From: an uncultured bacterium
Lineage (GTDB): Bacteria; Chloroflexota; UBA5177; JANWHV01
Direction of reading: 5' to 3'
Assembly: GCA_963827235.1 (NCBI GenBank)
Contig: CAWHAE010000012.1
Span: 128,001 to 192,000, forward strand
Length of the DNA: 64,000 nt
Below, in pieces: positions 1-64,000 of the stretch (its first letter is position 1; each line of letters opens with the position of its first letter). The notes beneath the pieces are model-generated. The model made no database searches, was not told the DNA's origin, and saw only the letters and a program-made list of their open reading frames with translations. The translations under genes were made by a program, and so were the position numbers.

Positions 1-2194
1 CTACGTCGACGCCGCGCAGACACTGCGCCAGCAAGCGGAGGACACGGGTCAGGCGCAGGCCCAGACGGCGGCCCGGCAGATAGATGCTGCACTTCGCACC
101 GCCTCGACGGTGGTCGGGGAGACGAAGGCCACTCTGGAAGTGCTCGGCGACGCTCCCTACGCGCAGCAGGTGGCTTACGTGCGCCACATCTTGGCGATCA
201 CGCCGCGCACCGACGCATATGACCTCTGGGCCTACTATGAGGCGCGGTCCTACAAGGACAAGGCAAGCCAGATCTGGATCACCCGAGCCAGCTGGCCAAA
301 CCTGATTTATGTCGACTACGACTTTCATACCTCGCCCCTGGGGGCGTGGTATGTGGCGCCCAAGCGGGCCGGTCGTCTGGTGTTTACGCCGCCGTATTAC
401 GGCCCGGTCGCCAAGGAAACACTGGTGTCCATCTCGGCACCGATGCGCGCCGGATCGAAGTATCTGGGTACCGTGGGCAGCGACATAGAGGTGAGCACGC
501 TATCTCGTATCGCCGCCGGGCTGCATTTCGGCGACGGCAACAACGGCAGCTATGCCTTTATCTTCGCGGCGCAGGGCTCGCTGGTAGCCTTTCCAGACGC
601 CGGTGCGCTGGTCGGTCCCTCCCACGGCGGCCAGTCGGTGGCAGCGGTCCAGGCTGGGCGCTTCCGCTTGCTGCTGCAGGCGAAAGGTCAGGCGCCGGTC
701 GGCGTGACGCTGCCGGGCGGCGCGGCGGCGCTGGTCTACCACGAGCCCATACCCACTGCCGGGTGGACCCTGGCCTTCGTGGTGCCCGAATCGGCCATCT
801 ATGCACCGCTGGACCGCTTGCACCAGCAGACGATTGCCCTGACCGCTGCCAGCCTGGTCGTGGTCCTGCTGGTGGTCGTCGTGCTCGCGCGCGGCATCGT
901 GCGACCGGTGCGCCGCGTCGAGCAGGCGGCACGCCTGCTGGCCAAGGGCGACTCGCGGGTCGACGACCTGCTCCCGCGCGGGCGGCGCGATGAGATCGGC
1001 CAGCTTGGCGAGGCCTTCCAGCGCATGGTGAGCTACCAGCGCGAGTATGTGCGGGTCTCCGAGGTGCTCAGGATCAGCGAGCAGCGCCTGCACGCCGTAA
1101 TTGCCCATGCCCCGATTCTGCTCTTTGCCGTCGATCGGCGGGGTATCTTCACCCTGGTGGAGACCGGCCTGCAGGTGCCGGAGGAATTCCCCTTGCCGCG
1201 GCCCGGCGAGGTCGTCGCCGGCTCATGGCTGGCCGGCGAGCCCGAAATCCTCGCCCTGCTCGAGCGCGCGAGGACGAGCGCCGCCTTTGCCACGTATCTG
1301 GAGCTGAACGGGCGGGTGTTCGAGATCTGGTGGTTCCCCGAGCTCGATCAGGCCGGTTGTGTCGACGGAGGCACGGGCGTGGCGGTCGACGTGACGGCTT
1401 CGTTCAAGGCGCAGGAGCAGGCCGAGGCGGCGCGCAAGGCGGCAGAAGAGCTGGCACAGCTACGTAGTGACTTCGTGGCCACGGTTAGTCACGAGCTGCG
1501 TACTCCGCTCACCTCTATCGTCGGCTACGGCGAGATGCTGCAGTCACAGTGGAACGTGCTGAGCGACGAGAAGCGGCAGGACTGGCTGGCGCGCATCGTG
1601 CTCTCGGCCAATCGCCAGCACAAATTGGTCAATGATCTGCTTCTGCTCTCGCGCTTGGAAAACGAGTTCATTGAGGTCAGTCCGATGGCTGCCAACGTCG
1701 CGATTGCGGTCTCGCGTGCCGTCGACGAGATTCGCGGCGCCTACGCGGGCCAGAACATAGACGCCGACGGTCCGGCCGACCTGCTCGCGCAGGTGGACCT
1801 GGCCCGCACGATCCAGATCCTGGCCAACCTGCTGGACAACGCGGCCAAGTATTCGCCGGTTGGCAGCACGATCCACGTGTCCTGGCAGCAGGAGGGCGAC
1901 CGGGTGTGCGTGCGCGTGCGCGACGCCGGGCCGGGCGTGCCAGCAGAAGGGCGGGGCCAGCTCTTCACGCGCTTCGGGCGGCTCCCCGGCAGCAGCATGC
2001 GGGGCGGCCACGTCGGCACCGGTCTGGGCCTCTATCTCGGCAGGCTGTGGGCGCAGGCGATGGGCGGCGACCTCGACCTCGAGGAAACCGGCCCGGCAGG
2101 CAGCGTCTTCCTGCTCCGCCTCTTGCCCGTGCCGGATTCACAGGCGCGGCCGGCCGTCGCACCGCCCGAGCAGGACGAACGCGCGGCATCGTAA
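1..2194 (+). CDS. Membrane sensor histidine kinase (Cache-like periplasmic region, TM, HAMP, PAS-like, HisKA, HATPase); N-terminus lies before the window
   Basis: Frame is open from base 2; H-box SHELRTPLTSI, N-box NLLDNAAKYS, G1 DAGPG, G2 GTGLGL; HAMP RRDEIGQLGEAF after a TM helix. Confidence 0.92.
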   Translation, partial: YVDAAQTLRQQAEDTGQAQAQTAARQIDAALRTASTVVGETKATLEVLGDAPYAQQVAYVRHILAITPRTDAYDLWAYYEARSYKDKASQIWITRASWPNLIYVDYDFHTSPLGAWYVAPKRAGRLVFTPPYYGPVAKETLVSISAPMRAGSKYLGTVGSDIEVSTLSRIAAGLHFGDGNNGSYAFIFAAQGSLVAFPDAGALVGPSHGGQSVAAVQAGRFRLLLQAKGQAPVGVTLPGGAAALVYHEPIPTAGWTLAFVVPESAIYAPLDRLHQQTIALTAASLVVVLLVVVVLARGIVRPVRRVEQAARLLAKGDSRVDDLLPRGRRDEIGQLGEAFQRMVSYQREYVRVSEVLRISEQRLHAVIAHAPILLFAVDRRGIFTLVETGLQVPEEFPLPRPGEVVAGSWLAGEPEILALLERARTSAAFATYLELNGRVFEIWWFPELDQAGCVDGGTGVAVDVTASFKAQEQAEAARKAAEELAQLRSDFVATVSHELRTPLTSIVGYGEMLQSQWNVLSDEKRQDWLARIVLSANRQHKLVNDLLLLSRLENEFIEVSPMAANVAIAVSRAVDEIRGAYAGQNIDADGPADLLAQVDLARTIQILANLLDNAAKYSPVGSTIHVSWQQEGDRVCVRVRDAGPGVPAEGRGQLFTRFGRLPGSSMRGGHVGTGLGLYLGRLWAQAMGGDLDLEETGPAGSVFLLRLLPVPDSQARPAVAPPEQDERAAS

Positions 2195-2252
2195 GCGCCG
2201 GCGACATGTGCCATACCCGGCCTCTTGCGCCGCCGAGCACTGTCGCATCATG

Positions 2253-4433
2253 TCAGGCGACGTGGTTGCCGGCGGCAGCCGGCGCCGTGTTCTCATGCTC
2301 GGCGGCCCGGGCCGCGCTCCCCGGCCAGGTGAGATACCGGCCGAGCACGATGGTCGCACCTGGTACCAGCATGGCCCGCACCACGAGGGTGTCGAGCAGC
2401 ACGCCCAGCGCCACGCCGAGGCCGACCTCGAGCGTCTCTCGCAACGGCTCCACGGCCAGCACGCCGAACGTACCTGCCAGAATGATCCCGGCGCTCGTGA
2501 TCACCCCGCCGGTTGCGGTTACGGCGCGGCCGACGGCCTCCGGCAGAGGCGCGGATCGCGCTTCCTCCTTGACACGGCTCAGCAAGAAGATGTTGTAGTC
2601 GGCTCCCAGGGCGCTGAGGAACACGAACAGATCGAGCGGGAACTGGAAGCTCACGCTGGGGCTGCCCAGTAGCGTGCGATTGATCAGTATGAGCAGGCCG
2701 AAGGCCGCGAAGAAGCCGAGCGCGTTGATGAGAAGCAGGTAGATCGGCGCCACCGCCGACCATAGCAGTAGACCCAGAACGAGGGCGATGAGCACCAGTA
2801 CGATGGGGACTATCACCACGGTGTCGCGCTCTGCCGCGGCCTTGAGATCGTAGGACGTGGCCGTCTCACCGCCCACCAGGGCCGTGCCGCCGAAGGGAGC
2901 AAGCGCCTGTCGCGCCAGCACGCGGATAGCCGGGATGCGCTCGATGGTGTGGAGATCGTAGGGGTCGGCGGCGAACGTCAGGTCGAGGAGCACCGTGCGC
3001 CCATCGCTCGAGCGCGTTGCCGGGTGCACGGAGGCGACCCCGGGCGCGCTCGCCAGGGACGTTGTGGCGGCGACGATGTCCTGTGCGGAGAGCGGCTGCG
3101 CACCCGAGTGCAGCACGACCTGGGCCGGTGCCAGCGACCCGGCTCCGAATGCGCCGCGCAGCATGTCGAAGCCCTGAGCCGACGGGGTAGGACGCAAGTA
3201 GCTCTGCAGGAAGTCGAAACGCTCCTGGTAGCCGAGCACGCCGGCAGCCAGCGCGCCGAGCACCATGGTCGAGGCAGCTACGGCCACCACGGGCCGGGTC
3301 ACCACGAAGCGCGCGATGCCGCCCCAGAAGGTGGAGGGCGCCGGCTCGGCCTGCCCGACCCGCGGCACGGCCGGCCAGAACGCGGGCCGCCCCATCACGA
3401 GGAGGAGGGCGGGGATCAGGGTCAAGCCCGCCAGGAGGACGGTCGCGATGCTGGTGGCCAGCGCCACGCCCAAGTCATGGTAGGTTCCGTAGCGGGCCAG
3501 CAGCAGCGTGAGCATGGCCAGGAAGACGACACCGCCGCTCGCCAACACCGATTCTGCCACGGAGCCCAGGGCAGTGCGCATGGCGTCGGCCGGCTCGTGC
3601 TGCCTGCGCAGCGCGGACCGGTAGCGGGAGACGATGAACAGCGTGTAGTCCGTTCCGGCACCGAACATCAGCACCGTGACCAGTGCCGTCGCCTCGCCGT
3701 TGAGAGCAACGCCTGCCACGTGCTCACCGACCGTCAGCAACGCGCTGGCGATGCCGAAGGCCCAGCCGACCGCGACGATCGGAGTCAGCGCCAGCAGCGG
3801 GGCTCGATAGACGATGCCGAGCAGGAGCAGGACGAGGGCGATCGTGGTCAGCAGGAGCGGCGCGTTGCCTTGGCTGAATACCTTCGCCGCATCGGCCACG
3901 ATCCCCGCCGGCCCGGTCACCCGGATGGCAAGGGTGCCGGACCCGTTCCCAGCCTTGCGGGTTATGGCGTTGACCGCGGAGGTAGGATCCTGCGCGTCGA
4001 TCGTGGCCTGCACGATCAGCGTCGAGCCGTCGCGCGAGATCAGGCCCGCCCCGGCCGCGCCGCCCGTGAAGGGGTCGCGCACGGACGTCACCACTCGCGG
4101 CGCCGCCGGCGAGCGGAGCCAGGCGGCGAGGTTCCGCGCCTGCGCGCGATCCCCGGCGATGAGGCCGCCAGGCCGCTGATAGACCACGAGCGCTGCCGAG
4201 CCGTGCAGTCCGGGAAACGCTTGCTGGATGAGCACGTCGGCATGGTGGGCTTCTGAGGACGCGGGAAGATCGCTGCCGGTCCTGGATGGCGCCGGAAAGC
4301 TGATGGCAGCCACGTTGGCGCCGATCGCCACCACGAGCCACAAGAGGATAATCAGCCACGCGCCGCGCTTGCTGGCCACGCGGTCGGTGAGAGAGTGTAA
4401 GAACGGGACGTTCGAGCCGGGGGTCGCTGCCAT
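2253..4433 (-). CDS. MMPL-family (RND superfamily) transporter
   Basis: Two repeats of TM blocks with GAGTDY and GADYNIFL motifs, plus TGGVITSAG. Confidence 0.93.
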   Translation of the reverse strand: MAATPGSNVPFLHSLTDRVASKRGAWLIILLWLVVAIGANVAAISFPAPSRTGSDLPASSEAHHADVLIQQAFPGLHGSAALVVYQRPGGLIAGDRAQARNLAAWLRSPAAPRVVTSVRDPFTGGAAGAGLISRDGSTLIVQATIDAQDPTSAVNAITRKAGNGSGTLAIRVTGPAGIVADAAKVFSQGNAPLLLTTIALVLLLLGIVYRAPLLALTPIVAVGWAFGIASALLTVGEHVAGVALNGEATALVTVLMFGAGTDYTLFIVSRYRSALRRQHEPADAMRTALGSVAESVLASGGVVFLAMLTLLLARYGTYHDLGVALATSIATVLLAGLTLIPALLLVMGRPAFWPAVPRVGQAEPAPSTFWGGIARFVVTRPVVAVAASTMVLGALAAGVLGYQERFDFLQSYLRPTPSAQGFDMLRGAFGAGSLAPAQVVLHSGAQPLSAQDIVAATTSLASAPGVASVHPATRSSDGRTVLLDLTFAADPYDLHTIERIPAIRVLARQALAPFGGTALVGGETATSYDLKAAAERDTVVIVPIVLVLIALVLGLLLWSAVAPIYLLLINALGFFAAFGLLILINRTLLGSPSVSFQFPLDLFVFLSALGADYNIFLLSRVKEEARSAPLPEAVGRAVTATGGVITSAGIILAGTFGVLAVEPLRETLEVGLGVALGVLLDTLVVRAMLVPGATIVLGRYLTWPGSAARAAEHENTAPAAAGNHVA

Positions 4434-4525
4434 TGCTTCACGAATCCTTACGTCGCTGTCGTTCTGGCCGGCTTGCCGCCGGCTTCCGTCGATCGCCGTG
4501 TCACCGGGCCAGGGCCCGGCATGAT

Positions 4526-4550
4526 GTAACTTTACGGTTGGTTAGTTAAC
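4526..4550. promoter_or_regulatory. Putative TetR operator upstream of the MMPL gene
   Basis: AT-rich imperfect palindrome TAACTTTACGGTTGGTTAGTTAA; similar word upstream of tetR at 5274-5296. Confidence 0.55.
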
Positions 4551-4592
4551 GAGACATGCTGCGGTGCCTGGGCAATGCTGATCGCTTGAGTG

Positions 4593-5270
4593 CTATTCCT
4601 CCGTCTGGCGCGATGCGGGTCCCCGGTCGGCCGGGATCGGCAGCGCTGCCGCGCCGTGCAGAAAGAGGTCCAGAATGAGGCCGGCTATATCGGGGCGGTC
4701 CCGGAATCCTGACTCCCTACCAACTCGGCCGCTGAATGCCACCAGCATGTGCGTAAAAGCGTGCGCCAGCAGGCGCGGCTCGCCGCGCAACAGGCCCGAC
4801 TCGACCCCTTCGCGCATCAGCGCCTCCGGCGGCTCCTCCAGAGCCCGATGCGCCTGCAGAATCTGCCCGCGCTGATCCGGGGTCAGATGCTGGTAGACGT
4901 CGCGCATCATGGCGTCCATGTCCGCGTCGGCCGGTATGCCGGTGGTAGCGCGGGCCAGCTGCAGCAGGCGGTCTGGCAGTGCGTGCGGCGAGGCGGCGAT
5001 GCCCCGCATGGCGGCCGCGATCCGTTCGAGCAGATCGCAGAGCATGGCGGTGTAGAGCGCGTCCTTGGTAGGGAAGTGATGGTAGATTGCCGCCTTGGAG
5101 ACGCCGACGGCATCGGCGATGTCGCCTACGGATACGGCGGCGTAGCCGCGCTTGGCGAACAGCGCGCCCGCGTGCCGCAGGATCTCGGCTCGCCGCTCGC
5201 CCTCCGGTACCTCCTCGAGCGGCGGCCGCCCCATCCGTCGCCCGCTGCTCAATCTCGCCGACCCCTTCAT
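4593..5270 (-). CDS. TetR/AcrR family transcriptional regulator
   Basis: HTH LFAKRGYAAVSVGDIADAVGVSKAAIYHHFPTKDALY; directly upstream of the MMPL gene. Confidence 0.93.
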   Translation of the reverse strand: MKGSARLSSGRRMGRPPLEEVPEGERRAEILRHAGALFAKRGYAAVSVGDIADAVGVSKAAIYHHFPTKDALYTAMLCDLLERIAAAMRGIAASPHALPDRLLQLARATTGIPADADMDAMMRDVYQHLTPDQRGQILQAHRALEEPPEALMREGVESGLLRGEPRLLAHAFTHMLVAFSGRVGRESGFRDRPDIAGLILDLFLHGAAALPIPADRGPASRQTEE

Positions 5271-5273
5271 CAA

Positions 5274-5296
5274 TAACTTACCGTACGATTAGATAA
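5274..5296. promoter_or_regulatory. Putative TetR autoregulatory operator
   Basis: TAACTTACCGTACGATTAGATAA abuts the tetR start and resembles the 4527-4549 motif. Confidence 0.5.
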
Positions 5297-5591
5297 TAGC
5301 TGGCCGAATAGAGCTCGTCAATACAGGCCGGGTGGGGGCACGACGGTGTCCAGTTACGGCAACATGGCAGGATGGCGCGAGCGGGGGACGGCAACCTCCA
5401 TCCGTGTCCGGCGAGAATGGGAGACCATCGCTCGACGCGCCGTGGTCCCTCAGGCGGGAGGCTTCGGGACGGCGCGCGCCCCGTACCGTTCATGTGTGTG
5501 TAGCATGGACATCCCATCGCCGAGCAGGAGAGTATGACGCGGTACGCCGGACGGCCCGGCGAGCGCAACCCCCGTTCCGGACTCCTGCTTC

Positions 5592-5927
5592 TCAGTTGCC
5601 GGGAGGAGTCTTCGCCGCTTCGAACTGCTCCCGCGAGATGAGCGTGCACCCTTCGGCGCGCGAGCTGGCGGCCCGATTCGCAGAGTCGAGAACGACATGC
5701 AGGTACATCAGGTTCTGGCACGCCGATCCCAGTATCTCCTTGTGCAGGGTGCGTACCCCGTGCTCCGATCCGTCGGGATACTCCAGAGAGGCATCGGTTT
5801 GCGGGGCGGCTCGCACGTGAAGCCTCTCGCCGCATTTCGCGCACTGCACGTAGAAATGCAGGGCGCTCCGATCGCCCCTGCTATCGGCTGGCCGCTTGCC
5901 ACCGAACCACCGCGAGAAGAAACCCAT
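5592..5927 (-). CDS. Small hypothetical protein with CxxC (possible Zn-binding)
   Basis: RBS-like GAGGGGG before ATG; MGFFSRWFGG start, VQCAKCGE motif and further Cys residues. Confidence 0.7.
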   Translation of the reverse strand: MGFFSRWFGGKRPADSRGDRSALHFYVQCAKCGERLHVRAAPQTDASLEYPDGSEHGVRTLHKEILGSACQNLMYLHVVLDSANRAASSRAEGCTLISREQFEAAKTPPGN

Positions 5928-6283
5928 GAGACACCCCCTCCGCCGCTACGAGTGCGGACATCTACGAGTGTAGCGCTTTGTCGTGACGGACAGGCTCGAG
6001 GCGGCGTGCCCGGCTCCGGCATCGCCCCGGGCCTTGCCCACGATCGGCGATTCGGGTTGCGCCTCGCGGGCTATCGATCCGGCGCGCTGTGCAGCAAGGC
6101 ACGCACCCGCGGTGCCGCGGCGCTTGACATCGCCTGCCGCGATGCTAAATGCTTGCTACGTGGTCTATCCGGCATTCTCCCTGCGAGTGGAGGGCTGACC
6201 CCGGCGGCCCGTTGGCGGTCGCGGCGAGGACTGTCGGCAACGCGTGTGCCTCCCTGAGAGGACGTGAAAGGCGGCCATTGACG

Positions 6284-7384
6284 ATGCACACTGACACGGT
6301 TTGGGCGTATGTCGGCACCTATACCACCACGATGCCATTCGTTCAGGGCAAGGCAACCGGGATCACGGTATGCCGCCTGGATAGTGCAAAGGGCACCCTG
6401 ACCCCGGTGCATACGGTGACCGGGGTCACCAATCCGTCGTACCTCACAGTCGATCCGACGCGCCGGTACCTCTACTGCGTTGAGGAATACGCCGTCGCCG
6501 TGCGGGAGGTCGGCGACGTGTCCGCGTTCCGTATCGATCTGGCTACCGGTAATCTGACGCATCTCAATCGGCAGCCTTCGTGTGGCGCCGAGCCGGCGCA
6601 TATCAGCACCGACCGCCAAGGCCGCTGGGTCCTGGTAGCCAATTATCGCAGCGGCAGGATCGCCGTGCTGCCGGCACAGGCCGGCGGCAAGCTCGGTCCG
6701 GCCGCTGACGTCGTGCAGCACGAGGGTCATAGCGTCAATGCCGAGCGCCAGAGCGGACCGCACGCGCACTGGATCTGCCCGGATCCGGCAAACCGCTTCA
6801 TCCTGGTGTCGGATCTGGGTCTCGACAACCTCCTGACCTACCGGCTGGACCACGAAACGGGAAAGCTCCGGCGCGTAGCCGGCAACGGCGGCGCGGTGCC
6901 GCCGGGATCGGGTCCCCGCCATGCCGTGTTTCGTCCGGATGGGCGCTTCGTCTATCTGGTGAACGAGCTCGACTCCACCATCATCACCTTTGAGTACGAT
7001 TCCTCCGAAGGCAAGCTGGACCTGCTTCAGCACCTCTCCACGCTGCCCGACTGGCACTCCGGGGAGAGCTCCATCGCGGCAGTGCGCGTGGCGCCCAGCG
7101 GGCGATTCGTGTACGCGTCCAACCGCGGCCACGACACGATCGGCATCTTTGCCAGCGACCCCGCCTCCGGCCGGCTCGAGTGCGTCGGCTTCCAGTCGAC
7201 CCAGGGATCGACGCCGCGCGACTTCAATATCGACCCCACGGGAACCTTTCTCTTCGCGGCGAATCAGAACAGCAATACGATCGTGGCGTTCCACATCGAC
7301 CAGCAGACGGGTAAGCTGGCGCCTACAGGTCGGGTAACGGCGGTCGACACGCCGGTCTGCATCGAGTTCTGCCCGGCCGGTTGA
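6284..7384 (+). CDS. Lactonase family protein (6-phosphogluconolactonase/Pgl-like beta-propeller)
   Basis: YVGTYT start, NPSYL, ANY, PHAH, DLGLD, GPRH, YASNRGHD, PRDF motifs; start reassigned to ATG 6284. Confidence 0.92.
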   Translation: MHTDTVWAYVGTYTTTMPFVQGKATGITVCRLDSAKGTLTPVHTVTGVTNPSYLTVDPTRRYLYCVEEYAVAVREVGDVSAFRIDLATGNLTHLNRQPSCGAEPAHISTDRQGRWVLVANYRSGRIAVLPAQAGGKLGPAADVVQHEGHSVNAERQSGPHAHWICPDPANRFILVSDLGLDNLLTYRLDHETGKLRRVAGNGGAVPPGSGPRHAVFRPDGRFVYLVNELDSTIITFEYDSSEGKLDLLQHLSTLPDWHSGESSIAAVRVAPSGRFVYASNRGHDTIGIFASDPASGRLECVGFQSTQGSTPRDFNIDPTGTFLFAANQNSNTIVAFHIDQQTGKLAPTGRVTAVDTPVCIEFCPAG

Positions 7385-7466
7385 TCGCGCGGCACGCGAG
7401 CCCTATGCCCGATCCACACCCTCGTCATGGCTCGGCCAGGACTCAAGGCAAGCACACAACCCCGCC

Positions 7467-8726
7467 CTAGCTGAGCGGCCCGCTGTTCTGCTCCCAGGCG
7501 CGGAAGGCGATCACGGCGTTCTGCCCGCCGAAGCCGAAAGCATTGGCCAGGGCAGCCCTCACCGGCCGGTGCCGTGCGACGAGCGGGACATAGTCGAGAT
7601 CGCACGCCGGATCGGCGGTCTCCAGGTTAATCGTGGGCGGGATCACGCCGGTAGCGATGGCGAGCACGGCGCATATGGCGGAGAGGGCCCCGGCAGCGCC
7701 GAAGGTGTGGCCCAGCATGGACTTGTTGGCGCTGATCGCCACCCGGTCGGCCGCGTCGCCCAGTGCCGCCCGAATCGCGTGCGTCTCCGCCACGTCGCCT
7801 GCCGCGGTTGCCGTGGCGTGCGCGGCGATGTAGGCTACCTCATCCGGCGCCAGGCGCGCCTCGCGCAGCGCCTTCCGCATGGCGATCGCCACCTGCTCGC
7901 CGCCCGGCAGGGGATCGGTGATGTGGTGGGCGTCGCAGGTCACCCCGGCCCCGGCCACCTCGCACAGGATGCGAGCCCCCCTGCGCACGGCGTGGACGGC
8001 ATCTTCCAGCACCAATACAGCCGCGCCCTCGCTCAATACGAAGCCGTCGCGATTCAGGTCGAACGGGCGTGAGGCTCGCGCGGGCTCGTCGTTCCGCCTG
8101 GAGAGACCATGCATGTTGGCCAGGCTGGCGACCGATAGGGGATTCACGCACGAGTCGGTGCCGCCTGCCAGCACCGCGTGCACGTCACCGCGCTGCAGCA
8201 TGCGAAACGCGTCGTGTACGGCAAGGGCGCCCGCGGCGCAGGCTCCCGTGGCGCTGAACACGGGCCCGTGAATGCCCAGGCAAATGGCCGGCTGCGTGGC
8301 AGCCATGTTCGGCGCCAGCGCCGGGACCAGAAGCGGGCTGACGCGCTCGGGTCCCTTCTCCAGGCGCACGTGTTCCTCGGCCAGCAGCCGGCTGATGCCG
8401 CCCACGGCGGTGTTGATCGCGATGCCGATCTCGCCGTCGGTCTCCGGTGTGATCGGCAGACCCGCCTCGTCCACGGCCATGCGCGACGCGGCAACGGCGA
8501 ACTGAGCGAAGCGCTCCATCCGGCGGGCCTGCTTTGTCTCCATGTAGCTCGCCGGCTCGAAATCGAGCACCTCGCCGGCGATCTGGACGGGCAGGCCGGT
8601 ACAGTCGAAGCGGGAAATCGGCCGTACGCCGGACACGCCATCAGTCAGGTGCTCCCAGAATTGACGCACTGTCGAGCCGATCGGCGTGACGACTCCCAGT
8701 CCGGTGACCACGATACGTGCAGGCAA
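7467..8726 (-). CDS. fabF: Beta-ketoacyl-ACP synthase II
   Basis: RIVVTGLG start, Cys-His-His triad (GACAAG, AHATAT, GHTFGAAG), NAFGFGGQN; TTG start behind GAAAGGA. Confidence 0.9.
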   Translation of the reverse strand: MPARIVVTGLGVVTPIGSTVRQFWEHLTDGVSGVRPISRFDCTGLPVQIAGEVLDFEPASYMETKQARRMERFAQFAVAASRMAVDEAGLPITPETDGEIGIAINTAVGGISRLLAEEHVRLEKGPERVSPLLVPALAPNMAATQPAICLGIHGPVFSATGACAAGALAVHDAFRMLQRGDVHAVLAGGTDSCVNPLSVASLANMHGLSRRNDEPARASRPFDLNRDGFVLSEGAAVLVLEDAVHAVRRGARILCEVAGAGVTCDAHHITDPLPGGEQVAIAMRKALREARLAPDEVAYIAAHATATAAGDVAETHAIRAALGDAADRVAISANKSMLGHTFGAAGALSAICAVLAIATGVIPPTINLETADPACDLDYVPLVARHRPVRAALANAFGFGGQNAVIAFRAWEQNSGPLS

Positions 8727-8787
8727 TGGTGCGTCCTTTCGCGATGCCCGCGCAGCTCGAGCGGCACGGCACGCTATCGTACCCGCC

Positions 8788-9594
8788 TCAGCACGGAGCC
8801 CGCAAGCTATAGTCCCAAACTTCCGGCTTTGCTGCCAGCAGTGTTGCCAGGAACTGCTCGTCGTCATGGTAGCGTTTGTCGGCAAGCTTCGTGACCACTA
8901 CCGGCACATGCACATGGCCGCGATCGAACGGCCACGGATCCGCAGTGGCCTCGTGCTCGTCGATCTGCCGCACGGCGATCGTCGTCTCGCCATCGATAGT
9001 GGGGATATGGTCGATCTCTCGGCTGACCATGTTGTGCAGCACGAAGAACAATGAGAGCCGATCCCAGGCCCTGAGCCGCAGGTATGCAGGCCAGAGCCGG
9101 TCAGGCTCGACGGCGCCGGCGAATCGAGTGCTCTGTGCTAGCCGGTCGCGCAGCGAGCGCTGCAGAGCCGACTGACCGGCCAGGAATCGCCGTCCTAGGC
9201 CCTGCGACTCCGGCAGCGCTGGCGGTGCCAGAGTACGCGGGTTCCAGCCTTCGACGCCCGCATAGAGCACCGAAGCATGCAGACTCACCAGCAGCCCGCT
9301 GTACGGATCGACCGCTATCGCTGCTTCCACGCCGGCACTATAGAACGCCGCGTGGACTTCCGGCTCCACCTCACCGAGATTCCGCGGCCGGCCAGTTTCC
9401 GGCAGCAGCGTGGGACGCTCCTCCCAGATACGCCAGCCGGCATCGTGCAGGCCTGCCGCGCGGAGAGTCTCTTCCCGGTGCTCGGGTGCCGGGAATCGCC
9501 GGTTGCCCCAACGCTCGGCTATGCGGGCGACCTGTGCCATGTGGTCTGTCTGTCGCACGATCACGAGCTGGTCTTCGATGTGCCGTATGAGCAT
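8788..9594 (-). CDS. DUF3891-like protein
   Basis: MLIR...QTDH...WGN...HDAGW...DPYSGLLVSLH...DRLSL...PWPF pattern. Confidence 0.75.
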   Translation of the reverse strand: MLIRHIEDQLVIVRQTDHMAQVARIAERWGNRRFPAPEHREETLRAAGLHDAGWRIWEERPTLLPETGRPRNLGEVEPEVHAAFYSAGVEAAIAVDPYSGLLVSLHASVLYAGVEGWNPRTLAPPALPESQGLGRRFLAGQSALQRSLRDRLAQSTRFAGAVEPDRLWPAYLRLRAWDRLSLFFVLHNMVSREIDHIPTIDGETTIAVRQIDEHEATADPWPFDRGHVHVPVVVTKLADKRYHDDEQFLATLLAAKPEVWDYSLRAPC

Positions 9595-9735
9595 CTGTAC
9601 CCTGATAAGAATGTGCTCTTCGTGATAGGAATCTGCCTTCCATGATAACAACGTGCTTTCTGAGCGGTGGTTTGTTGGTCTGGCCCGCCCGGGTGCGGAA
9701 CAGTAGTGTCAGGAGAGCAAGCCATGCGACCGCTA

Positions 9736-9780
9736 TCGCGGCCCACGCGATAGGTCGCGGCCCACGCGATAGGTCGCGGC
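9736..9780. repeat. 19-bp tandem duplication (TCGCGGCCCACGCGATAGG x2 plus 7-bp partial copy)
   Basis: Read directly from the sequence; interrupts a hydrophobic reading frame on the minus strand. Confidence 0.9.
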
Positions 9781-10005
9781 TCGGCGTGCAGGACGGCACT
9801 GACGAGCATGACCACCAGGAAGAGGGCCAATCCCTGTAGCCTGGCGGGAGCATCGACTCACGATCAAGGTGTGCTTGTTCCGATATGGTCCGGACTCCGG
9901 TAGCATTCCATATCGATAGGCGAGGACTGCGTCGCAGTCCTTGCGTGCTGGTCATCCCCAAAATCCGGGATGACTCATGACTCACTTCACGTGCGCGGGG
10001 CGTTG

Positions 10006-10359
10006 CTATCCTGCCGTGCGCGGGTTGTCGGGTGAAGGAACTCCAACCGATCGAAACACTTCGCGGGCGCCAACGGTCTCGTTCTCGTCGTACGGTCGGC
10101 CGGCTAGGACGACGAAGGTGGCACTGACGGGCACTATTCCCTCCGCGATTGCATAGTGCGCGAGCTGAGCGTAGTTCGTAGCGCCGGTCTTTCTGAATAA
10201 CCTCTCGCGGCAACTCGCTATCAGCTTCTCGGAAACATTCACCTCGGCGGCAATCTCAAGCTCAGACCTGCCCGCGGCAATCATGCGCAATACGCCGATC
10301 TCCCCACGTGTGAGGAGGGAATCGCATACGAGCATCCATCGTTCGTTGCACCGGTCCAT
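10006..10359 (-). CDS. Stand-alone LuxR/GerE-type HTH protein
   Basis: LTRGEIGVLRMIAAGRSELEIAAEVNVSEKLI...LFRKTGATNYAQLAHYAIAEGIV; CAGGAAC before ATG; no receiver domain. Confidence 0.75.
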   Translation of the reverse strand: MDRCNERWMLVCDSLLTRGEIGVLRMIAAGRSELEIAAEVNVSEKLIASCRERLFRKTGATNYAQLAHYAIAEGIVPVSATFVVLAGRPYDENETVGAREVFRSVGVPSPDNPRTAG

Positions 10360-10450
10360 GTTCCTGCATCACCGATCTCACTGGTCCTCGGTGACCCGAC
10401 ACTTCCCAGGCGTTAGTTGTCGGGCCTGTCTGCCAAGCCTACCAGCTGCC

Positions 10451-10491
10451 TCTTAACGGCGGATTAAGAGCACATCAAAGTTCCGTTAAGG
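10451..10491 (-). promoter_or_regulatory. Four-unit 11-bp-period (C/G)TTAA direct-repeat array, Pho-box-like
   Basis: TTAA/TTAA/TCAA/TTAA at 10453, 10464, 10475, 10486; minus strand reads CTTAACGGAAC TTTGATGTGCT CTTAATCCGCC GTTAAGA. Confidence 0.55.
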
Positions 10492-10745
10492 GGAAACGAC
10501 CACACGGTCGTCTCTGCGTCGGCTGGGCAAAGGCAGCGACTGGGGCCACCTGCAAGCCTGAACCCGGCTCGGCTGCCCGTCGAAGCACGGCGCTGGTGGT
10601 GGCGTCTCCAGTCTGCACTATATACAGTAGGCGCTGCAGCATGTGCGGTTGGTTCCCGGCACCGAGCCTGAGACTGGAAAAGCTGTCAACGCACAATGTT
10701 CACACACCGACAGCCGCGTGGCCGGCGCCATTCACGCGGCCCGTA

Positions 10746-12935
10746 CTAGCCGACATGCACGGCCTGCAGCGTGCGATAGGAGGTGGCGCGCACACTCTCC
10801 GGGAGCGGCACGTAGTTCTGCCCGCTCGCATAGCTCTGCCCGGCTGTGATCAGCCACTTGAAAAGGTCGATCAGCGCCTGACCTTTCACGACCTGCGCGT
10901 GGTGGGCGCGGACGAGGGCCCAGGAGTAGCCTGCAATCGGGTAGGCACCTGTTCCCTGGGCGTTGACGATGGAGAAGTGCATGGCCGTCACGCCCGGATG
11001 CTGATTCGCGGCCGCCAGGATACTGGCGGCGGACGGCGTGACGAACCGATGCGCCGCATTCTCCACCGCGGCCACAGGCAGCTTCGTGTCCTCGGCGAAC
11101 TTGAGCTCGGTGTAGCCAATGCCGCCGTTGACTGCAAGCACCTCGTTCGCCACCGCTGGATTCCCGGTTTCGCCGATCCCTACCGGCCAGTGCACCACCT
11201 TGCCGGCCCCGGCGTTCAAGGCAAAGTCGCTGCTGACGGCTGAGAGGTAGTCCGAGAAGATGTACGTCGTGCCGCTGCTGTCCGACCGGTGCACGGGCGC
11301 GATCGCAAGCGAGGGAAGGCTCACGCCGGGGTTGAGCGCGGCGATGGCCGGGTCGTTCCAACGCGTGATCTTCCCCAGAAAGATCGCGGCGAGGGTCGGC
11401 CCGTCAAAGCGCAGCACGGACTTCGTGGAGAAGTCGAGGTTGTAGGTGACGGCGACGCCGCCAAGCAAGATGGGCAGTTGCATGACGCCACTGCCGTTGC
11501 TGTTGGCCACGGCCTGCTCGGTGCTGTTCATGGGCACGTCGGTCATGCCGAAGTCGGTCTGATTATTCGTGAACTGCGTGATGCCGCCGCCCGAGCCGAC
11601 AGGGTCATAGGTGACGGCAACCGGGTTCGCCTGCGCGTATGCGGCCAGCGTGGTGGCGAGAAACGGCTGAGCGAATGTGGAGCCCGAGCCGATTAGCCGC
11701 ACGGACGCGGCTGTGGATCCGGCGTTGACGACGCCCACCGGTGTCACGACGATGGTCCGCGTCGCCGGGTGGGTGGTCCTGGCGCCGAACTCTACGGCGG
11801 ACACTCCCACCGCCAGTACCACGATGAGCGCGACAAGCGCAGCGACGATTTTGCCTCGAGTCGAGGAGAGCACGGTGCGCGGCTGCAAGATGCCGTCGAT
11901 CGCGGCCTTCATATCGGCCGCGCGCTGCCAGCGCTTCGCCGTGTCGTTCTGCAGGGCCTTGCCGACGATCTGCTCCGTTGCCTCGGAGACGGCCGGGTTG
12001 ATCGTGCGGACCGGCGGATACACAAACAGCGGCTCGACGCCCTGCGGATTCCGGCCGGTCAAGAGGTGGTGCATCGTGGCGCCCAGCGCGTAGACATCCG
12101 ACTGCGGCGTCTCGTGCCCGGTGAATTGCTCCCTCGGTGCGTAGCCGGGTGTGCCCATCGCCGTCGATGCTGCTCCCGTGCCTCCCTGCGTGCTTCCTAC
12201 CCGGAAGCGGTGAGATGCCACCCCGAAGTCGACGACCTGAACGCGGCCGGCGCTGTCGACCAGTATATTGGCGGGCTTGATGTCGCGGTGGATGACCTGC
12301 GGGTCGCGCGTCTCCAGGTAGTCGAGGACGGACAGGGCCTGACTGGCCCATTGCAGGACGTTGCGCTCGGGCAGCCGCTTGTCGGGCGCGGCGTCCGCCT
12401 TCTTCTGCAGGTCTTCACCGTCCACATAGTCCTGCACGATGAAGTAGCGGCCGGATTCGGTGGGAAAGTCGGTAATCTGTGGGACATTGGGATGTCGCAG
12501 GGCGGAGAGCGTCTTTCGCTCGCCGATGAACGCGTCCTCCGCTTCCTTGCGTTCATCATCGTTCGCGAAGTTGCGCAGCATCTCCTTGATCACGACCGGC
12601 TTGTCGTCGAGCCGCATATCGTGCGCGAGGAAGATGCTGCCCATGCCACCCTTACCCAGAGCCTTGTCGATCACATACCGGCCTGCCGAGAGGGTGACAC
12701 CAGGAGCGAGGGGCGTGGTGCCGATCTCGCGCGCCGACGGCGCGGCCGTCGTGGCGGGTACGGGCGGCGACGCGGAGGTAGTCTGCTCACCGCCGGTTTG
12801 GCGCGTCCGGGGAGGGTTCAGCTTGGAGCTGGTAGCTGGGTTCAGTCGCTGCGTGAGACTGATGCCGCAGGCGTCGCAATATCTGCTACCCGCCGGATTG
12901 GCAGCGCCACACTGCGGGCACATCACATCAGACAC
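10746..12935 (-). CDS. Zn-ribbon Hanks-type Ser/Thr kinase with one TM helix and a C-terminal PstS phosphate-binding domain
   Basis: CPQC...CDAC; LGKGGMG, VVIKE, HRDIKPAN, DFG, GTPGYAPRE; TM IVAALVALIVVLAVGV; PstS motifs GSGSTF, GSGGG, TDVP, WNDP, RSDSSGTT, YPI. Confidence 0.93.
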   Translation of the reverse strand: MSDVMCPQCGAANPAGSRYCDACGISLTQRLNPATSSKLNPPRTRQTGGEQTTSASPPVPATTAAPSAREIGTTPLAPGVTLSAGRYVIDKALGKGGMGSIFLAHDMRLDDKPVVIKEMLRNFANDDERKEAEDAFIGERKTLSALRHPNVPQITDFPTESGRYFIVQDYVDGEDLQKKADAAPDKRLPERNVLQWASQALSVLDYLETRDPQVIHRDIKPANILVDSAGRVQVVDFGVASHRFRVGSTQGGTGAASTAMGTPGYAPREQFTGHETPQSDVYALGATMHHLLTGRNPQGVEPLFVYPPVRTINPAVSEATEQIVGKALQNDTAKRWQRAADMKAAIDGILQPRTVLSSTRGKIVAALVALIVVLAVGVSAVEFGARTTHPATRTIVVTPVGVVNAGSTAASVRLIGSGSTFAQPFLATTLAAYAQANPVAVTYDPVGSGGGITQFTNNQTDFGMTDVPMNSTEQAVANSNGSGVMQLPILLGGVAVTYNLDFSTKSVLRFDGPTLAAIFLGKITRWNDPAIAALNPGVSLPSLAIAPVHRSDSSGTTYIFSDYLSAVSSDFALNAGAGKVVHWPVGIGETGNPAVANEVLAVNGGIGYTELKFAEDTKLPVAAVENAAHRFVTPSAASILAAANQHPGVTAMHFSIVNAQGTGAYPIAGYSWALVRAHHAQVVKGQALIDLFKWLITAGQSYASGQNYVPLPESVRATSYRTLQAVHVG

Positions 12936-13120
12936 GGCGCCGCACGTCCTCTCGACGGCTCACCCGCGTCGCGACGTACCGCGTGACCGCATGGTTCTCT
13001 CGATACTTCGTCAAATCGGCTGTACCTTGTTGCGACGTCGTCTGTTCTCGGCGCTCCCCACTACACTGATTATCTGGCCTGCCATTGCATGCCTGCGCGT
13101 GCAGGGCAGTCCCACGGTGA

Positions 13121-13142
13121 AGATTTAACGGAGATTTAACAG
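13121..13142 (-). promoter_or_regulatory. 11-bp direct repeat AGATTTAACGG/AGATTTAACAG, Pho-box-like, upstream of the kinase-PstS gene
   Basis: Two units with 10/11 identity about 190 bp before the start codon. Confidence 0.55.
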
Positions 13143-13525
13143 GCGACCCGGGAAGTCCCACTCCCTCAAAGCCCCCCGCCCGGCCGGCCGAGATGGTGGT
13201 GAGAAGGGCTTGGTAGGCTGGAGGGCCACAGCGCCACATCAAGGTCGCCGGTTCTTGGTGCCAACAGCCCGCTCTTTAAGCTGACCGAGGGGTGGCTTCG
13301 GCAACGATGAGTGTGACCAGGCCGGCTGGGCGAACAGCGCGACGTGAGTACAGGAGTGAAACGTGTCCGCCGTCGAGCTTGCCTTCTGCACCACGCAGGC
13401 TACCGAGGGACCGATCTGCTAGACACCGTGACCACCGCGGACGAGCCCGCGAGCGGCGACGCGAGGTAGCGCAGTTGTCGCGCTGATCGACAGCGATCGG
13501 TCGCCGGAATCCGGCAGTGTGCCGT

Positions 13526-16054
13526 CTACCGCACGGCGTAGAGGCGCACCAGGAAGCGCTTGAACGTGAGATGACTGAAAGCGATCGCGTCGGCTTCGAG
13601 CTCGCCGATCAGAATCGCCTTCTCTGCCTGCATCGCCCGGTGCCGCGCCAGGCGGTCGTCGAGCTCCTGCTGCTGCTGCGTGAAGCGCGCCTGCAGGGCC
13701 GTGCAGTGCCCGTCGAGCCTGTTCACGTCGTGCTCGTCGAGCAGCGCGGCGAGCCGCCGGTTCGCGGAGGCGTTGTCTTCCTGGCGCTCCTGCTGCAGGC
13801 GCTGCATCTCGATGGCGAATTGCGCCTTGATGCCGTCCATCTCCGCGACCCTGCGCTGCATCGCTGCCACGCGCTCACCTTCCAGTCGGGATCGCTTGTC
13901 CGCGACCTCGGCGCGAACCGCGGCTACCTCGGGCATGGAGAGCGCCGCCGGGGCCTGGGCGGTCGCGGCATTGAGCGTCACGCGCTTCCATTGCATCAGC
14001 GCCTGCAGATACTTGTCGCCGATGCCCGGGACTGCTTCGAGCCGGTTATAGGTCAGGTCGCGCGCCGTGCGCATGCCCAGAGAGGCCAGACGCCGGCAGA
14101 TGATGCCCGGCACGCCGGGCACATCCGCCTGCGCGAGGTCGTTCTTGAGCACGAAGTCCTGTTTGGACTGGTATTGCAGCACGAGCAAGCGCTTCTGCAA
14201 TTGCTCGGGCTCGCACTCCTCGATGCGGGCGATTTGCGCGTTCAGCCACTCCAGGTTGACGTCGACCTGGCTGATCTCGCGCTCGGCCATCTCTCTCACC
14301 TTCTCGAGACTCTCGTCGATACCCTGCAGCTGCTCGGCCAGGTTCCTGTTGATCTCCTCCATCGCCGGTGGCAACTTCTGCAGGTACTCCGTCCGCATTG
14401 CGGCCAGCCCGCCCAGCTCCGCCGCGCTCTCGGCAACGAGGGAGGTAAGCGCGGTCTCGGTGGCCGCAATCTCGCCGGTGAGCAGCCGTAGCGCGCGCTG
14501 TTCCTGCGCCAGCCGTTGCCGTGTCTCCCGTCCCCTGGTCAGCGCGTCGTCCGCAAGATAGGCATGGAGAGCTACGGCCACGTTCACCAGGACGGCGAGC
14601 GGCAGCAGAGCCAGCCACCTGACCGGTGCGCTGATCGCCGGGACGGGCAGCACGAAAGCCAGCACGCTGGCCACCAGCACGCTGAGCAGGGCCAGCAGCT
14701 GGAACGGCGCGAACCGGGCCCCGAAGCGGGCCGAGCGCTTCGGCAGGGCCGGCGCGCTCACGAGCGGCGCCGCTTCCGCGCCCACACCCGGCGTCGACCC
14801 GGTTGCATCGGAGCGGGCCGCGGCCCGCTCCGGCTGCGTCATGACAGACACGGCCTGGCCCCCGGTGGTTTGCAGCCAGGAGCTGCCGAGCAGTGGCGGC
14901 GACGGCTCCTCGCGGCCCGGCACGACCGGTGTGACCGCGTCCTCCGATTCCGCGGCGGCTTCGGCGGTGCGCGGAATGACGGCCGGTCCCGTATCCGCCA
15001 GGTAAGCAGCGCTTTCCAGCCAGGAGCTGTCGCCCACCTGTGCCGGCGTTCGCTCCTCCACCGGCGGCACCTCGTCCGGTTTGGGCGCGGCCGGCTGGGC
15101 TGCCGGCTGAGCGGCCGGGGCCCTCACCTCGACGTGATCCTTGAGCCAATCCGAACCGATCGGCTTGCCGTGTTTCTCGGCGAGCGACGGCAGCTCCAGC
15201 GGTGGCCGCGCGAGCAGCCCGATAACCTCGCGCGCCAGGTCCGCCGTCTCGCCGGAGCCGTGATCGAGGAGCAGGCGCATCGTGTCCGAGGCGTCCGGCT
15301 GCTTCAGGTCGTCGCTGCGCAGGAGGAGACTCTCCTCCCCGGCTCGCACCGCCGTCCACAGCCGCGGATCTTCGCTGAAGGCGACCAGCGAGAGATAGAT
15401 TACCCAGGTCGAGAAACGGTCGAGGCGCCCGTCGAAGTGCGCGTTGGTCCGTGCCGGGTGCTGATAGTTGGGATCGCCCAGCTCGTTGCTGGCGGCGAAG
15501 CGGCCCTTGAAGGGCGGCACGTACATGCCGTCGTAGTCGATTAGCTTGAAATCCTCGCCCACGACCAGCACGTTGCCGTGCTGCAGGTCGCCATGGGCGA
15601 CGCCGACGCCTTCCAGGTCGCCGACCAGGCGGATCCATCGTGCCGCCAGGAGCTTGAGCAGGTGAGGATTCGCGCGATGCTCCTTGACGAACTTGTCCAG
15701 CGAATCGCCGTCCACCCACTCCATCTTGAGAATGGGAAACGGCTTTCCCTGCACGCGGATCCCATTCTCCTGGTATTCGAAGCCCACGGTGTAGCGGAGG
15801 TGAGCGTGCTCCAGGTAGGTGCTGATGCCCGCGTAGCGGTCCTTCTGGTCCTGCGTGTTGCGTGTGAAGCACTTGACCGCCCAGTACTGCGATCCGCACT
15901 TGACCCGGTAGACGCTGGCGAAATTGCCCGAGACGGCCTGCGGCAGCCCGAGCCGGTTCAGGGTAGGCTGGCCCTCGGCTAGCTCCGCGTCCAGGAGATT
16001 GCTCCGCGGGTGCTGTATCGCCTCGTTGTAGTCTTGTGGCTCTGGCCAGCGCAT
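13526..16054 (-). CDS. Membrane Ser/Thr kinase-like protein with TM hairpin, coiled coil and HhH motifs (TerY-P/YegI-like kinase)
   Basis: SGNFASVY, WAVK, HGDLQHGN, IDYDG; Pro/Ala linker; two hydrophobic helices; VPGVPG and VPGIGDKYLQALMQWK HhH repeats. Confidence 0.85.
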   Translation of the reverse strand: MRWPEPQDYNEAIQHPRSNLLDAELAEGQPTLNRLGLPQAVSGNFASVYRVKCGSQYWAVKCFTRNTQDQKDRYAGISTYLEHAHLRYTVGFEYQENGIRVQGKPFPILKMEWVDGDSLDKFVKEHRANPHLLKLLAARWIRLVGDLEGVGVAHGDLQHGNVLVVGEDFKLIDYDGMYVPPFKGRFAASNELGDPNYQHPARTNAHFDGRLDRFSTWVIYLSLVAFSEDPRLWTAVRAGEESLLLRSDDLKQPDASDTMRLLLDHGSGETADLAREVIGLLARPPLELPSLAEKHGKPIGSDWLKDHVEVRAPAAQPAAQPAAPKPDEVPPVEERTPAQVGDSSWLESAAYLADTGPAVIPRTAEAAAESEDAVTPVVPGREEPSPPLLGSSWLQTTGGQAVSVMTQPERAAARSDATGSTPGVGAEAAPLVSAPALPKRSARFGARFAPFQLLALLSVLVASVLAFVLPVPAISAPVRWLALLPLAVLVNVAVALHAYLADDALTRGRETRQRLAQEQRALRLLTGEIAATETALTSLVAESAAELGGLAAMRTEYLQKLPPAMEEINRNLAEQLQGIDESLEKVREMAEREISQVDVNLEWLNAQIARIEECEPEQLQKRLLVLQYQSKQDFVLKNDLAQADVPGVPGIICRRLASLGMRTARDLTYNRLEAVPGIGDKYLQALMQWKRVTLNAATAQAPAALSMPEVAAVRAEVADKRSRLEGERVAAMQRRVAEMDGIKAQFAIEMQRLQQERQEDNASANRRLAALLDEHDVNRLDGHCTALQARFTQQQQELDDRLARHRAMQAEKAILIGELEADAIAFSHLTFKRFLVRLYAVR

Positions 16055-16226
16055 TTCAGGGACGCTCTCTCAACTGGCTTCCCTCGCAGGATCCAGCCGG
16101 CTGTTTCCGGTCACCGCGGATCGCCGGCCCGCCGGCTGGTGTTCAGCCCGCGGAGCACTGCCGCGCGACCGTCCCGCGTGGCGGCAAGCCCGGCGCATGC
16201 GGCAAACACGGCGGCGTGCCACTGCC

Positions 16227-16967
16227 TTACAGCCTTGCCCGGATGCGCAGCAGTGTGACGTCGTCGTTCTTCAGGTTTCCTGTCGAGCGCAGCTCCTGCA
16301 CAAGCTGTGCGAAAGACTGCCCGCCGGTGCCGTCGAGGTGCAGGTCGAGCAATGCTTCCCACGGGCGCGTCTTTGCTTCCGTGGCGCGCAGGAACCAGCA
16401 GCCCAGGGCGTCGGTCATCAGGAAGAAGGTGTCGCGCTCCTTCCACCGGCCCGAGCTGCGCACCAGGGCGCTGTCCCCGCCGTTACTCGAGAGAAGCGCC
16501 GGCCGGCTGGTGAAGTCGGAGGATCGCTTGAGCGGAAACGCGTTGAGCAACCGGCCGGCACGCAGCTGGAAGAGGCAGCTGTCTCCCGCTGCTACGGCAA
16601 ACCACTTCAGCAGGGCGCCGTCCCTGAACAGTCTCAGTCCGAGAAGCGTTGAAAAGGCGCCGAGTCGTGCTTTCTCCTCCGCGTACCAGGGCAGCGGCCT
16701 ACCGCCGACCTGCGTTCTCCACTCTTGTCTCAGCGGCTCCAGGTCCTTGTCCTCGAGCCGGTCGTCGATCTTGCCTTCGCCATAGGCGTTGACCAGCATC
16801 TCTGCCCAGAGTCCGGCATAGGAGGTCTCAGTGGCGCCGTCCGCAATGGCGAAGCGATAGGCACGGTGCTTTGCGGACGCCGGGTCCGGCTTATAGAAGG
16901 CGTCTTCGTAGTCGGCATCCGAGTTGCCCGCTTTTGGCAGGCAGAAGGCCTGTTGCTCTACGTGCAC
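16227..16967 (-). CDS. PP2C-like protein phosphatase (YegK/TerY-P type)
   Basis: YEDAF, AIADGA, AGDSCL, LMTDA and NDDVT metal-binding motifs. Confidence 0.88.
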   Translation of the reverse strand: MHVEQQAFCLPKAGNSDADYEDAFYKPDPASAKHRAYRFAIADGATETSYAGLWAEMLVNAYGEGKIDDRLEDKDLEPLRQEWRTQVGGRPLPWYAEEKARLGAFSTLLGLRLFRDGALLKWFAVAAGDSCLFQLRAGRLLNAFPLKRSSDFTSRPALLSSNGGDSALVRSSGRWKERDTFFLMTDALGCWFLRATEAKTRPWEALLDLHLDGTGGQSFAQLVQELRSTGNLKNDDVTLLRIRARL

Positions 16968-17021
16968 GAGATATGGCTCACGATCTGAATCATCCTCCAG
17001 CCGCTGGTACGTGCTCTGGGC

Positions 17022-17888
17022 TTAACGCAGATTGCTCGGTCTGGTACCGATGTCGAGGAAGCGGATCACGGAAACCATGTCGGCGTTGAAGACGAAGCCG
17101 CGGGCCTCGGCGGCCACCACGTATTCTTCCTGCCGGGCAACATCCAGCATGTATTCCGGCAGCGGGCTGGAGATGCGATACAGCAGGTGTGCGTACTGAT
17201 CCGGCAGGGTCTGCTCGTCGCTGGGAAACTCGATCGGAGTGGCTCGATTGGTCGAGATGTGTGCGTTGAACAGCAGGGCATTGCCGTCGCCAGTAGCGAG
17301 ATCCTTCAGGGCCTGCGCGGAGGCAGTGGGATCGCCGTCGGTCGACTCGCCGTCCGTGATGTTGATCACTATAGGCGGGAAGCTGGACTGGTGCTCGGTC
17401 ACCCAGGGTTCCAGCAGAGCTGTCGCCTGCTGGAACGCGCGGCGCATCGGCGTGCCGCCGCTGGCCACGGGCTCAAACCAGATGGGGAACTTGACCGTCT
17501 GCTCCATGATGCCGCCGGCGCCGTCGTCCATCTTCTTCGTGCGCTCTTCGATGCGCACGGGCGCGTTCGCCACGTCGCCGATCGGCACCAGATCGCTGCC
17601 GGAAAGCGGCCCGCCGAAAGCCGGACCCACCTGGGCGCCGTAGCCGATCACGCCGACCGAGTAGTAGTCGCGCACGCCGTCGGACTTGGCGCACTTGATG
17701 ACTAGGTTCTGCAACAGGCGGTTGATCGCGTCGGCCACTCCCTGGGCCTTGGTCCGCCGGTTCGCGAAGGGCACGCGCGGCGCGTCCGGCTGGCCGGCAT
17801 CCAGTGATTCGGCCATGGAGCCCGACTGATCGATGAGAAACAGGAAGCACGATGGATTGAGACGGTTGATCTCGGCGGTGTACGTCAC
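17022..17888 (-). CDS. von Willebrand factor A domain protein (TerY/YegL-like)
   Basis: Intact MIDAS: DQSGS, GTPM, ITDGES; GGAGGA RBS before GTG. Confidence 0.9.
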   Translation of the reverse strand: MTYTAEINRLNPSCFLFLIDQSGSMAESLDAGQPDAPRVPFANRRTKAQGVADAINRLLQNLVIKCAKSDGVRDYYSVGVIGYGAQVGPAFGGPLSGSDLVPIGDVANAPVRIEERTKKMDDGAGGIMEQTVKFPIWFEPVASGGTPMRRAFQQATALLEPWVTEHQSSFPPIVINITDGESTDGDPTASAQALKDLATGDGNALLFNAHISTNRATPIEFPSDEQTLPDQYAHLLYRISSPLPEYMLDVARQEEYVVAAEARGFVFNADMVSVIRFLDIGTRPSNLR

Positions 17889-17995
17889 AGGGTCCTCCGG
17901 TTCCGCTGGTCGCCCTGGGCGGCGGATGTGCAGTAGTGGCCGTGCGCCGTGCGCAATGGCAGCGCCGTCGTCGGGCGAGCGAACTGTCCCTGACT

Positions 17996-18024
17996 AGAAT
18001 GGGGCCATTCTCCGCGCGCGTCAA
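17996..18024 (-). promoter_or_regulatory. Sigma70-type promoter for the vWA-PP2C-kinase operon
   Basis: TTGACG-N17-CATTCT on the minus strand. Confidence 0.65.
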
Positions 18025-18054
18025 TCGCCTTCGCGGGGGTATATTGCCGCGCAA

Positions 18055-18093
18055 TGTCATAGAAGTGTTCTGCCCGTGTCATACAGTTGTCAC
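18055..18093 (+). promoter_or_regulatory. Four-unit 11-bp-period TGTCA direct-repeat array (PhoB/OmpR-family site)
   Basis: TGTCAT, TGTTCT, TGTCAT, TGTCAC at 18055, 18066, 18077, 18088. Confidence 0.6.
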
Positions 18094-18293
18094 TCGTCGA
18101 TCACTTGAGCGTCATGGCGTTCCCATAGCCTGGAAGATGAACCACGTGACGGCGCTTACCAATAGCGGGCAAGCGTCCTTGTCCGCACGGCAGACATCTC
18201 ACACGGCGCGACGCCTCACTGTCGCCTCGCAGCCTGCCGTGCCGGCCGGCAAGACGAGCTCTCGCACCACTTTGAACGGCAGGTAAAACGAGC

Positions 18294-20582
18294 ATGGCGA
18301 GTCTAGACTCCAACGAATATCCGGCGGACGGAGCCCTGGTCGGCGACGACGGGCGTTCCCGCGGACGCCTGATCGCGGTGCCCTGGCACCGTCTGTTGCT
18401 GGCGGCGATCCTGGCGTTCTCGGGCTGGCTCGACTTCGCGCAGCTCGACCGCTACGGCTACGGCAACTCATACTACGCGGCGGCAGTGCGCAGCATGATG
18501 CAAAGCTGGCACAACTTCTTCTTCGCCTCGTTCGATCCGGGCGGTTTCGTGACCATCGACAAGCCGCCGGTCGGCTTCTGGTTCCAGGTGCTCAGCGCCA
18601 AGATATTCGGCTATAGCGGTGTCAGCCTGCTGCTGCCCTCGGCGCTGGCAGGCGTCCTATCCGTCTGGCTCCTCTACTACCTGGTGAATCGACGCTTCGG
18701 ACACGGTGCCGGCCTGCTGGCGGCGCTGGCGCTCGCCGTGACTCCGGTCGCCGTGGCCAGCAATCGCAGCAACATCATCGACAGCATTCTGGTGCTCTTC
18801 CTGCTTCTCGGCGCCTGGGCGGCGATCACGGCCGCGGAGCGCGGCAGCCTGGGACGGCTGTTGCTCTGCGCGCTCTTCGTCGGTATCGGTTTCAACGTCA
18901 AGATGCTCGAGGCCTACCTTGTGGTGCCTGCCTTTGGCGTGACCTATCTCCTGGGCGCGCACCGCTCCTGGTGGACGCGTATCCGGCATCTGCTGCTTGC
19001 CACGGTCGTGCTGCTTGCCGTGTCGCTGTCCTGGGCCGTGGCCGTAGACCTTACACCTGCCGGCCAGCGGCCGTGGGTGGATTCCACCAGCACCAATTCC
19101 GAGCTGGATCTCGCCCTTGGCTATAACGGGCTCGACCGTCTCCTGGGCATGCACGGCATGGGTGGCCGCGGCGGCCCCAGTGGGAGCTTCGACTTCCAGC
19201 GCCCGGCGCTTTCGGACAGCGGAGTTCGCCTTTCCCGTATCAATCCTGCGCTCGGCCTGGGTGTTCAGTCCGGCGGCGCATCGCCGTCCCAACCGGGCGC
19301 CGGCTCGTTCGACGGCCAGCTTGTTCCGCGGGGCTCGGACTCGTCCCGGTTCGGCGGCGAATTCTCCCGCAGCTTCAATCGAGCTTTCACAGGCGGTCAG
19401 CGCCCCGGCAACGGCGGCGGCATGTTCGACAACGGTACGGCAGGCCCGTTCCGCCTGCTCGGTCAGGCGCTGGGCGGCCAGGCCGGCTGGCTGCTTCCCC
19501 TGGCGGTGCTTGGTCTCCTGGCGGCCGCCAGCAGGCGCCGGATCCGTCTGCCCCTGGATGACCGGCAGCAGGGCATCCTGCTCTGGGGAATCTGGCTGCT
19601 CACCGCGGGCGCTTTCTTCAGCGTGGCCGGCTTCTTCCACAGCTACTACCTGGTGACCCTTGCCCCGGCGGTTGCCGCCCTGGCCGGTATCGGCGGCGCG
19701 GTGCTCTGGCGAGACTACGTGCGCCGCGGGTGGCGAGGCTGGCTGCTGCCGCTCGTGCTGCTGGCCACGGCCGCGGTGCAGGTATCGCTCCTGCAGCCGT
19801 ATGGTGACTGGAGCCGGTGGCTGGACCCGCTCATCCTTTGCGCGGTGGTCGGCGCCTCCGCGGTGCTGGTCGCCGGCCGCATGCGCCGTCCGGCGCGCCT
19901 GCGCCGAGCCGTGCGCCTCTGGACTCCGCTGGCCACGGTCGTGGGCCTGCTGGTACTGCTTGTCGCTCCGGCTGCCTGGTCCTACTACACGACGACGCAG
20001 GGCGGCGGCGGCATGACGCCGGTTGCCGGGCCCTCCGTGGGCGGTTTCGGCTCCGCCGGTGGCCGTGGCGGATTCGGCGGCGGCCTCGGCGGCGATCGGG
20101 GAGGCAGCGACAGTGAGCTGCTCACCTACCTGGAGCAGCACCAGGGAAGCACCAAATACCTGGTAGCCGTGCAGAACTCCAACAGCGCAGCGTCGTATGT
20201 GATCCAGACCGGCAAGCCGGTCATGTCGCTGGGCGGCTTCAGCGGCAGCGATCCTGTCTTGACCTTGAGTGAGCTTCAGCAGCTAGTGAAAGAGAACGTC
20301 GTGCGCTACTTCCTTGGCGTCGGAGGCTTTAGCGGCAACAACGACATCGGGCAGTGGGTGCAGAGCGCCTGCACGGCCGTGACGCTGAGCGGTAGCAGCA
20401 GCTCGTCCCAGCCGTCGGGCACGTCCGCCGGCGGCAGCTCCGGTGCCTCGCTGGGCAACGCGGGCGGAGCCACCCAGCCCGGACCCGGCGGTCCTGGAGG
20501 CGGTGCCGGCGGGCTCAGCTCCGGTGGCGGATTCGGCGGCTCCGGCGGCCAGCTCTATGACTGCGCGCACGCGGTGTCCTGA
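18294..20582 (+). CDS. GT39/ArnT-PMT family membrane glycosyltransferase (YkcB-like), copy 1
   Basis: GNSYYAAAVRSMMQSWHNFFFASFDPGGFVTIDKPP, GFNVKML, GYNGL, SLGGFSGSDP, C-terminal LYDC. Confidence 0.9.
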   Translation: MASLDSNEYPADGALVGDDGRSRGRLIAVPWHRLLLAAILAFSGWLDFAQLDRYGYGNSYYAAAVRSMMQSWHNFFFASFDPGGFVTIDKPPVGFWFQVLSAKIFGYSGVSLLLPSALAGVLSVWLLYYLVNRRFGHGAGLLAALALAVTPVAVASNRSNIIDSILVLFLLLGAWAAITAAERGSLGRLLLCALFVGIGFNVKMLEAYLVVPAFGVTYLLGAHRSWWTRIRHLLLATVVLLAVSLSWAVAVDLTPAGQRPWVDSTSTNSELDLALGYNGLDRLLGMHGMGGRGGPSGSFDFQRPALSDSGVRLSRINPALGLGVQSGGASPSQPGAGSFDGQLVPRGSDSSRFGGEFSRSFNRAFTGGQRPGNGGGMFDNGTAGPFRLLGQALGGQAGWLLPLAVLGLLAAASRRRIRLPLDDRQQGILLWGIWLLTAGAFFSVAGFFHSYYLVTLAPAVAALAGIGGAVLWRDYVRRGWRGWLLPLVLLATAAVQVSLLQPYGDWSRWLDPLILCAVVGASAVLVAGRMRRPARLRRAVRLWTPLATVVGLLVLLVAPAAWSYYTTTQGGGGMTPVAGPSVGGFGSAGGRGGFGGGLGGDRGGSDSELLTYLEQHQGSTKYLVAVQNSNSAASYVIQTGKPVMSLGGFSGSDPVLTLSELQQLVKENVVRYFLGVGGFSGNNDIGQWVQSACTAVTLSGSSSSSQPSGTSAGGSSGASLGNAGGATQPGPGGPGGGAGGLSSGGGFGGSGGQLYDCAHAVS

Positions 20583-23104
20583 TGGCAAGCATTATCGTCG
20601 ATGAGGTCCCTGCCGCGGCAGGACAAGCAGAGCGCCTGGAGGCAGTGTCGCAACGGCGCGTCCTGCCTCTCTGGTGGCCCCGCGTGGCGCTGGCGCCGAT
20701 TCTGGTACTGGCAGGCGTACTGGAGTTCGCGGGTCTGACCGATGAGGGCTACGCGAACTCCTACTACGCGGCCGCCGTCAAGAGCATGCTGACCAGCTGG
20801 CACAACTTCTTCTTTGCCTCGTTCGACTCGGGCGGCTTTGTCAGCGTGGACAAGCCGCCCCTCGGCCTGTGGGTCGAGGTCGCGAGCGCCAAGCTCTTCG
20901 GTTTCAGCAGTTTCAGCATCCTGGCACCCGAGGCGCTGGCCGGCGTGCTCTCGGTGGGCCTGCTGTACCTGCTCGTGGCCCGTCCGTTTGGGCCGGTCGC
21001 CGGGCTCGCCGCCGCGCTGGCCCTGGCCATCACACCGATCACCGTGATCACGGACCGGAACAACACCATCGACAGCCTGCTGATCCTCACCATGTTGCTG
21101 GCATGCCGTGCCGGGATCGCGGCGGCGAACAGCGGGCGGTTGCGGTACCTCGCCCTGGCGGCGGCGCTGGTGGGACTCGGCTTCAACATCAAGATGATGC
21201 AGGCCTATCTCGTGGTGCCCGGCTTGGCGCTCATGTATTTGCTGGGAGCGCCGCGCTCCTGGAAGGCTCGCCTCGGTCACCTGGCCTGCGCGCTGCTCGT
21301 CCTGATCGTCGTCTCGCTGGCCTGGCTGGTGGCAGTAGACATGACGCCGGCATCGGCGCGCCCGTTCGTGAGCGATAGCGGTACCAACTCGGAGCTCAGC
21401 CTCGCCCTCGGCTACAACGGATTGGGACGCGTCACGCAGGCTCTGTTCTCGGGCCTCTCCGGCGTACACGTCTTCGGCATCACCATCGACCTCAACGTCG
21501 TGCCGGCCTTCGCGCCGGAGATCGGCAACCCGGGTCTCAACCGATTGGTGACGCCGGTCATCGCCGAGCAGGCAAGCTGGTTCTTGCCGCTGGCCCTTGG
21601 CGGCCTGCTCGCCGCCTTGATCGGGCTGCGCTGGCGTCTGCCGCTCGACGAGCGCGGCCAATCCGTCGTGCTGTGGGCCGGCTGGCTGGCTGCGGCCTGC
21701 ATCTTCTTCAGCACCGGTCGCTTCTTTCACCTGTACTACCTGGTGATGCTGGCGCCGCCCGTGGCGGCGATGGCAGGGATCGGCGTGGCATCGCTGTGGC
21801 GCTTGTTCGCCCGCGGAGCCTTCGGCGGACGAGGGATCAGCCGCCTGCTCGGTTGGCTGCTGCCGGCCGCGCTGCTGGGTACCGCGTACTTCCAGCTCAC
21901 CCTCGCGCGGGCCTACCCAGATTGGGGAAGCTGGCTGCAGCCGTTGCTCATCGGGGGCTCGATTCTTGCCGCGTTGGCGTTGGCATTGGCGCTGTTGCGC
22001 GTGTACGTGGAGGTCGCGCCGGGCGTCGTGCTGGGAGCCACGCGGGCCTGGGCCGGCACCGCGGTTGCCGTCGGCCTGCTGGCCCTGGTAGTGGCGCCTG
22101 CGTCCTGGTCGTCGCAGGCGGTGGCGGCCGGGCAGGGCAGCGCGTGGCTGCCCCAGGTCGGTCCCGGCGGTGGAAGCCCGGGCGGTGGCTTCGGTGGCGG
22201 CGGATTTCAGGGTGGGCGAAACGGTTTCGGCCAGGGCGCCGGCAGCCAGAACGGCGGCTTCGGCGGCCCCGGCCAGAGCGGGAACGGCTCAACCGGCGGC
22301 GGAGCCGGGGTGCCGGGCCAGGCCGCCAGCAGCCCAGGCAGCGCATCTGGCGGACCCGGGCAGCTTACGGGCGGTTCGAGCAGCGGATCCGGCGGTAATG
22401 GTCAGCCAACGGGAGGCGCCGGGGCTGCCGGCGGCAGCTCGGTCCGGCAGCCGGCGGGCAGTGCTACCGGCAGTTCCGGGTGGTCTAGCCGGGGCGGCAG
22501 CAGCTCCTCGAGCGGGCAGCAAGGCGGATCGCGGCAGCAGTCCGCCGCCGGCGGTGGTTTCGGTGGCGGCTTTGGCGGTGGACGCGGCGGAGGCGGCAGT
22601 GCATTCGCCGGCGGCACCATGACGTTTGCCGGAAACCAGATACCAACGCTGGACTCGAAGCTGGTGGACTATCTGTTGGCAAACCAGCACGGCGCCAAGT
22701 TCCTCGTGGCCACTGCCACCTCGTCCTATGCCAGCCTGTTCATTCTGCAGACGAACCAGCCGGCAATGGCGCTCGGCGGTTATCAGGGCTGGGATCGCAT
22801 TCTCACGCCTGCCACGCTCGCCCGGGCGGTAGCCAGCAATACCGTGCGCTTCTTCTACATCTCAGCCGAGCGCGGCGCCGGACAGTCCTCCGGGACCGGC
22901 GGCGCACAGAGCACTGCGAGCAGCCGCCAGCTTCCCGGCGACAGCGATGCGACCGCCGATCTCACGCAATGGGTGGTAGCGCATTGCAAAGCCGTATCGT
23001 CCAGCACCTACCAGGGCACGTCGAGCACTGCCGCTGGAGGAGGCAGGGACTTCGGCGGAGGCGGACTGCAGCTCTACAGTTGTGCGAGCCTCGTGAAGCA
23101 GTAG
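20582..23104 (+). CDS. GT39/ArnT-PMT family membrane glycosyltransferase (YkcB-like), copy 2
   Basis: Same motif set (NSYYAAAVKSM...DKPP, GFNIKM, GYNGL); TGATG overlap with copy 1; long Gly/Ser insert. Confidence 0.9.
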   Translation: MASIIVDEVPAAAGQAERLEAVSQRRVLPLWWPRVALAPILVLAGVLEFAGLTDEGYANSYYAAAVKSMLTSWHNFFFASFDSGGFVSVDKPPLGLWVEVASAKLFGFSSFSILAPEALAGVLSVGLLYLLVARPFGPVAGLAAALALAITPITVITDRNNTIDSLLILTMLLACRAGIAAANSGRLRYLALAAALVGLGFNIKMMQAYLVVPGLALMYLLGAPRSWKARLGHLACALLVLIVVSLAWLVAVDMTPASARPFVSDSGTNSELSLALGYNGLGRVTQALFSGLSGVHVFGITIDLNVVPAFAPEIGNPGLNRLVTPVIAEQASWFLPLALGGLLAALIGLRWRLPLDERGQSVVLWAGWLAAACIFFSTGRFFHLYYLVMLAPPVAAMAGIGVASLWRLFARGAFGGRGISRLLGWLLPAALLGTAYFQLTLARAYPDWGSWLQPLLIGGSILAALALALALLRVYVEVAPGVVLGATRAWAGTAVAVGLLALVVAPASWSSQAVAAGQGSAWLPQVGPGGGSPGGGFGGGGFQGGRNGFGQGAGSQNGGFGGPGQSGNGSTGGGAGVPGQAASSPGSASGGPGQLTGGSSSGSGGNGQPTGGAGAAGGSSVRQPAGSATGSSGWSSRGGSSSSSGQQGGSRQQSAAGGGFGGGFGGGRGGGGSAFAGGTMTFAGNQIPTLDSKLVDYLLANQHGAKFLVATATSSYASLFILQTNQPAMALGGYQGWDRILTPATLARAVASNTVRFFYISAERGAGQSSGTGGAQSTASSRQLPGDSDATADLTQWVVAHCKAVSSSTYQGTSSTAAGGGRDFGGGGLQLYSCASLVKQ

Positions 23105-23120
23105 GGCCGGATGCCGGCAC

Positions 23121-23864
23121 TCATCGAGGATAGATGCCGCCGTCGAGCCCAATGACCTGGTTGGTCAGGTAGCCGTTGCGCAGCACCGCCATTGCCAGAT
23201 CGGCCACCTCGTGCGGCTGACCGTACCGGCCGACCGGAATGGGAATGGCCGGGCCGCCGTCCGGAGCGGCGGGCAACATGCGCGTATGCTCGACCAGCGC
23301 CGGCGCGATAGCGTTGACGGTGACCCCGCGGCCGGCGACTCGCGCGGCGAGGTAGTGGAGCAGGCCGTGAAGTCCGGCCTTGGATGCCGCGTAATGCGCT
23401 CCTACCACACCGCCGGTGAACGCGGCGACGGACGACGTGAAGAGTACCCGTCCGTATCCGCGTGCCGCCATACCGGGCAGGACTGCCTGGGCGAGCAAGA
23501 ACGGTGCCCGGAGATTCACCGCCATGGTCGTATCCCAGATCTGCAGATCGATTTCGGCGTAGTCCCGCCGGGCGGAATAACCGGCGTTTGGGATCAGCAC
23601 GTCTATCGGTCCCAGGGCCGCGGTAGCCTGCTCGACCAGCAGGGCGGGCACCAGCGGGTCGGCGAGGTCTCCTGCCAGCGCCAGCGCCTCCAGGCCGGCG
23701 TCCCTTGCCTGCGCCAGCAGCGCATCGATCTCGTCGCGGTGGGCGCCGTAGGCAAAGGCCACGCGCACCCCTGCCTCGATCAGCCGCCGCCCCAGCGCCG
23801 CGCCTATCCCTCCCGAGGCGCCGGTCAGCAGCGCTGCGCGTCCCGCCAGATCGCCGTTCTCCAT
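23121..23864 (-). CDS. SDR family oxidoreductase (FabG-like)
   Basis: TGASGGIG, NAG, YAASK; GGGAGG RBS before ATG 23864. Confidence 0.9.
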   Translation of the reverse strand: MENGDLAGRAALLTGASGGIGAALGRRLIEAGVRVAFAYGAHRDEIDALLAQARDAGLEALALAGDLADPLVPALLVEQATAALGPIDVLIPNAGYSARRDYAEIDLQIWDTTMAVNLRAPFLLAQAVLPGMAARGYGRVLFTSSVAAFTGGVVGAHYAASKAGLHGLLHYLAARVAGRGVTVNAIAPALVEHTRMLPAAPDGGPAIPIPVGRYGQPHEVADLAMAVLRNGYLTNQVIGLDGGIYPR

Positions 23865-24288
23865 CTTCGCCTCCCGGTTCATGGTCCAGCCGTGTACATA
23901 CCCACTATACGCTCGTACCGGGAGTCTCCGCCTCCTGTGCGGAGTAGCCGCTGCCGGGCGATCCGGGCCCAACAATTGGGTTGTGCGTACCCCCGCACGA
24001 AGCCCGTGGTCTGCCGGCCCTTCATGCTCACAGTGCTCGGACTTCGCGGTGCCTGCGTGTCGCCCAAACGGTATAGTCGCCGACGGCGCCGCAACAGCGC
24101 CGTCGGCGACTGAAACCTCTGTCGCGCATCGACCACGACCCACTGCGGTGGGTACGGCCGGTACGTTCGTGCCCTACGCTCGAGGCTCTTGCCTACCCCG
24201 GACAACAGTCCCCCCAAGCGCCGCCATGGCGATCGCAATCGCAGGCCGCCATCCCCCGTCCAGCCGGCCACAGCCGCGGAGCCTGCCG

Positions 24289-26397
24289 CTACGGTGCCTG
24301 GGCAGCCTGTACCGGTACAGACTGCACGACCGGCGCGGCGGTATCGTACTGTGAGTTTCCGGCTTCGTTCGCCACCACGGTGCACGTGCCCACGTCGGTC
24401 GGCGTCAGGGTGACGCCGTCCGCCCCCAGCTTGCACGCGCCGCTCGTCGTCAGCATTACGGGCTGGCCCGAGGCTCCCGGATGCGTGACCACTAGCACTG
24501 GCAGTCCGACCGTCAGGTTGGGAAGCTGGTAGATGGTCAGCGTCTGCACGCCCGCGGTTACCGTGATCGTGGTAGTCTCCGTTACCGGCACGTAGCTTGT
24601 CAGATCGCCCGGCGTGAAGGTCGCCGTCAGCACCTGGCTTACCCCAACCGGCAGAACCGTGCCCGCGGCGGGCGCGTAGCTGAAGATGCCCGACACGGGC
24701 GCCGTGGCGTCGAGCTGGTTCGCTCCCAGCGCCGTGCCATGCTTGATGTCGGCGGGACTCGGCCAGGTGATGGCCGGCGCCTCCGGCAAGATCCTGAACG
24801 TTACCGGCTCGGAGTTGAAGCTCATGTAGCCGTTCCCGCCGGGCATGAAGACGCTCACTGTGCAGGTGCCGACGGCGGTCAGGATCACGTGCATGCCGTC
24901 TGTGGTCGTGCATTGTCCCGTTACCCAGAGCGAGGTCGGCGTGCCTCCGGGAATGCTCGTGCCGGTGATCAGGACGGCGGGGTCGCCCAGGTGGTGGTCG
25001 GGTATGGCGTCGATCACATAGTACTCGGGCAGGAGCCTGGTGGCTGCAGCTGCGCCCGAGGGCTCATAGGCGCCGATGGCGCAGGCACCGGCCGACCGGC
25101 TATGGCCGCGCTGGTCGACGCCGCCGACTGGCTCGGCCAGGCAGATCGACGTCAATCCGGCACCCGTGGCGGCGCTGCCTGTTTCCAGCGCCATCGTCTC
25201 GGTCGGGCCTCCGTTGTCGGCCAGTGCACCCAGCAGCGGATCGCCGAATACATCGTGGCTTGCGGACGAGAAGCCGCAGCTATTCGAGGGATGCTCGAGA
25301 TTGCCGCCGAGGTCGGTGAGAGTTCCATCGGCGATGCTGCAAGCGTCGAGTGCGCCGCCATCCGCGCTGTTGGACACGATCGTGTTGCCGATCGAGGTCG
25401 TCCCTCCCCTGATCGCGAATACAGATCCCGCAGGGGCACTGTTGGCGTCGAACGTGCTATTGAGTATCGTGGCGTTGACCCAGGTCCGGATGGCGCCGCC
25501 GGCAGAATCCCCGCCGGCGGGAGTGAACACTGCGTTGCCGATCACGGCCTGCGGAGTACCGTATGACTCCGTCTCGATGGAGTTGCCGGTGAACGTGCTG
25601 TTGGCCACGCTCAATGTCGCGTCACTGGGACCGTCCATCTCGATTGCGCCGCCCAATCTAGCGCTGTTGTCGACGAACGTGCTCTCGAGCACTTCGACGC
25701 TTCCGGCGTGGGCTTCCATGTCGATGGCGCCGCCGATCTCTTCGCCTGCTGCGTTGTTGGCGAAGGTCACGTTGCGCGCGATCACGGTGGCTTCACCATC
25801 CTCAGCCCGTACGGCGCTCAGGCCGTAGGCCAGCGTGATGTTCTGCAGGGTGAGCGACGCGTCCTGCATGTCGAAGATGTCGATGGCATGATTGTCTCCG
25901 CTGATCGTGACGTCATACTTGCCGCCATCGGAGCCGTCGATGCTCACGTCGTCATCGCTCACAGAGATTGCTCGGTCGACCGCGCCCCCGATGACGGAAG
26001 TGGGGCTGAAGGACTGCGAGTCCGGCGTTTCGGCACTGTCGTTTCCGCCAGTCCCGGCGTGCGAGACATTCATGCGCACAGAGCTGAACTCTGACGTGCC
26101 TTGGGGCACGATGGTGTACGGGCCGCTCCCGCCGCTCAGCGTGGCATCGCAGTCAAAGGTGATGGTGTTGCCGTTGTCGAGCGCTCCACCCAGTCCGATG
26201 TCCGGAGTCGTCGCGTTCGGTAGGTATTGGCTATAGCCGCTGGTCGTACAATCGGTCACCACAACCGAGCTCGCGGCTGAGCGGACAACCGACACGCTCA
26301 GCATGCTCGCCGCCAGCAGCATCGCTACCAACAGCCGTATCGCCCGTCCAGCCCCGGCACCCTGTGCTGCGGTCGTTTTCATCCCGATTCGGGTCAT
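24289..26397 (-). CDS. Secreted beta-helix/polymorphic-repeat (choice-of-anchor Q-like) protein with C-terminal Ig-like repeats
   Basis: Signal-like N-terminus; repeated FxxN...GGAI; LGALADNGGPTETMAL...DQRG...IGAYE motif; ITWPSPADIKHGTAL and QTLTI Ig-like modules. Confidence 0.82.
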   Translation of the reverse strand: MTRIGMKTTAAQGAGAGRAIRLLVAMLLAASMLSVSVVRSAASSVVVTDCTTSGYSQYLPNATTPDIGLGGALDNGNTITFDCDATLSGGSGPYTIVPQGTSEFSSVRMNVSHAGTGGNDSAETPDSQSFSPTSVIGGAVDRAISVSDDDVSIDGSDGGKYDVTISGDNHAIDIFDMQDASLTLQNITLAYGLSAVRAEDGEATVIARNVTFANNAAGEEIGGAIDMEAHAGSVEVLESTFVDNSARLGGAIEMDGPSDATLSVANSTFTGNSIETESYGTPQAVIGNAVFTPAGGDSAGGAIRTWVNATILNSTFDANSAPAGSVFAIRGGTTSIGNTIVSNSADGGALDACSIADGTLTDLGGNLEHPSNSCGFSSASHDVFGDPLLGALADNGGPTETMALETGSAATGAGLTSICLAEPVGGVDQRGHSRSAGACAIGAYEPSGAAAATRLLPEYYVIDAIPDHHLGDPAVLITGTSIPGGTPTSLWVTGQCTTTDGMHVILTAVGTCTVSVFMPGGNGYMSFNSEPVTFRILPEAPAITWPSPADIKHGTALGANQLDATAPVSGIFSYAPAAGTVLPVGVSQVLTATFTPGDLTSYVPVTETTTITVTAGVQTLTIYQLPNLTVGLPVLVVTHPGASGQPVMLTTSGACKLGADGVTLTPTDVGTCTVVANEAGNSQYDTAAPVVQSVPVQAAQAP

Positions 26398-27053
26398 TCT
26401 CGTCAGTCCTCTGCAATCTCGCTTATTGTCGCTGCCATCAATCCCCGCCCCCGAGCGATCGGTCGCATGCGCAGACTCGAGATTCCCCACCTCGTGGACT
26501 GCCCTCGTTGCCGCTCAGGCCCGGTTTTCCCTGATCGTCGCCGCGTCGCTCCGACTATGCCGAAGCCTTGAAGACATGCCGGCGCGCAGACAACGGCCTG
26601 CAACCGCGCGCCCTGGTGCCGGCACCGCCGCTCTGACCCTCGCGCGGCGCAACACTCCTTTCCAATCACGGCCCGGTGCGTTCCTGCAGGACTCTGCGCC
26701 GACCGCGGTATGCCAACCGTCGCGTGGACAGCGCGCCGCGAGTATGCCGGACCGGGCGTGTCCGCATTTCGCGCCCACGGCGTCGCAGACCGACCATTTG
26801 TACACTGCAGGATACAGTATTGCTCAGCCTGTCTAGGCCAGGCAATGGGACATGTCCACGTCGTGATGTCGTGCAGGTGTGGCGGTTTCACCACGTTGGC
26901 AATGCTTGCCGGTATTTTGCGTCCCAGCCTATGGTGAAGTCACGCCGGTTTCCCCATGCGCGACGACGCTGATACCCCGGACTCCACTCCGCTCCTGCGG
27001 CTCGCACCTTGGCCTGAGTATAGTGGTAGCCCCGGTGTGGTCCATGCCTCGGG

Positions 27054-28943
27054 TCAGTCGAGCATGCCCGTCTCGCTCAAGCTCCGCTGCACCGCGGCAA
27101 TGTTTATTCCGCTTTCCCAGGGCCGGCAGCGCGTGCCGCGCGGCGTCTTCTCCTCGTAGTACTCGCTCCAGGCCTCGGCTTCGTCTGCGAGCTCCAGCAC
27201 GTGGTCGCGCACTGCCCCGGCCAGCGGATCGCGCAGGGCGCTCAGGGCGTAGAGGAGCAGTGCCGCGTCATAACCCACGGAGCCTCGGCCGTCTTCGCGC
27301 GATGGCAGGTAGCCTCGTTCCTGGAACAGCGCGCTCGCGCTGCGCACGGCCGGCCACATCTCGCCGTTGCTCAGCTCCGTGGCGCGAATGAAGGCCGGTA
27401 GCAGCCCGGCCGAGTACAGCACTATCGCCCGCGGATCCTCAGGCGGCAGGCTGCCTTTCGCCGCGCAGCCGGGGCACACGTAGCGCCCGCTGCTTGTCCT
27501 GCTCGTCCAGCCGAACCAGCCCGCCGGTCCGCACGCCTCGCACACGCCGTGACGGTGCAGTGGCGGCTCGGCAAGGATCGCTCGCTCGGGAGAGTTGGCC
27601 ACCCAGACTCCTCCTCGCAGGAAATTGCTCCGCAAGGACGCCGCCGCCCGGCTACTGGCCACGCCGAAGTACTCGAGACGCTCGCGGCTCAACAAGCCAT
27701 GCCGGCGGGCGACTGCCAGCAATCGCCGGGCTGACTCGATGAAGAGCAAGGTCGCCTCGAACGAGCCATGGTTGAGGGCAGATCGGGGCAGGAAACCGCC
27801 GGCGACGTACGTCTCGTCGCCGTTGAAAGGCAGCATTCCTCCCCGCAGGTGCCCCACCTGCGCGGCCAGGCACCAGTCCAGCATGGGGAACAGGCGGACG
27901 ACAGAGTCCTCGCCGCCGCCGGCCTTTGCGTAGTCCAGGGCTTCCAGGATGGTGTAGGCGGTGAGCTCGACGTGGTCGTTCTCGTGGACGTGGCGAATGC
28001 GGTCATGGCCCATGCTTTCGGCGTTTGCCAGGTCGCCGAAGCGTTGCCACTTGCGGTAGCGGAATTCCAGATTGCGCCGTACCTCGTCGTGCAATCCAAG
28101 TGCCAGCAGGCCGCAGCACGTACCGTACTGGTCGCGCACGTAGGCCAGGGGAAAAGGGTAGCCGGCACTGATGCCCCCATCCGCCGACTGCTGCGCCGTG
28201 ATCAGCAAGGCAACGCTCTCCGCCAACCTCTCTATCCGGATGCGCCGCCCCCCGTCCAGCGCGGGATGAGCGTTCCGGATCGGCGAGCCGGCCAGCCGCG
28301 CGATCAGCGACCGGTCCACGGCGCGGCGCCGTTCCAGATGCTCCTCATACGGCGTGCGCAGGAGTCGCTCCACCGCGCGATCGGCTTCGGGATATGAAGT
28401 GCTGCCGGCAAAGGCAAGGTACGTCTCGCCGGGCCCCAGGTCGATGGCGCCGCCGTCACTGCACGCTCGAAGGCCGTCGAAGCCGGTGCCCCAACAGCGC
28501 AGCAGCAGGAAGCCGCGCTCTCCCGCGGGATAGAACAGTATTCTTGCCGTATCCGGCGCTACTACGGTTAGCCGCGCGGACCGGCTTCCCGCGTCGCTCT
28601 CCGCCCAATGGCAGGCATACTGCTCCGGCAGCCTGATGGTGAACGTTGCGCGCTCCGCGAGGCGCAGCCGGCACACACAGGCGGGCTCATCGGGCACGAC
28701 GAGCTGCTGCATCGTGCCCCGGACCATGCCGCGATCCTCGAACTGATGCTGCCACACCGACGTCCCGGCCTCTCTCGAGGACACGTAGGCCGGCGGGCGC
28801 CCGTCGCCGAGCGTCCAGGCACCGGCCAGCAGCGACTGCGACGTGTAGGGCTCGCCGAAGACGTCGATCACGTCGGCACCTCGTCCGTAGACGAGCAGTC
28901 GCCCGTTTCCCAGGGCGTGAATAGCAGTGCCTTGCGCCATCAT
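27054..28943 (-). CDS. (alpha/alpha)6 glycoside hydrolase, GH15/amylo-alpha-1,6-glucosidase-like, with a Cys4 insertion
   Basis: QSADGG...AYVRDQYG; C-terminal WSEYY/PWESG; CEAC...CPGC insert. Confidence 0.65.
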   Translation of the reverse strand: MMAQGTAIHALGNGRLLVYGRGADVIDVFGEPYTSQSLLAGAWTLGDGRPPAYVSSREAGTSVWQHQFEDRGMVRGTMQQLVVPDEPACVCRLRLAERATFTIRLPEQYACHWAESDAGSRSARLTVVAPDTARILFYPAGERGFLLLRCWGTGFDGLRACSDGGAIDLGPGETYLAFAGSTSYPEADRAVERLLRTPYEEHLERRRAVDRSLIARLAGSPIRNAHPALDGGRRIRIERLAESVALLITAQQSADGGISAGYPFPLAYVRDQYGTCCGLLALGLHDEVRRNLEFRYRKWQRFGDLANAESMGHDRIRHVHENDHVELTAYTILEALDYAKAGGGEDSVVRLFPMLDWCLAAQVGHLRGGMLPFNGDETYVAGGFLPRSALNHGSFEATLLFIESARRLLAVARRHGLLSRERLEYFGVASSRAAASLRSNFLRGGVWVANSPERAILAEPPLHRHGVCEACGPAGWFGWTSRTSSGRYVCPGCAAKGSLPPEDPRAIVLYSAGLLPAFIRATELSNGEMWPAVRSASALFQERGYLPSREDGRGSVGYDAALLLYALSALRDPLAGAVRDHVLELADEAEAWSEYYEEKTPRGTRCRPWESGINIAAVQRSLSETGMLD

Positions 28944-29521
28944 GCCGTCCCTTCTTGCGAATGCTGCTCGCGCCGCCGGCAGCGCGGCCGGACAAGCCGG
29001 ACTCAACCCGAAGGCCGCGGTATTCTCTCCACGGCCGAGCGTGAGCGGCGGGACAACCTGCTCAGGTGAACCGTTCTGGGATGAAAGCCGGCCGTTCGGT
29101 ATGCCGATTGCCGGGACCCGTTGCCTGTTTGCCGGCAGGGTCGCCTGCCCGCCGTCCTTTCAGCATATCGTGTCCGATAAGTCCGGCACCCGAGGGATCA
29201 ATGCCGCTCGTCCGGCTGCCGGCTGCCGGCAGTCCGCGCGTCGCGCCCACGGCCAACCCGGCAGAACGCCGTCGGTCGCCGGTCTCCGGCGACGCAAGGC
29301 CAACGCCGCCGAGCTTCGAAGCTACGCGCTTCGTGCCGGGCGATACACCATCCGGCACCGGCCGCGACCGAAAAACGTACAAGCAGGCCGAGCTTGCCCC
29401 CTGGAGGCCTGGCAGTGCCTGCTCAGCTTGGAGACAATGATGCTATGAGGAGGAATTGTTCTACGATGCACAGCCTGTACTTGGCCGATGGTGTCTGCCT
29501 GCCCGAAGGGAAGCGGTGACG

Positions 29522-32500
29522 ATGGTAAATGGTATCGATCCGGGTCAGAGCCTGGCGCTGTATGCGCGCTCCGCCGACCCTTCGCTTGACGAGGAGCTTT
29601 TCCGGAACCCGCCGAGCATCTATCGCGGGGCGCCGTTCTGGGCCTGGAATACGCGGCTGGACCGCGACCAATTGCTGCGCCAGCTACGGATCCTTCGCCA
29701 GATGGGCTTTGGCGGCGCGCACGTTCACGTGCGTACCGGCATGGCCACGCCCTATCTTGGCGATGAGTTCATGGATCTTGTGCGGAGCTGCACCGATCAG
29801 GCCCGGGCCGACGGCATGCTGATCTGGCTGTACGACGAGGATCGCTGGCCCTCCGGATTCGCCGGCGGCCTGGTGACGAAGCACAAGGAGTACCGCGCCA
29901 AGCACCTGCTGTTCACCACCACGGCGTACGGCGGCAAGGTCGAAGCGCCGAGCTTCGACAGCAATTCGCTGGCCAGCCGCCACGAAAACGGCACGCTGCT
30001 CGCTCGCTACCAGGTGGTGCTGGAAGGGGACCGGCTCACGTCGTACCGGCGGTTGCTCCCGGGCGAGCCGCTGCCCGGCGAGGCTGTCGGGGGGCGAATC
30101 TGGTACGCCTACCTGGAGACGGCCGAGACCTCTCCCTGGTGGAACAACCAAACCTACGTCGACACGCTAGACCCGGCCTCGATCGCGTGCTTCCTCGCCG
30201 TGACCCACGAGCGCTACGCCGAGGCAACCGGCGCCGAGTTCGGCAAGACCATTCCCGCCATCTTCACCGACGAGCCGCAGTTCATTCACAAAGTGGTGCC
30301 GCAGTGGGCCGGCGACACCCGGGATCTGTTTCTGCCCTGGACCACCGGCTTCGTCGATGGTTTTCGTGCTGCGTACGGTGACGATCCGCTCGACACGCTG
30401 CCCGAGGTGTTCTGGGAGCTTCCGGACAGCAGGCCGTCTCGCCCCCGCTACCGCTACCACGAATATCTCGCCGAGCGTTTTGCCTCCACCTTCGCCGGAC
30501 AGGTCGGCGCCTGGTGCGACGCGCACGGGCTGCGATTGACCGGCCACCTCATGGAAGAGCCGACGCTGCGCTCGCAGACGAGCGCCTTGGGCGAGGCCAT
30601 GCGCCCTCTCCGTTCCTTTCACATTCCCGGCATCGACATGCTGTGCGACTGGCACGAGTACACGACGGCGAAGCAGGCGCAGAGCGTGGCTCACCAGTAT
30701 GGCCGCCCGGGCGTGCTGAGCGAGCTCTACGGGGTGACGAATTGGGACTTCGACTTCGTCGGCCACAAGGCCCAGGGCGACTGGCAAGCCGCTCTGGGCG
30801 TCACGGTGCGCGTGCCTCATCTGTCTTGGGTCTCCATGGCTGGCGAGGCGAAACGCGACTATCCGGCCAGCATCTCCTACCAGTCACCCTGGTACGGTGA
30901 ATACCCGCTGGTGGAGAATCACTTCGCGCGGCTCAACACGGTCTTGACGCGCGGGCGGCCGCGCGTGCGGGTCGGAGTCATCCATCCCATCGAGTCCTAC
31001 TGGCTGGCCTTTGGCCCGCTGGAGCAGACCGGCGTCGAGCGGTCGGAGCGCGAGTCGCAGTTCGCGAATCTGACCGAGTGGCTGCTCTTCGGTCTGATCG
31101 ACTTCGACTTCATCGCCGAATCGCTGCTCTCGGAGCTCTCGCCGCTCGACGGCGCACCGGACCCGCGCCTCGCAGTGGGTACCATGGCCTACGACGTGGT
31201 GGTCGTGCCGGGGCTCCGCACCATCCGGGCCGGCACCCTGGACCGGCTCGAGCGGTTCGCCGACGCCGGCGGCGCCGTGCTCTTCGTGGGCGACGTGCCG
31301 TCGCTGGTCGACGCCGTGCCGTCCGATCGCCCGCGGATGCTCGCGGCGCGCTGCCGCCGCGCCCCCTTCAGCCGTGCCGGGATGCTCGAGGCGCTGGCGC
31401 CGGTCAAAGAGATCGACGCGCGCTTGTCCGACGGCACCACGGCAGCCACGCTGCTGCATCAGCTACGCGAGGATGGCGACCGGCGCTCGCTCTTCCTCTG
31501 CAACACCGACAAGCGCCACGGCTACGACGTCGTGCTGACCATCCAGGGCCGTTGGCGCCCCGTGCGGTTGGAGACCCTCGACGGCAGCATCCACGCGATG
31601 CCATCCCGCCTGGTGAACGGCGCCACGCGGCTCTCCTGGCACGCGACCGCGCACGGCAGCCTGCTTCTTCAGCTTCTGCCGGTCGCCGAGCCTGCCGCCA
31701 TGCATGCCGAGGAGCAGGAGGAGCACGTGACCTGGACGGTCCTCCGCCGTTTGGACGATCCGGTGCCCATCGTGTGCTCGGAGCCCAACGTGTTGCTGCT
31801 CGACAGTGCATCCTATCGCCTCGACGACGGCGCCTGGCGCGGCGAAGAGGAAGTGCTGCGTATCGACAACATTCTGCGCGCCGAGCTGGGCTACCCGCTG
31901 AAAATGGACGCCGTCGCGCAGCCGTGGACGCAGCCGCCCGCTGTCACGCCGCACACGGTCGGCCTGCGTTTCCGCATCCAGACCGGCGTGGCGGTCTCGG
32001 CACCGCTGCTGGCCCTCGAGGACGCCGGCGCGGTCGGCATCCGGCTGGACGGCGCCCCGGTGGAGTGCCGGATTACCGGCTGGTGGGTCGACGAGGCCAT
32101 CGCTACGCGGGCGTTGCCCGACCTGGCGCCCGGGCTGCACGAGCTGGCACTCGAGGTGCCGTACGGCAGCCAGAGCAACCTGGAGTGGTGTTATCTGCTC
32201 GGCAATTTCGGCGTGCGCGTGCACGGCCGGCACGCCCGCCTCGTTGAGCCTCCGCGCGAGCTTGCCTTCGGCGACTGGACGGGACAAGGCCTGCCGTTCT
32301 TCGCCGGCAATGTCACGTACCGGTGCCGCTTCGATAGTCCAGGAGGTCGCCTGGCGGTGCGTGTGCCTGACTTCAAGGCGCCTGTACTGGCCGTGGAGCT
32401 GGATGGTATTCGTGTCGGTCCCCTTGCCTTTGATCCGTTCCGCGTGGATCTCGGACTCGTGGCGCCCGGCTTGCACGAGGTCGGTCTGACCGCGTACGGC

Positions 32501-32689
32501 AATCGGGTCAACGCCTTCGGACCCGTGCACAACGCCAATTTGGAGCTGACCTGGTTCGGGCCCAACGGGTGGCGCACCACAGGCGACGATTGGGCGTATG
32601 AATATCAGCTGAAGCCCATGGGCATCTTGAGCGCGCCCCGCCTGGAGCAGTACGTCGCGGTGGGGGAGCCTGGACCGCGAATGGACTGA
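29522..32689 (+). CDS. Large glycoside hydrolase (GH106/alpha-L-rhamnosidase-like with beta-sandwich domains)
   Basis: PFWAWN, WLYDEDRWPSG, IFTDEP, TGHLMEE, PGIDML, KRDYP, GLPFFAG motifs. Confidence 0.8.
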   Translation: MVNGIDPGQSLALYARSADPSLDEELFRNPPSIYRGAPFWAWNTRLDRDQLLRQLRILRQMGFGGAHVHVRTGMATPYLGDEFMDLVRSCTDQARADGMLIWLYDEDRWPSGFAGGLVTKHKEYRAKHLLFTTTAYGGKVEAPSFDSNSLASRHENGTLLARYQVVLEGDRLTSYRRLLPGEPLPGEAVGGRIWYAYLETAETSPWWNNQTYVDTLDPASIACFLAVTHERYAEATGAEFGKTIPAIFTDEPQFIHKVVPQWAGDTRDLFLPWTTGFVDGFRAAYGDDPLDTLPEVFWELPDSRPSRPRYRYHEYLAERFASTFAGQVGAWCDAHGLRLTGHLMEEPTLRSQTSALGEAMRPLRSFHIPGIDMLCDWHEYTTAKQAQSVAHQYGRPGVLSELYGVTNWDFDFVGHKAQGDWQAALGVTVRVPHLSWVSMAGEAKRDYPASISYQSPWYGEYPLVENHFARLNTVLTRGRPRVRVGVIHPIESYWLAFGPLEQTGVERSERESQFANLTEWLLFGLIDFDFIAESLLSELSPLDGAPDPRLAVGTMAYDVVVVPGLRTIRAGTLDRLERFADAGGAVLFVGDVPSLVDAVPSDRPRMLAARCRRAPFSRAGMLEALAPVKEIDARLSDGTTAATLLHQLREDGDRRSLFLCNTDKRHGYDVVLTIQGRWRPVRLETLDGSIHAMPSRLVNGATRLSWHATAHGSLLLQLLPVAEPAAMHAEEQEEHVTWTVLRRLDDPVPIVCSEPNVLLLDSASYRLDDGAWRGEEEVLRIDNILRAELGYPLKMDAVAQPWTQPPAVTPHTVGLRFRIQTGVAVSAPLLALEDAGAVGIRLDGAPVECRITGWWVDEAIATRALPDLAPGLHELALEVPYGSQSNLEWCYLLGNFGVRVHGRHARLVEPPRELAFGDWTGQGLPFFAGNVTYRCRFDSPGGRLAVRVPDFKAPVLAVELDGIRVGPLAFDPFRVDLGLVAPGLHEVGLTAYGNRVNAFGPVHNANLELTWFGPNGWRTTGDDWAYEYQLKPMGILSAPRLEQYVAVGEPGPRMD

Positions 32690-32776
32690 CTCGAATCTCG
32701 CAGAACTGAACCGGAGCCGCCGTTAAGCCGGCAAGCTTTACTCGCGCGCCGGTGCGCGCACAGGGGCGGGCAGGAT

Positions 32777-32876
32777 GTGTCTGTTGATTTTCGCACTTCG
32801 ACCACAAGGTGTAGCGCCATCTGCTGTGCCTGCTGCACAGCATGTCGTAGGCTCAAGGTCGATTTTCAACAGACAC
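32777..32876. mobile_element. 100-bp MITE-like element
   Basis: Perfect 11-bp terminal inverted repeats GTGTCTGTTGA/TCAACAGACAC flanked by 5-bp direct repeat AGGAT (32772-32776 and 32877-32881). Confidence 0.75.
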
Positions 32877-33145
32877 AGGATGCCCGCGGTCCCGGGCTGG
32901 GGCAACGTATGAAGAATCCGGCGTGACCTGACTCTGGAGACCGCCTGCACCGGCCGGGCCCGTGTCGGCCACGGGCCCGGCCGGTGCAGCGTTCGCGCCG
33001 TGCTCTCACGTGTACAGTGCGGTGTGCCGGGCGTGATAGATGTCATGTCGCGGAGGTGAGATCTGCTACTACACCCGCCGCCTTTCCCCGCCTACACTTG
33101 ACGTGACGCGCGGACAGCGAAGCGTGCGGGAATGGCGGCGACGGC

Positions 33146-34417
33146 ATGGATGCGAGGCAGGGAGGCAGCGGCGGCAGGACCGCCCGCTCGCGTCGCTTTG
33201 CCGTCCGATTGCCCGGCGGGGCCGGCTCTCACGCATCTCTCAGGTACCTCCTGTGGCCGCTGTGGCTCATCTGGCTGCCCTACCTTGCCTACCCCCTGAC
33301 CACGCTGGCCGGCACGCACCCGCCTGCCGCCCGTCTGGCAATCTCCGCCGGCGCGGTCGTGCTGTTCGCGGCTCTGTACGCGTGGGCAGCGTGGCATCTC
33401 ACCGAGTGCCTGGGTGCCCAGGGGTACCACTGGCGGGCGCGCTATGCCCTCCCGCCCGCGGCGATGGCGCTGGTCAGCCTGGTGTTGAGCCTGGCCGATG
33501 GACGCGACTGGCTACTGCTGTTTGACTACGCGGCCGCGGTGGCCGGCGTATTCTTGCCGCTTCTCGCCGGGACCGGAGCCACGGCTGGTCTTTTTGCTGT
33601 GGCCTCTGCTACCAGCCTGTCTCTGCAAGGCGGCTGGACGAGCGTATTCCAGGCTCCCTACGACGTCGTGCTATCCGGCTTGTCGACCGTGGGCGTGGTC
33701 TGGCTCCTGGACATGAACAGGGCGCTCCGCGATGCGCGCCAGGAGATCGCGCGCCTGGCAGTGAGCGAAGAACGCCTGCGCTTCGCGCGCGACCTGCACG
33801 ATTTGCTGGGGCACAGCCTCTCGCTGATCGCGATCAAGAGCGAGCTGGCGGGCCGGCTGGTGCTCTCCTCGCCGGAGAGGGCGGCCACCGAGATCGGCGA
33901 CGTGGAGAGCGTCGCCCGTGCGGCACTCCAGGAGGTGCGCGCCGCCGTTGCCGGATACCGCGCGGCGACGCTCGCCGACGAGCTGGATTCCGCGCGGGAG
34001 ATCCTGGATGCGGCGGGTGTAGCCCTGACCTGTGATTGGGCGTGCGGGCCGCTCCCGCTCGACGTCGAGCGGGTCCTTGCCTGGATCGTGCGTGAGGGCA
34101 TGACGAACGTGATCAAGCACAGTCGCGCGCGCCACTGCCTGGTGCGGTTGGTGCTGGACGCGGACTCGGCATGCATTTCCGTCGAGAACGACGGCCCCGC
34201 AGCTGCCGATCCGCCCGCCTCGGGCGGCACCGGCCTGATCGGCCTGTCGGAGCGAGTGGATGAGGCGGGGGGACGATTCACGGCCGCCGCTCTGCCCACG
34301 GGAGGCTTCCGCATCGCTGCCGCTGTGCCACTTCACCGCTCGACGGGCCGGCAGCCCGTACCGGCAGCGTCCGGCGAACGCGGCCGCACGGAGATTGGGA
34401 CGGTGCAAGACGTATGA
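33146..34417 (+). CDS. DesK-like (HisKA_3) membrane sensor histidine kinase
   Basis: ERLRFARDLHDLLGHSLS, EGMTNVIKHS, GTGLIGL; multiple N-terminal TMs. Confidence 0.93.
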   Translation: MDARQGGSGGRTARSRRFAVRLPGGAGSHASLRYLLWPLWLIWLPYLAYPLTTLAGTHPPAARLAISAGAVVLFAALYAWAAWHLTECLGAQGYHWRARYALPPAAMALVSLVLSLADGRDWLLLFDYAAAVAGVFLPLLAGTGATAGLFAVASATSLSLQGGWTSVFQAPYDVVLSGLSTVGVVWLLDMNRALRDARQEIARLAVSEERLRFARDLHDLLGHSLSLIAIKSELAGRLVLSSPERAATEIGDVESVARAALQEVRAAVAGYRAATLADELDSAREILDAAGVALTCDWACGPLPLDVERVLAWIVREGMTNVIKHSRARHCLVRLVLDADSACISVENDGPAAADPPASGGTGLIGLSERVDEAGGRFTAAALPTGGFRIAAAVPLHRSTGRQPVPAASGERGRTEIGTVQDV

Positions 34418-35019
34418 TTCGCGTGCTCCTGGCAGAGGACCAGGCGATGGTCCGCGGAGCGCTGGCCGCGCTCCTCACTCTCGAAGGCGACATCGAGATC
34501 GTGGCCGAGGTGGCGCGCGGCGACGAGGTGGTGGAGAGCGCCGCCGCGTGCAATCCCGACGTTGCCTTGCTCGACATCGAGATGCCCGGCTGCGACGGAC
34601 TGGCCGCGGCCGCCTCTCTGCGGGCGCGGCTGCCCGATTGCCGCGTGCTGATCCTCACCACGTTTGGAAGACCCGGCTATCTGCGGAGGGCGGTGGAGAA
34701 CGGCGTGGTCGGCTTTCTGCTCAAGGATGCGCCGGCGGCTCAGCTCGCGGTGGCGATCCGCAGAGTAATGGCCGGCGAGCGCGTTATCGACCCCGCACTT
34801 GCCGTCACTGCCTTGGCGGTGGGAGCCAATCCGCTCACGGAGCGGGAGCGCGCGGTGCTTCGCGCCGCGGCGCCCGGCGCGAGCGTGCCGGAGATCGCGC
34901 GCTCGCTTCATCTTTCGGAGGGCACCGTGCGCAACTACCTCTCGGAAGCGGGCCAGAAGCTAGGCGCGCGGAATCGCGCGGAAGCGGCGTCTATCGCGGC
35001 GCGAAATGGATGGCTCTGA
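34414..35019 (+). CDS. DesR-like NarL/LuxR response regulator
   Basis: MIRVLLAEDQ, LLDIEMP, TTFGRPGY, LKD, LTERE...SEGTVRNY. Confidence 0.95.
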   Translation: MIRVLLAEDQAMVRGALAALLTLEGDIEIVAEVARGDEVVESAAACNPDVALLDIEMPGCDGLAAAASLRARLPDCRVLILTTFGRPGYLRRAVENGVVGFLLKDAPAAQLAVAIRRVMAGERVIDPALAVTALAVGANPLTERERAVLRAAAPGASVPEIARSLHLSEGTVRNYLSEAGQKLGARNRAEAASIAARNGWL

Positions 35020-36011
35020 TGCAGCCGCCTGACGGCCGGCTAGGCGTGGAAGCGGCGGCGGGCGCCCCTGCCGTGGCCGTGCGCGTGGAAGGGCTGACCA
35101 AGCGATACCACGGCGTACCGGCGGTCAACGGTCTCAGCTTTGGGGTGCTTGCGGGCGAGATATTCGGCTTGCTGGGACCAAACGGTGCCGGCAAGACCAC
35201 CACCATGAACATGCTATGCGGGCTGCTCCAGCCCGACGCCGGCACCGTCAGTATTCACGGCCGCCCACTCTGCCGGGGCAACCGGGACGTTCGCCTCCAG
35301 GTGGGCGTCTGTCCCCAGGAGGCGGTACTGTGGGAGCGCCTGACCGGCTTGGAGCAGCTCCAGTTTGCCGGCCAGATGTATGGCATGGCGGGGCCGGCGG
35401 CACGCCGTTCCGGACGGCAGCTTCTCGCCGACCTGGATCTGGATGCCGCGCGCGACAAGCAGGCTCGCATGCTCTCGGGCGGTATGAAACGCCGTCTCAG
35501 CCTGGCGATGGCTCTGATCCACGATCCGCAGATCGTCGTCCTCGATGAGCCGGAAGCAGGGCTGGATCCGCAGAGCCGGGTGGCCGTGCGCGAGTACATC
35601 AGGGGTCTGGCCGGCAGGAAGACAGTGATCCTCACCACGCACGATATGGACGAAGCCGATCGCATGGTCGACCGCCTGGCGATCATCGACCGCGGAAACC
35701 TGCTCGTGCTCGACACGCCGCAGGCGCTCAAGCGCGCCGTGGGGGGCGGCGACATCGTCGAGATTGCGCTCGACGGCGGCCAAGAGACGTTGCGGTGCGT
35801 GGAGCCGGCGTTGGCCGCATTCGTGGATCGAAGTGCCATCCAGTACCTAGACGGCCGGTTGATCATCCGCTCGCTCGACGTCGTGAGCAAGCTCGCGGCC
35901 ATCCTGGGCGCGCTCGCCGGCTGCGGTCTTCGTCCCGGGGAGGTACACGTGCGCGCCAACTCGCTGGAAGACGTGTTCATTCAGCTCACGGGGCGGAGGC
36001 TGCGCCAATGA
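35019..36011 (+). CDS. ABC transporter ATP-binding protein (ABC-2/DrrA-like)
   Basis: GPNGAGKTT, LSGGM, VLDEP, TTH; ATG overlaps the regulator stop. Confidence 0.93.
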   Translation: MQPPDGRLGVEAAAGAPAVAVRVEGLTKRYHGVPAVNGLSFGVLAGEIFGLLGPNGAGKTTTMNMLCGLLQPDAGTVSIHGRPLCRGNRDVRLQVGVCPQEAVLWERLTGLEQLQFAGQMYGMAGPAARRSGRQLLADLDLDAARDKQARMLSGGMKRRLSLAMALIHDPQIVVLDEPEAGLDPQSRVAVREYIRGLAGRKTVILTTHDMDEADRMVDRLAIIDRGNLLVLDTPQALKRAVGGGDIVEIALDGGQETLRCVEPALAAFVDRSAIQYLDGRLIIRSLDVVSKLAAILGALAGCGLRPGEVHVRANSLEDVFIQLTGRRLRQ

Positions 36012-37171
36012 GGGCCTGTATCATCTGCCGGCGGATTCTGCGCGAGCAGCTTCGCGAGCCGCTCACGCTGATCCTGGCGCTCGTCTTCGCCCCGTTCTTC
36101 GTGTTCCTCTACTGGACCTTCTTTCCCAGCGGCTCGACGACCTACAGCGTGCTGGTACAGAACCGGGACGTCGTCGTCGGGGCGGGCGACGGCAGTTTGC
36201 AGGCAGGGGAACAGATCGTGGCCGCGCTCCGTTCCGTGAAGTATGCCAACGGCAATCCCTTGCTCACGGTCGGCATCGTCCGCGATCGCGCCGCGGCCGT
36301 CCGGAGCCTGCGCGACCGCGATGCCGCGGTGCTGGTGATCATTCCGCCCACATTCTCGCGTGACGTTGTCCGGCGGCGAGCGGGAACCGGGGCCGCGCTC
36401 ACGCTCGTGGGCGACGTCACGAATCCCCAATACGCCGTGGCTGCCGCGGTCACCGGCGCCGCGATCGACACACGCCTGCGCACGATGACGGGACTGCAGC
36501 TGCCGGTACGGATGGTGGAGTTGCCGCTGGGTGCTTCCGCCGCCCGCTCGGAATTCGAGACCTATGTTCCCGGTCTGCTGATCTTTGCCACCACGCTGCT
36601 CATGTTCCTTGCCGCGATGATCGTGGCGCGGGAGGTGGAAAGCGGTACGCTCCGCCGGCTGCGTCTGTCGTGCATGTCGGCCATCGACTACTTCGGCGGC
36701 ATCACACTGGCGCTGGCGATCGTCGGCATCGCCGCCCTCGGCCTGACGTTCCTCACGGCCCTGGCGCTGGGGTTCCGCAGCGCGGGACCGCTCTGGGTGG
36801 CGATGCTCGCCGGGACCATGAGCAGTCTCTCCGCCATCGGCGTGGGCCTGATCGTGGCCTGCTTTGCCCGTTCCGCCATCCAGGCGTTCCTGATCGCCAA
36901 CTTCCCCCTGGCCTGCTTCATGTTCTTCACGGGGGCGGTATTTCCCATGCCGCGAGTCTCCTGGATTACCCTGGGCGGCCATGCCCTTGGTCCTTACGAT
37001 ATCCTGCCTCCCACGCACGCGGTCGCAGCCCTGAACGACGTCTTCACCCTGGGTTCAGGCGCGGGCGACGTGATTTTCGAGCTGGCCGGCCTGACTGTTC
37101 TCTCCGTACTCTATCTGGTGGGCGGCATTGTGCTCTTCGAGCGCCGCCGCCTTGCCTCGCCGCTCTGGTAG
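36008..37171 (+). CDS. ABC-2 type transporter permease
   Basis: N-terminal TM, extracellular loop, YVPGL, REVESGTLRRL, LPPTHA; ATGA overlap. Confidence 0.9.
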   Translation: MRACIICRRILREQLREPLTLILALVFAPFFVFLYWTFFPSGSTTYSVLVQNRDVVVGAGDGSLQAGEQIVAALRSVKYANGNPLLTVGIVRDRAAAVRSLRDRDAAVLVIIPPTFSRDVVRRRAGTGAALTLVGDVTNPQYAVAAAVTGAAIDTRLRTMTGLQLPVRMVELPLGASAARSEFETYVPGLLIFATTLLMFLAAMIVAREVESGTLRRLRLSCMSAIDYFGGITLALAIVGIAALGLTFLTALALGFRSAGPLWVAMLAGTMSSLSAIGVGLIVACFARSAIQAFLIANFPLACFMFFTGAVFPMPRVSWITLGGHALGPYDILPPTHAVAALNDVFTLGSGAGDVIFELAGLTVLSVLYLVGGIVLFERRRLASPLW

Positions 37172-37174
37172 CGG

Positions 37175-37477
37175 ATGCGCATGCCGCCGCGGCCGGCGGC
37201 GGGAGCAGCACGGACATCCATGCCCCCCACTTTTGGCCATCAGCTACGGCAGGCCGCGCAGCCGGGCAAGATCACCGTGGGCGGCGCAACCGGCTCCGAG
37301 CTGGGCGGAGACGTCGACGAAGAGGAAGCGGTAGCCACGGCTCTACAGGCTTTCGCCGACGGCATCTACTTCGTCTTTCTTGACGACGTACAGCAGGAGG
37401 ATCTGGATGCCGTCGTCGCACTGCAGCCCGAGAGCACGCTGACCTTCATTCGCCTCACCGCTCTCGCCGGCGGTTGA
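37175..37477 (+). pseudogene. C-terminal part of a ubiquitin/ThiS-like protein ending in Gly-Gly
   Basis: AVATALQAFADGIYFVFLDD...LTFIRLTALAGG*; the N-terminal portion looks non-homologous or lost. Confidence 0.6.
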
Positions 37478-37526
37478 GCCTCGCAGACATCCTGTTTGCC
37501 CACACCGTTCAGCTGGGGAGAAGCCG

Positions 37527-37660
37527 ATGCTCAGCCGCGAAGCCCACCCCGACGCCTTCGTGCGCATGGTTTTCCTGATGCTGGACCACGATCTGATACG
37601 CTTCTCGGCCGCCGTCCGCGCGATCGACGGGTGGTTCGGCTTCGCCCGGGAGGTGGACGG
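37527..37660 (+). pseudogene. Internal fragment of a DUF4132/DUF5724-type large protein
   Basis: EAHPDAFVRMVFLMLDHDLIRFSAAVRAIDGWFG resembles this family from memory and follows the Gly-Gly protein. Confidence 0.45.
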
Positions 37661-37903
37661 TACGCGGGAGCGGCGCGGCGATATCGACTTCGTCGTGGTC
37701 ACCGGCGTGCCCTTGGCTGCCGCAGATGGCGAGCACGAGGCCAGTGCGGGTTCCGCCCAGGCCTGCGTACAGCCTGAGATCTCAAGCGGGCCCGCGGCGC
37801 CCAGTCTCCTGAGTTGGTACGTTGGAGGAATTGAAACCTGAGCCACGCCCAGGCAGAGGAGCTCTGCGCCGCGACCGGCGCCGCCACGTAGGAGGCAAGT
37901 TAC

Positions 37904-39283
37904 GTGAGTCAGCTCGATCGAGACTTGTTGCGCGCCGGCATCGCCTACGCCGATCGGTGGGTGGCCTGCCAGCAGGATCGTCACGATATTCCCGGCGTTG
38001 TGGTCGCCGTTCGGCACGAGGATGAGCTGTTGCTCTCGAGAGGCTACGGCTATGCCGATCTCGATCGCCGGGTGGCGATGACTCCGGATCACATCTTCCG
38101 CATCGCCTCCCATTCCAAGACGTTCACTGCTACGGCGATCATGCAGCTCGTCGAGCAGGGCCGGGTCCGGCTCGACGACCCGCTTGCCACTCACGTGTCA
38201 TGGCTCCGGGATCAGGACGGGCTGGCCCGCGTGACCGTCCGGCAGGCCCTCAACCACACCACGGGCATAGTGCGGGACGGAGACGATGCGGACTACTGGC
38301 AGCTCGAGCACCCATTTCCCGACGCGGACGAGCTGCGCCGGTTGGTGGAGCAGGCCGGCGCCGTGCTGCCGGCCAACGATCGCTTCAAGTACTCCAATCT
38401 GGCCTATGCCCTGCTCGGCCAGGTCGTCGCACGCGCCGCCGGCCTGCCCTACGCCGACTACGTGCGGCAGCACATCATCGATCCTCTCGGCTTGACGGCT
38501 ACCGGGCCGGAAACCGACGAGCGAGCACGTGCCGGCCTGGCCACGGGCTACACCGTGCGCCGGTTCGGCAGGCCCAGGCGGCCCTTGCCCGACGCGTCTA
38601 CCGGTGCGCTGGCCCCTGCCACCGGCTTCTACGCCACCGCGGTCGATCTTTGCCGCTATGCGTCCGGGCACTTCTTCGGCAACGACGTGCTCATGAGCGA
38701 TGCCGCGAAGCGCGAAATGCAGCAGCCTTACTGGGAAGTCGTGCAGGCCGACGCGCAGTACGGGCTTGGCTTTGCCGTGCAGCGCGTTGGAGAGCGGCAG
38801 CTGATCGGGCACGGCGGCAGCTTCCCGGGCTTCAGCACGGTCACGCTGTTCGACCCACGCGATCGCCTGGCAGTCGTGGCGCTCACCAACGAAACAGGCG
38901 GGCCGGCAAGGGATCTCGCTTACGGCATCGTGAAGATCCTCGACTACGCGCAGCGACAGCCGCGAGACGTCGATCGACCCAACGATGCGTACAACGCGTT
39001 TACCGGCCGCTTCGTGAACCAGTGGGGCGTGCTCGACGTCGCCGCCTTTGGCGCCACCCTGGCGGCGCTCGACCCGGATGAGGCGGATCCGGCAAAGTCG
39101 GCCAGCCTCTTGAACGTCGTGGATGCCGACACCCTCCGTATCGACACGGCCAACGGCTATGGCTCGCCGGGCGAGTGGATCCGGTACCGGCGCGACGCCG
39201 CCGGCAAAACCACGGCCGTCGTCGCGGGAGGACTCACCATGTATCCGCTCGAGGAATATCTGCGACGCCCGGTCGCTGATTGA
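37904..39283 (+). CDS. Serine hydrolase, beta-lactamase/AmpC-like family
   Basis: SxxK (ASHSK), YSN, HGG motifs; GGAGG RBS. Confidence 0.92.
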   Translation: MSQLDRDLLRAGIAYADRWVACQQDRHDIPGVVVAVRHEDELLLSRGYGYADLDRRVAMTPDHIFRIASHSKTFTATAIMQLVEQGRVRLDDPLATHVSWLRDQDGLARVTVRQALNHTTGIVRDGDDADYWQLEHPFPDADELRRLVEQAGAVLPANDRFKYSNLAYALLGQVVARAAGLPYADYVRQHIIDPLGLTATGPETDERARAGLATGYTVRRFGRPRRPLPDASTGALAPATGFYATAVDLCRYASGHFFGNDVLMSDAAKREMQQPYWEVVQADAQYGLGFAVQRVGERQLIGHGGSFPGFSTVTLFDPRDRLAVVALTNETGGPARDLAYGIVKILDYAQRQPRDVDRPNDAYNAFTGRFVNQWGVLDVAAFGATLAALDPDEADPAKSASLLNVVDADTLRIDTANGYGSPGEWIRYRRDAAGKTTAVVAGGLTMYPLEEYLRRPVAD

Positions 39284-39363
39284 TCATCTTGCCGGGCAAT
39301 CGCGGTTGCCGAATCCGGTGACGCCGCGCACCGCCGCCACGCCACGTCCAGAAAGATACCGAG

Positions 39364-40320
39364 TTGACTGTAGTTCACGATGACACCACCTGGTTATCGC
39401 CATATGTCACGCTAGACCGGGCAACGTGGGCGCGGCTTCGTGCTGCCACGCCGCTGACCCTGACCGAGGACGATGCCGCGGCCCTCTCGGGCATCAACGA
39501 GCGGATCTCGCTGGGCGAGGTCGCGGAGATCTATCTTCCCCTTTCACGACTGCTCAATCTTCACATCGAGGCACGGCAGCAGCTCTACACGGTAACCAGC
39601 ACGTTCCTGGGCAATCCTGCTGCCAAGGTGCCCTACGTGGTCGGCGTCGCCGGCAGCGTGGCGGCCGGCAAGAGCACGACCGCCCGTATCCTGCAAACAC
39701 TGCTGGCACGCTGGCCCAGCCACCGGCGCGTCGACCTCGTGGCGACCGATGGCTTTCTCTTCCCCAATCACGTGCTCGAAGCGCGCGGGCTCATGCACCG
39801 CAAAGGCTTTCCCGAGACCTACGATCTTCCGCATTTGGTGGAGTTCCTCGTTGAGCTGAAAGCGGGTAAGCCGGTCGTGGCGGCGCCCATGTACTCCCAC
39901 GTTGCCTACGACATCGTGCCGAGCCGGACCCAGGTCGTACGGGAGCCCGACATCGTCATCGTGGAAGGATTGAACGTCTTGCAGACCGGCGGGCGCGCCC
40001 ACCCGCGGTCGCGGATGTATGTCTCTGACTTCTTCGACTTCTCCATCTATGTGGACGCCGAGGAGGCGCAGCTGGAACGCTGGTACGTGGAACGCTTCCT
40101 GGCGCTCTGCGGAGGCATATTCCAGGACGCCTCCTCCTACTTCCATCGCTATGCGGATCTGTCGGCAGAGCAAGCGACGCGGGTGGCGGAACAGATCTGG
40201 TGTGACATCAATGCGCTCAACCTGCGCGAGAACATCGCGCCCACCCGCGAGCGCGCCGACCTGATCCTCAAGAAGGGACCGGATCACGCCGTCGAGTCGG
40301 TGCGCCTGCGCAAGCTGTAG
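39364..40320 (+). CDS. coaA: Type I pantothenate kinase
   Basis: [64 protein letters not shown]. Confidence 0.96.
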
Positions 40321-40354
40321 ATGCCGCTCCCGGTTTCTCCAGCTTGCGCAGGCG
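40303..40354. terminator. Long hairpin overlapping the coaA stop (putative terminator without U-tract)
   Basis: CGCCTGCGCAAGCTG...CAGCTTGCGCAGGCG perfect 15-bp inverted repeat between convergent genes. Confidence 0.55.
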
Positions 40355-40564
40355 GCCCCTGACAAACAATCGCCGGTGAAGGTGTCAAGCTCGCCAGGCC
40401 GGCGGCAATCGACTACCGGCGCTCAGCCGGCCACTCCTGGCTACTCCTGGTCACCATGCAGAACGCTTCGGGGCCACGAACGGTTGGCTTCTCCGGATGC
40501 CAACGCTACTCGAGATCAGCTGCAGCGCGACCCGCCACTGCCCGCGCATTCCGCCCGGCCTGCT

Positions 40565-41758
40565 TCAGGCGGCCAGCAGACCATGCGGATCAAGCACGAA
40601 CTTTCTGGCGGCACCTTTGTCGAAGTCCTTGTACCCTTGTGGCGCATCGTCCAGCCGGATCACGGTCGCGTTGACGGCCTTGGCGATGTGCACCTTGTCG
40701 TGGAGGATAGCCATCATCAGCTTCCGGTTGTAGCGCATGACAGGGCACTGGCCGGTGACGAACGAGAGCGATTTGGCCCAGCCCAGTCCGATGCGCACGC
40801 CCAATTGCCCGATCTTGGCAGGTCCGTCGATGCCGCCCGGGTCGCCGGTCACGTACAGGCCCGGAATGCCGACCAATCCGCCCGCACGAGTCACGGACAT
40901 CGCGTCATTGAGCACGGTTGCCGGCGCTTCTCCCGCGCCTATCCCATGGCCCCGTGCCTCGAAGCCCACGCAGTCGACCGCTGCATCGACCTCGGGTTCT
41001 CCTACGATTGCGGCTATCATCTCGGGCAGCGGCGCGTCGTTCGACAAATCGATGGTTTCGCAGCCAAAGCTGCGCGCCTGCGCGAGCCGCTCCTTGTTCA
41101 TGTCGCCCACGATCACCACGGCCGCGCCGAGCAATTGGGCCGACGCCGCGCACGCCAGGCCCACCGGACCAGCACCGGCGACATACACAGTCGATCCGGT
41201 CGTCACCCCCGCCGTGTAGGCGCCGTGATAGCCGGTCGGGAAAATATCCGACAGCATGGTGAGATCCAGCATCTTCTCCATGGCTTGGTGACGGTCGGGG
41301 AACTTGAGCAAGTTGAAGTCGGCGTAGGGCACCATAACGTATTCGGCCTGTCCGCCGCGCCAGCCCCCCATGTCGACATAGCCGTAGGCAGCGCCGGGCC
41401 GTGCCGGATTGACGTTCAGGCATACTCCCGTCTTCCCCTCCTTGCACATGCGGCAGCGTCCGCAGGCGATATTGAATGGGGTGGAGACCAGGTCACCTTT
41501 CTTGATGAACTCCACGTCGCGTCCAAGCTCGATCACTTCACCGGTGATCTCGTGGCCCAGAGTCTGCCCATGCGCGGCCGTGGTGCGGCCACGCACCATA
41601 TGCTGGTCGCTGCCGCAGATGTTTGTCGCCACGACCTTGAGGATCACGCCGTGATCGCACTTGCGATGCTGTTCCGGCAGGGCCAGCTCAGGATAACCGA
41701 TGTCCTGCACTTCAACATTCCCGGGTCCCATGTAGACGACACCGCGATTACCTGCCAT
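40565..41758 (-). CDS. fdhA: Glutathione-independent formaldehyde dehydrogenase
   Basis: NRGVVY, TNICGSDQHMVRGRT, GHE, CGRCRMC, LSDIFPTG, GIPGLYVTGDPG, KFVLDPHG. Confidence 0.93.
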   Translation of the reverse strand: MAGNRGVVYMGPGNVEVQDIGYPELALPEQHRKCDHGVILKVVATNICGSDQHMVRGRTTAAHGQTLGHEITGEVIELGRDVEFIKKGDLVSTPFNIACGRCRMCKEGKTGVCLNVNPARPGAAYGYVDMGGWRGGQAEYVMVPYADFNLLKFPDRHQAMEKMLDLTMLSDIFPTGYHGAYTAGVTTGSTVYVAGAGPVGLACAASAQLLGAAVVIVGDMNKERLAQARSFGCETIDLSNDAPLPEMIAAIVGEPEVDAAVDCVGFEARGHGIGAGEAPATVLNDAMSVTRAGGLVGIPGLYVTGDPGGIDGPAKIGQLGVRIGLGWAKSLSFVTGQCPVMRYNRKLMMAILHDKVHIAKAVNATVIRLDDAPQGYKDFDKGAARKFVLDPHGLLAA

Positions 41759-41850
41759 AGCATCCTCCATTGCTGCGGCGGCGAGGTTTCCCCCTATTTC
41801 ACGAGACTTGCACGCGCATCACATACGCGCGATCGCATGACGGCTGCCAC

Positions 41851-42255
41851 CTAGCTCATGGCATGGGCGCCGGCCTCGGCGACGGCGTGGTCGTTCTCCA
41901 CCGTGCTACCGCTCACGCCGATTGCACCGATCACCTCGCCCTGGCTGTTCTTCAGCGGGATTCCGCCGGGGAACGTGATCAGGCCCCCGTTCGAATGTTC
42001 GATGTTGAACAGCGGACCACCCGGCTGCGACAGCGCCCCGATCTTGCCGGTCTCCATGTCGAAGAACCGCGCGGTGCGCGCCTTCTTGATGGCGATGTCT
42101 ATGCTGCCCAGCCAGGCGCCGTCCATGCGTGCGAAGGCCTTCAGGTTGGCACCTGCATCTACGACCGCAATGTCCATCAGCGTGTTGCTCTGTTTGGCCT
42201 TCTCGACCGCGGCATCGAGCACTCGCTCAGCCTGGGATAAGGTAATGTCGGCCAT
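41851..42255 (-). CDS. GlcG/HbpS family heme-binding protein
   Basis: [46 protein letters not shown]. Confidence 0.92.
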
Positions 42256-42715
42256 CGTTGCCCTCCTTACAGCTCTCGTCTGTTCATCGACTTGAGGTAC
42301 AAACCCGTTGCTCGCGTGATTCCGACCACCACGCCCCTGCCGTCACGGTCCCTGAGGCCATGGAGGCGGCCGGTGTCCCGGCAGGCCGTCTGGACCGGGC
42401 TTCGAATTGCCGGCAAAGCAGGCCGGCAGAGGACCACCATCTGCGCCGCCTGCGCGAGGCGGTACCCCAGGCAGGCGTCTTCGGCGGCGAATTGGAGAAC
42501 GAAAGGTTGGTGATCGCAATTGCGGCATGCTCCGCGATCGTCTCGGTCGAGGGACGGTATGAGCTTGGGCGTGGGGTTGTACCTCTCAGCATACGCTCGG
42601 TCTGGTTCAAAGTCCATCCACGGCCAATCCGCGGGGCCTCTGCCCGAGTAGCTCGAGGTCAGCAATCGCTGTATGCTGTAACGGCATAATCCAGGAGAAG
42701 CGTGAGGGCAGATGC

Positions 42716-43690
42716 ATGCCACCGGTGATCCGCTACCAGGTCATAGAGGGTTGGGAGAAGCTACCGGATGGCTTCACCCACCAAGACTGCGTCGGAGTCG
42801 GCGTCGACACACAGGACAACGTGTACCTGTTCACGCGCGGCCAGTCACGCGTACTCGTGTATAGCCGTGAGGGAGAGTTCCTCCGTTCCTGGGGTGAGAC
42901 GCTCTTTACCCCGCGCACCCACGGCTTGACGCTCAGCCCAGACGATCGCGTGTACTGCGTGGACGAGGGCAGCCACTGCATCTATGTCTTTACTCTTGTG
43001 GGTGAGTTGATCATGACCCTCGGCTCCCCGGGCACGGCAGCCGAGACCGGCTACGATGGCCGTACGATGGAGAGTATCCGCGGCGGGCCGCCGTTCAACC
43101 GGCCAACCAATCTCGCCGTCGCACCGAATGGCGACCTCTATGTGACGGATGGCTATGGCAACTGCAAGGTCCACCACTTCTCGAGCACGGGCAATCTCGT
43201 CCAATCCTGGGGTGCGCCCGGCAGCGGCCCCGGTGAGTTTTACCTTCCGCATGGCATTCGCGTGGCAGCCGACGGACGCGTGTTTGTGGCCGACCGCGAG
43301 AACGACCGTTTGCAGATCTTCAGCTCCGATGGCCAGTTCTTGGAGCAGTGGACTGACGTCCAGCGACCGACGAACATCGCCATTGACGCGGCGGGGAATG
43401 TCTACGTCGCGGAACTCTGGTGGCGGGTCGGGGACCAGACTCGAGGCCATGGCACGATCCTCGAGGAGAGGCCGGGCCGAGTGAGCATCTTCGACGCCAC
43501 CGGCAAGCTCCTGGCCCGCTGGGGCGGTCCCGACCGCTGCGCGCCTGGCAACTTTGTTGCGCCCCACGACATCGCTGTGGACTCCCATGGCGACGTGTAT
43601 GTCGGCGAGGTGACGCATACCCATGGCGGGCCGACTGGGCTGGTGGGCGCCGAGTGTCACTCCTTCCAGAAGTTTCGTTGCATGGATTAG
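42716..43690 (+). CDS. NHL-repeat beta-propeller protein (PAL-like family)
   Basis: FNRPTNLAV, YVTDGYGN, FYLPHGI, ADRENDRLQIF, FVAPHDIAVD. Confidence 0.9.
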   Translation: MPPVIRYQVIEGWEKLPDGFTHQDCVGVGVDTQDNVYLFTRGQSRVLVYSREGEFLRSWGETLFTPRTHGLTLSPDDRVYCVDEGSHCIYVFTLVGELIMTLGSPGTAAETGYDGRTMESIRGGPPFNRPTNLAVAPNGDLYVTDGYGNCKVHHFSSTGNLVQSWGAPGSGPGEFYLPHGIRVAADGRVFVADRENDRLQIFSSDGQFLEQWTDVQRPTNIAIDAAGNVYVAELWWRVGDQTRGHGTILEERPGRVSIFDATGKLLARWGGPDRCAPGNFVAPHDIAVDSHGDVYVGEVTHTHGGPTGLVGAECHSFQKFRCMD

Positions 43691-43852
43691 CGTTCTCGGT
43701 TCAGTGAGGGCAGTCGCCAAGAGTTGTTACGCCCCTTCCGGATGCTGCGCAGCCGCAGCTTGCTCCTCTCCTGACTGTACGCCGCAGGCCATGCGTGCGC
43801 TGCGTTCTGCCAGGGGATGCATGCTCGACACACCCCTGATCCGCTCTGGCTT

Positions 43853-44734
43853 CTACCGGGCATCCAGTGCAGGCTTGAGTACCTCTTCCGCCCACTGCCG
43901 GAAGCTGATGGGGGTCGTGTTCTCCGCCGTGCGCTCGAGCCCGTTGTCCAGCCCGTGGGCCTTGGCGATGTCCATGTCGATCATGCTTTGAGCCATCGCG
44001 TCCGAGTAGCCGAAGCGGATGTAGCCCTGCTTGTCCTGCTCGCGGCTGCCTTCCTCAAACCGGATCGGCGTGCCGAGCACGTCGGTAAGGATGGCGGCAA
44101 TTTCGTTGAGCGAGAGGTCCTCCGGCCCGAGGACGCCGAGGCTGTCCTGCCCGGTCCAGGTGTGGTCAAGTAAGAGCCGTGACGCTACGGCGGCGATGTC
44201 ACGGGTGTCAACCGTCGGCACCTTGAGATCGCCGGGAATCGTGCCGCGGATCACACCATCACGCTTGATCGACTGCACCTGGTGGAGGATGTTGTCCATG
44301 AACGAGGGCATCGTCAGCGCGCGGAGATGCACCCCGGTGCTGCGGAGCAAGTCTTCCATCGCCAGCGACGCCGATACGTGGCCGGCATAGCGCTGCTGGC
44401 CACGTCCGAGCGCCGAGACGGTCACGACGCGCGAGACACCATGCCGCACGATCGCGTCGGCGGCAGGGATGCTGAAACTGACATAGGCGTCGTAGACACT
44501 CTGCGCTGTACGGTCCGCCGGAACGAGCCAGAACACGGAATCCGCGTTCTCGAAGGCGTGATCTACCACATCGCGCTCCCTGTGGGAGCCGGCGACGACC
44601 TCCACCCGGTCCCGAACCTCCGGCGGAAGTCGATTTGGGTCGCGGACGATGACGCGGACGGGCTCAACGTGCCGCCGCAGATTCGAGAGAACCTGGCTGC
44701 CGATGTGACCGGTCGGGGCGGTGACTACTATCAT
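43853..44734 (-). CDS. NmrA-like NAD(P)H-binding protein
   Basis: MIVVTAPTGHIG Rossmann start; RDIA, GPEDLS; AGGAG RBS. Confidence 0.88.
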   Translation of the reverse strand: MIVVTAPTGHIGSQVLSNLRRHVEPVRVIVRDPNRLPPEVRDRVEVVAGSHRERDVVDHAFENADSVFWLVPADRTAQSVYDAYVSFSIPAADAIVRHGVSRVVTVSALGRGQQRYAGHVSASLAMEDLLRSTGVHLRALTMPSFMDNILHQVQSIKRDGVIRGTIPGDLKVPTVDTRDIAAVASRLLLDHTWTGQDSLGVLGPEDLSLNEIAAILTDVLGTPIRFEEGSREQDKQGYIRFGYSDAMAQSMIDMDIAKAHGLDNGLERTAENTTPISFRQWAEEVLKPALDAR

Positions 44735-44761
44735 GGTTGTGTGCTCCTGTTCAGCTAGTAT

Positions 44762-44784
44762 GTATACTCTACTGTACCGTTTAC
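44762..44784. promoter_or_regulatory. Putative TetR operator in a divergent promoter
   Basis: Imperfect palindrome GTATAC-N11-GTTTAC in a 69-bp AT-rich spacer. Confidence 0.55.
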
Positions 44785-44803
44785 TTGTCGAGAGGGCAAC
44801 CCT

Positions 44804-45439
44804 ATGGCCAGACGCGGCGATAGGCTTCGCGAACACATCCTCGAGGTGGCCAAGAATGCCTTCCTCGAGTCGGGGTTCGAGCGCACCTCGATGGACACCG
44901 TCGCCGCCCGCGCGGAGACGTCCAAGCGGTCGCTGTACGCCCACTTCCCCACGAAAGATGCGCTCTTCCTAGCGGTCATTGACCGCGTACATGATCTCTT
45001 CCGCGGTCGCCTGCGGACCCCGGACCAGTACGCAGGCGACCCCGCCGAGGCGGCCGCGCTGTTCTGCGGGCGATTCCTGCAGATGCTCGGCTGGGCACCA
45101 GTCGTGCAGATCTGCCGGCTGGGCATCACCGAGGCACAGCGCCTGCCGGAAGCTGCTGCCCAACTACACGAGGCCTTCTTTGGCACGACCACCGATCGAC
45201 TCGCGGCGCACCTCTGCGACCAGTTCGGCCTGGACGCCGCGGAAGGAGCAACACTCGCCGCCCAATTGCTTGGGATGACGGTCTACCCCACGTTCCCGCG
45301 AGCACTATTCGGCCTCGGCGAATTCCGCGACACCGTTCCCGACGAGGCCTGCATCGAAGCCGACGTCGACATGCGCGCCATTCGACGAGCAACCGAGTCC
45401 GCGCTTGTGCGCTGGCGCTCGAGGAACGCGGCTGGCTGA
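44804..45439 (+). CDS. TetR/AcrR family regulator
   Basis: FLESGFERTSMDTVAARAETSKRSLYAHFPTKDALF; divergent from the NmrA-like gene. Confidence 0.92.
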   Translation: MARRGDRLREHILEVAKNAFLESGFERTSMDTVAARAETSKRSLYAHFPTKDALFLAVIDRVHDLFRGRLRTPDQYAGDPAEAAALFCGRFLQMLGWAPVVQICRLGITEAQRLPEAAAQLHEAFFGTTTDRLAAHLCDQFGLDAAEGATLAAQLLGMTVYPTFPRALFGLGEFRDTVPDEACIEADVDMRAIRRATESALVRWRSRNAAG

Positions 45440-45529
45440 TTCACCACCCAATCCATGGATTCTGGCGCATGGCCATCACGACTACAGCAAAGGCGGGACC
45501 CCAAGAGCCGAACTCGCTGCGAAAGCACC

Positions 45530-46162
45530 CTACGCAGGTGCACGCTGATCGTTCTGGATCAGCATAGCCATCCGCTCGTGCAGGTCAGCACCACGGCCAA
45601 GGCCGGCGCACCGGGCGCGCTGCTCAGCGCCGACATCGACGGCGGCAGCATCCTGGCAGTGCAGGCCCCTGGTGGAAACGGAGCGGCGCTCTACGATATG
45701 ACCCTGACCGGGCAGGCCACCCCTTACGACCGCATCTTCCCTCCCAGCGAGCCTCCGATCAGCACGCCGGGCGGCACCCTGGTGGATCCGCGCCTCTTCG
45801 CCCTCAATAACGCCCGCCTGGCGGACCAGGATGTGCTGCTCATCCACCAGGCGGCGCTCGAACAATGGTCGTTTATCGGCTGCGGTGGCTGCACCGCCAC
45901 GCTGAGCCTTGCTACGCTGCACGGGCCGCATCGGCACTTCAGCGCCCTCTTCGGTCTGGCGGTCGCAGACCAGCATCTTGGGCTCGGGCACCTGCACCTC
46001 GCGGTGCTCAGCGCGGCTGGGAAAGTGGTGCGAACGGCCAAGGGCTTCACCCGCGCCGGCCACGGTCCGCAACTCCTGTCGATCAGCCTGGATGGCGGCG
46101 CGAAGCTGCAGATCGCTTGGGACGATGTGCCGCTCACGGTTTTCGCGCTGACCGTCGCATAG
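45530..46162 (+). pseudogene. Probable 5'-truncated extracellular beta-sandwich protein (C-terminus NPCBM-like)
   Basis: Coding-like GC3 bias from about 45545; no convincing start or RBS; FSALFGL...LLSISLDGGAKLQI pattern. Confidence 0.4.
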
Positions 46163-46234
46163 AGCCATGCGAGCAAAGGGGGGCCAGGGCGCTTCACTAG
46201 CGGTAGTACGGAAGCGCTCTTCCAGTCTACCTGT

Positions 46235-46552
46235 GCGCCGCTGGCCTGATGCTGCCCGGCTACGGCACGTACGATGCGAGCAAACGGGGCAGTGGAGCAG
46301 TTGACGCGCGTGCTCTCGAAGGAGCTTGGCCCAAAGAACATCACGGTGAACGCCGTGTCCCCCGGGGCCACGGAGACGGAGCTGTTCCACGCGGGGAAGA
46401 GCGACGCGTTGATTGCCAGCTTCGAGCGCATGTCCGCCTTCGGGCGGCTCGGTCGGCCCGACGACATTGCCGAGGTGGTGACCTTTCTGGCCAGCGAGGA
46501 GGCCCGCTGGATCACCGGGCAGACCATCCGGGTCAACGGCGGCACGTGCTAA
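46235..46552 (+). pseudogene. SDR oxidoreductase C-terminal remnant with +1 frameshift
   Basis: YDASK in one frame continues as GAVEQLTRVLSKELG...ITGQTIRVNGG after an extra base near 46285; Rossmann N-terminus absent. Confidence 0.8.
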
Positions 46553-46869
46553 TAGCAGCTGAGGGTGCGTCCAGACGCAGGAGTGGTGCGTGAGCGGGCA
46601 GAGAGGTCGAAGTGCTCGCCCGCCTGCGGAGACGACCCGGCCCACATCGGAGAAGGGGGTGCGGCCGATGCCTGCGAGCGCATCCCGCATCGGCGGCAAC
46701 AACGCCGCCTGACGCCGGCCGGGACGTTGGTGAGCCGGTGCGGAGCCTGGCACGCCTCATCAGCACCTTCCGTGGAGAACGGTCGCCGGTGTGGCGGTGA
46801 AGGGCGGCTGATGCAGAGCGGAGCAGCGACGAACACCGCATCACGGGAAGGTGTCAACGTGTAGGGTGA

Positions 46870-47165
46870 CTATGTGGCACCGGGCTCTGCTTCTGGACCG
46901 CACAGGGGCAACCGTAGACAGAAGACGCTTCCACCAGGACCGGTCGCCTCCAGGTCGAGCGTGCCGCCCATAGCCTCGGCACAGACCCTACCTAGATACA
47001 AACCCAGTCCGGTGCCTACGTGGCCTGCACGCATGCGGCTCCCCGGCACGCGCCCGAAGCTCGAGAACAGGATGCTCCGGGCCTCCTCTGGAATACCGGA
47101 TCCGTGGTCGCGTACGCGCACGGTGGCCAAGTCGTTCTGCTCCAGCCAGCGCAGCTCGATCGCAT
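46870..47165 (-). pseudogene. Isolated HATPase C-terminal remnant of a histidine kinase
   Basis: VRVRDHGSGIP...FGRVPGSRMRAGHVGTGLGLYLGR...MGGTLDLEATGPGGSVF; no H-box upstream. Confidence 0.8.
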
Positions 47166-47345
47166 CGCATCCTATCGGTGCCGGGCCGTGGGATGGAGCA
47201 AGCCACCGACGGGGACACGATCAGCTTCGCCGGGCGGGGCCATGCGGCGTGGGCGGCGCGCAGTCTATGGCCGCATTGACTTGTCCTGCCGGCGCGGTAC
47301 CGTAGCAGCATGGTAGTGAGATGAGCGGCGGCGAGGAGAGCTAAC

Positions 47346-48326
47346 ATGCGCGCGATCGTGATTGAGCGTCCGGGCGGGCCCGACGTCCTGCGGCTGGGCG
47401 AGCTTCCCGATCCGGTCCCTGGCCCCGGCGAGCTCGTGGCGCGCGTGCGCGCCACGGCGCTGAACCGGCTGGATCTGGCCCAGCGCGAAGGCAGGTACCC
47501 TGTGCCGCCCGGCGCGCCGGCCACGCTGGGCGTCGAGATGGCCGGCGAGGTCATCGGCTGGGGCGACGGAGTGACCGGCTGGTCGCGCGGCGATCGCGTG
47601 TGTGCGCTGCTGCTCGGCGGCGGCTACGCAGAGCAGGTGGCCTTCCCGGCGGCGATGGCCGTGGCCTTACCGCCCAGCGTCACCTACGAAGAGGGCGCCG
47701 GGATCCCGGAGGTGTTTCTCACCGCCTTCCTCAACCTGTTCACAATCGGCAATCTTCCGCCCGGAGGATTCGCCCTCATCCATGCCGGGGCCAGCGGCGT
47801 GGGCACCGCGGCCATCCAGCTCGTGCGCGAGAGCGGCGCGCATGCCATCGTCACCGTCGGTTCGCGGGCGAAGGCCGAGCGATGCCGCTCCCTGGGCGCC
47901 GTCGAGGCGATCGACTATCACGAGGGGCCGTTCGAGCCCCGGGTGCGCGAGCTGACCGGCGGTCGCGGCGTGGACGTGATCCTGGATATGGTAGGGGCGC
48001 CCTATTGGGAGCAGAATCTGGCCTGTCTTGCTCTGGCCGGGCGCTTGATCCTGGTCAGCGCGCTGGGCGGAACCTCGACCAATCTCAATATCGGCGCTCT
48101 GCAGGCCAAGCGAGCGCGCGTGATCGGCACGATGCTTCGACCGCTCCCCCTGCCGGAGAAGATCGCGCTCACCGAACAGTTCAAGGCCTTTGCCATGCCG
48201 CGTTTTGCCGGCGGCCGGCTCAAATCCGTGATTGATCGCGTGTACGCGCTGGAGCAGGCGCCCGAGGCGCACCGGTACATGCAGTCCAATGCCAACATCG
48301 GCAAGATAGTGCTGCGCGTGCCGTAA
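47346..48326 (+). CDS. NAD(P)H-quinone oxidoreductase, PIG3/MDR family
   Basis: ALNRLDLAQREGRY, GGGYAE, HAGASGVG, GVDVILD, GKIVL; GAGGAG RBS. Confidence 0.92.
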   Translation: MRAIVIERPGGPDVLRLGELPDPVPGPGELVARVRATALNRLDLAQREGRYPVPPGAPATLGVEMAGEVIGWGDGVTGWSRGDRVCALLLGGGYAEQVAFPAAMAVALPPSVTYEEGAGIPEVFLTAFLNLFTIGNLPPGGFALIHAGASGVGTAAIQLVRESGAHAIVTVGSRAKAERCRSLGAVEAIDYHEGPFEPRVRELTGGRGVDVILDMVGAPYWEQNLACLALAGRLILVSALGGTSTNLNIGALQAKRARVIGTMLRPLPLPEKIALTEQFKAFAMPRFAGGRLKSVIDRVYALEQAPEAHRYMQSNANIGKIVLRVP

Positions 48327-48616
48327 CCCAGTCGCCCGGCGGCTTGCCATCGCGCCGGCTCTTGTCCCAGGCACAACCGGCTTGGCGCTGTGCACCGGCT
48401 GCCCTCGCTGAAAGCTGTGCCGTTCGCAGTGCGCCGCGCCCCGCAGGCTGCAGATTTCGCGGGCAGTGCGTGCCTTTGCCGTTCACGCAAAGGATGAGCC
48501 GGCGAGCAGCTTGTACAGGCATTTCGATTTCGTGCCCTCGCCAACCGATTTCCTGCATCTCTATTTGCTAGTCAAAGACCTGCGCACGCGCTGCCCGCAG
48601 GAGTAGCTGAGCGCGG

Positions 48617-49754
48617 TCAGCACGCCTCCGCGATCCGCACGTCGTGTTCTTTGCCCGGCGCGGCGAAAGCCAGCAGGCGCGCGGCTTCGCCGGCCACCGA
48701 GTCGCGGCTGTCGTCCGAGAGCGGGTCGAACAGCTCGACCTGCAGCGTGGCCACGGCGGGTTGCCGCCGGATGGTCCAGCACCCGTGGACGAAGCCGTCG
48801 ATCAGGAGAGCGCCGCGCGTGAACACGCGCGTTCTGTGCTCGTCCGCGATGATCCGCGTGCGGTCGGCGTGCGAGAGCAGCGCGTTGTCGTACTCCGGCA
48901 GGAAGCGCGGTGGGACCGGTGCCTCGGCGTCGGGTCGCGGGGCATCCGGCAGGTCGAACAGCTCCTGCCCGTGCTCGTCGCGGAATGTGCGCAGCGTGGG
49001 CCGCAGGCGCTCGACGGGCTCACGAAGCCCGGTGAGCCAGCACCATGCCTGGACATCTCGCACGCTTGCCGGGCCGAAGGCAGCGAGGTAGCGCAGGATC
49101 AAAGCGTCCACCACGCTCTCCCGTGCCGGCGGGTGGCCCAGCCACGTTTCTACCGGGCACCAGGTCGGTTGGCCACCGGCGCCCCAGATTCCGCGCGGCG
49201 GAATCTGTACCAGTGGCAGCAGGTAGCGCACGGCTTGGGCCAGGGCATCCGCGTCATAGCCGGGCCACTGCGCGCCCAGGAGCTTGCCGAGCGCCGCGGT
49301 CGTGCGTGGCTGCTCCTCCAGCAATGCCCTGCCGGATGCCAGCAGGGCAGGCATGTCGATGCCTGCTATCCGCTTGGCGAAGGGACTCCCGCTGTACAGT
49401 CCGCGCTCCAGTACCGGCTGAAGCACGGGCCGGAAGGCCAGGCAGTCCCGGGCGGTCACCAGGTGGAGCGTCGTGCGCATCAACGGCACCCTCACTGCGG
49501 CTCGATTCGGCGATCAGTCGCGCCAGCTCCCCCGGCTGGAAGCCGTCGATCCTTGACCACAGGCCCACATACGGCGCCAGCGGTGCCTGTGCCTGCATGC
49601 CGGCCAGATGCTCGATCATCTCCTTCGCCGGGAGCGACGAGCGGGCCAGCAGGTGCTGGCGCGCCAGCAGGGCGCGATTGAGCGCGCGCCGGCTGAGTGC
49701 TTCCCCGGGGTTGCCGGCGGGGCGGCGTGCCGGCATGAATGCTCTAGCGGCCAT
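48617..49754 (-). pseudogene. AlkZ/YcaQ (HTH_42) winged-helix DNA glycosylase, split by one +1 frameshift
   Basis: [12 protein letters not shown]...GMQAQ...YVGLWSR in one frame, then MRTTLHLV...YLAAFGPAS...FLPEYDN in the next; extra base at about 49506. Confidence 0.8.
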
Positions 49755-49944
49755 GCCGGCCCTTCAGTCGCGGGGTGTCTCTTTGCTCGCGCGCGCCAAG
49801 CCCCTGCCCGGCGAGCAGGCGGTAGCGGTCGAACACGGGACGGAAGGCGGGGACCAGCCGGGCGGTGAGTGCCGCGTCGCCGGAGTCAGTGCCGGAAGTG
49901 AGAGAATAGAGTCTGTAGAGCTCAAGACACCAGGGAGGTAGGCG

Positions 49945-50916
49945 ATGAGGGCGGTAGTGATCGGCGCGAGTGGCCACGTGGGTACGTATCTGATTCCGCG
50001 ACTGGTGGAGGCAGGCTACGACGTTCAAGCGCTCAGCCGCGGCCAGAGCAGTCCCTACCAGGAGCACGGCGCCTGGCGGCAAGTCCGCCGGATAACCGTC
50101 GACCGCGTGGCCGAGGATGCCGCGGGCTCCTTCGGCAGGCGCGTGCGCGACCTGCGTCCCGACGTGGTGATCGATATGATCTGTTTCGAGCCCGAGAGCG
50201 CGCGCCTGCTGGTGGAGGCGCTGCGCGGCCAGATCGCTCATCTGCTGATGTGCGGCACGGTGTGGGTCCACGGTCCCAGCACCGTCGTGCCGGCAACCGA
50301 AGAGCTGCCGCGCCGTCCATTTGGCGACTACGGGATCAAGAAAGCGGCGATCGAGGATCTCATTCTGGCCGAGGCGCGCCGAAGCGGTTTCCCGGCCACC
50401 GTCCTCCATCCGGGGCATATCGTCGGGCCGGGCTGGCTGCCCGTCAACCCGGCCGGCAACCTCAATCCGCAGGTCTTCGCGTTGCTGGCCCGCGGAGGGG
50501 AGCTGGCGCTGCCCAACTTCGGCCTGGAGACCGTGCATCACGTGCATGCCGACGACGTGGCGCAGGCCTTCATGCGCGCGCTGGCGCGTCGAAGCACGGC
50601 CCTCGGCGAGAGCTTCCACGTGGTGTCGCCTGCCGCGCTGACGCTGCGCGGCTATGCCGAAGCCGTGGCTGGCTGGTTCGGGCAGCAAGCACGTCTGCGG
50701 TACCTGCCCTGGGCAGAATGGCGCGCTACCGTGACGGAGGTAGAGGCAACGGCGACCTGGGATCACGTTGCCCACAGCCCCAACTGCAGCATTGCCAAGG
50801 CTGAGCGCCTGATAGACTACCATCCACGCTACTCCTCGCTGCAGGCAGTGTATGAAGCCGTGCACTCCCTGATCGCCAGGGGCGTGATCGGTGCGCCGCC
50901 CCTGCAGCCGCTGTGA
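49945..50916 (+). CDS. NAD-dependent epimerase/dehydratase family protein
   Basis: IGASGHVG, YGIKK, HVHADDVA; GGAGGT RBS. Confidence 0.9.
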   Translation: MRAVVIGASGHVGTYLIPRLVEAGYDVQALSRGQSSPYQEHGAWRQVRRITVDRVAEDAAGSFGRRVRDLRPDVVIDMICFEPESARLLVEALRGQIAHLLMCGTVWVHGPSTVVPATEELPRRPFGDYGIKKAAIEDLILAEARRSGFPATVLHPGHIVGPGWLPVNPAGNLNPQVFALLARGGELALPNFGLETVHHVHADDVAQAFMRALARRSTALGESFHVVSPAALTLRGYAEAVAGWFGQQARLRYLPWAEWRATVTEVEATATWDHVAHSPNCSIAKAERLIDYHPRYSSLQAVYEAVHSLIARGVIGAPPLQPL

Positions 50917-50950
50917 GAACGAAGGGGCCGCCAAGCCGGGACAAGGTGGG

Positions 50951-53224
50951 CTAGCGCCACCAGGGGATCCTGGCAGCTTCGATCGTCGTGTTCACCGGCT
51001 GATCGAGGGTCAATGCCAGCCGCCTGAGCAGTTGGATCCACTCCGCGAGTGTGACGGCAGCCACGGCGGCGTGCGCGTCGCCGGGGTCCGCGCGCCAGTC
51101 CTGTAGCAGGCGCACCATGACCTGGCGCAGCTTCTCGACGGAGACGCGGCCCTTCGCCTCGACGGGCCGCATGGTTCGCAGGCGCTCACCGAGCTGCTCG
51201 AACATGGCGACCAGCGCGTGCGCCTCGGCATGAAGCAGCGAGAGCGCCGCGGCATCCCCGGGCGCCTGATAGCCTCTCGCTGCCATAGCGCCGAGCACGT
51301 CTCCGGCTACCATGGCGTGCGAGCCCGCGGCGACGATGGCGGCAGTGGCCTGCGGCGCGGGCGCATGGGCCCCGCGCTCCCGCAGCAGGCGATCGAATGC
51401 CTCCTCGGCCCGAGCTCGAGCTCGTACGGCGCCGAGCCGGGCTCGCGCTACATTCTCTGGCGCGCCGTGCCGCATCGTCTGGTCGAATGCCTGCCCGACA
51501 AAGTCTCCCGTGTGTTCCAGAAGCTCTGCCGCGGCTCGCCGGAATTCAGCCCGTGCGCCCCGCGGCCAGAGCAGCAGTCCTACGGCCACGCTGATGCTGG
51601 CGCCTACGACCACGTCCTCGACCCGCACCAATCCCAACCGCCAGCCTGCCGGTGAGATCAGATTGAAGAGGATGACCACCGTCACCGTGAAGGCTGCTTG
51701 CCCTGCCACGAAGCCAAGCGCGGTCGCCGCGTAGGCCGCGAGGAAGATGGCTATCGGTAGGAAAAGCCAGAGCACGCTTGTGTGCTGCCCGGCAACAGCC
51801 ATGAACGCGGCGCTGATGGCGAACCCACCGGTCGTGCCGGCGATCGCCTGCAGCGTGGTGCGCCCCGTGGCGAGCGCGTTGGTGCGCAGCACCGAGAGCG
51901 TGGCCAGCACGACCCAGAAGCCATGGTCAATCCGCAGCTCCCGGCTGATCAGCACGGCCAGCGCCAAGCCGATGCCGACGCGCAGGCTGCCGTGCAACAC
52001 CGGCGATGAGGAGGCAAGATGGCTGCGCACCGTCGCGGCAATTCGCTGCACGAGCCCGACCGTCCCCGACCGGAGCGGCGTCTCGAAAGGGAGGTCAAGG
52101 TCGGGCTCCAGCCTGTGCCCGGCCACGATCATGGCACTCCCGCCGGCCGCCAGCACCAGGTAGGAGACGACGCGCAGCGCGTCGTCCGCCTGCATGGGGT
52201 CGAGGATCTCCTCCACCGGCGCGCCGCTCGCCAGCTCCTGCTCGGCCCATCGATCCAGAGCCTGCCGGTGTGCCGCGCGGGCATTCTGCAGCTCGTGCAG
52301 ATCCAGTCCCGTGTCACTGCCTGCCAGCAGATCGGCACATCCCTCGAGCGCCCGCACTACCGAGGCAGACAGTGCCCTTCCGGCCACGAGGCAAGGGTGC
52401 TCGGCCGACAGGAACGTATCCAGCGGGCCTCTGATCAGCGTTTCGATGCGCGACAGCTCCGCGATCAGTTCGGCGAATGCTCGAGCCCGCCGCACCGGCC
52501 CGGCGGGTCGTTTCGGCGTGGCTGCATAGGAGCGAAGCACGGTATCCACTGCTGCCCTTGCTTCCGCCCGCCGGGCAGGAGCGCTCCCGGTAGCGTGCCG
52601 GTCGGCGGTAACCAGTGCCGCGAGCGCCCTGCATGCCTGAGCTGCCTCGCGATACAGCGTATTCTGCTCGAAGCGCGGCCACAGGAACACGCCCGCGAGC
52701 GTAGCTAGGGCTCCGGCCAGACACCACCCGGCCACGCGAGGGCCAATCGACGATGCCGGGGCCGCGATGGAGGCGGCAAGCACGAACGATAACTGCACCG
52801 CTGGCTGGCAGGCTGCCGCGTAGCCGCCGAACACTCCGGCGAACTGCACGCAGAATCCCACCACGAGCATGGTGAGACCGGCCTGCCAGGGAACGGGAGA
52901 GACGAGACTGCCGAGCGTGACCAGCGCCGCGCCGACCAGCGTAGTGCCGACGTAGGCGCAGGCGCGCGGCCCGCGAAAGCCTCCGAAATCGGCCAGCACG
53001 AGCAGGGCAAAGCAGCCGAAGACCACGAAGGTGGTGAACTGGGGATCGCCGACCGCCAGCTTGGCAAACGCGAAAGCGCTCGGGGCAACCAGCGCGGTAC
53101 GCATACCGCGGCGCAGCCCGGCCAGACCAGGGTCGCGCGGCAGTCGTGGCCGCAGCCGCGAGATCGCCTGCCACGAGGTAGCAAGACGATCTCTCCGGAC
53201 CGGACTGCCGCTGACTGCATCCAT
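50951..53224 (-). CDS. FUSC/YccS-like aromatic acid exporter family membrane protein
   Basis: Two TM clusters separated by a helical domain; HGFWVVLATLSVLR, RVEDVVVG, LLWP motifs. Confidence 0.85.
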   Translation of the reverse strand: MDAVSGSPVRRDRLATSWQAISRLRPRLPRDPGLAGLRRGMRTALVAPSAFAFAKLAVGDPQFTTFVVFGCFALLVLADFGGFRGPRACAYVGTTLVGAALVTLGSLVSPVPWQAGLTMLVVGFCVQFAGVFGGYAAACQPAVQLSFVLAASIAAPASSIGPRVAGWCLAGALATLAGVFLWPRFEQNTLYREAAQACRALAALVTADRHATGSAPARRAEARAAVDTVLRSYAATPKRPAGPVRRARAFAELIAELSRIETLIRGPLDTFLSAEHPCLVAGRALSASVVRALEGCADLLAGSDTGLDLHELQNARAAHRQALDRWAEQELASGAPVEEILDPMQADDALRVVSYLVLAAGGSAMIVAGHRLEPDLDLPFETPLRSGTVGLVQRIAATVRSHLASSSPVLHGSLRVGIGLALAVLISRELRIDHGFWVVLATLSVLRTNALATGRTTLQAIAGTTGGFAISAAFMAVAGQHTSVLWLFLPIAIFLAAYAATALGFVAGQAAFTVTVVILFNLISPAGWRLGLVRVEDVVVGASISVAVGLLLWPRGARAEFRRAAAELLEHTGDFVGQAFDQTMRHGAPENVARARLGAVRARARAEEAFDRLLRERGAHAPAPQATAAIVAAGSHAMVAGDVLGAMAARGYQAPGDAAALSLLHAEAHALVAMFEQLGERLRTMRPVEAKGRVSVEKLRQVMVRLLQDWRADPGDAHAAVAAVTLAEWIQLLRRLALTLDQPVNTTIEAARIPWWR

Positions 53225-53508
53225 GTTCGCGCTCCCTGCCCCAGGTCTCGGCTCGGCCCGCGGACGATCTCTATCGCCTTGCCGGCACCTCACCCGGCCA
53301 CGCTGCCATCGTAGATCGCACGTGCATAAGGTGCCGCCGCAGGCACGACAGCGGACTGTACCGCAGTGCCGAGGCGGTGCCGGACATGCACTCTCCCGGC
53401 CGGGAAGCGGAGAATCAGGTCCGCCTGGCGGACACGGCAATGGGGAATCACGTGTTATGTTGGTGTTGGGGGATACGCACGTGCACGTGCCGGGAGGGGA
53501 CGGCGCTC

Positions 53509-53964
53509 ATGGCGGAGATTCGCATCGCGGCTGAACGGATGATATCGGCTCCTGCCGGCGACGTCTACCGCTACATTGCCGATTATCGCGAACACCATTT
53601 CCGCTTCCTTCCGCCCGCCTTCTCGGACTTTGCGGTCGATCAGGGCGGCGTGGGCAACGGCACCGTCGTCACCTTCCGCCTGCAAGCGGGCGGCCGCACG
53701 CGCCAGATGCAGATGCACGTCACAGAGCCCGCCCCCGGCCGGGTGCTGGTTGAGTCGAGCACGAGCTCCAGCGAGGTCACTAGCTTCACGGTGACTCCAG
53801 AGGGGTCCACGAGTCGCGTGCGAATCGAGACCAGCTTCATGGATAGCGGCGGCGTCAGGGGTGTGCTGGAGCGCGTGCTGGCACCGCGCATGCTCAAGCC
53901 ACTCTATCTGGACGAGCTCTCGCGCCTCGATGCTTATGCGCAGGAGCAGATTCGCGCCAACTGA
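53509..53964 (+). CDS. SRPBCC (START-like) family protein
   Basis: ISAPAGDVYRYIADY, GGVGNGT, EPAPGRVLVE; GGAGGGG RBS. Confidence 0.88.
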   Translation: MAEIRIAAERMISAPAGDVYRYIADYREHHFRFLPPAFSDFAVDQGGVGNGTVVTFRLQAGGRTRQMQMHVTEPAPGRVLVESSTSSSEVTSFTVTPEGSTSRVRIETSFMDSGGVRGVLERVLAPRMLKPLYLDELSRLDAYAQEQIRAN

Positions 53965-54129
53965 ACGACAGGCTGGCAGGGCTGTGCGGGGTTGGCAACC
54001 TTGCCCATCCGGCACCGCCGAGCTTGCGTCAGCGGCCCGGACCGCGGGACGACGAGCTTCTGCACACGAAAGCCGGACCTCGCCGGTCTGCGCTCGGCTG
54101 ACCTACTGCTGACGCCCCATCTGCGCCTG

Positions 54130-54432
54130 AAGCGCGGCGCCGCAGGATTACCGCACCACCAGCCGGCATGGCAGCCACACGATCCCGCTCTCCCGCTCGC
54201 CGTTGATCATGGCCGGCATGCGACGTCCTGCCCGCAGACCCAGCTCGTAGATCTGCATGTCGACGGTGGTCAGCCGCGGCTGCGTATCTTCGGCGAACAG
54301 CTCCCAATTATCGAAGCCCACGATCGCGACGTCGTCAGGCACGCGCACGCCGCGCGCGGTCCTTCGATCAGCCCTGCCGCTATTTGGTCGTTGCCGCAGA
54401 ACACCCCGTCGACACGGGCGCGCTGCTCGAAC
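54130..54432 (-). pseudogene. LacI-family regulator C-terminal remnant
   Basis: VDGVFCGNDQIAAG then a frameshift to GVRVPDDVAIVGFDN...PRLTTV...CRLVVR*SCG (in-frame stop). Confidence 0.8.
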
Positions 54433-54853
54433 GCCTTCTTTCCGCTGATCCTGCCCGCGTTCTTTGGCAACAGCTTCTACATCTTCCTGCTCCGCCAGAC
54501 CTTCCGCGGCATACCGAAGGAGCTGGAGGATGCCGCGCGTATCGACGGCGCGGGATTCCTGAGAGTGTTCCTGGTCATCATCCTGCCCCTGGCGAGGCCC
54601 GCGCTGGCCGTGGTCGCCACACTCACGTTTACGGGCGTCTGGAACGACTTTCTCAATCCGTTGATCTATTCTTAATAGCAACGACAAGTTCACGCTGGCG
54701 TTGGGCCTGCAGATGTTCTTGCAGGATCAGAGCGCGCCTTGGGCAGAGCTGATGGCCGCATGCACCATGGTGATCGTTCCCATGATCGTGGTGTTCCTCG
54801 TGTTCCAGCGCTCACTGATACAGGGCATTACGCTGGGTGGCTTGAAAGGATGA
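54433..54853 (+). pseudogene. Carbohydrate ABC permease C-terminal remnant with +1 frameshift
   Basis: EAA loop IPKELEDAARIDGA, WNDFLNPLIY, extra T at about 54670, then LNSNDKFTLALGL...QGITLGGLKG*. Confidence 0.85.
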
Positions 54854-54908
54854 CTCTCGGATAAGCGCGGCGGACCCGGTCAGGCCGGCGGCGCCGCCGA
54901 CATGCACG

Positions 54909-56846
54909 ATGAATGGACAGGCGATGGTGCAGAACAGATGGCGTCCCGTACCGCTCGCGATGGTGAATCTCGACGATGACTTTTGGGCACCGCGCCAGCG
55001 GCTGAGCCGGGAAGTCACTCTCCCGTTCCAGTACAAGCAGCTACAGGAGGTTGGTCACCTTCGCGCGCTCGACCTGGCCTGGCAGCCCGGAGAGAAGCCG
55101 GTGCCCCACATCTTCTGGGAATCGGATATCGCGAAGTGGCTGGAGGCCGTGAGCTATAGCCTGGCCAAGACGCCGGACGCAGCCCTGGACGCGCTGGCGG
55201 ACCAAGTGATCGCCAAGCTGGCGGCTGCACAGCAACCCGATGGCTACCTGAACGTGTATTTCACGGTAGTCAAGCCGGGACGGCGATGGACGGATCTCCA
55301 TCACGCGCACGAGCTCTACTGCGCCGGCCACCTGATCGAGGCCGGCGTGGCCCACTTCGAGGCGACCGGCAAGCGCTCGCTGCTGGGCATCGTGTGCCGC
55401 TATGCGGACTGTATTGCCGCTGCCTTTGGCAGAGAGGAGGGCAAGATCCACGGCTATTGCGGTCACCCGGAGATCGAGCTCGCTCTGGTCCGGCTTTTCC
55501 ACGCCACCGGTGAACGGCGTTACCTCGACCTGAGCCGCTGTTTCGTCGACGAGCGCGGCCGGGAGCCGCACTACTTCGATCAGGAAGACCGGCAGCGCGG
55601 CGAGCCCGGCTACTTTGACGGCTGGCTGCGCCACAGCTCCGTTCAGGAGTCCCACGAGTACAACCAGTCGCACCTGCCGGTGCGCGAGCAGCGGCAGGCG
55701 GTCGGCCACGCGGTCCGAGCCATGTACCTGTACAGTGCCATGACCGATCTGGCCGGCGAGCTGGGCGACGAGGGCCTGTTGCAGGCCTGCCGCGGGCTGT
55801 GGGATCACCTGACCGGCCGGCGCATGTACGTGACGGGCGGTATCGGCACGGCGGCCCGGAACGAGGGCTTCACCACCGACTACGATCTGCCGAACCACAC
55901 CGCCTACGCGGAGACCTGCGCCGCCATCGGGCTGGTCTTCTGGTCGCAGCGCATGGCATTGCTCGAGCATGACGCCCGTTATGTCGACATCCTGGAGCGT
56001 GCGCTGTTCAATGGCGTGATCAGCGGCATATCGCTGGATGGGACGCGGTTCTTCTATACGAATCGCCTGGCAAGCGAGGGTGACGAGCACCGCAAGGAGT
56101 GGTTCGGCGTGGCCTGCTGCCCGCCGAACCTGGCGCGGTTGTTGTTGTCGCTGGGCCAGTACGTCTATGCCCACGGCGAGAATGAGCTGGCGGTCAACCT
56201 CTACATCGAGGGATCGATGCGCTGCACGGTGGCCGGCCGGCAGATCGAGATCCGGCAGGAGACCCAATATCCCTGGGGAGAGACAGTGGCGCTGCACGTC
56301 GACGTTCCGGAGCCCACGGAGCTGGACCTCTTGCTGCGCATACCCGGCTGGTGCCGGCAAGCCTTGGTAGAGGTGAACGGCCGCGCCGAGCCGCTCGACG
56401 GCGTGGTCGAGCGCGGTTACGCTCGGTTGCGGCGCACGTGGTCGTTCGGCGATGTCGTCATGCTCAAGCTGCCGATGCCGGTCGAGCGTCTGCGCGCACA
56501 TCCGGCCGTGCACTACGATGCCGGGTGCGTCGCCCTGCAGCGCGGTCCGCTCGTCTACTGCCTGGAGACGGCCGACAACCGGGTGCCGCTGCAGCGCGTG
56601 CTGATTCCGGAGCAAACCGGCTTCGAGGTCGGCTTCGAGCCCGGGCTGCTGGGCGGGGCCGCCGTGCTGCGGTGCGCGGCCTGGGCGGAAGAGACCGACG
56701 CCGCGGCGCCCCTCTACGGCGTCGACCCGCCGCGGCGCGTGCCCGTCTCGCTCACCGCGATTCCATACTACGCCTGGGACAACCGGGGGGGCGGCCAGAT
56801 GCGGGTGTGGCTGCGCGCGATGGACGGAAGCGCCGGCAATCGATAG
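54909..56846 (+). CDS. GH127 beta-L-arabinofuranosidase-like protein
   Basis: SDIAKWLEA, HELYCAGH, GHAVR, AYAETCA, CCPPN, IPYYAWDNRG. Confidence 0.93.
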   Translation: MNGQAMVQNRWRPVPLAMVNLDDDFWAPRQRLSREVTLPFQYKQLQEVGHLRALDLAWQPGEKPVPHIFWESDIAKWLEAVSYSLAKTPDAALDALADQVIAKLAAAQQPDGYLNVYFTVVKPGRRWTDLHHAHELYCAGHLIEAGVAHFEATGKRSLLGIVCRYADCIAAAFGREEGKIHGYCGHPEIELALVRLFHATGERRYLDLSRCFVDERGREPHYFDQEDRQRGEPGYFDGWLRHSSVQESHEYNQSHLPVREQRQAVGHAVRAMYLYSAMTDLAGELGDEGLLQACRGLWDHLTGRRMYVTGGIGTAARNEGFTTDYDLPNHTAYAETCAAIGLVFWSQRMALLEHDARYVDILERALFNGVISGISLDGTRFFYTNRLASEGDEHRKEWFGVACCPPNLARLLLSLGQYVYAHGENELAVNLYIEGSMRCTVAGRQIEIRQETQYPWGETVALHVDVPEPTELDLLLRIPGWCRQALVEVNGRAEPLDGVVERGYARLRRTWSFGDVVMLKLPMPVERLRAHPAVHYDAGCVALQRGPLVYCLETADNRVPLQRVLIPEQTGFEVGFEPGLLGGAAVLRCAAWAEETDAAAPLYGVDPPRRVPVSLTAIPYYAWDNRGGGQMRVWLRAMDGSAGNR

Positions 56847-56899
56847 CGCCTCCGCGGGCGCACTTCGCTTGGGGCGGACTGGCCGGCTCGCTCAGCCGG

Positions 56900-57424
56900 T
56901 CACGCCCGCTCTGGGCAGGGGTGGGTAGGCCGCAACAGGACGCTGCCGATGGCGTCGAGATCGTGCAGGACCCGGCACAACTCCGCGCGCCGCTGCCCGT
57001 CCCAGCCAGCGAGCAGATCGCGGAGCGCTTGTCGCGCCTGGTTGTGCACTTCCCCCAGCACGGCGTGACCCTTCGGCGTCAGCCGGACCAATACTCGGCG
57101 TCGATCGATCTCGCTGTGGGACCGCTCGCAGTATCCTTCTGCCACCAGGTCATCCAGCGCGGCAGTGATTGCCGCGCCGGACAGCCAGGCCCGCCGGGCA
57201 AGCTCGCCCGGCTGGGCTCCGTCGCAATGCACCTGCTCGAGCTCGGCAACCATCATCAGCAGGAAAACATGCTGCGTGCCGAGATTGCTACTGCGCAGCT
57301 GCGACTTGAAGGCTCTGGTCACTCGCGGCAGGACGCGCACCAGGGCTTCGATGCACTCCTCGACCGAAGGGTCCTGGCCTGCCTCGCCGGCCACTCCTGC
57401 CGCTCTGTCTGTCTCAATTACCAT
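56900..57424 (-). CDS. MarR family regulator
   Basis: ELARRAWLSGAAIT...L...GY..R....DRRRVLVRLTPKG. Confidence 0.88.
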   Translation of the reverse strand: MVIETDRAAGVAGEAGQDPSVEECIEALVRVLPRVTRAFKSQLRSSNLGTQHVFLLMMVAELEQVHCDGAQPGELARRAWLSGAAITAALDDLVAEGYCERSHSEIDRRRVLVRLTPKGHAVLGEVHNQARQALRDLLAGWDGQRRAELCRVLHDLDAIGSVLLRPTHPCPERA

Positions 57425-57432
57425 TGAATCAG

Positions 57433-58968
57433 TTAACCCGCCATCTCGAGGACGGGGGCCTCGACGGATGCAGTCGCGTGCTCGGTAGCCGTCGCCACCC
57501 CGCCGCTGCGGCGTATGGTCAGGCCCAGGAGCGCGCCGGCCAGGGAAATCACGGCCGTCAATAACAGTGTACCGCTGAACGCACTGGCGAACAGATTGGC
57601 TGCTTGGAGCTGCAGACCGGCGGCTTGTGTCGCGGTTGCGGCCGCGTGCCCATGCGGAGCGCTGAGCAGGGTGGTTGCCCGGTGAAAGCTAGGCCGGGAA
57701 GCCAGCACAGTCGAGAGGCTGGCAATGGCCAGCGAGTTGACCACACTCTGCAGGGCCGCCGTCAGCGACGTGACGCGGCTGACCAGCCTGCGCGGGGCCG
57801 AGTTCAGGATGTGCGTGCTGAGCGGCATCATCATCAGCGCCATGCCCGCGCCGCGCAGCATAAGGGGAAAGATGAGCGACGTCTCCACGGTGCCGCCGTT
57901 GATGCGGGTCAACAGGAATGTGCCGAGGGCGACCAGGCCAAGCCCACCCGCCACGAGCGGTCTGGCACCAACCCTATCGAAGAGCCGGCCGCCGATCGGC
58001 ATGAACGCGGCAGCGGTCAGGGCCTGGGCCATCATCACCAGTCCGGTGTCGAAGGGCCCGTAGTTGCGTACCTGCTGCAGGAAGAGCGGTACCAGGAAGA
58101 TGCCGCCAAACAGCGCCACCTGACCGATCCACTGCGCTACCACGGCAATCGAGAAGTCGATGGAGCGGAACACGCGCATCTCGATCAGGGGCTTGCTTGC
58201 CCTCAGCTCGACCAGTACGAACGCCACTACGGCCACGACACCGCCCAGCAGACCGCCGAGCGTGTTGGCCGAGGTCCAGCTCGTCGCGCCTTCGCTCACG
58301 CCGTAGGACAGCATGGCGAACGCGAGCGGGCCCAGGATCATGCCGGGAAGATCCAGGTCACCGGCGTCATGCGTCTCGACCAGGGGCAGCTTGCGCAGGC
58401 CCAGCCACAGGGCCATCAGGCCGATGGGCAGATTGATGGAGAAGATCCAGCGCCAGTTGGCATACTCCACCAGCCAGCCGGAGACGGTAGGACCGACCGC
58501 CGGCGCGAAGAGAATCGGGATGCCGATCGTACCCATCACCACGCCGCGCTTGTCGGGTGGGCTCAGCCTGTAGGTGTATGCCAGGCCGATCGGCATCAAG
58601 CAGCCGCCGCCCAGACCCTGCAGGATGCGGAACGCGATCAGCATCTCGTTGCTCTGGGCAAGCGCGCAGAGGCCGGAACCCAGCGTGAACAGCGCGATGG
58701 CCGTCAGGAATACCTGCTTGGCGCCGAAGCGATCGGACAGCCAGCCCGCCAGGGGAATCACCGCGGCCTGCGCAAGCATGTAGCCAGTGAGGACCCACTG
58801 CAGGGAAGACAGTGGGACGTGGAAGTCTTTGACCAACGTCGGCAGGGCCACGTTGACCGCGGTGGCGTCGAGGACCACCATGAACAGGCCGACCACGATG
58901 GTCAGCAAGGGCATCATAATCGAACGCAAGCGGAACGGCGCGGTAGTCGCCGTGGCCTGTGCTTCCAT
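57433..58968 (-). CDS. DHA2 (EmrB/QacA) MFS efflux transporter
   Basis: LDATAVNVALP, GWLSDRFG, WRWIFSINLPIG; GGAG RBS before ATG 58968. Confidence 0.93.
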   Translation of the reverse strand: MEAQATATTAPFRLRSIMMPLLTIVVGLFMVVLDATAVNVALPTLVKDFHVPLSSLQWVLTGYMLAQAAVIPLAGWLSDRFGAKQVFLTAIALFTLGSGLCALAQSNEMLIAFRILQGLGGGCLMPIGLAYTYRLSPPDKRGVVMGTIGIPILFAPAVGPTVSGWLVEYANWRWIFSINLPIGLMALWLGLRKLPLVETHDAGDLDLPGMILGPLAFAMLSYGVSEGATSWTSANTLGGLLGGVVAVVAFVLVELRASKPLIEMRVFRSIDFSIAVVAQWIGQVALFGGIFLVPLFLQQVRNYGPFDTGLVMMAQALTAAAFMPIGGRLFDRVGARPLVAGGLGLVALGTFLLTRINGGTVETSLIFPLMLRGAGMALMMMPLSTHILNSAPRRLVSRVTSLTAALQSVVNSLAIASLSTVLASRPSFHRATTLLSAPHGHAAATATQAAGLQLQAANLFASAFSGTLLLTAVISLAGALLGLTIRRSGGVATATEHATASVEAPVLEMAG

Positions 58969-59022
58969 AAGTTCGTCTCCAGTCGCACTCGCTTTGGAAC
59001 CCGTTGTCAACAGCCGGTGAAC

Positions 59023-59065
59023 TATTCACTAAGTGAAATATACTCCACGTGAAAGGTAATCGCAA
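59023..59065 (-). promoter_or_regulatory. Sigma70 promoter with overlapping palindromic MarR-type operator
   Basis: TTGCGA-N17-TATATT on the minus strand; palindrome TTCACT-A-AGTGAA at 59025-59037. Confidence 0.65.
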
Positions 59066-59109
59066 GCAAGTGTTGCGAGGATTACAGAAGGTCGCCGCAA
59101 GCCCAGACA

Positions 59110-59438
59110 AGGTCCGCGGTTGGATCGGTCCTCGGTGCCGGCTCGCCGAACAGAACGGGGAAATCCTCGGCTTGTTGTCTGCGCGCGTCCGTGTCGGCGA
59201 AGGGCTGGCCGTGATCCCGGCAGACGAGCGGTATCTGCGAATCGACGAGCACTTCGTGGTGCCTGAGCAGCGCGATATGGGTCCGGGCGGCCGGTTACTC
59301 GACCGCGTGATCGCCGAAGCGGCGGAGCAAGGGGTCCATCGAGGCCCGGTCTACTCAGCAGCCGGGCAGTGGCAGCGCATCATCAGCTTCTATGAGCGCC
59401 ACAGTTGCAAGATGTGGTGCGTGAAGCCGCGCCGCTGA
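59110..59438 (+). pseudogene. GNAT acetyltransferase remnant
   Basis: LAEQNGEILG...IDEHFVVPEQRDMGPGGRLL...FYERH; degenerate motif A and no credible start. Confidence 0.55.
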
Positions 59439-59520
59439 GGGCCGGGCAGCGGGCGAGACGGGGGCAACCCACGCGCCACGGCGACGAGCCCGGCTTCTGC
59501 CGGCAGCCCGTGGCGGCGTG

Positions 59521-60105
59521 CTACCGGGCGCCCGGATCGACCCAGCGAGGATTGTCCACGATCGCCGGCGCCCCCTCCCGCTCGACCACGAGCTTGCGGA
59601 AACCCTGCCGCTCAATGCTGCCGTAGTCGTGGCCGGCATCAGCCGGATAGGCAAAGAACATGACCAGATCGGCGTCGCCCACGTTGACGGACCGGTGGGC
59701 CCAACGAGGTGGAACGTAGAGAATGGTGCCTTCGCTCATCGGCTCGACCGCCCACTCCCCTTCCGGGGTTTCCATGACCATGAAGCCCCGGCCGCCCAGG
59801 CAATGGTAGACCTCGGCCGTCTCCAGCACGGCGTGAAAGTGTCCCTTGGTCATGAAGTACTCGGCGCCCACTTTGCCCGGGTGCACGATCGAGACGCCGT
59901 GCGGTAGCTCCCCGGCTACCGGCGGGCGCTCGAGCTCGAACACCTCGTAGAGCACCACGTCGGCCGCTTGCAGCATCGCCGCATAGGCACTCTGATCCGC
60001 GTACTGCCCCCGCATCGAGGACAGCCGGCGCTCGATGCGGCGCGCGGTCCGGCTTGGCCGGCCTTCGGGCAGCGCAATACTGAAGCCGTAGGGTCTGTCG
60101 ATCAT
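59521..60105 (-). CDS. Cupin-type (archaeal-like) glucose-6-phosphate isomerase family protein
   Basis: PGKVGAEYFMTKGHFH...EVY...YVPPRWAHRSVN...AGHDYG; GGGAG RBS. Confidence 0.9.
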   Translation of the reverse strand: MIDRPYGFSIALPEGRPSRTARRIERRLSSMRGQYADQSAYAAMLQAADVVLYEVFELERPPVAGELPHGVSIVHPGKVGAEYFMTKGHFHAVLETAEVYHCLGGRGFMVMETPEGEWAVEPMSEGTILYVPPRWAHRSVNVGDADLVMFFAYPADAGHDYGSIERQGFRKLVVEREGAPAIVDNPRWVDPGAR

Positions 60106-60127
60106 CGTTATCTCCCGGGTCTGCGAT

Positions 60128-60931
60128 TCAACCATCAGTATCGGCCTGCGCGGCGCGCGGCGCCGGCGCCGCGGGCACACCATCCAGGCCAGCCACCACT
60201 TCGATCTCGAACTTGCTGCGATCCCCGCGATGCCAGGCCACATAGTATTCGAGGGGCCTGCCGTCCTGCAGATAGCTCACGCTTTCCATGCGGAAGAGCG
60301 GAGCGCCCTTGTTGACGCCCAGCAACGCGCTGATCGGCCGCTGCGCGGCCACGGCCTCCAGCACTCGTACGCCGGAGAAGACGGCCAGGCCGTAGCGCGT
60401 GCGCAGCAGCTCGTAGAGCGATCCCGCCGTGAGGTCCGCCGCGGCGAGGTCCGGGCAAAGATCGCAGGGAATGTAGGTGGTGACGAGCTGCATCGGCTCG
60501 TCGTCCACGAAGCGCAGACGCTCGATCTTGATCGTGGGGCTGCGCTCGGCCAGCCGAAGATGGTCCCGAACGTTCGGCGGCGCTTCCACGACGCGCTGCT
60601 CCAGTACGGAGGATCGCACGGAAAAGCCCCGGCCCGTCATCTCGCGGTAGAAGCCGTCCGACCGCTGGATGAATCGCTCCTTCAGCTTGGCGGGCGTGAC
60701 GAACGTGCCTTTGCCCTTCACGCGGTAGAGCAGACCCTTGGTGACGAGCTCGCCGAGCGCCTGCCGCACCACGGTGCGGCTGACGCTGAACGTGCGGCAG
60801 AGCTCGTGCTCGGACGGAATGGCGGCGTTCGGCGGCCACGATCCTGCTTGGATCTCGCTTTGCAGCACCTGTATGAGCTGATAGTAGTAGGGTATGGGAA
60901 CGTCTCGGCGGATTGACACTTCGACCGGCAT
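60128..60931 (-). CDS. GntR (HutC/UTRA) family regulator
   Basis: PYYYQL, IPSEHEL...VSRTVVRQAL...GKGTFV; UTRA C-terminus. Confidence 0.93.
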   Translation of the reverse strand: MPVEVSIRRDVPIPYYYQLIQVLQSEIQAGSWPPNAAIPSEHELCRTFSVSRTVVRQALGELVTKGLLYRVKGKGTFVTPAKLKERFIQRSDGFYREMTGRGFSVRSSVLEQRVVEAPPNVRDHLRLAERSPTIKIERLRFVDDEPMQLVTTYIPCDLCPDLAAADLTAGSLYELLRTRYGLAVFSGVRVLEAVAAQRPISALLGVNKGAPLFRMESVSYLQDGRPLEYYVAWHRGDRSKFEIEVVAGLDGVPAAPAPRAAQADTDG

Positions 60932-60948
60932 GGGATCGTGCCTCGCAA

Positions 60949-61014
60949 CCTGTAATGACAAGAGTGCAGAGCCTGTCTAGGCCAGATTATATGGACCTGC
61001 CGGTCGCGCGTCAA
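60949..61014 (-). promoter_or_regulatory. Near-consensus sigma70 promoter with two downstream GntR/HutC-type operators
   Basis: TTGACG-N17-TATAAT (61014 to 60986); operator-like CCTGTCTAGGCCAG (60972-60985) and CCTGTAATGACAAG (60949-60962). Confidence 0.7.
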
Positions 61015-61145
61015 TCGGCGGACCCCGCGGATGGCCCGCGGCCCGCTATCTCCCACGAGTACCGGCCCAGTTATCGTTCGACAAGCCTTCCCCTGCTCGA
61101 GCAGCCGCGGGCCGGACACCGCCGCTCCCTGTTGCCGGCGAGCCT

Positions 61146-62108
61146 CTACACGGACGGCGCGGACGGCGTGTTTGTCGGCAAGGCGGGCCGGGCGAAGGTC
61201 GCGGCCCGCGACAGCTCGCTGAGCTCGTGAGCCGAGATCCGGCGGTCGAATACCTCTTCGATCACGCAGGTCCAGCCGTAGATGAAGTATTGCCAGCCAT
61301 CCTCCACGCGCACGCCGCGCGTTTGCCGCTGCGACCAGGCCTGGTAGAGGAAGGGCAGCTCGCCCCGATAGTTGAGCTCCCAAGCGATGCCCTGCTCGGG
61401 GAACCGCGAATCGTCGGTCACCGGCGAGCCGGGCGTATCTTTCCCCATGCCCGTGGCGTTGATCACCAGCGATCCGGGCGGCATCCTGTCGACCAGCCGA
61501 TCGTTGTCCCGAGGATCGGCGCTCTGCACGTACTCCACGGCGACGTCGGAGTCGATCTGCCCGTGCAAGGCCCCCAGCGTCGCCAACCGGCCCGCACTCC
61601 TGTTTGTGACGATGATCCTGGCCGGCCGATCGCCCGGCTGTGGGCGTGACATCAGGTGCAGTGTGATCGCCACCCCCGAGCCGCCGGCGCCAAAGCAGAG
61701 CACGTGGCCCCCCGTCCTGGCGAAATAACCGCTGCCGAGAATGTCTTCGAGTGAATGTCCGGCCGAGATGGGGTCCTTGGCCCAACCGAGCAGGCGCCCA
61801 TCGCGCTTGGCCAGGCACGAGACCTCGTTGCACAGCCGGGCGTAGTGATCCGCATCGTCGAACAGATCGCGGCTGGCCTGAAACAGGTCGAGCTTGTGCG
61901 TTGTCACCAGCGCGCCGAGCTTGTCGGGGTCATCCTTGAGCTGCCGCACCGCCTCCCGGTACTGCTCGGCCGGCGCGTGAATGGGAAAGTCCCAGCCGGC
62001 CAGCTCGACGTCGCCGCCCAGCCCCAGCAGGTCCCGCCAGCGAGGAAAGATCTGCATCATGGACGATTTGGTGGTGGTCACGCCGAAGAAGATGAACTGC
62101 CGGCTCAT
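61146..62108 (-). CDS. Shikimate dehydrogenase-like oxidoreductase
   Basis: FFGVTT, LVTTHK, GAGGS, NRS, INATGMG, ELNY; ATGA overlap with the upstream gene. Confidence 0.8.
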   Translation of the reverse strand: MSRQFIFFGVTTTKSSMMQIFPRWRDLLGLGGDVELAGWDFPIHAPAEQYREAVRQLKDDPDKLGALVTTHKLDLFQASRDLFDDADHYARLCNEVSCLAKRDGRLLGWAKDPISAGHSLEDILGSGYFARTGGHVLCFGAGGSGVAITLHLMSRPQPGDRPARIIVTNRSAGRLATLGALHGQIDSDVAVEYVQSADPRDNDRLVDRMPPGSLVINATGMGKDTPGSPVTDDSRFPEQGIAWELNYRGELPFLYQAWSQRQTRGVRVEDGWQYFIYGWTCVIEEVFDRRISAHELSELSRAATFARPALPTNTPSAPSV

Positions 62109-63115
62109 GGTGCATTCTCCATTCGCAAAGCCACGGCATGCAGCGGCGGCCGGCCTGCCAGCACGGTCAGCAGATCCTGCAGAGCGCCTCGCCCCATCGC
62201 CGCCGTGGCCTCCGCCGTGTGGGCCCCTATGTGCGGGGTGACGATCACGTCCTCGCGATGCAGCAAGGGGTTGTCGGGCGACGGCGGCTCTTCGCGCCAT
62301 GCGTCGAGCGCGGCACCCCCCAGGCGTCCTGAATCGAGCGCCCACACCAGATCCGCTTCCACGACGAGCTCGCCGCGCGCCGTATTCACCAAGAAGGCCC
62401 CCTCGCGAGCCAGCGACAGCAGCTCGCGGTTCACGATCCCGCGCGTCTGATCGGTGAGCGGAGCGTGCAGGCTGAGTATGTGTGCTTCGGAGACGACCTC
62501 GTGCAACGAAGCCAGGCGGATGTGGTGCGACGCGGCGTAGGCACGGTCGGCAAACGGATCGTAGGCGATCACGGCGCAGCCCAGGGCCTCGGCCCTGCGA
62601 GCCACGGCCCGTCCGATACGGCCCAGCCCGATCAGGCCGACGGTCTTGCCGGCCACCTCGGTCCCCTTCGCGCCCTTCCAGCGTCCGGCGCGCGCGGCGC
62701 GATCTGCCTTGCTGATCGACCGCGTCAGATCGAACATCAGGCCGATCGCCAGCTCCGCCACCGACTCGGTGTTGGCGTCGGGCGTGTTGGTCACCACCAC
62801 GCCGTGCTCGGCAGCGGATCTGAGATCCACGTTGCTCGTCCCCGTACCGTAGCGGGCGACGACTCGCAGCCGGGGAGCGGCGGCGAACACGCCGGCGTCG
62901 ATCTCGTCGAGGCCGGCAAGAAGCCCGTCGACCTCCGCGATCTCGGCCTGCAGCTCCACGGCCTTCAGAGGCCGGCCTCGATCGTTGTACCGCACCTGCC
63001 CGACCGCGGCTTCCAGCTCCCGGCGCAGTGCCGGATCGTCCGCGCCGAAAGAGCGCGGCGTCACCAGCACGACACACTGCTCGAGCGCCCGGCTTGGCTG
63101 ATTGCTCATCTGCAT
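62105..63115 (-). CDS. D-2-hydroxyacid/phosphoglycerate dehydrogenase-like protein
   Basis: ARYGTG, GLGRIG, LHAPL, NTARG, TPHIG. Confidence 0.92.
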   Translation of the reverse strand: MQMSNQPSRALEQCVVLVTPRSFGADDPALRRELEAAVGQVRYNDRGRPLKAVELQAEIAEVDGLLAGLDEIDAGVFAAAPRLRVVARYGTGTSNVDLRSAAEHGVVVTNTPDANTESVAELAIGLMFDLTRSISKADRAARAGRWKGAKGTEVAGKTVGLIGLGRIGRAVARRAEALGCAVIAYDPFADRAYAASHHIRLASLHEVVSEAHILSLHAPLTDQTRGIVNRELLSLAREGAFLVNTARGELVVEADLVWALDSGRLGGAALDAWREEPPSPDNPLLHREDVIVTPHIGAHTAEATAAMGRGALQDLLTVLAGRPPLHAVALRMENAP

Positions 63116-63164
63116 ACATTCCCCGACTCAATGCGCGGCCGGAGCGTTCCCTCCCCGGCGGCGC

Positions 63165-64000
63165 TCATTCAACGTCTCCCTGCGGTTCGAACACGATCTT
63201 CAGACCTCGGCCCGACCCGGCCAGCTCCAGCGCCTCGCCGAACGCGGCGAGCGGGTAGCGGGCGCTGATCAAGGGGGCCAGGTCAATCTGGCCGCCGGCC
63301 ACCAGCGCGAGCGCCTGCCGGCAATCCTCCGTGGTGTTTGCCGTGGTGCCGGTGACGGTAAGCTCCCTGTAGTGGATGAGGTTCGCGTCGATGGTAATCC
63401 GCGACCGATCGCGAGGCAGCCCGCCGAAGAAGTTGACGTGCCCGCCCACCGCAGCCACTTCGAGCGCCTGTACCTGGGCCTGCGGCACCGGAGTAGCCAC
63501 GATGACGGCGTCTGCTCCGGCGCCGCCGGAAAGCTCTGCCACCAGCTCGGGCAGATCCTCGCTCGTGGGGTCGATCACGTGATCCGCGCCCCAGCTCGCG
63601 GCCTCCGCCCTGCGCCTGGCACTGGGCTCGCTCACCACGATCGCGCGCGGGCCGCGCAGCTTCGCAACCCGTAGGTGCAGCAATCCAATCGGCCCGGCGC
63701 CCGCGATGAGCACCACCTGGCCGGCTGTGATGTTGCATGCTCGCGACCCTCGCAACACGCAGGCCAGCGGCTCCACGAGCGCAAGCACGCCGAAATCCTG
63801 GCCGTCCGGGACGGCCAGCACGTTACCCTGTTCGATCAGGGCCGCGGGGAGCAGGACGTACTCGGCAAAGCCGCCGTCCAGCGTGATGCCGAGTGCCGTG
63901 GGCGTCGCGCAAAGGTTCACCCTGCCGGCCCGGCAGGCCGCGCAACGACCGCAGCCGATGTTCGGTGCCACGAACACCGGCGAGCCCTCGACAGGCTCCA
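63165..64000 (-). CDS. Zn-dependent (sorbitol/threonine DH-like) alcohol dehydrogenase; N-terminus lies beyond the window
   Basis: CGRCAAC...C structural Zn site, GGFAEY, EPLAC, GAGPIG. Confidence 0.92.
   Translation of the reverse strand, partial: EPVEGSPVFVAPNIGCGRCAACRAGRVNLCATPTALGITLDGGFAEYVLLPAALIEQGNVLAVPDGQDFGVLALVEPLACVLRGSRACNITAGQVVLIAGAGPIGLLHLRVAKLRGPRAIVVSEPSARRRAEAASWGADHVIDPTSEDLPELVAELSGGAGADAVIVATPVPQAQVQALEVAAVGGHVNFFGGLPRDRSRITIDANLIHYRELTVTGTTANTTEDCRQALALVAGGQIDLAPLISARYPLAAFGEALELAGSGRGLKIVFEPQGDVE

Follow-up and report, generated by a model that had tools for sequence, protein, structure and literature searches.

The window, the 64,000-nucleotide stretch of DNA from an uncultured bacterium that was analysed here, contains one gene for a protein in which a Hanks-type Ser/Thr kinase is joined to a phosphate-binding protein (PstS) domain (Table 1). 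The reading frame begins with a GTG start codon, runs without an internal stop to the stop codon at positions 10746-10748, and has a GC3 of 0.84 over the whole gene. The GTG start is consistent with the relatives of the protein, all of which have five residues ahead of the CPQCG motif, while the database copy (P0002, 725 aa) starts four residues later than the 729-aa ORF.

Table 1. Position of the kinase-PstS gene and of its parts in the window
Feature	Residues	Position in window	Strand	Evidence
Whole gene, receptor-type Ser/Thr kinase with PstS ectodomain	729 aa	10746..12935	-	ORF list, translation
N-terminal zinc ribbon (CPQC...CDAC), predicted cytoplasmic	6-25	12861..12920	-	Pfam Zn_Ribbon_1
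Pro/Thr/Ala/Ser-rich linker	26-84	12684..12860	-	Translation, alignment
Hanks-type kinase domain	85-355	11871..12683	-	Pfam Pkinase, motifs, alignment
Single transmembrane helix	about 362-383	11787..11852	-	Hydropathy scan, alignment
Outside linker from helix to PstS fold, ~28 residues	384-411	11703..11786	-	Translation, low pLDDT
PstS (phosphate-binding protein) domain	412-729	10749..11702	-	TIGR00975, alignment, AlphaFold, Foldseek, conservation

The order of parts proposed in an earlier sequence-only reading (one ORF with a zinc ribbon, a linker, a Hanks kinase, a transmembrane helix, and PstS) is borne out by the ORF, the Pfam and NCBIfam matches, and hydropathy. The Zn_Ribbon_1 match (26.4 bits against a Pfam cut-off of 25) lies just above threshold, and the ribbon is kept in the alignment of all six full-length relatives of the protein's own clade (clade A), while the linker that follows varies in both length and sequence between relatives. 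The Pkinase match covers residues 87-298 (115.4 bits against a Pfam cut-off of 31.7). The kinase motifs are GKGGMG at residue 94, VVIK at 114-117, HRDIKPAN at 216, DFG at 236, and GTPGYAPRE at 261, with catalytic positions at K117, D218, N223, and D236-F-G and an activation loop of the form ...S/T-x-A-M-G-T-P-G-Y-A-P-R-E. Hydropathy reveals one hydrophobic segment only (peak at residues 363-381, mean Kyte-Doolittle value of 3.03), which has R/K before it and is preceded by a conserved juxtamembrane stretch, LQPxT.LSSTRGK; a single hydrophobic segment between kinase and PstS is also found in 45 of the 46 fused relatives. The remainder of the protein matches PBP_like_2 in Pfam (residues 407-688, 128.5 bits against a cut-off of 27) and the PstS equivalog TIGR00975 in NCBIfam (residues 415-721, profile positions 2-309 of 315, 318.7 bits against a cut-off of 205). 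In the predicted topology, the cytoplasmic part consists of the zinc ribbon and a Hanks kinase that looks active, a single transmembrane helix comes next, and the complete two-lobed PstS fold lies on the outer side.

The phosphate site and the fold of the ectodomain

All motifs on which the sequence-only reading had based its claim of retained phosphate ligation were found, namely, GSTF at residue 418, GSGGG at 447, (GM)TD at 463-466, and RSDSSGT at 550. The corresponding phosphate-site residues (T420, F421, S448, D466, R550, D552, S554, G555, and T556) are identical in the HMMER alignment, nine out of nine, to T10, F11, S38, D56, R135, D137, S139, G140, and T141 of Escherichia coli PstS. We take the phosphate-ligand list of the E. 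coli protein to be T10, F11, S38, D56, R135, S139, G140, and T141, plus D137; solved E. coli PstS mutants at D56 and D137 are among the PDB entries, as judged from their titles. Across 36 fused proteins, S38, R135, S139, and G140 are present in every member, T141 in 35, and D137 in 32, while D56 is found in 31 with E in the other 5, and the T10 position is occupied by T in 23 and by S in 13. The kinase halves of the same 36 proteins are similarly conserved (K in 33, catalytic D in 33, N in 35, D of DFG in 34, and G of DFG in 36).

Structure prediction, which had been suggested as a check, agrees for the ectodomain with the sequence comparison. The AlphaFold model of the PstS domain has a pLDDT of 94.6 and a pTM of 0.93, with low pLDDT in the first 20 residues, and its two-lobed fold matches solved PstS structures. 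The best Foldseek match is the phosphate-bound PstS 8ods (TM 0.88/0.95, rmsd 1.8 Å), and E. coli PstS entries superpose at an rmsd of 1.7-2.0 Å. A full-length AlphaFold model built from a 10-row alignment was unusable (mean pLDDT 39.3).

Distribution and origins of the fusion

Phylogenetic analysis of PstS placed clade A (support 99) within free PstS and apart from a second group of fused proteins, clade B. Of 151 genomes sampled from the order of Zavarzinella formosa (Gemmatales), 17 carry a fusion of this second clade. A single clade of all fused rows is rejected by the AU test (p 0.0019), and the kinase half shares 56% identity with a Peripla_BP_6 paralogue of its own genome versus 30% with the Zavarzinella fusion kinase. 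These sequence comparisons indicate that the PstS-kinase design arose at least twice, independently, and its separate emergence in two distant lineages speaks for its usefulness. The expectation that similar fusions exist in databases therefore holds, both for metagenomic clusters and for the Gemmatales-order clade, and the latter makes the design less singular than had been implied. Literature searches found no characterised example of a Ser/Thr kinase-PstS fusion, which is in line with the original assessment. Among 21 genomes of the class to which the window belongs, just one was found to carry the fusion; the remaining 20 (including the unpublished G018) are 58-97% complete. The fusion is thus dispensable in that class.

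The own-lineage paralogues combine a zinc ribbon, a kinase, and a transmembrane helix with a Peripla_BP_6/ANF_receptor ectodomain; each of the four same-genus genomes has them, with 56-62% identity in the kinase scaffold (residues 5-420), and they are the nearest relatives of the kinase. The ectodomain of these paralogues has a type-I binding fold of the amino-acid-binding type, whereas the PstS version was found in no other genome of the class. This pattern is consistent with modular sensor swapping, in which one kinase scaffold is equipped with either PstS or Peripla_BP_6 ectodomains. The Peripla_BP_6 paralogues are reminiscent of the natriuretic-peptide receptors of animals and of sensor kinases of the BvgS type with Venus-flytrap domains.

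A phylum-wide whole-protein search from Zavarzinella gave 1/201, a figure that is uninformative on prevalence as five candidates were scored per genome. Among the long-match loci, a fusion was found only at L065 (Zavarzinella). Nine loci (L023, L030, L031, L040, L048, L075, L079, L085, and L086) were rejected as fusions after ORF calling identified tandem or single pstS genes; the hosts of rejected long-match loci were Luteimonas, Thermomonas, Thermoanaerobaculia, and Kryptoniota. A metagenome scan by kinase patterns from the clade A alignment returned mainly Peripla_BP_6 paralogues and one close relative (L100), and a scan of genome contigs with the same alignment returned general kinases only.

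Genomic context and alternative explanations

Pst families are absent from the 18 large ORFs between positions 110 and 32689, and none of the 15 own-genome matches to the pstC model falls within the window (C12:128001-192000), in agreement with the initial statement that no pstCAB is nearby. A complete pstS-pstC-pstA-pstB-phoU operon, the genome's only pstC/pstA/pstB/phoU set, is located on another contig (C10), and the fused PstS copy is therefore an extra one. A separate full-length PstS is likewise encoded in 15 of the 17 fusion-bearing Gemmatales-order genomes, while G300 has the fused copy only and G303 has only fragments of a free copy.

Neighbours were listed for 15 of the 18 fusion genes fetched from Gemmatales-order loci, the other 3 having been missed in ORF picking, and no neighbour is common to the genes surveyed, so that conserved gene context gives no pointer to an output. 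An ECF sigma factor lies directly upstream in two related loci (L273 and L284), a purple acid phosphatase is two genes off in L276, and a sigma-54 activator lies downstream in L283. The sole pst neighbours among the 15 are found at L274, where a free pstS and a permease gene that fuses pstC and pstA lie directly beside the kinase-PstS fusion. In the window, a small LuxR-type gene is situated just downstream of the kinase-PstS gene. Beside the pst operon of this genome is a PhoB-like regulator whose phospho-accepting aspartate pocket is lost; an association between this regulator and the fusion was considered and rejected, since the regulator is equally degenerate in two genomes without the fusion (G003 and G004). 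The promoter/terminator scan and the Rfam scan around the gene gave nothing useful, and among the sequencing runs no RNA run was listed with the gene, while two DNA runs were listed with small shares (0.11 and 0.05).

Typical PstS proteins are free, either secreted or lipid-anchored, and dock on PstCA, whereas the present copy sits behind a helix. We compared the face of PstS that docks on the permease, using the E. coli PstS-PstA/PstC contacts named in PMC12976172. Over 166 columns with a free-PstS majority of ≥50%, 4 of the 10 contact columns are lost in both fused clades versus 3 of the 156 others (Fisher p 2e-4, with thresholds chosen after the data were seen). N32, Q34, T49, and Q201 are changed in all 10 clade A members. 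At N32, Q34, K175, and Y198, all of which the free PstS of the same genome keeps, the fused domain carries T, D, T, and F instead. These changes weakly suggest that the fused PstS domain no longer docks on PstCA. As a control, however, the nearest free clade (F2) keeps N32 in 2/9, Q34 in 0/9, T49 in 1/9, and Q201 in 0/9 members, and the free clades F8 and F12 are similar in contact-residue loss, so that a change in the fusions need not equal a loss of docking. Transport competence is thus compatible with the fused sequences because free clades also lose several contact residues.

Such competence is central to the best-surviving alternative, in which the tethered PstS docks on PstCA and delivers phosphate or competes with free PstS, placing the kinase at, or letting it report on, a working transporter. 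The protein would then be the covalent counterpart of a kinase and pstS in one operon and would read transporter traffic, not free phosphate alone. The full-length PstS above the equivalog cut-off, with its intact site, accords with this explanation, as do the contact positions that clade A retains (S38, S39 [G in most PstS], R134 [H], and P169), the L274 locus, and the outside linker, across which a helix-tethered domain could still reach PstCA. We nevertheless consider it unlikely, given the location of the pst operon on another contig, the single case of adjoining pst genes among 15 loci, and the contact residues changed throughout clade A.

In Mycobacterium tuberculosis, pstS2 is described as the "predicted operon partner" of pknD (PMC3322341), a further point for a transport-coupled kinase, and PMC4996455 lists among its references a study on PstS or PknD deficiency. 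As in our protein, the M. tuberculosis genes link a Hanks kinase of the membrane to a PstS, but the two are separate proteins, whereas here PstS is the kinase's own ectodomain. The PknD sensor is described as its own beta-propeller (PMC6213207); Pfam found no propeller family in the kinase-PstS protein, and the PknD model scored 59.6 bits against an NCBIfam cut-off of 839. By analogy, the fusion offers a Rosetta-stone style hint, not proof, that the kinase/pstS pair works together.

Alternatively, the ectodomain might sense not orthophosphate but another oxyanion or a phosphorylated compound (for instance, arsenate, phosphite, pyrophosphate, or an organophosphate). Some PstS-like folds bind other ligands or have lost theirs, and the clade B site is less uniform (D56 75% and D137 72% in the domain alignment), but this explanation is very improbable considering that S38, D56, R135, D137, S139, G140, and T141 are as in phosphate-binding PstS in all 10 clade A members (with T or S at T10), that the PstS equivalog cut-off is passed, and that the model lies on phosphate-bound structures at 1.7-2.1 Å. 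Lastly, an artefact, whether through chimeric assembly of the ORF or through a recent, accidental and decaying fusion, is close to refuted: a metagenomic relative (L100, 368 aa) does stop right after the kinase domain, and the junction is crossed by none of the retrieved public contigs, those from sequencing runs being short pieces and conserved motifs of other organisms, but nine other 90%-identity clusters (JGI, ENA, and Logan), 64-72% identical to the protein, have the same complete arrangement, juxtamembrane segment and helix included, cluster P0010 occurs on six contigs with five of its six members at the full 732 aa, the catalytic and ligand residues are conserved among fused relatives, and the two gene halves show no compositional seam (GC of 0.657 in both, GC3 of 0.82 and 0.86). 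The chimeric junction raised as a possible objection to the sequence-only reading is accordingly not borne out by these data.

A putative receptor kinase for phosphate

The way in which bacteria gauge outside phosphate is still under debate, and the textbook route is indirect, via a working PstSCAB and PhoU. In the PstSCAB-PhoU-PhoR/PhoB system, a histidine kinase receives the signal by way of the transporter and PhoU. The kinase-PstS protein has the same binding fold and presumably the same nutrient, but its binding domain is wired by one helix straight to a Ser/Thr kinase. As a single-pass receptor Hanks kinase, it is like the PASTA kinases (PknB/Stk1/PrkC), its best NCBIfam kinase-family match, but it is not one of them (NF033483, 184.2 bits against a cut-off of 450; no PASTA repeats in Pfam). 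GlnH-GlnX-PknG, described in PMC8050422 as the only characterised binding-protein-stimulated Ser/Thr kinase, also places a Hanks kinase under the control of an outside solute-binding protein; that system consists of three proteins with an amino-acid ligand and a soluble kinase, whereas ours is one polypeptide with a phosphate-type domain. In Pseudomonas aeruginosa PstS-CtpL, phosphate-loaded PstS is described as acting both in transport and as an input for signalling (PMC8050422), with the free PstS of the transport operon binding a chemoreceptor, in contrast to the second, dedicated copy fused to the kinase here. The binding protein is a separate polypeptide in both systems and touches the sensor domain of a receptor, while in the present case the binding domain and the kinase form one uninterrupted ORF.

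Collectively, these data lead us to favour, as the probable explanation, a single-pass receptor Ser/Thr kinase with a functional, phosphate-specific PstS as its outside sensor, a design through which the cell would probably monitor outside phosphate directly. Orthophosphate would close the two PstS lobes, and a change in the shape or pairing of the ectodomain would be relayed by the conserved juxtamembrane segment and the helix to alter activation-loop autophosphorylation, followed by phosphorylation of cytoplasmic targets. Sensing over transport is favoured indirectly by the extra copy, the free PstS kept in most fusion-bearing Gemmatales-order genomes, the two origins, and the sensor swapping. 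The related proposal of a one-component sensor unlike PhoR-PhoU-Pst signalling agrees with the anatomy, the predicted topology, and the retained site, with the amendment that such direct reading would stand beside the PstSCAB-PhoU route of this genome and not replace it.

Conceivable candidate targets would be the aspartate-less PhoB-like regulator, the downstream LuxR-type gene, and, in some Gemmatales-order loci, the ECF sigma factors. A bolder proposal, which we regard as quite doubtful, is a one-component receptor for outside phosphate, evolved at least twice, whose PstS ectodomain, off the transporter, gates a kinase that would control phosphate-starvation genes via Ser/Thr phosphorylation of transcription factors (the aspartate-less PhoB-like regulator in this genus and the adjacent ECF sigma factor in some Gemmatales). 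If true, this would be a Pho pathway without need of PhoR or of transporter traffic.

A kinase with a high-affinity phosphate-binding ectodomain would be a direct receptor, and one that is simple to test, with one domain, one known ligand, and one enzymatic read-out. The fusion also provides a hint on the long-noted kinase/pstS neighbourhood in mycobacteria. Further, the public annotation label of these fused proteins is "phosphate ABC transporter substrate-binding protein," and such transport-protein naming hides a signalling family and inflates transport-gene counts.

Architecture and phosphate site of the kinase-PstS protein

As the sequence-only reading had claimed, the gene under study is one uninterrupted ORF of 729 aa, running from a GTG start to a stop (ORF list and translation), in which a zinc ribbon, a protein kinase domain, and PBP_like_2 all exceed their cut-offs. 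The PstS half scores 318.7 bits against the NCBIfam equivalog TIGR00975 (cut-off, 205) and covers nearly the entire profile. The best-scoring NCBIfam kinase family, PASTA/Stk1, lies far below its cut-off (184 versus 450), and the kinase catalytic motifs are complete by motif scan. A hydropathy scan places a single hydrophobic helix, preceded by R/K, between kinase and PstS (residues ∼362 to 383), an arrangement predicted to leave the kinase in the cytoplasm and the PstS domain outside.

Every phosphate-site motif named earlier was found in the fused protein, and the PDB-search alignment with Escherichia coli PstS is gap-free around the site. Residues T420, F421, S448, D466, R550, D552, S554, G555, and T556 align to E. 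coli T10, F11, S38, D56, R135, D137, S139, G140, and T141, which we take from the crystal literature to be the phosphate ligands. The AlphaFold model of residues 392 to 729 (pLDDT 94.6) finds its best structural match in phosphate-bound PstS 8ods (TM 0.88/0.95; rmsd, 1.8 Å). Phosphate-site and kinase catalytic residues are nearly invariant across 36 fused proteins.

An assembly chimera, the hazard raised with the original claim, is all but ruled out. GC content is 0.657 in each half of the gene (GC3, 0.82 and 0.86), and a search limited to long proteins recovered nine further 90%-identity clusters of kinase plus PstS (P0003 to P0011; JGI, ENA, and Logan). These align with the fused protein over its full length at 64 to 72% identity, juxtamembrane segment and helix included, and one of them (P0010) occurs on six contigs, with the full 732 aa in five of the six members. 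Placing sequencing reads on the gene contributed no further evidence.

Coordinates of the gene, its domains, and other features (L numbers are fetched loci)
Location	Coordinates	Strand	Feature	Details
Window	10746-12935	-	Kinase-PstS gene	
Protein	residues 6-25		Zinc ribbon	Pfam
Protein	residues 87-298		Protein kinase domain	Pfam
Protein	residues 407-688		PBP_like_2	Pfam
Window	10006-10359	-	LuxR/GerE-type HTH ORF	stand-alone, 117 aa, ∼390 bases downstream of kinase gene
Window	13526-17888	-	Three genes upstream of kinase gene	same strand, unrelated-looking
Window	13526-16054	-	842-aa protein	kinase-like N terminus, hydrophobic middle, long coiled-coil tail
Window	16227-16967	-	PP2C-like protein	PP2C_2 E 2e-4, below cut-off
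Window	17022-17888	-	vWA-like protein, DxSxS motif	VWA E 2e-4, below cut-off
Window	18294-23104	+	Two adjacent large PMT_2 + YkcB_C glycosyltransferase genes	762 and 840 aa, one-base overlap
L289 (own genome, C10)	11381-12205	+	OmpR/PhoB-like regulator	274 aa, divergent from pstSCAB-phoU
L290 (own genome)	2583-5240	-	Zinc ribbon-kinase-TM-Peripla_BP_6/ANF_receptor	same family at L088-L091
L100 (metagenomic)	7986-9092		Kinase relative	368 aa
L270 (Gemmatales order)	5234-8047		Other PstS architecture	
L271 (Gemmatales order)	6432-8300		Other PstS architecture	
L273	14241-14885		ECF-type sigma factor gene	ends 27 bases ahead of kinase-PstS gene
L284	4556-5200		ECF-type sigma factor gene	ends 27 bases ahead of kinase-PstS gene

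Relatives, origins, and distribution

The kinase lies N-terminal to PstS in 47 of the 266 collected proteins (the window's own two entries included); of 60 scanned with Pfam, 35 carry both Pkinase and PBP_like_2, and one hydrophobic segment separates the domains in 45 of 46 fused relatives. FastTree analysis of 174 PstS domains placed the fused proteins in two separate groups: clade A, with the gene under study (11 rows; support, 99), is nested among free PstS, and clade B, with the Zavarzinella formosa fusion, holds 36 fused proteins among 42 rows. IQ-TREE (67 rows) recovered clade A intact (support, 99) within a 20-row set holding 13 free PstS (support, 99). A single clade of all fused rows was rejected by the AU test under LG+G4 (delta lnL, 132.9; p 0.0019), which in calibration trials rejected 5 of 71 true clades.

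Over residues 5 to 420, the fusion's kinase is 56 to 62% identical to proteins of 876 to 902 aa from its own and all four same-genus genomes that carry a Peripla_BP_6/ANF_receptor ectodomain in place of PstS, an architecture resembling that of animal natriuretic-peptide receptors. Because the kinase is nearer to these paralogues than to that of the Zavarzinella fusion (only 30% identity), this half of the protein likewise fits two origins, and the PstS module was recruited separately onto different receptor-kinase scaffolds. The metagenomic relative at L100, 70% identical over the kinase, stops right after the kinase domain, which may reflect truncation, a variant with the kinase alone, or a break in the assembly. 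Other PstS architectures (L270, L271, P0014, P0018, P0021, P0125, P0127, P0129, P0130, and P0204) include long N-terminal extensions (937 and 622 aa) with no kinase match, fusions to pyridine-nucleotide disulfide oxidoreductase domains, and proteins with two or three PstS domains.

Among 21 genomes of the window's class, only its own carries the fusion, the other 20 (unpublished G018 among them) being 58 to 97% complete. A PstS-model search of 151 genomes of the Gemmatales, the order of Z. formosa by NCBI taxonomy, returned 20 matches whose open frames reach at least 781 aa (frames of 570 to 651 aa left out), the known Zavarzinella one aside. Eighteen of the 20 fetched matches are kinase-PstS proteins, spread over 16 genomes, so that 17 of the 151 carry the fusion with Zavarzinella included; the earlier expectation that similar fusions may exist is thus borne out by these genomes and the nine clusters. 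Among the 17, a separate full-length PstS match is present in 15, fragments only in one, and none in one. The source databases label kinase-PstS proteins as PstS transport proteins; they are mis-named.

The free Pst system and PstA/PstC contacts

The 8.0-Mb assembly holds exactly two PstS matches, the fusion gene and a free PstS of 370 aa, which is 43% identical to the fused domain and shares all nine site residues. Since the free copy heads a complete pstS-pstC-pstA-pstB-phoU operon on contig C10, the fused copy is additional to it.

In the E. coli PstSCAB cryo-EM structure, 18 PstS residues contact PstA or PstC (PMC12976172). The comparison covered 166 alignment columns in which at least 50% of free PstS share one residue; 10 of these columns are contacts. 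Both fused clades lost 4 of the 10 contact columns (N32, Q34, T49, and Q201) versus 3 of the 156 others (Fisher p 2e-4, with thresholds chosen after seeing the data). At N32, Q34, K175, and Y198, the genome's free PstS is unchanged, and the fused domain carries T, D, T, and F, respectively. Contacts account for 5 of 20 lost columns in clade A versus 15 of 206 over all twelve free clades. The point is weakened because several of the same residues are also missing from F2, the free clade closest to clade A, and from free clades F8 and F12, and the comparison hints only faintly that docking on PstA/PstC may have been lost.

Neighboring genes and a putative phosphate sensor

No neighbor common to the surveyed fusion loci was found. 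The downstream HTH ORF has a GC3 of 0.69, lower than that of neighboring genes. The upstream trio, with further matches below cut-offs (Bud32, E 4e-5; SLATT_1, E 1.5e-3), resembles the vWA + PP2C + kinase "TerY-P" triad. At L273 and L284, related Gemmatales-order loci, a large TPR protein precedes the ECF sigma factor gene; PMC7826278 describes ECF groups associated with Ser/Thr kinases.

The PhoB-like regulator at L289 scores 114 bits against the PhoB model, below the cut-off of 296, and its receiver is missing the acidic pair, the phospho-accepting Asp, and the normally conserved Thr and Lys. Its control may not run through a histidine kinase, and it is a conceivable Ser/Thr-phosphorylated target. 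A specific link to the fusion was dropped because orthologs adjoining pstS in two genus members without the fusion (G003 and G004) are equally degenerate.

No characterized kinase-PstS fusion was found in the literature searched (subscription journals outside coverage), in line with the earlier statement that none was known. The accessible part of a 2018 Hanks kinase review gives only PASTA and propeller sensors (PMC6213207); in Mycobacterium tuberculosis, the predicted operon partner of pstS2 is pknD (PMC3322341).

These sequence comparisons point to a real, conserved receptor kinase that evolved twice, with a phosphate-binding ectodomain whose predicted site is intact. The proposal of a one-component phosphate sensor survives in part: direct sensing of outside phosphate is on balance the likeliest role, but the protein would work beside the Pst-PhoU route, whose operon lies on C10. 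The fusion is uncharacterized, yet it joins known parts along a known logic.
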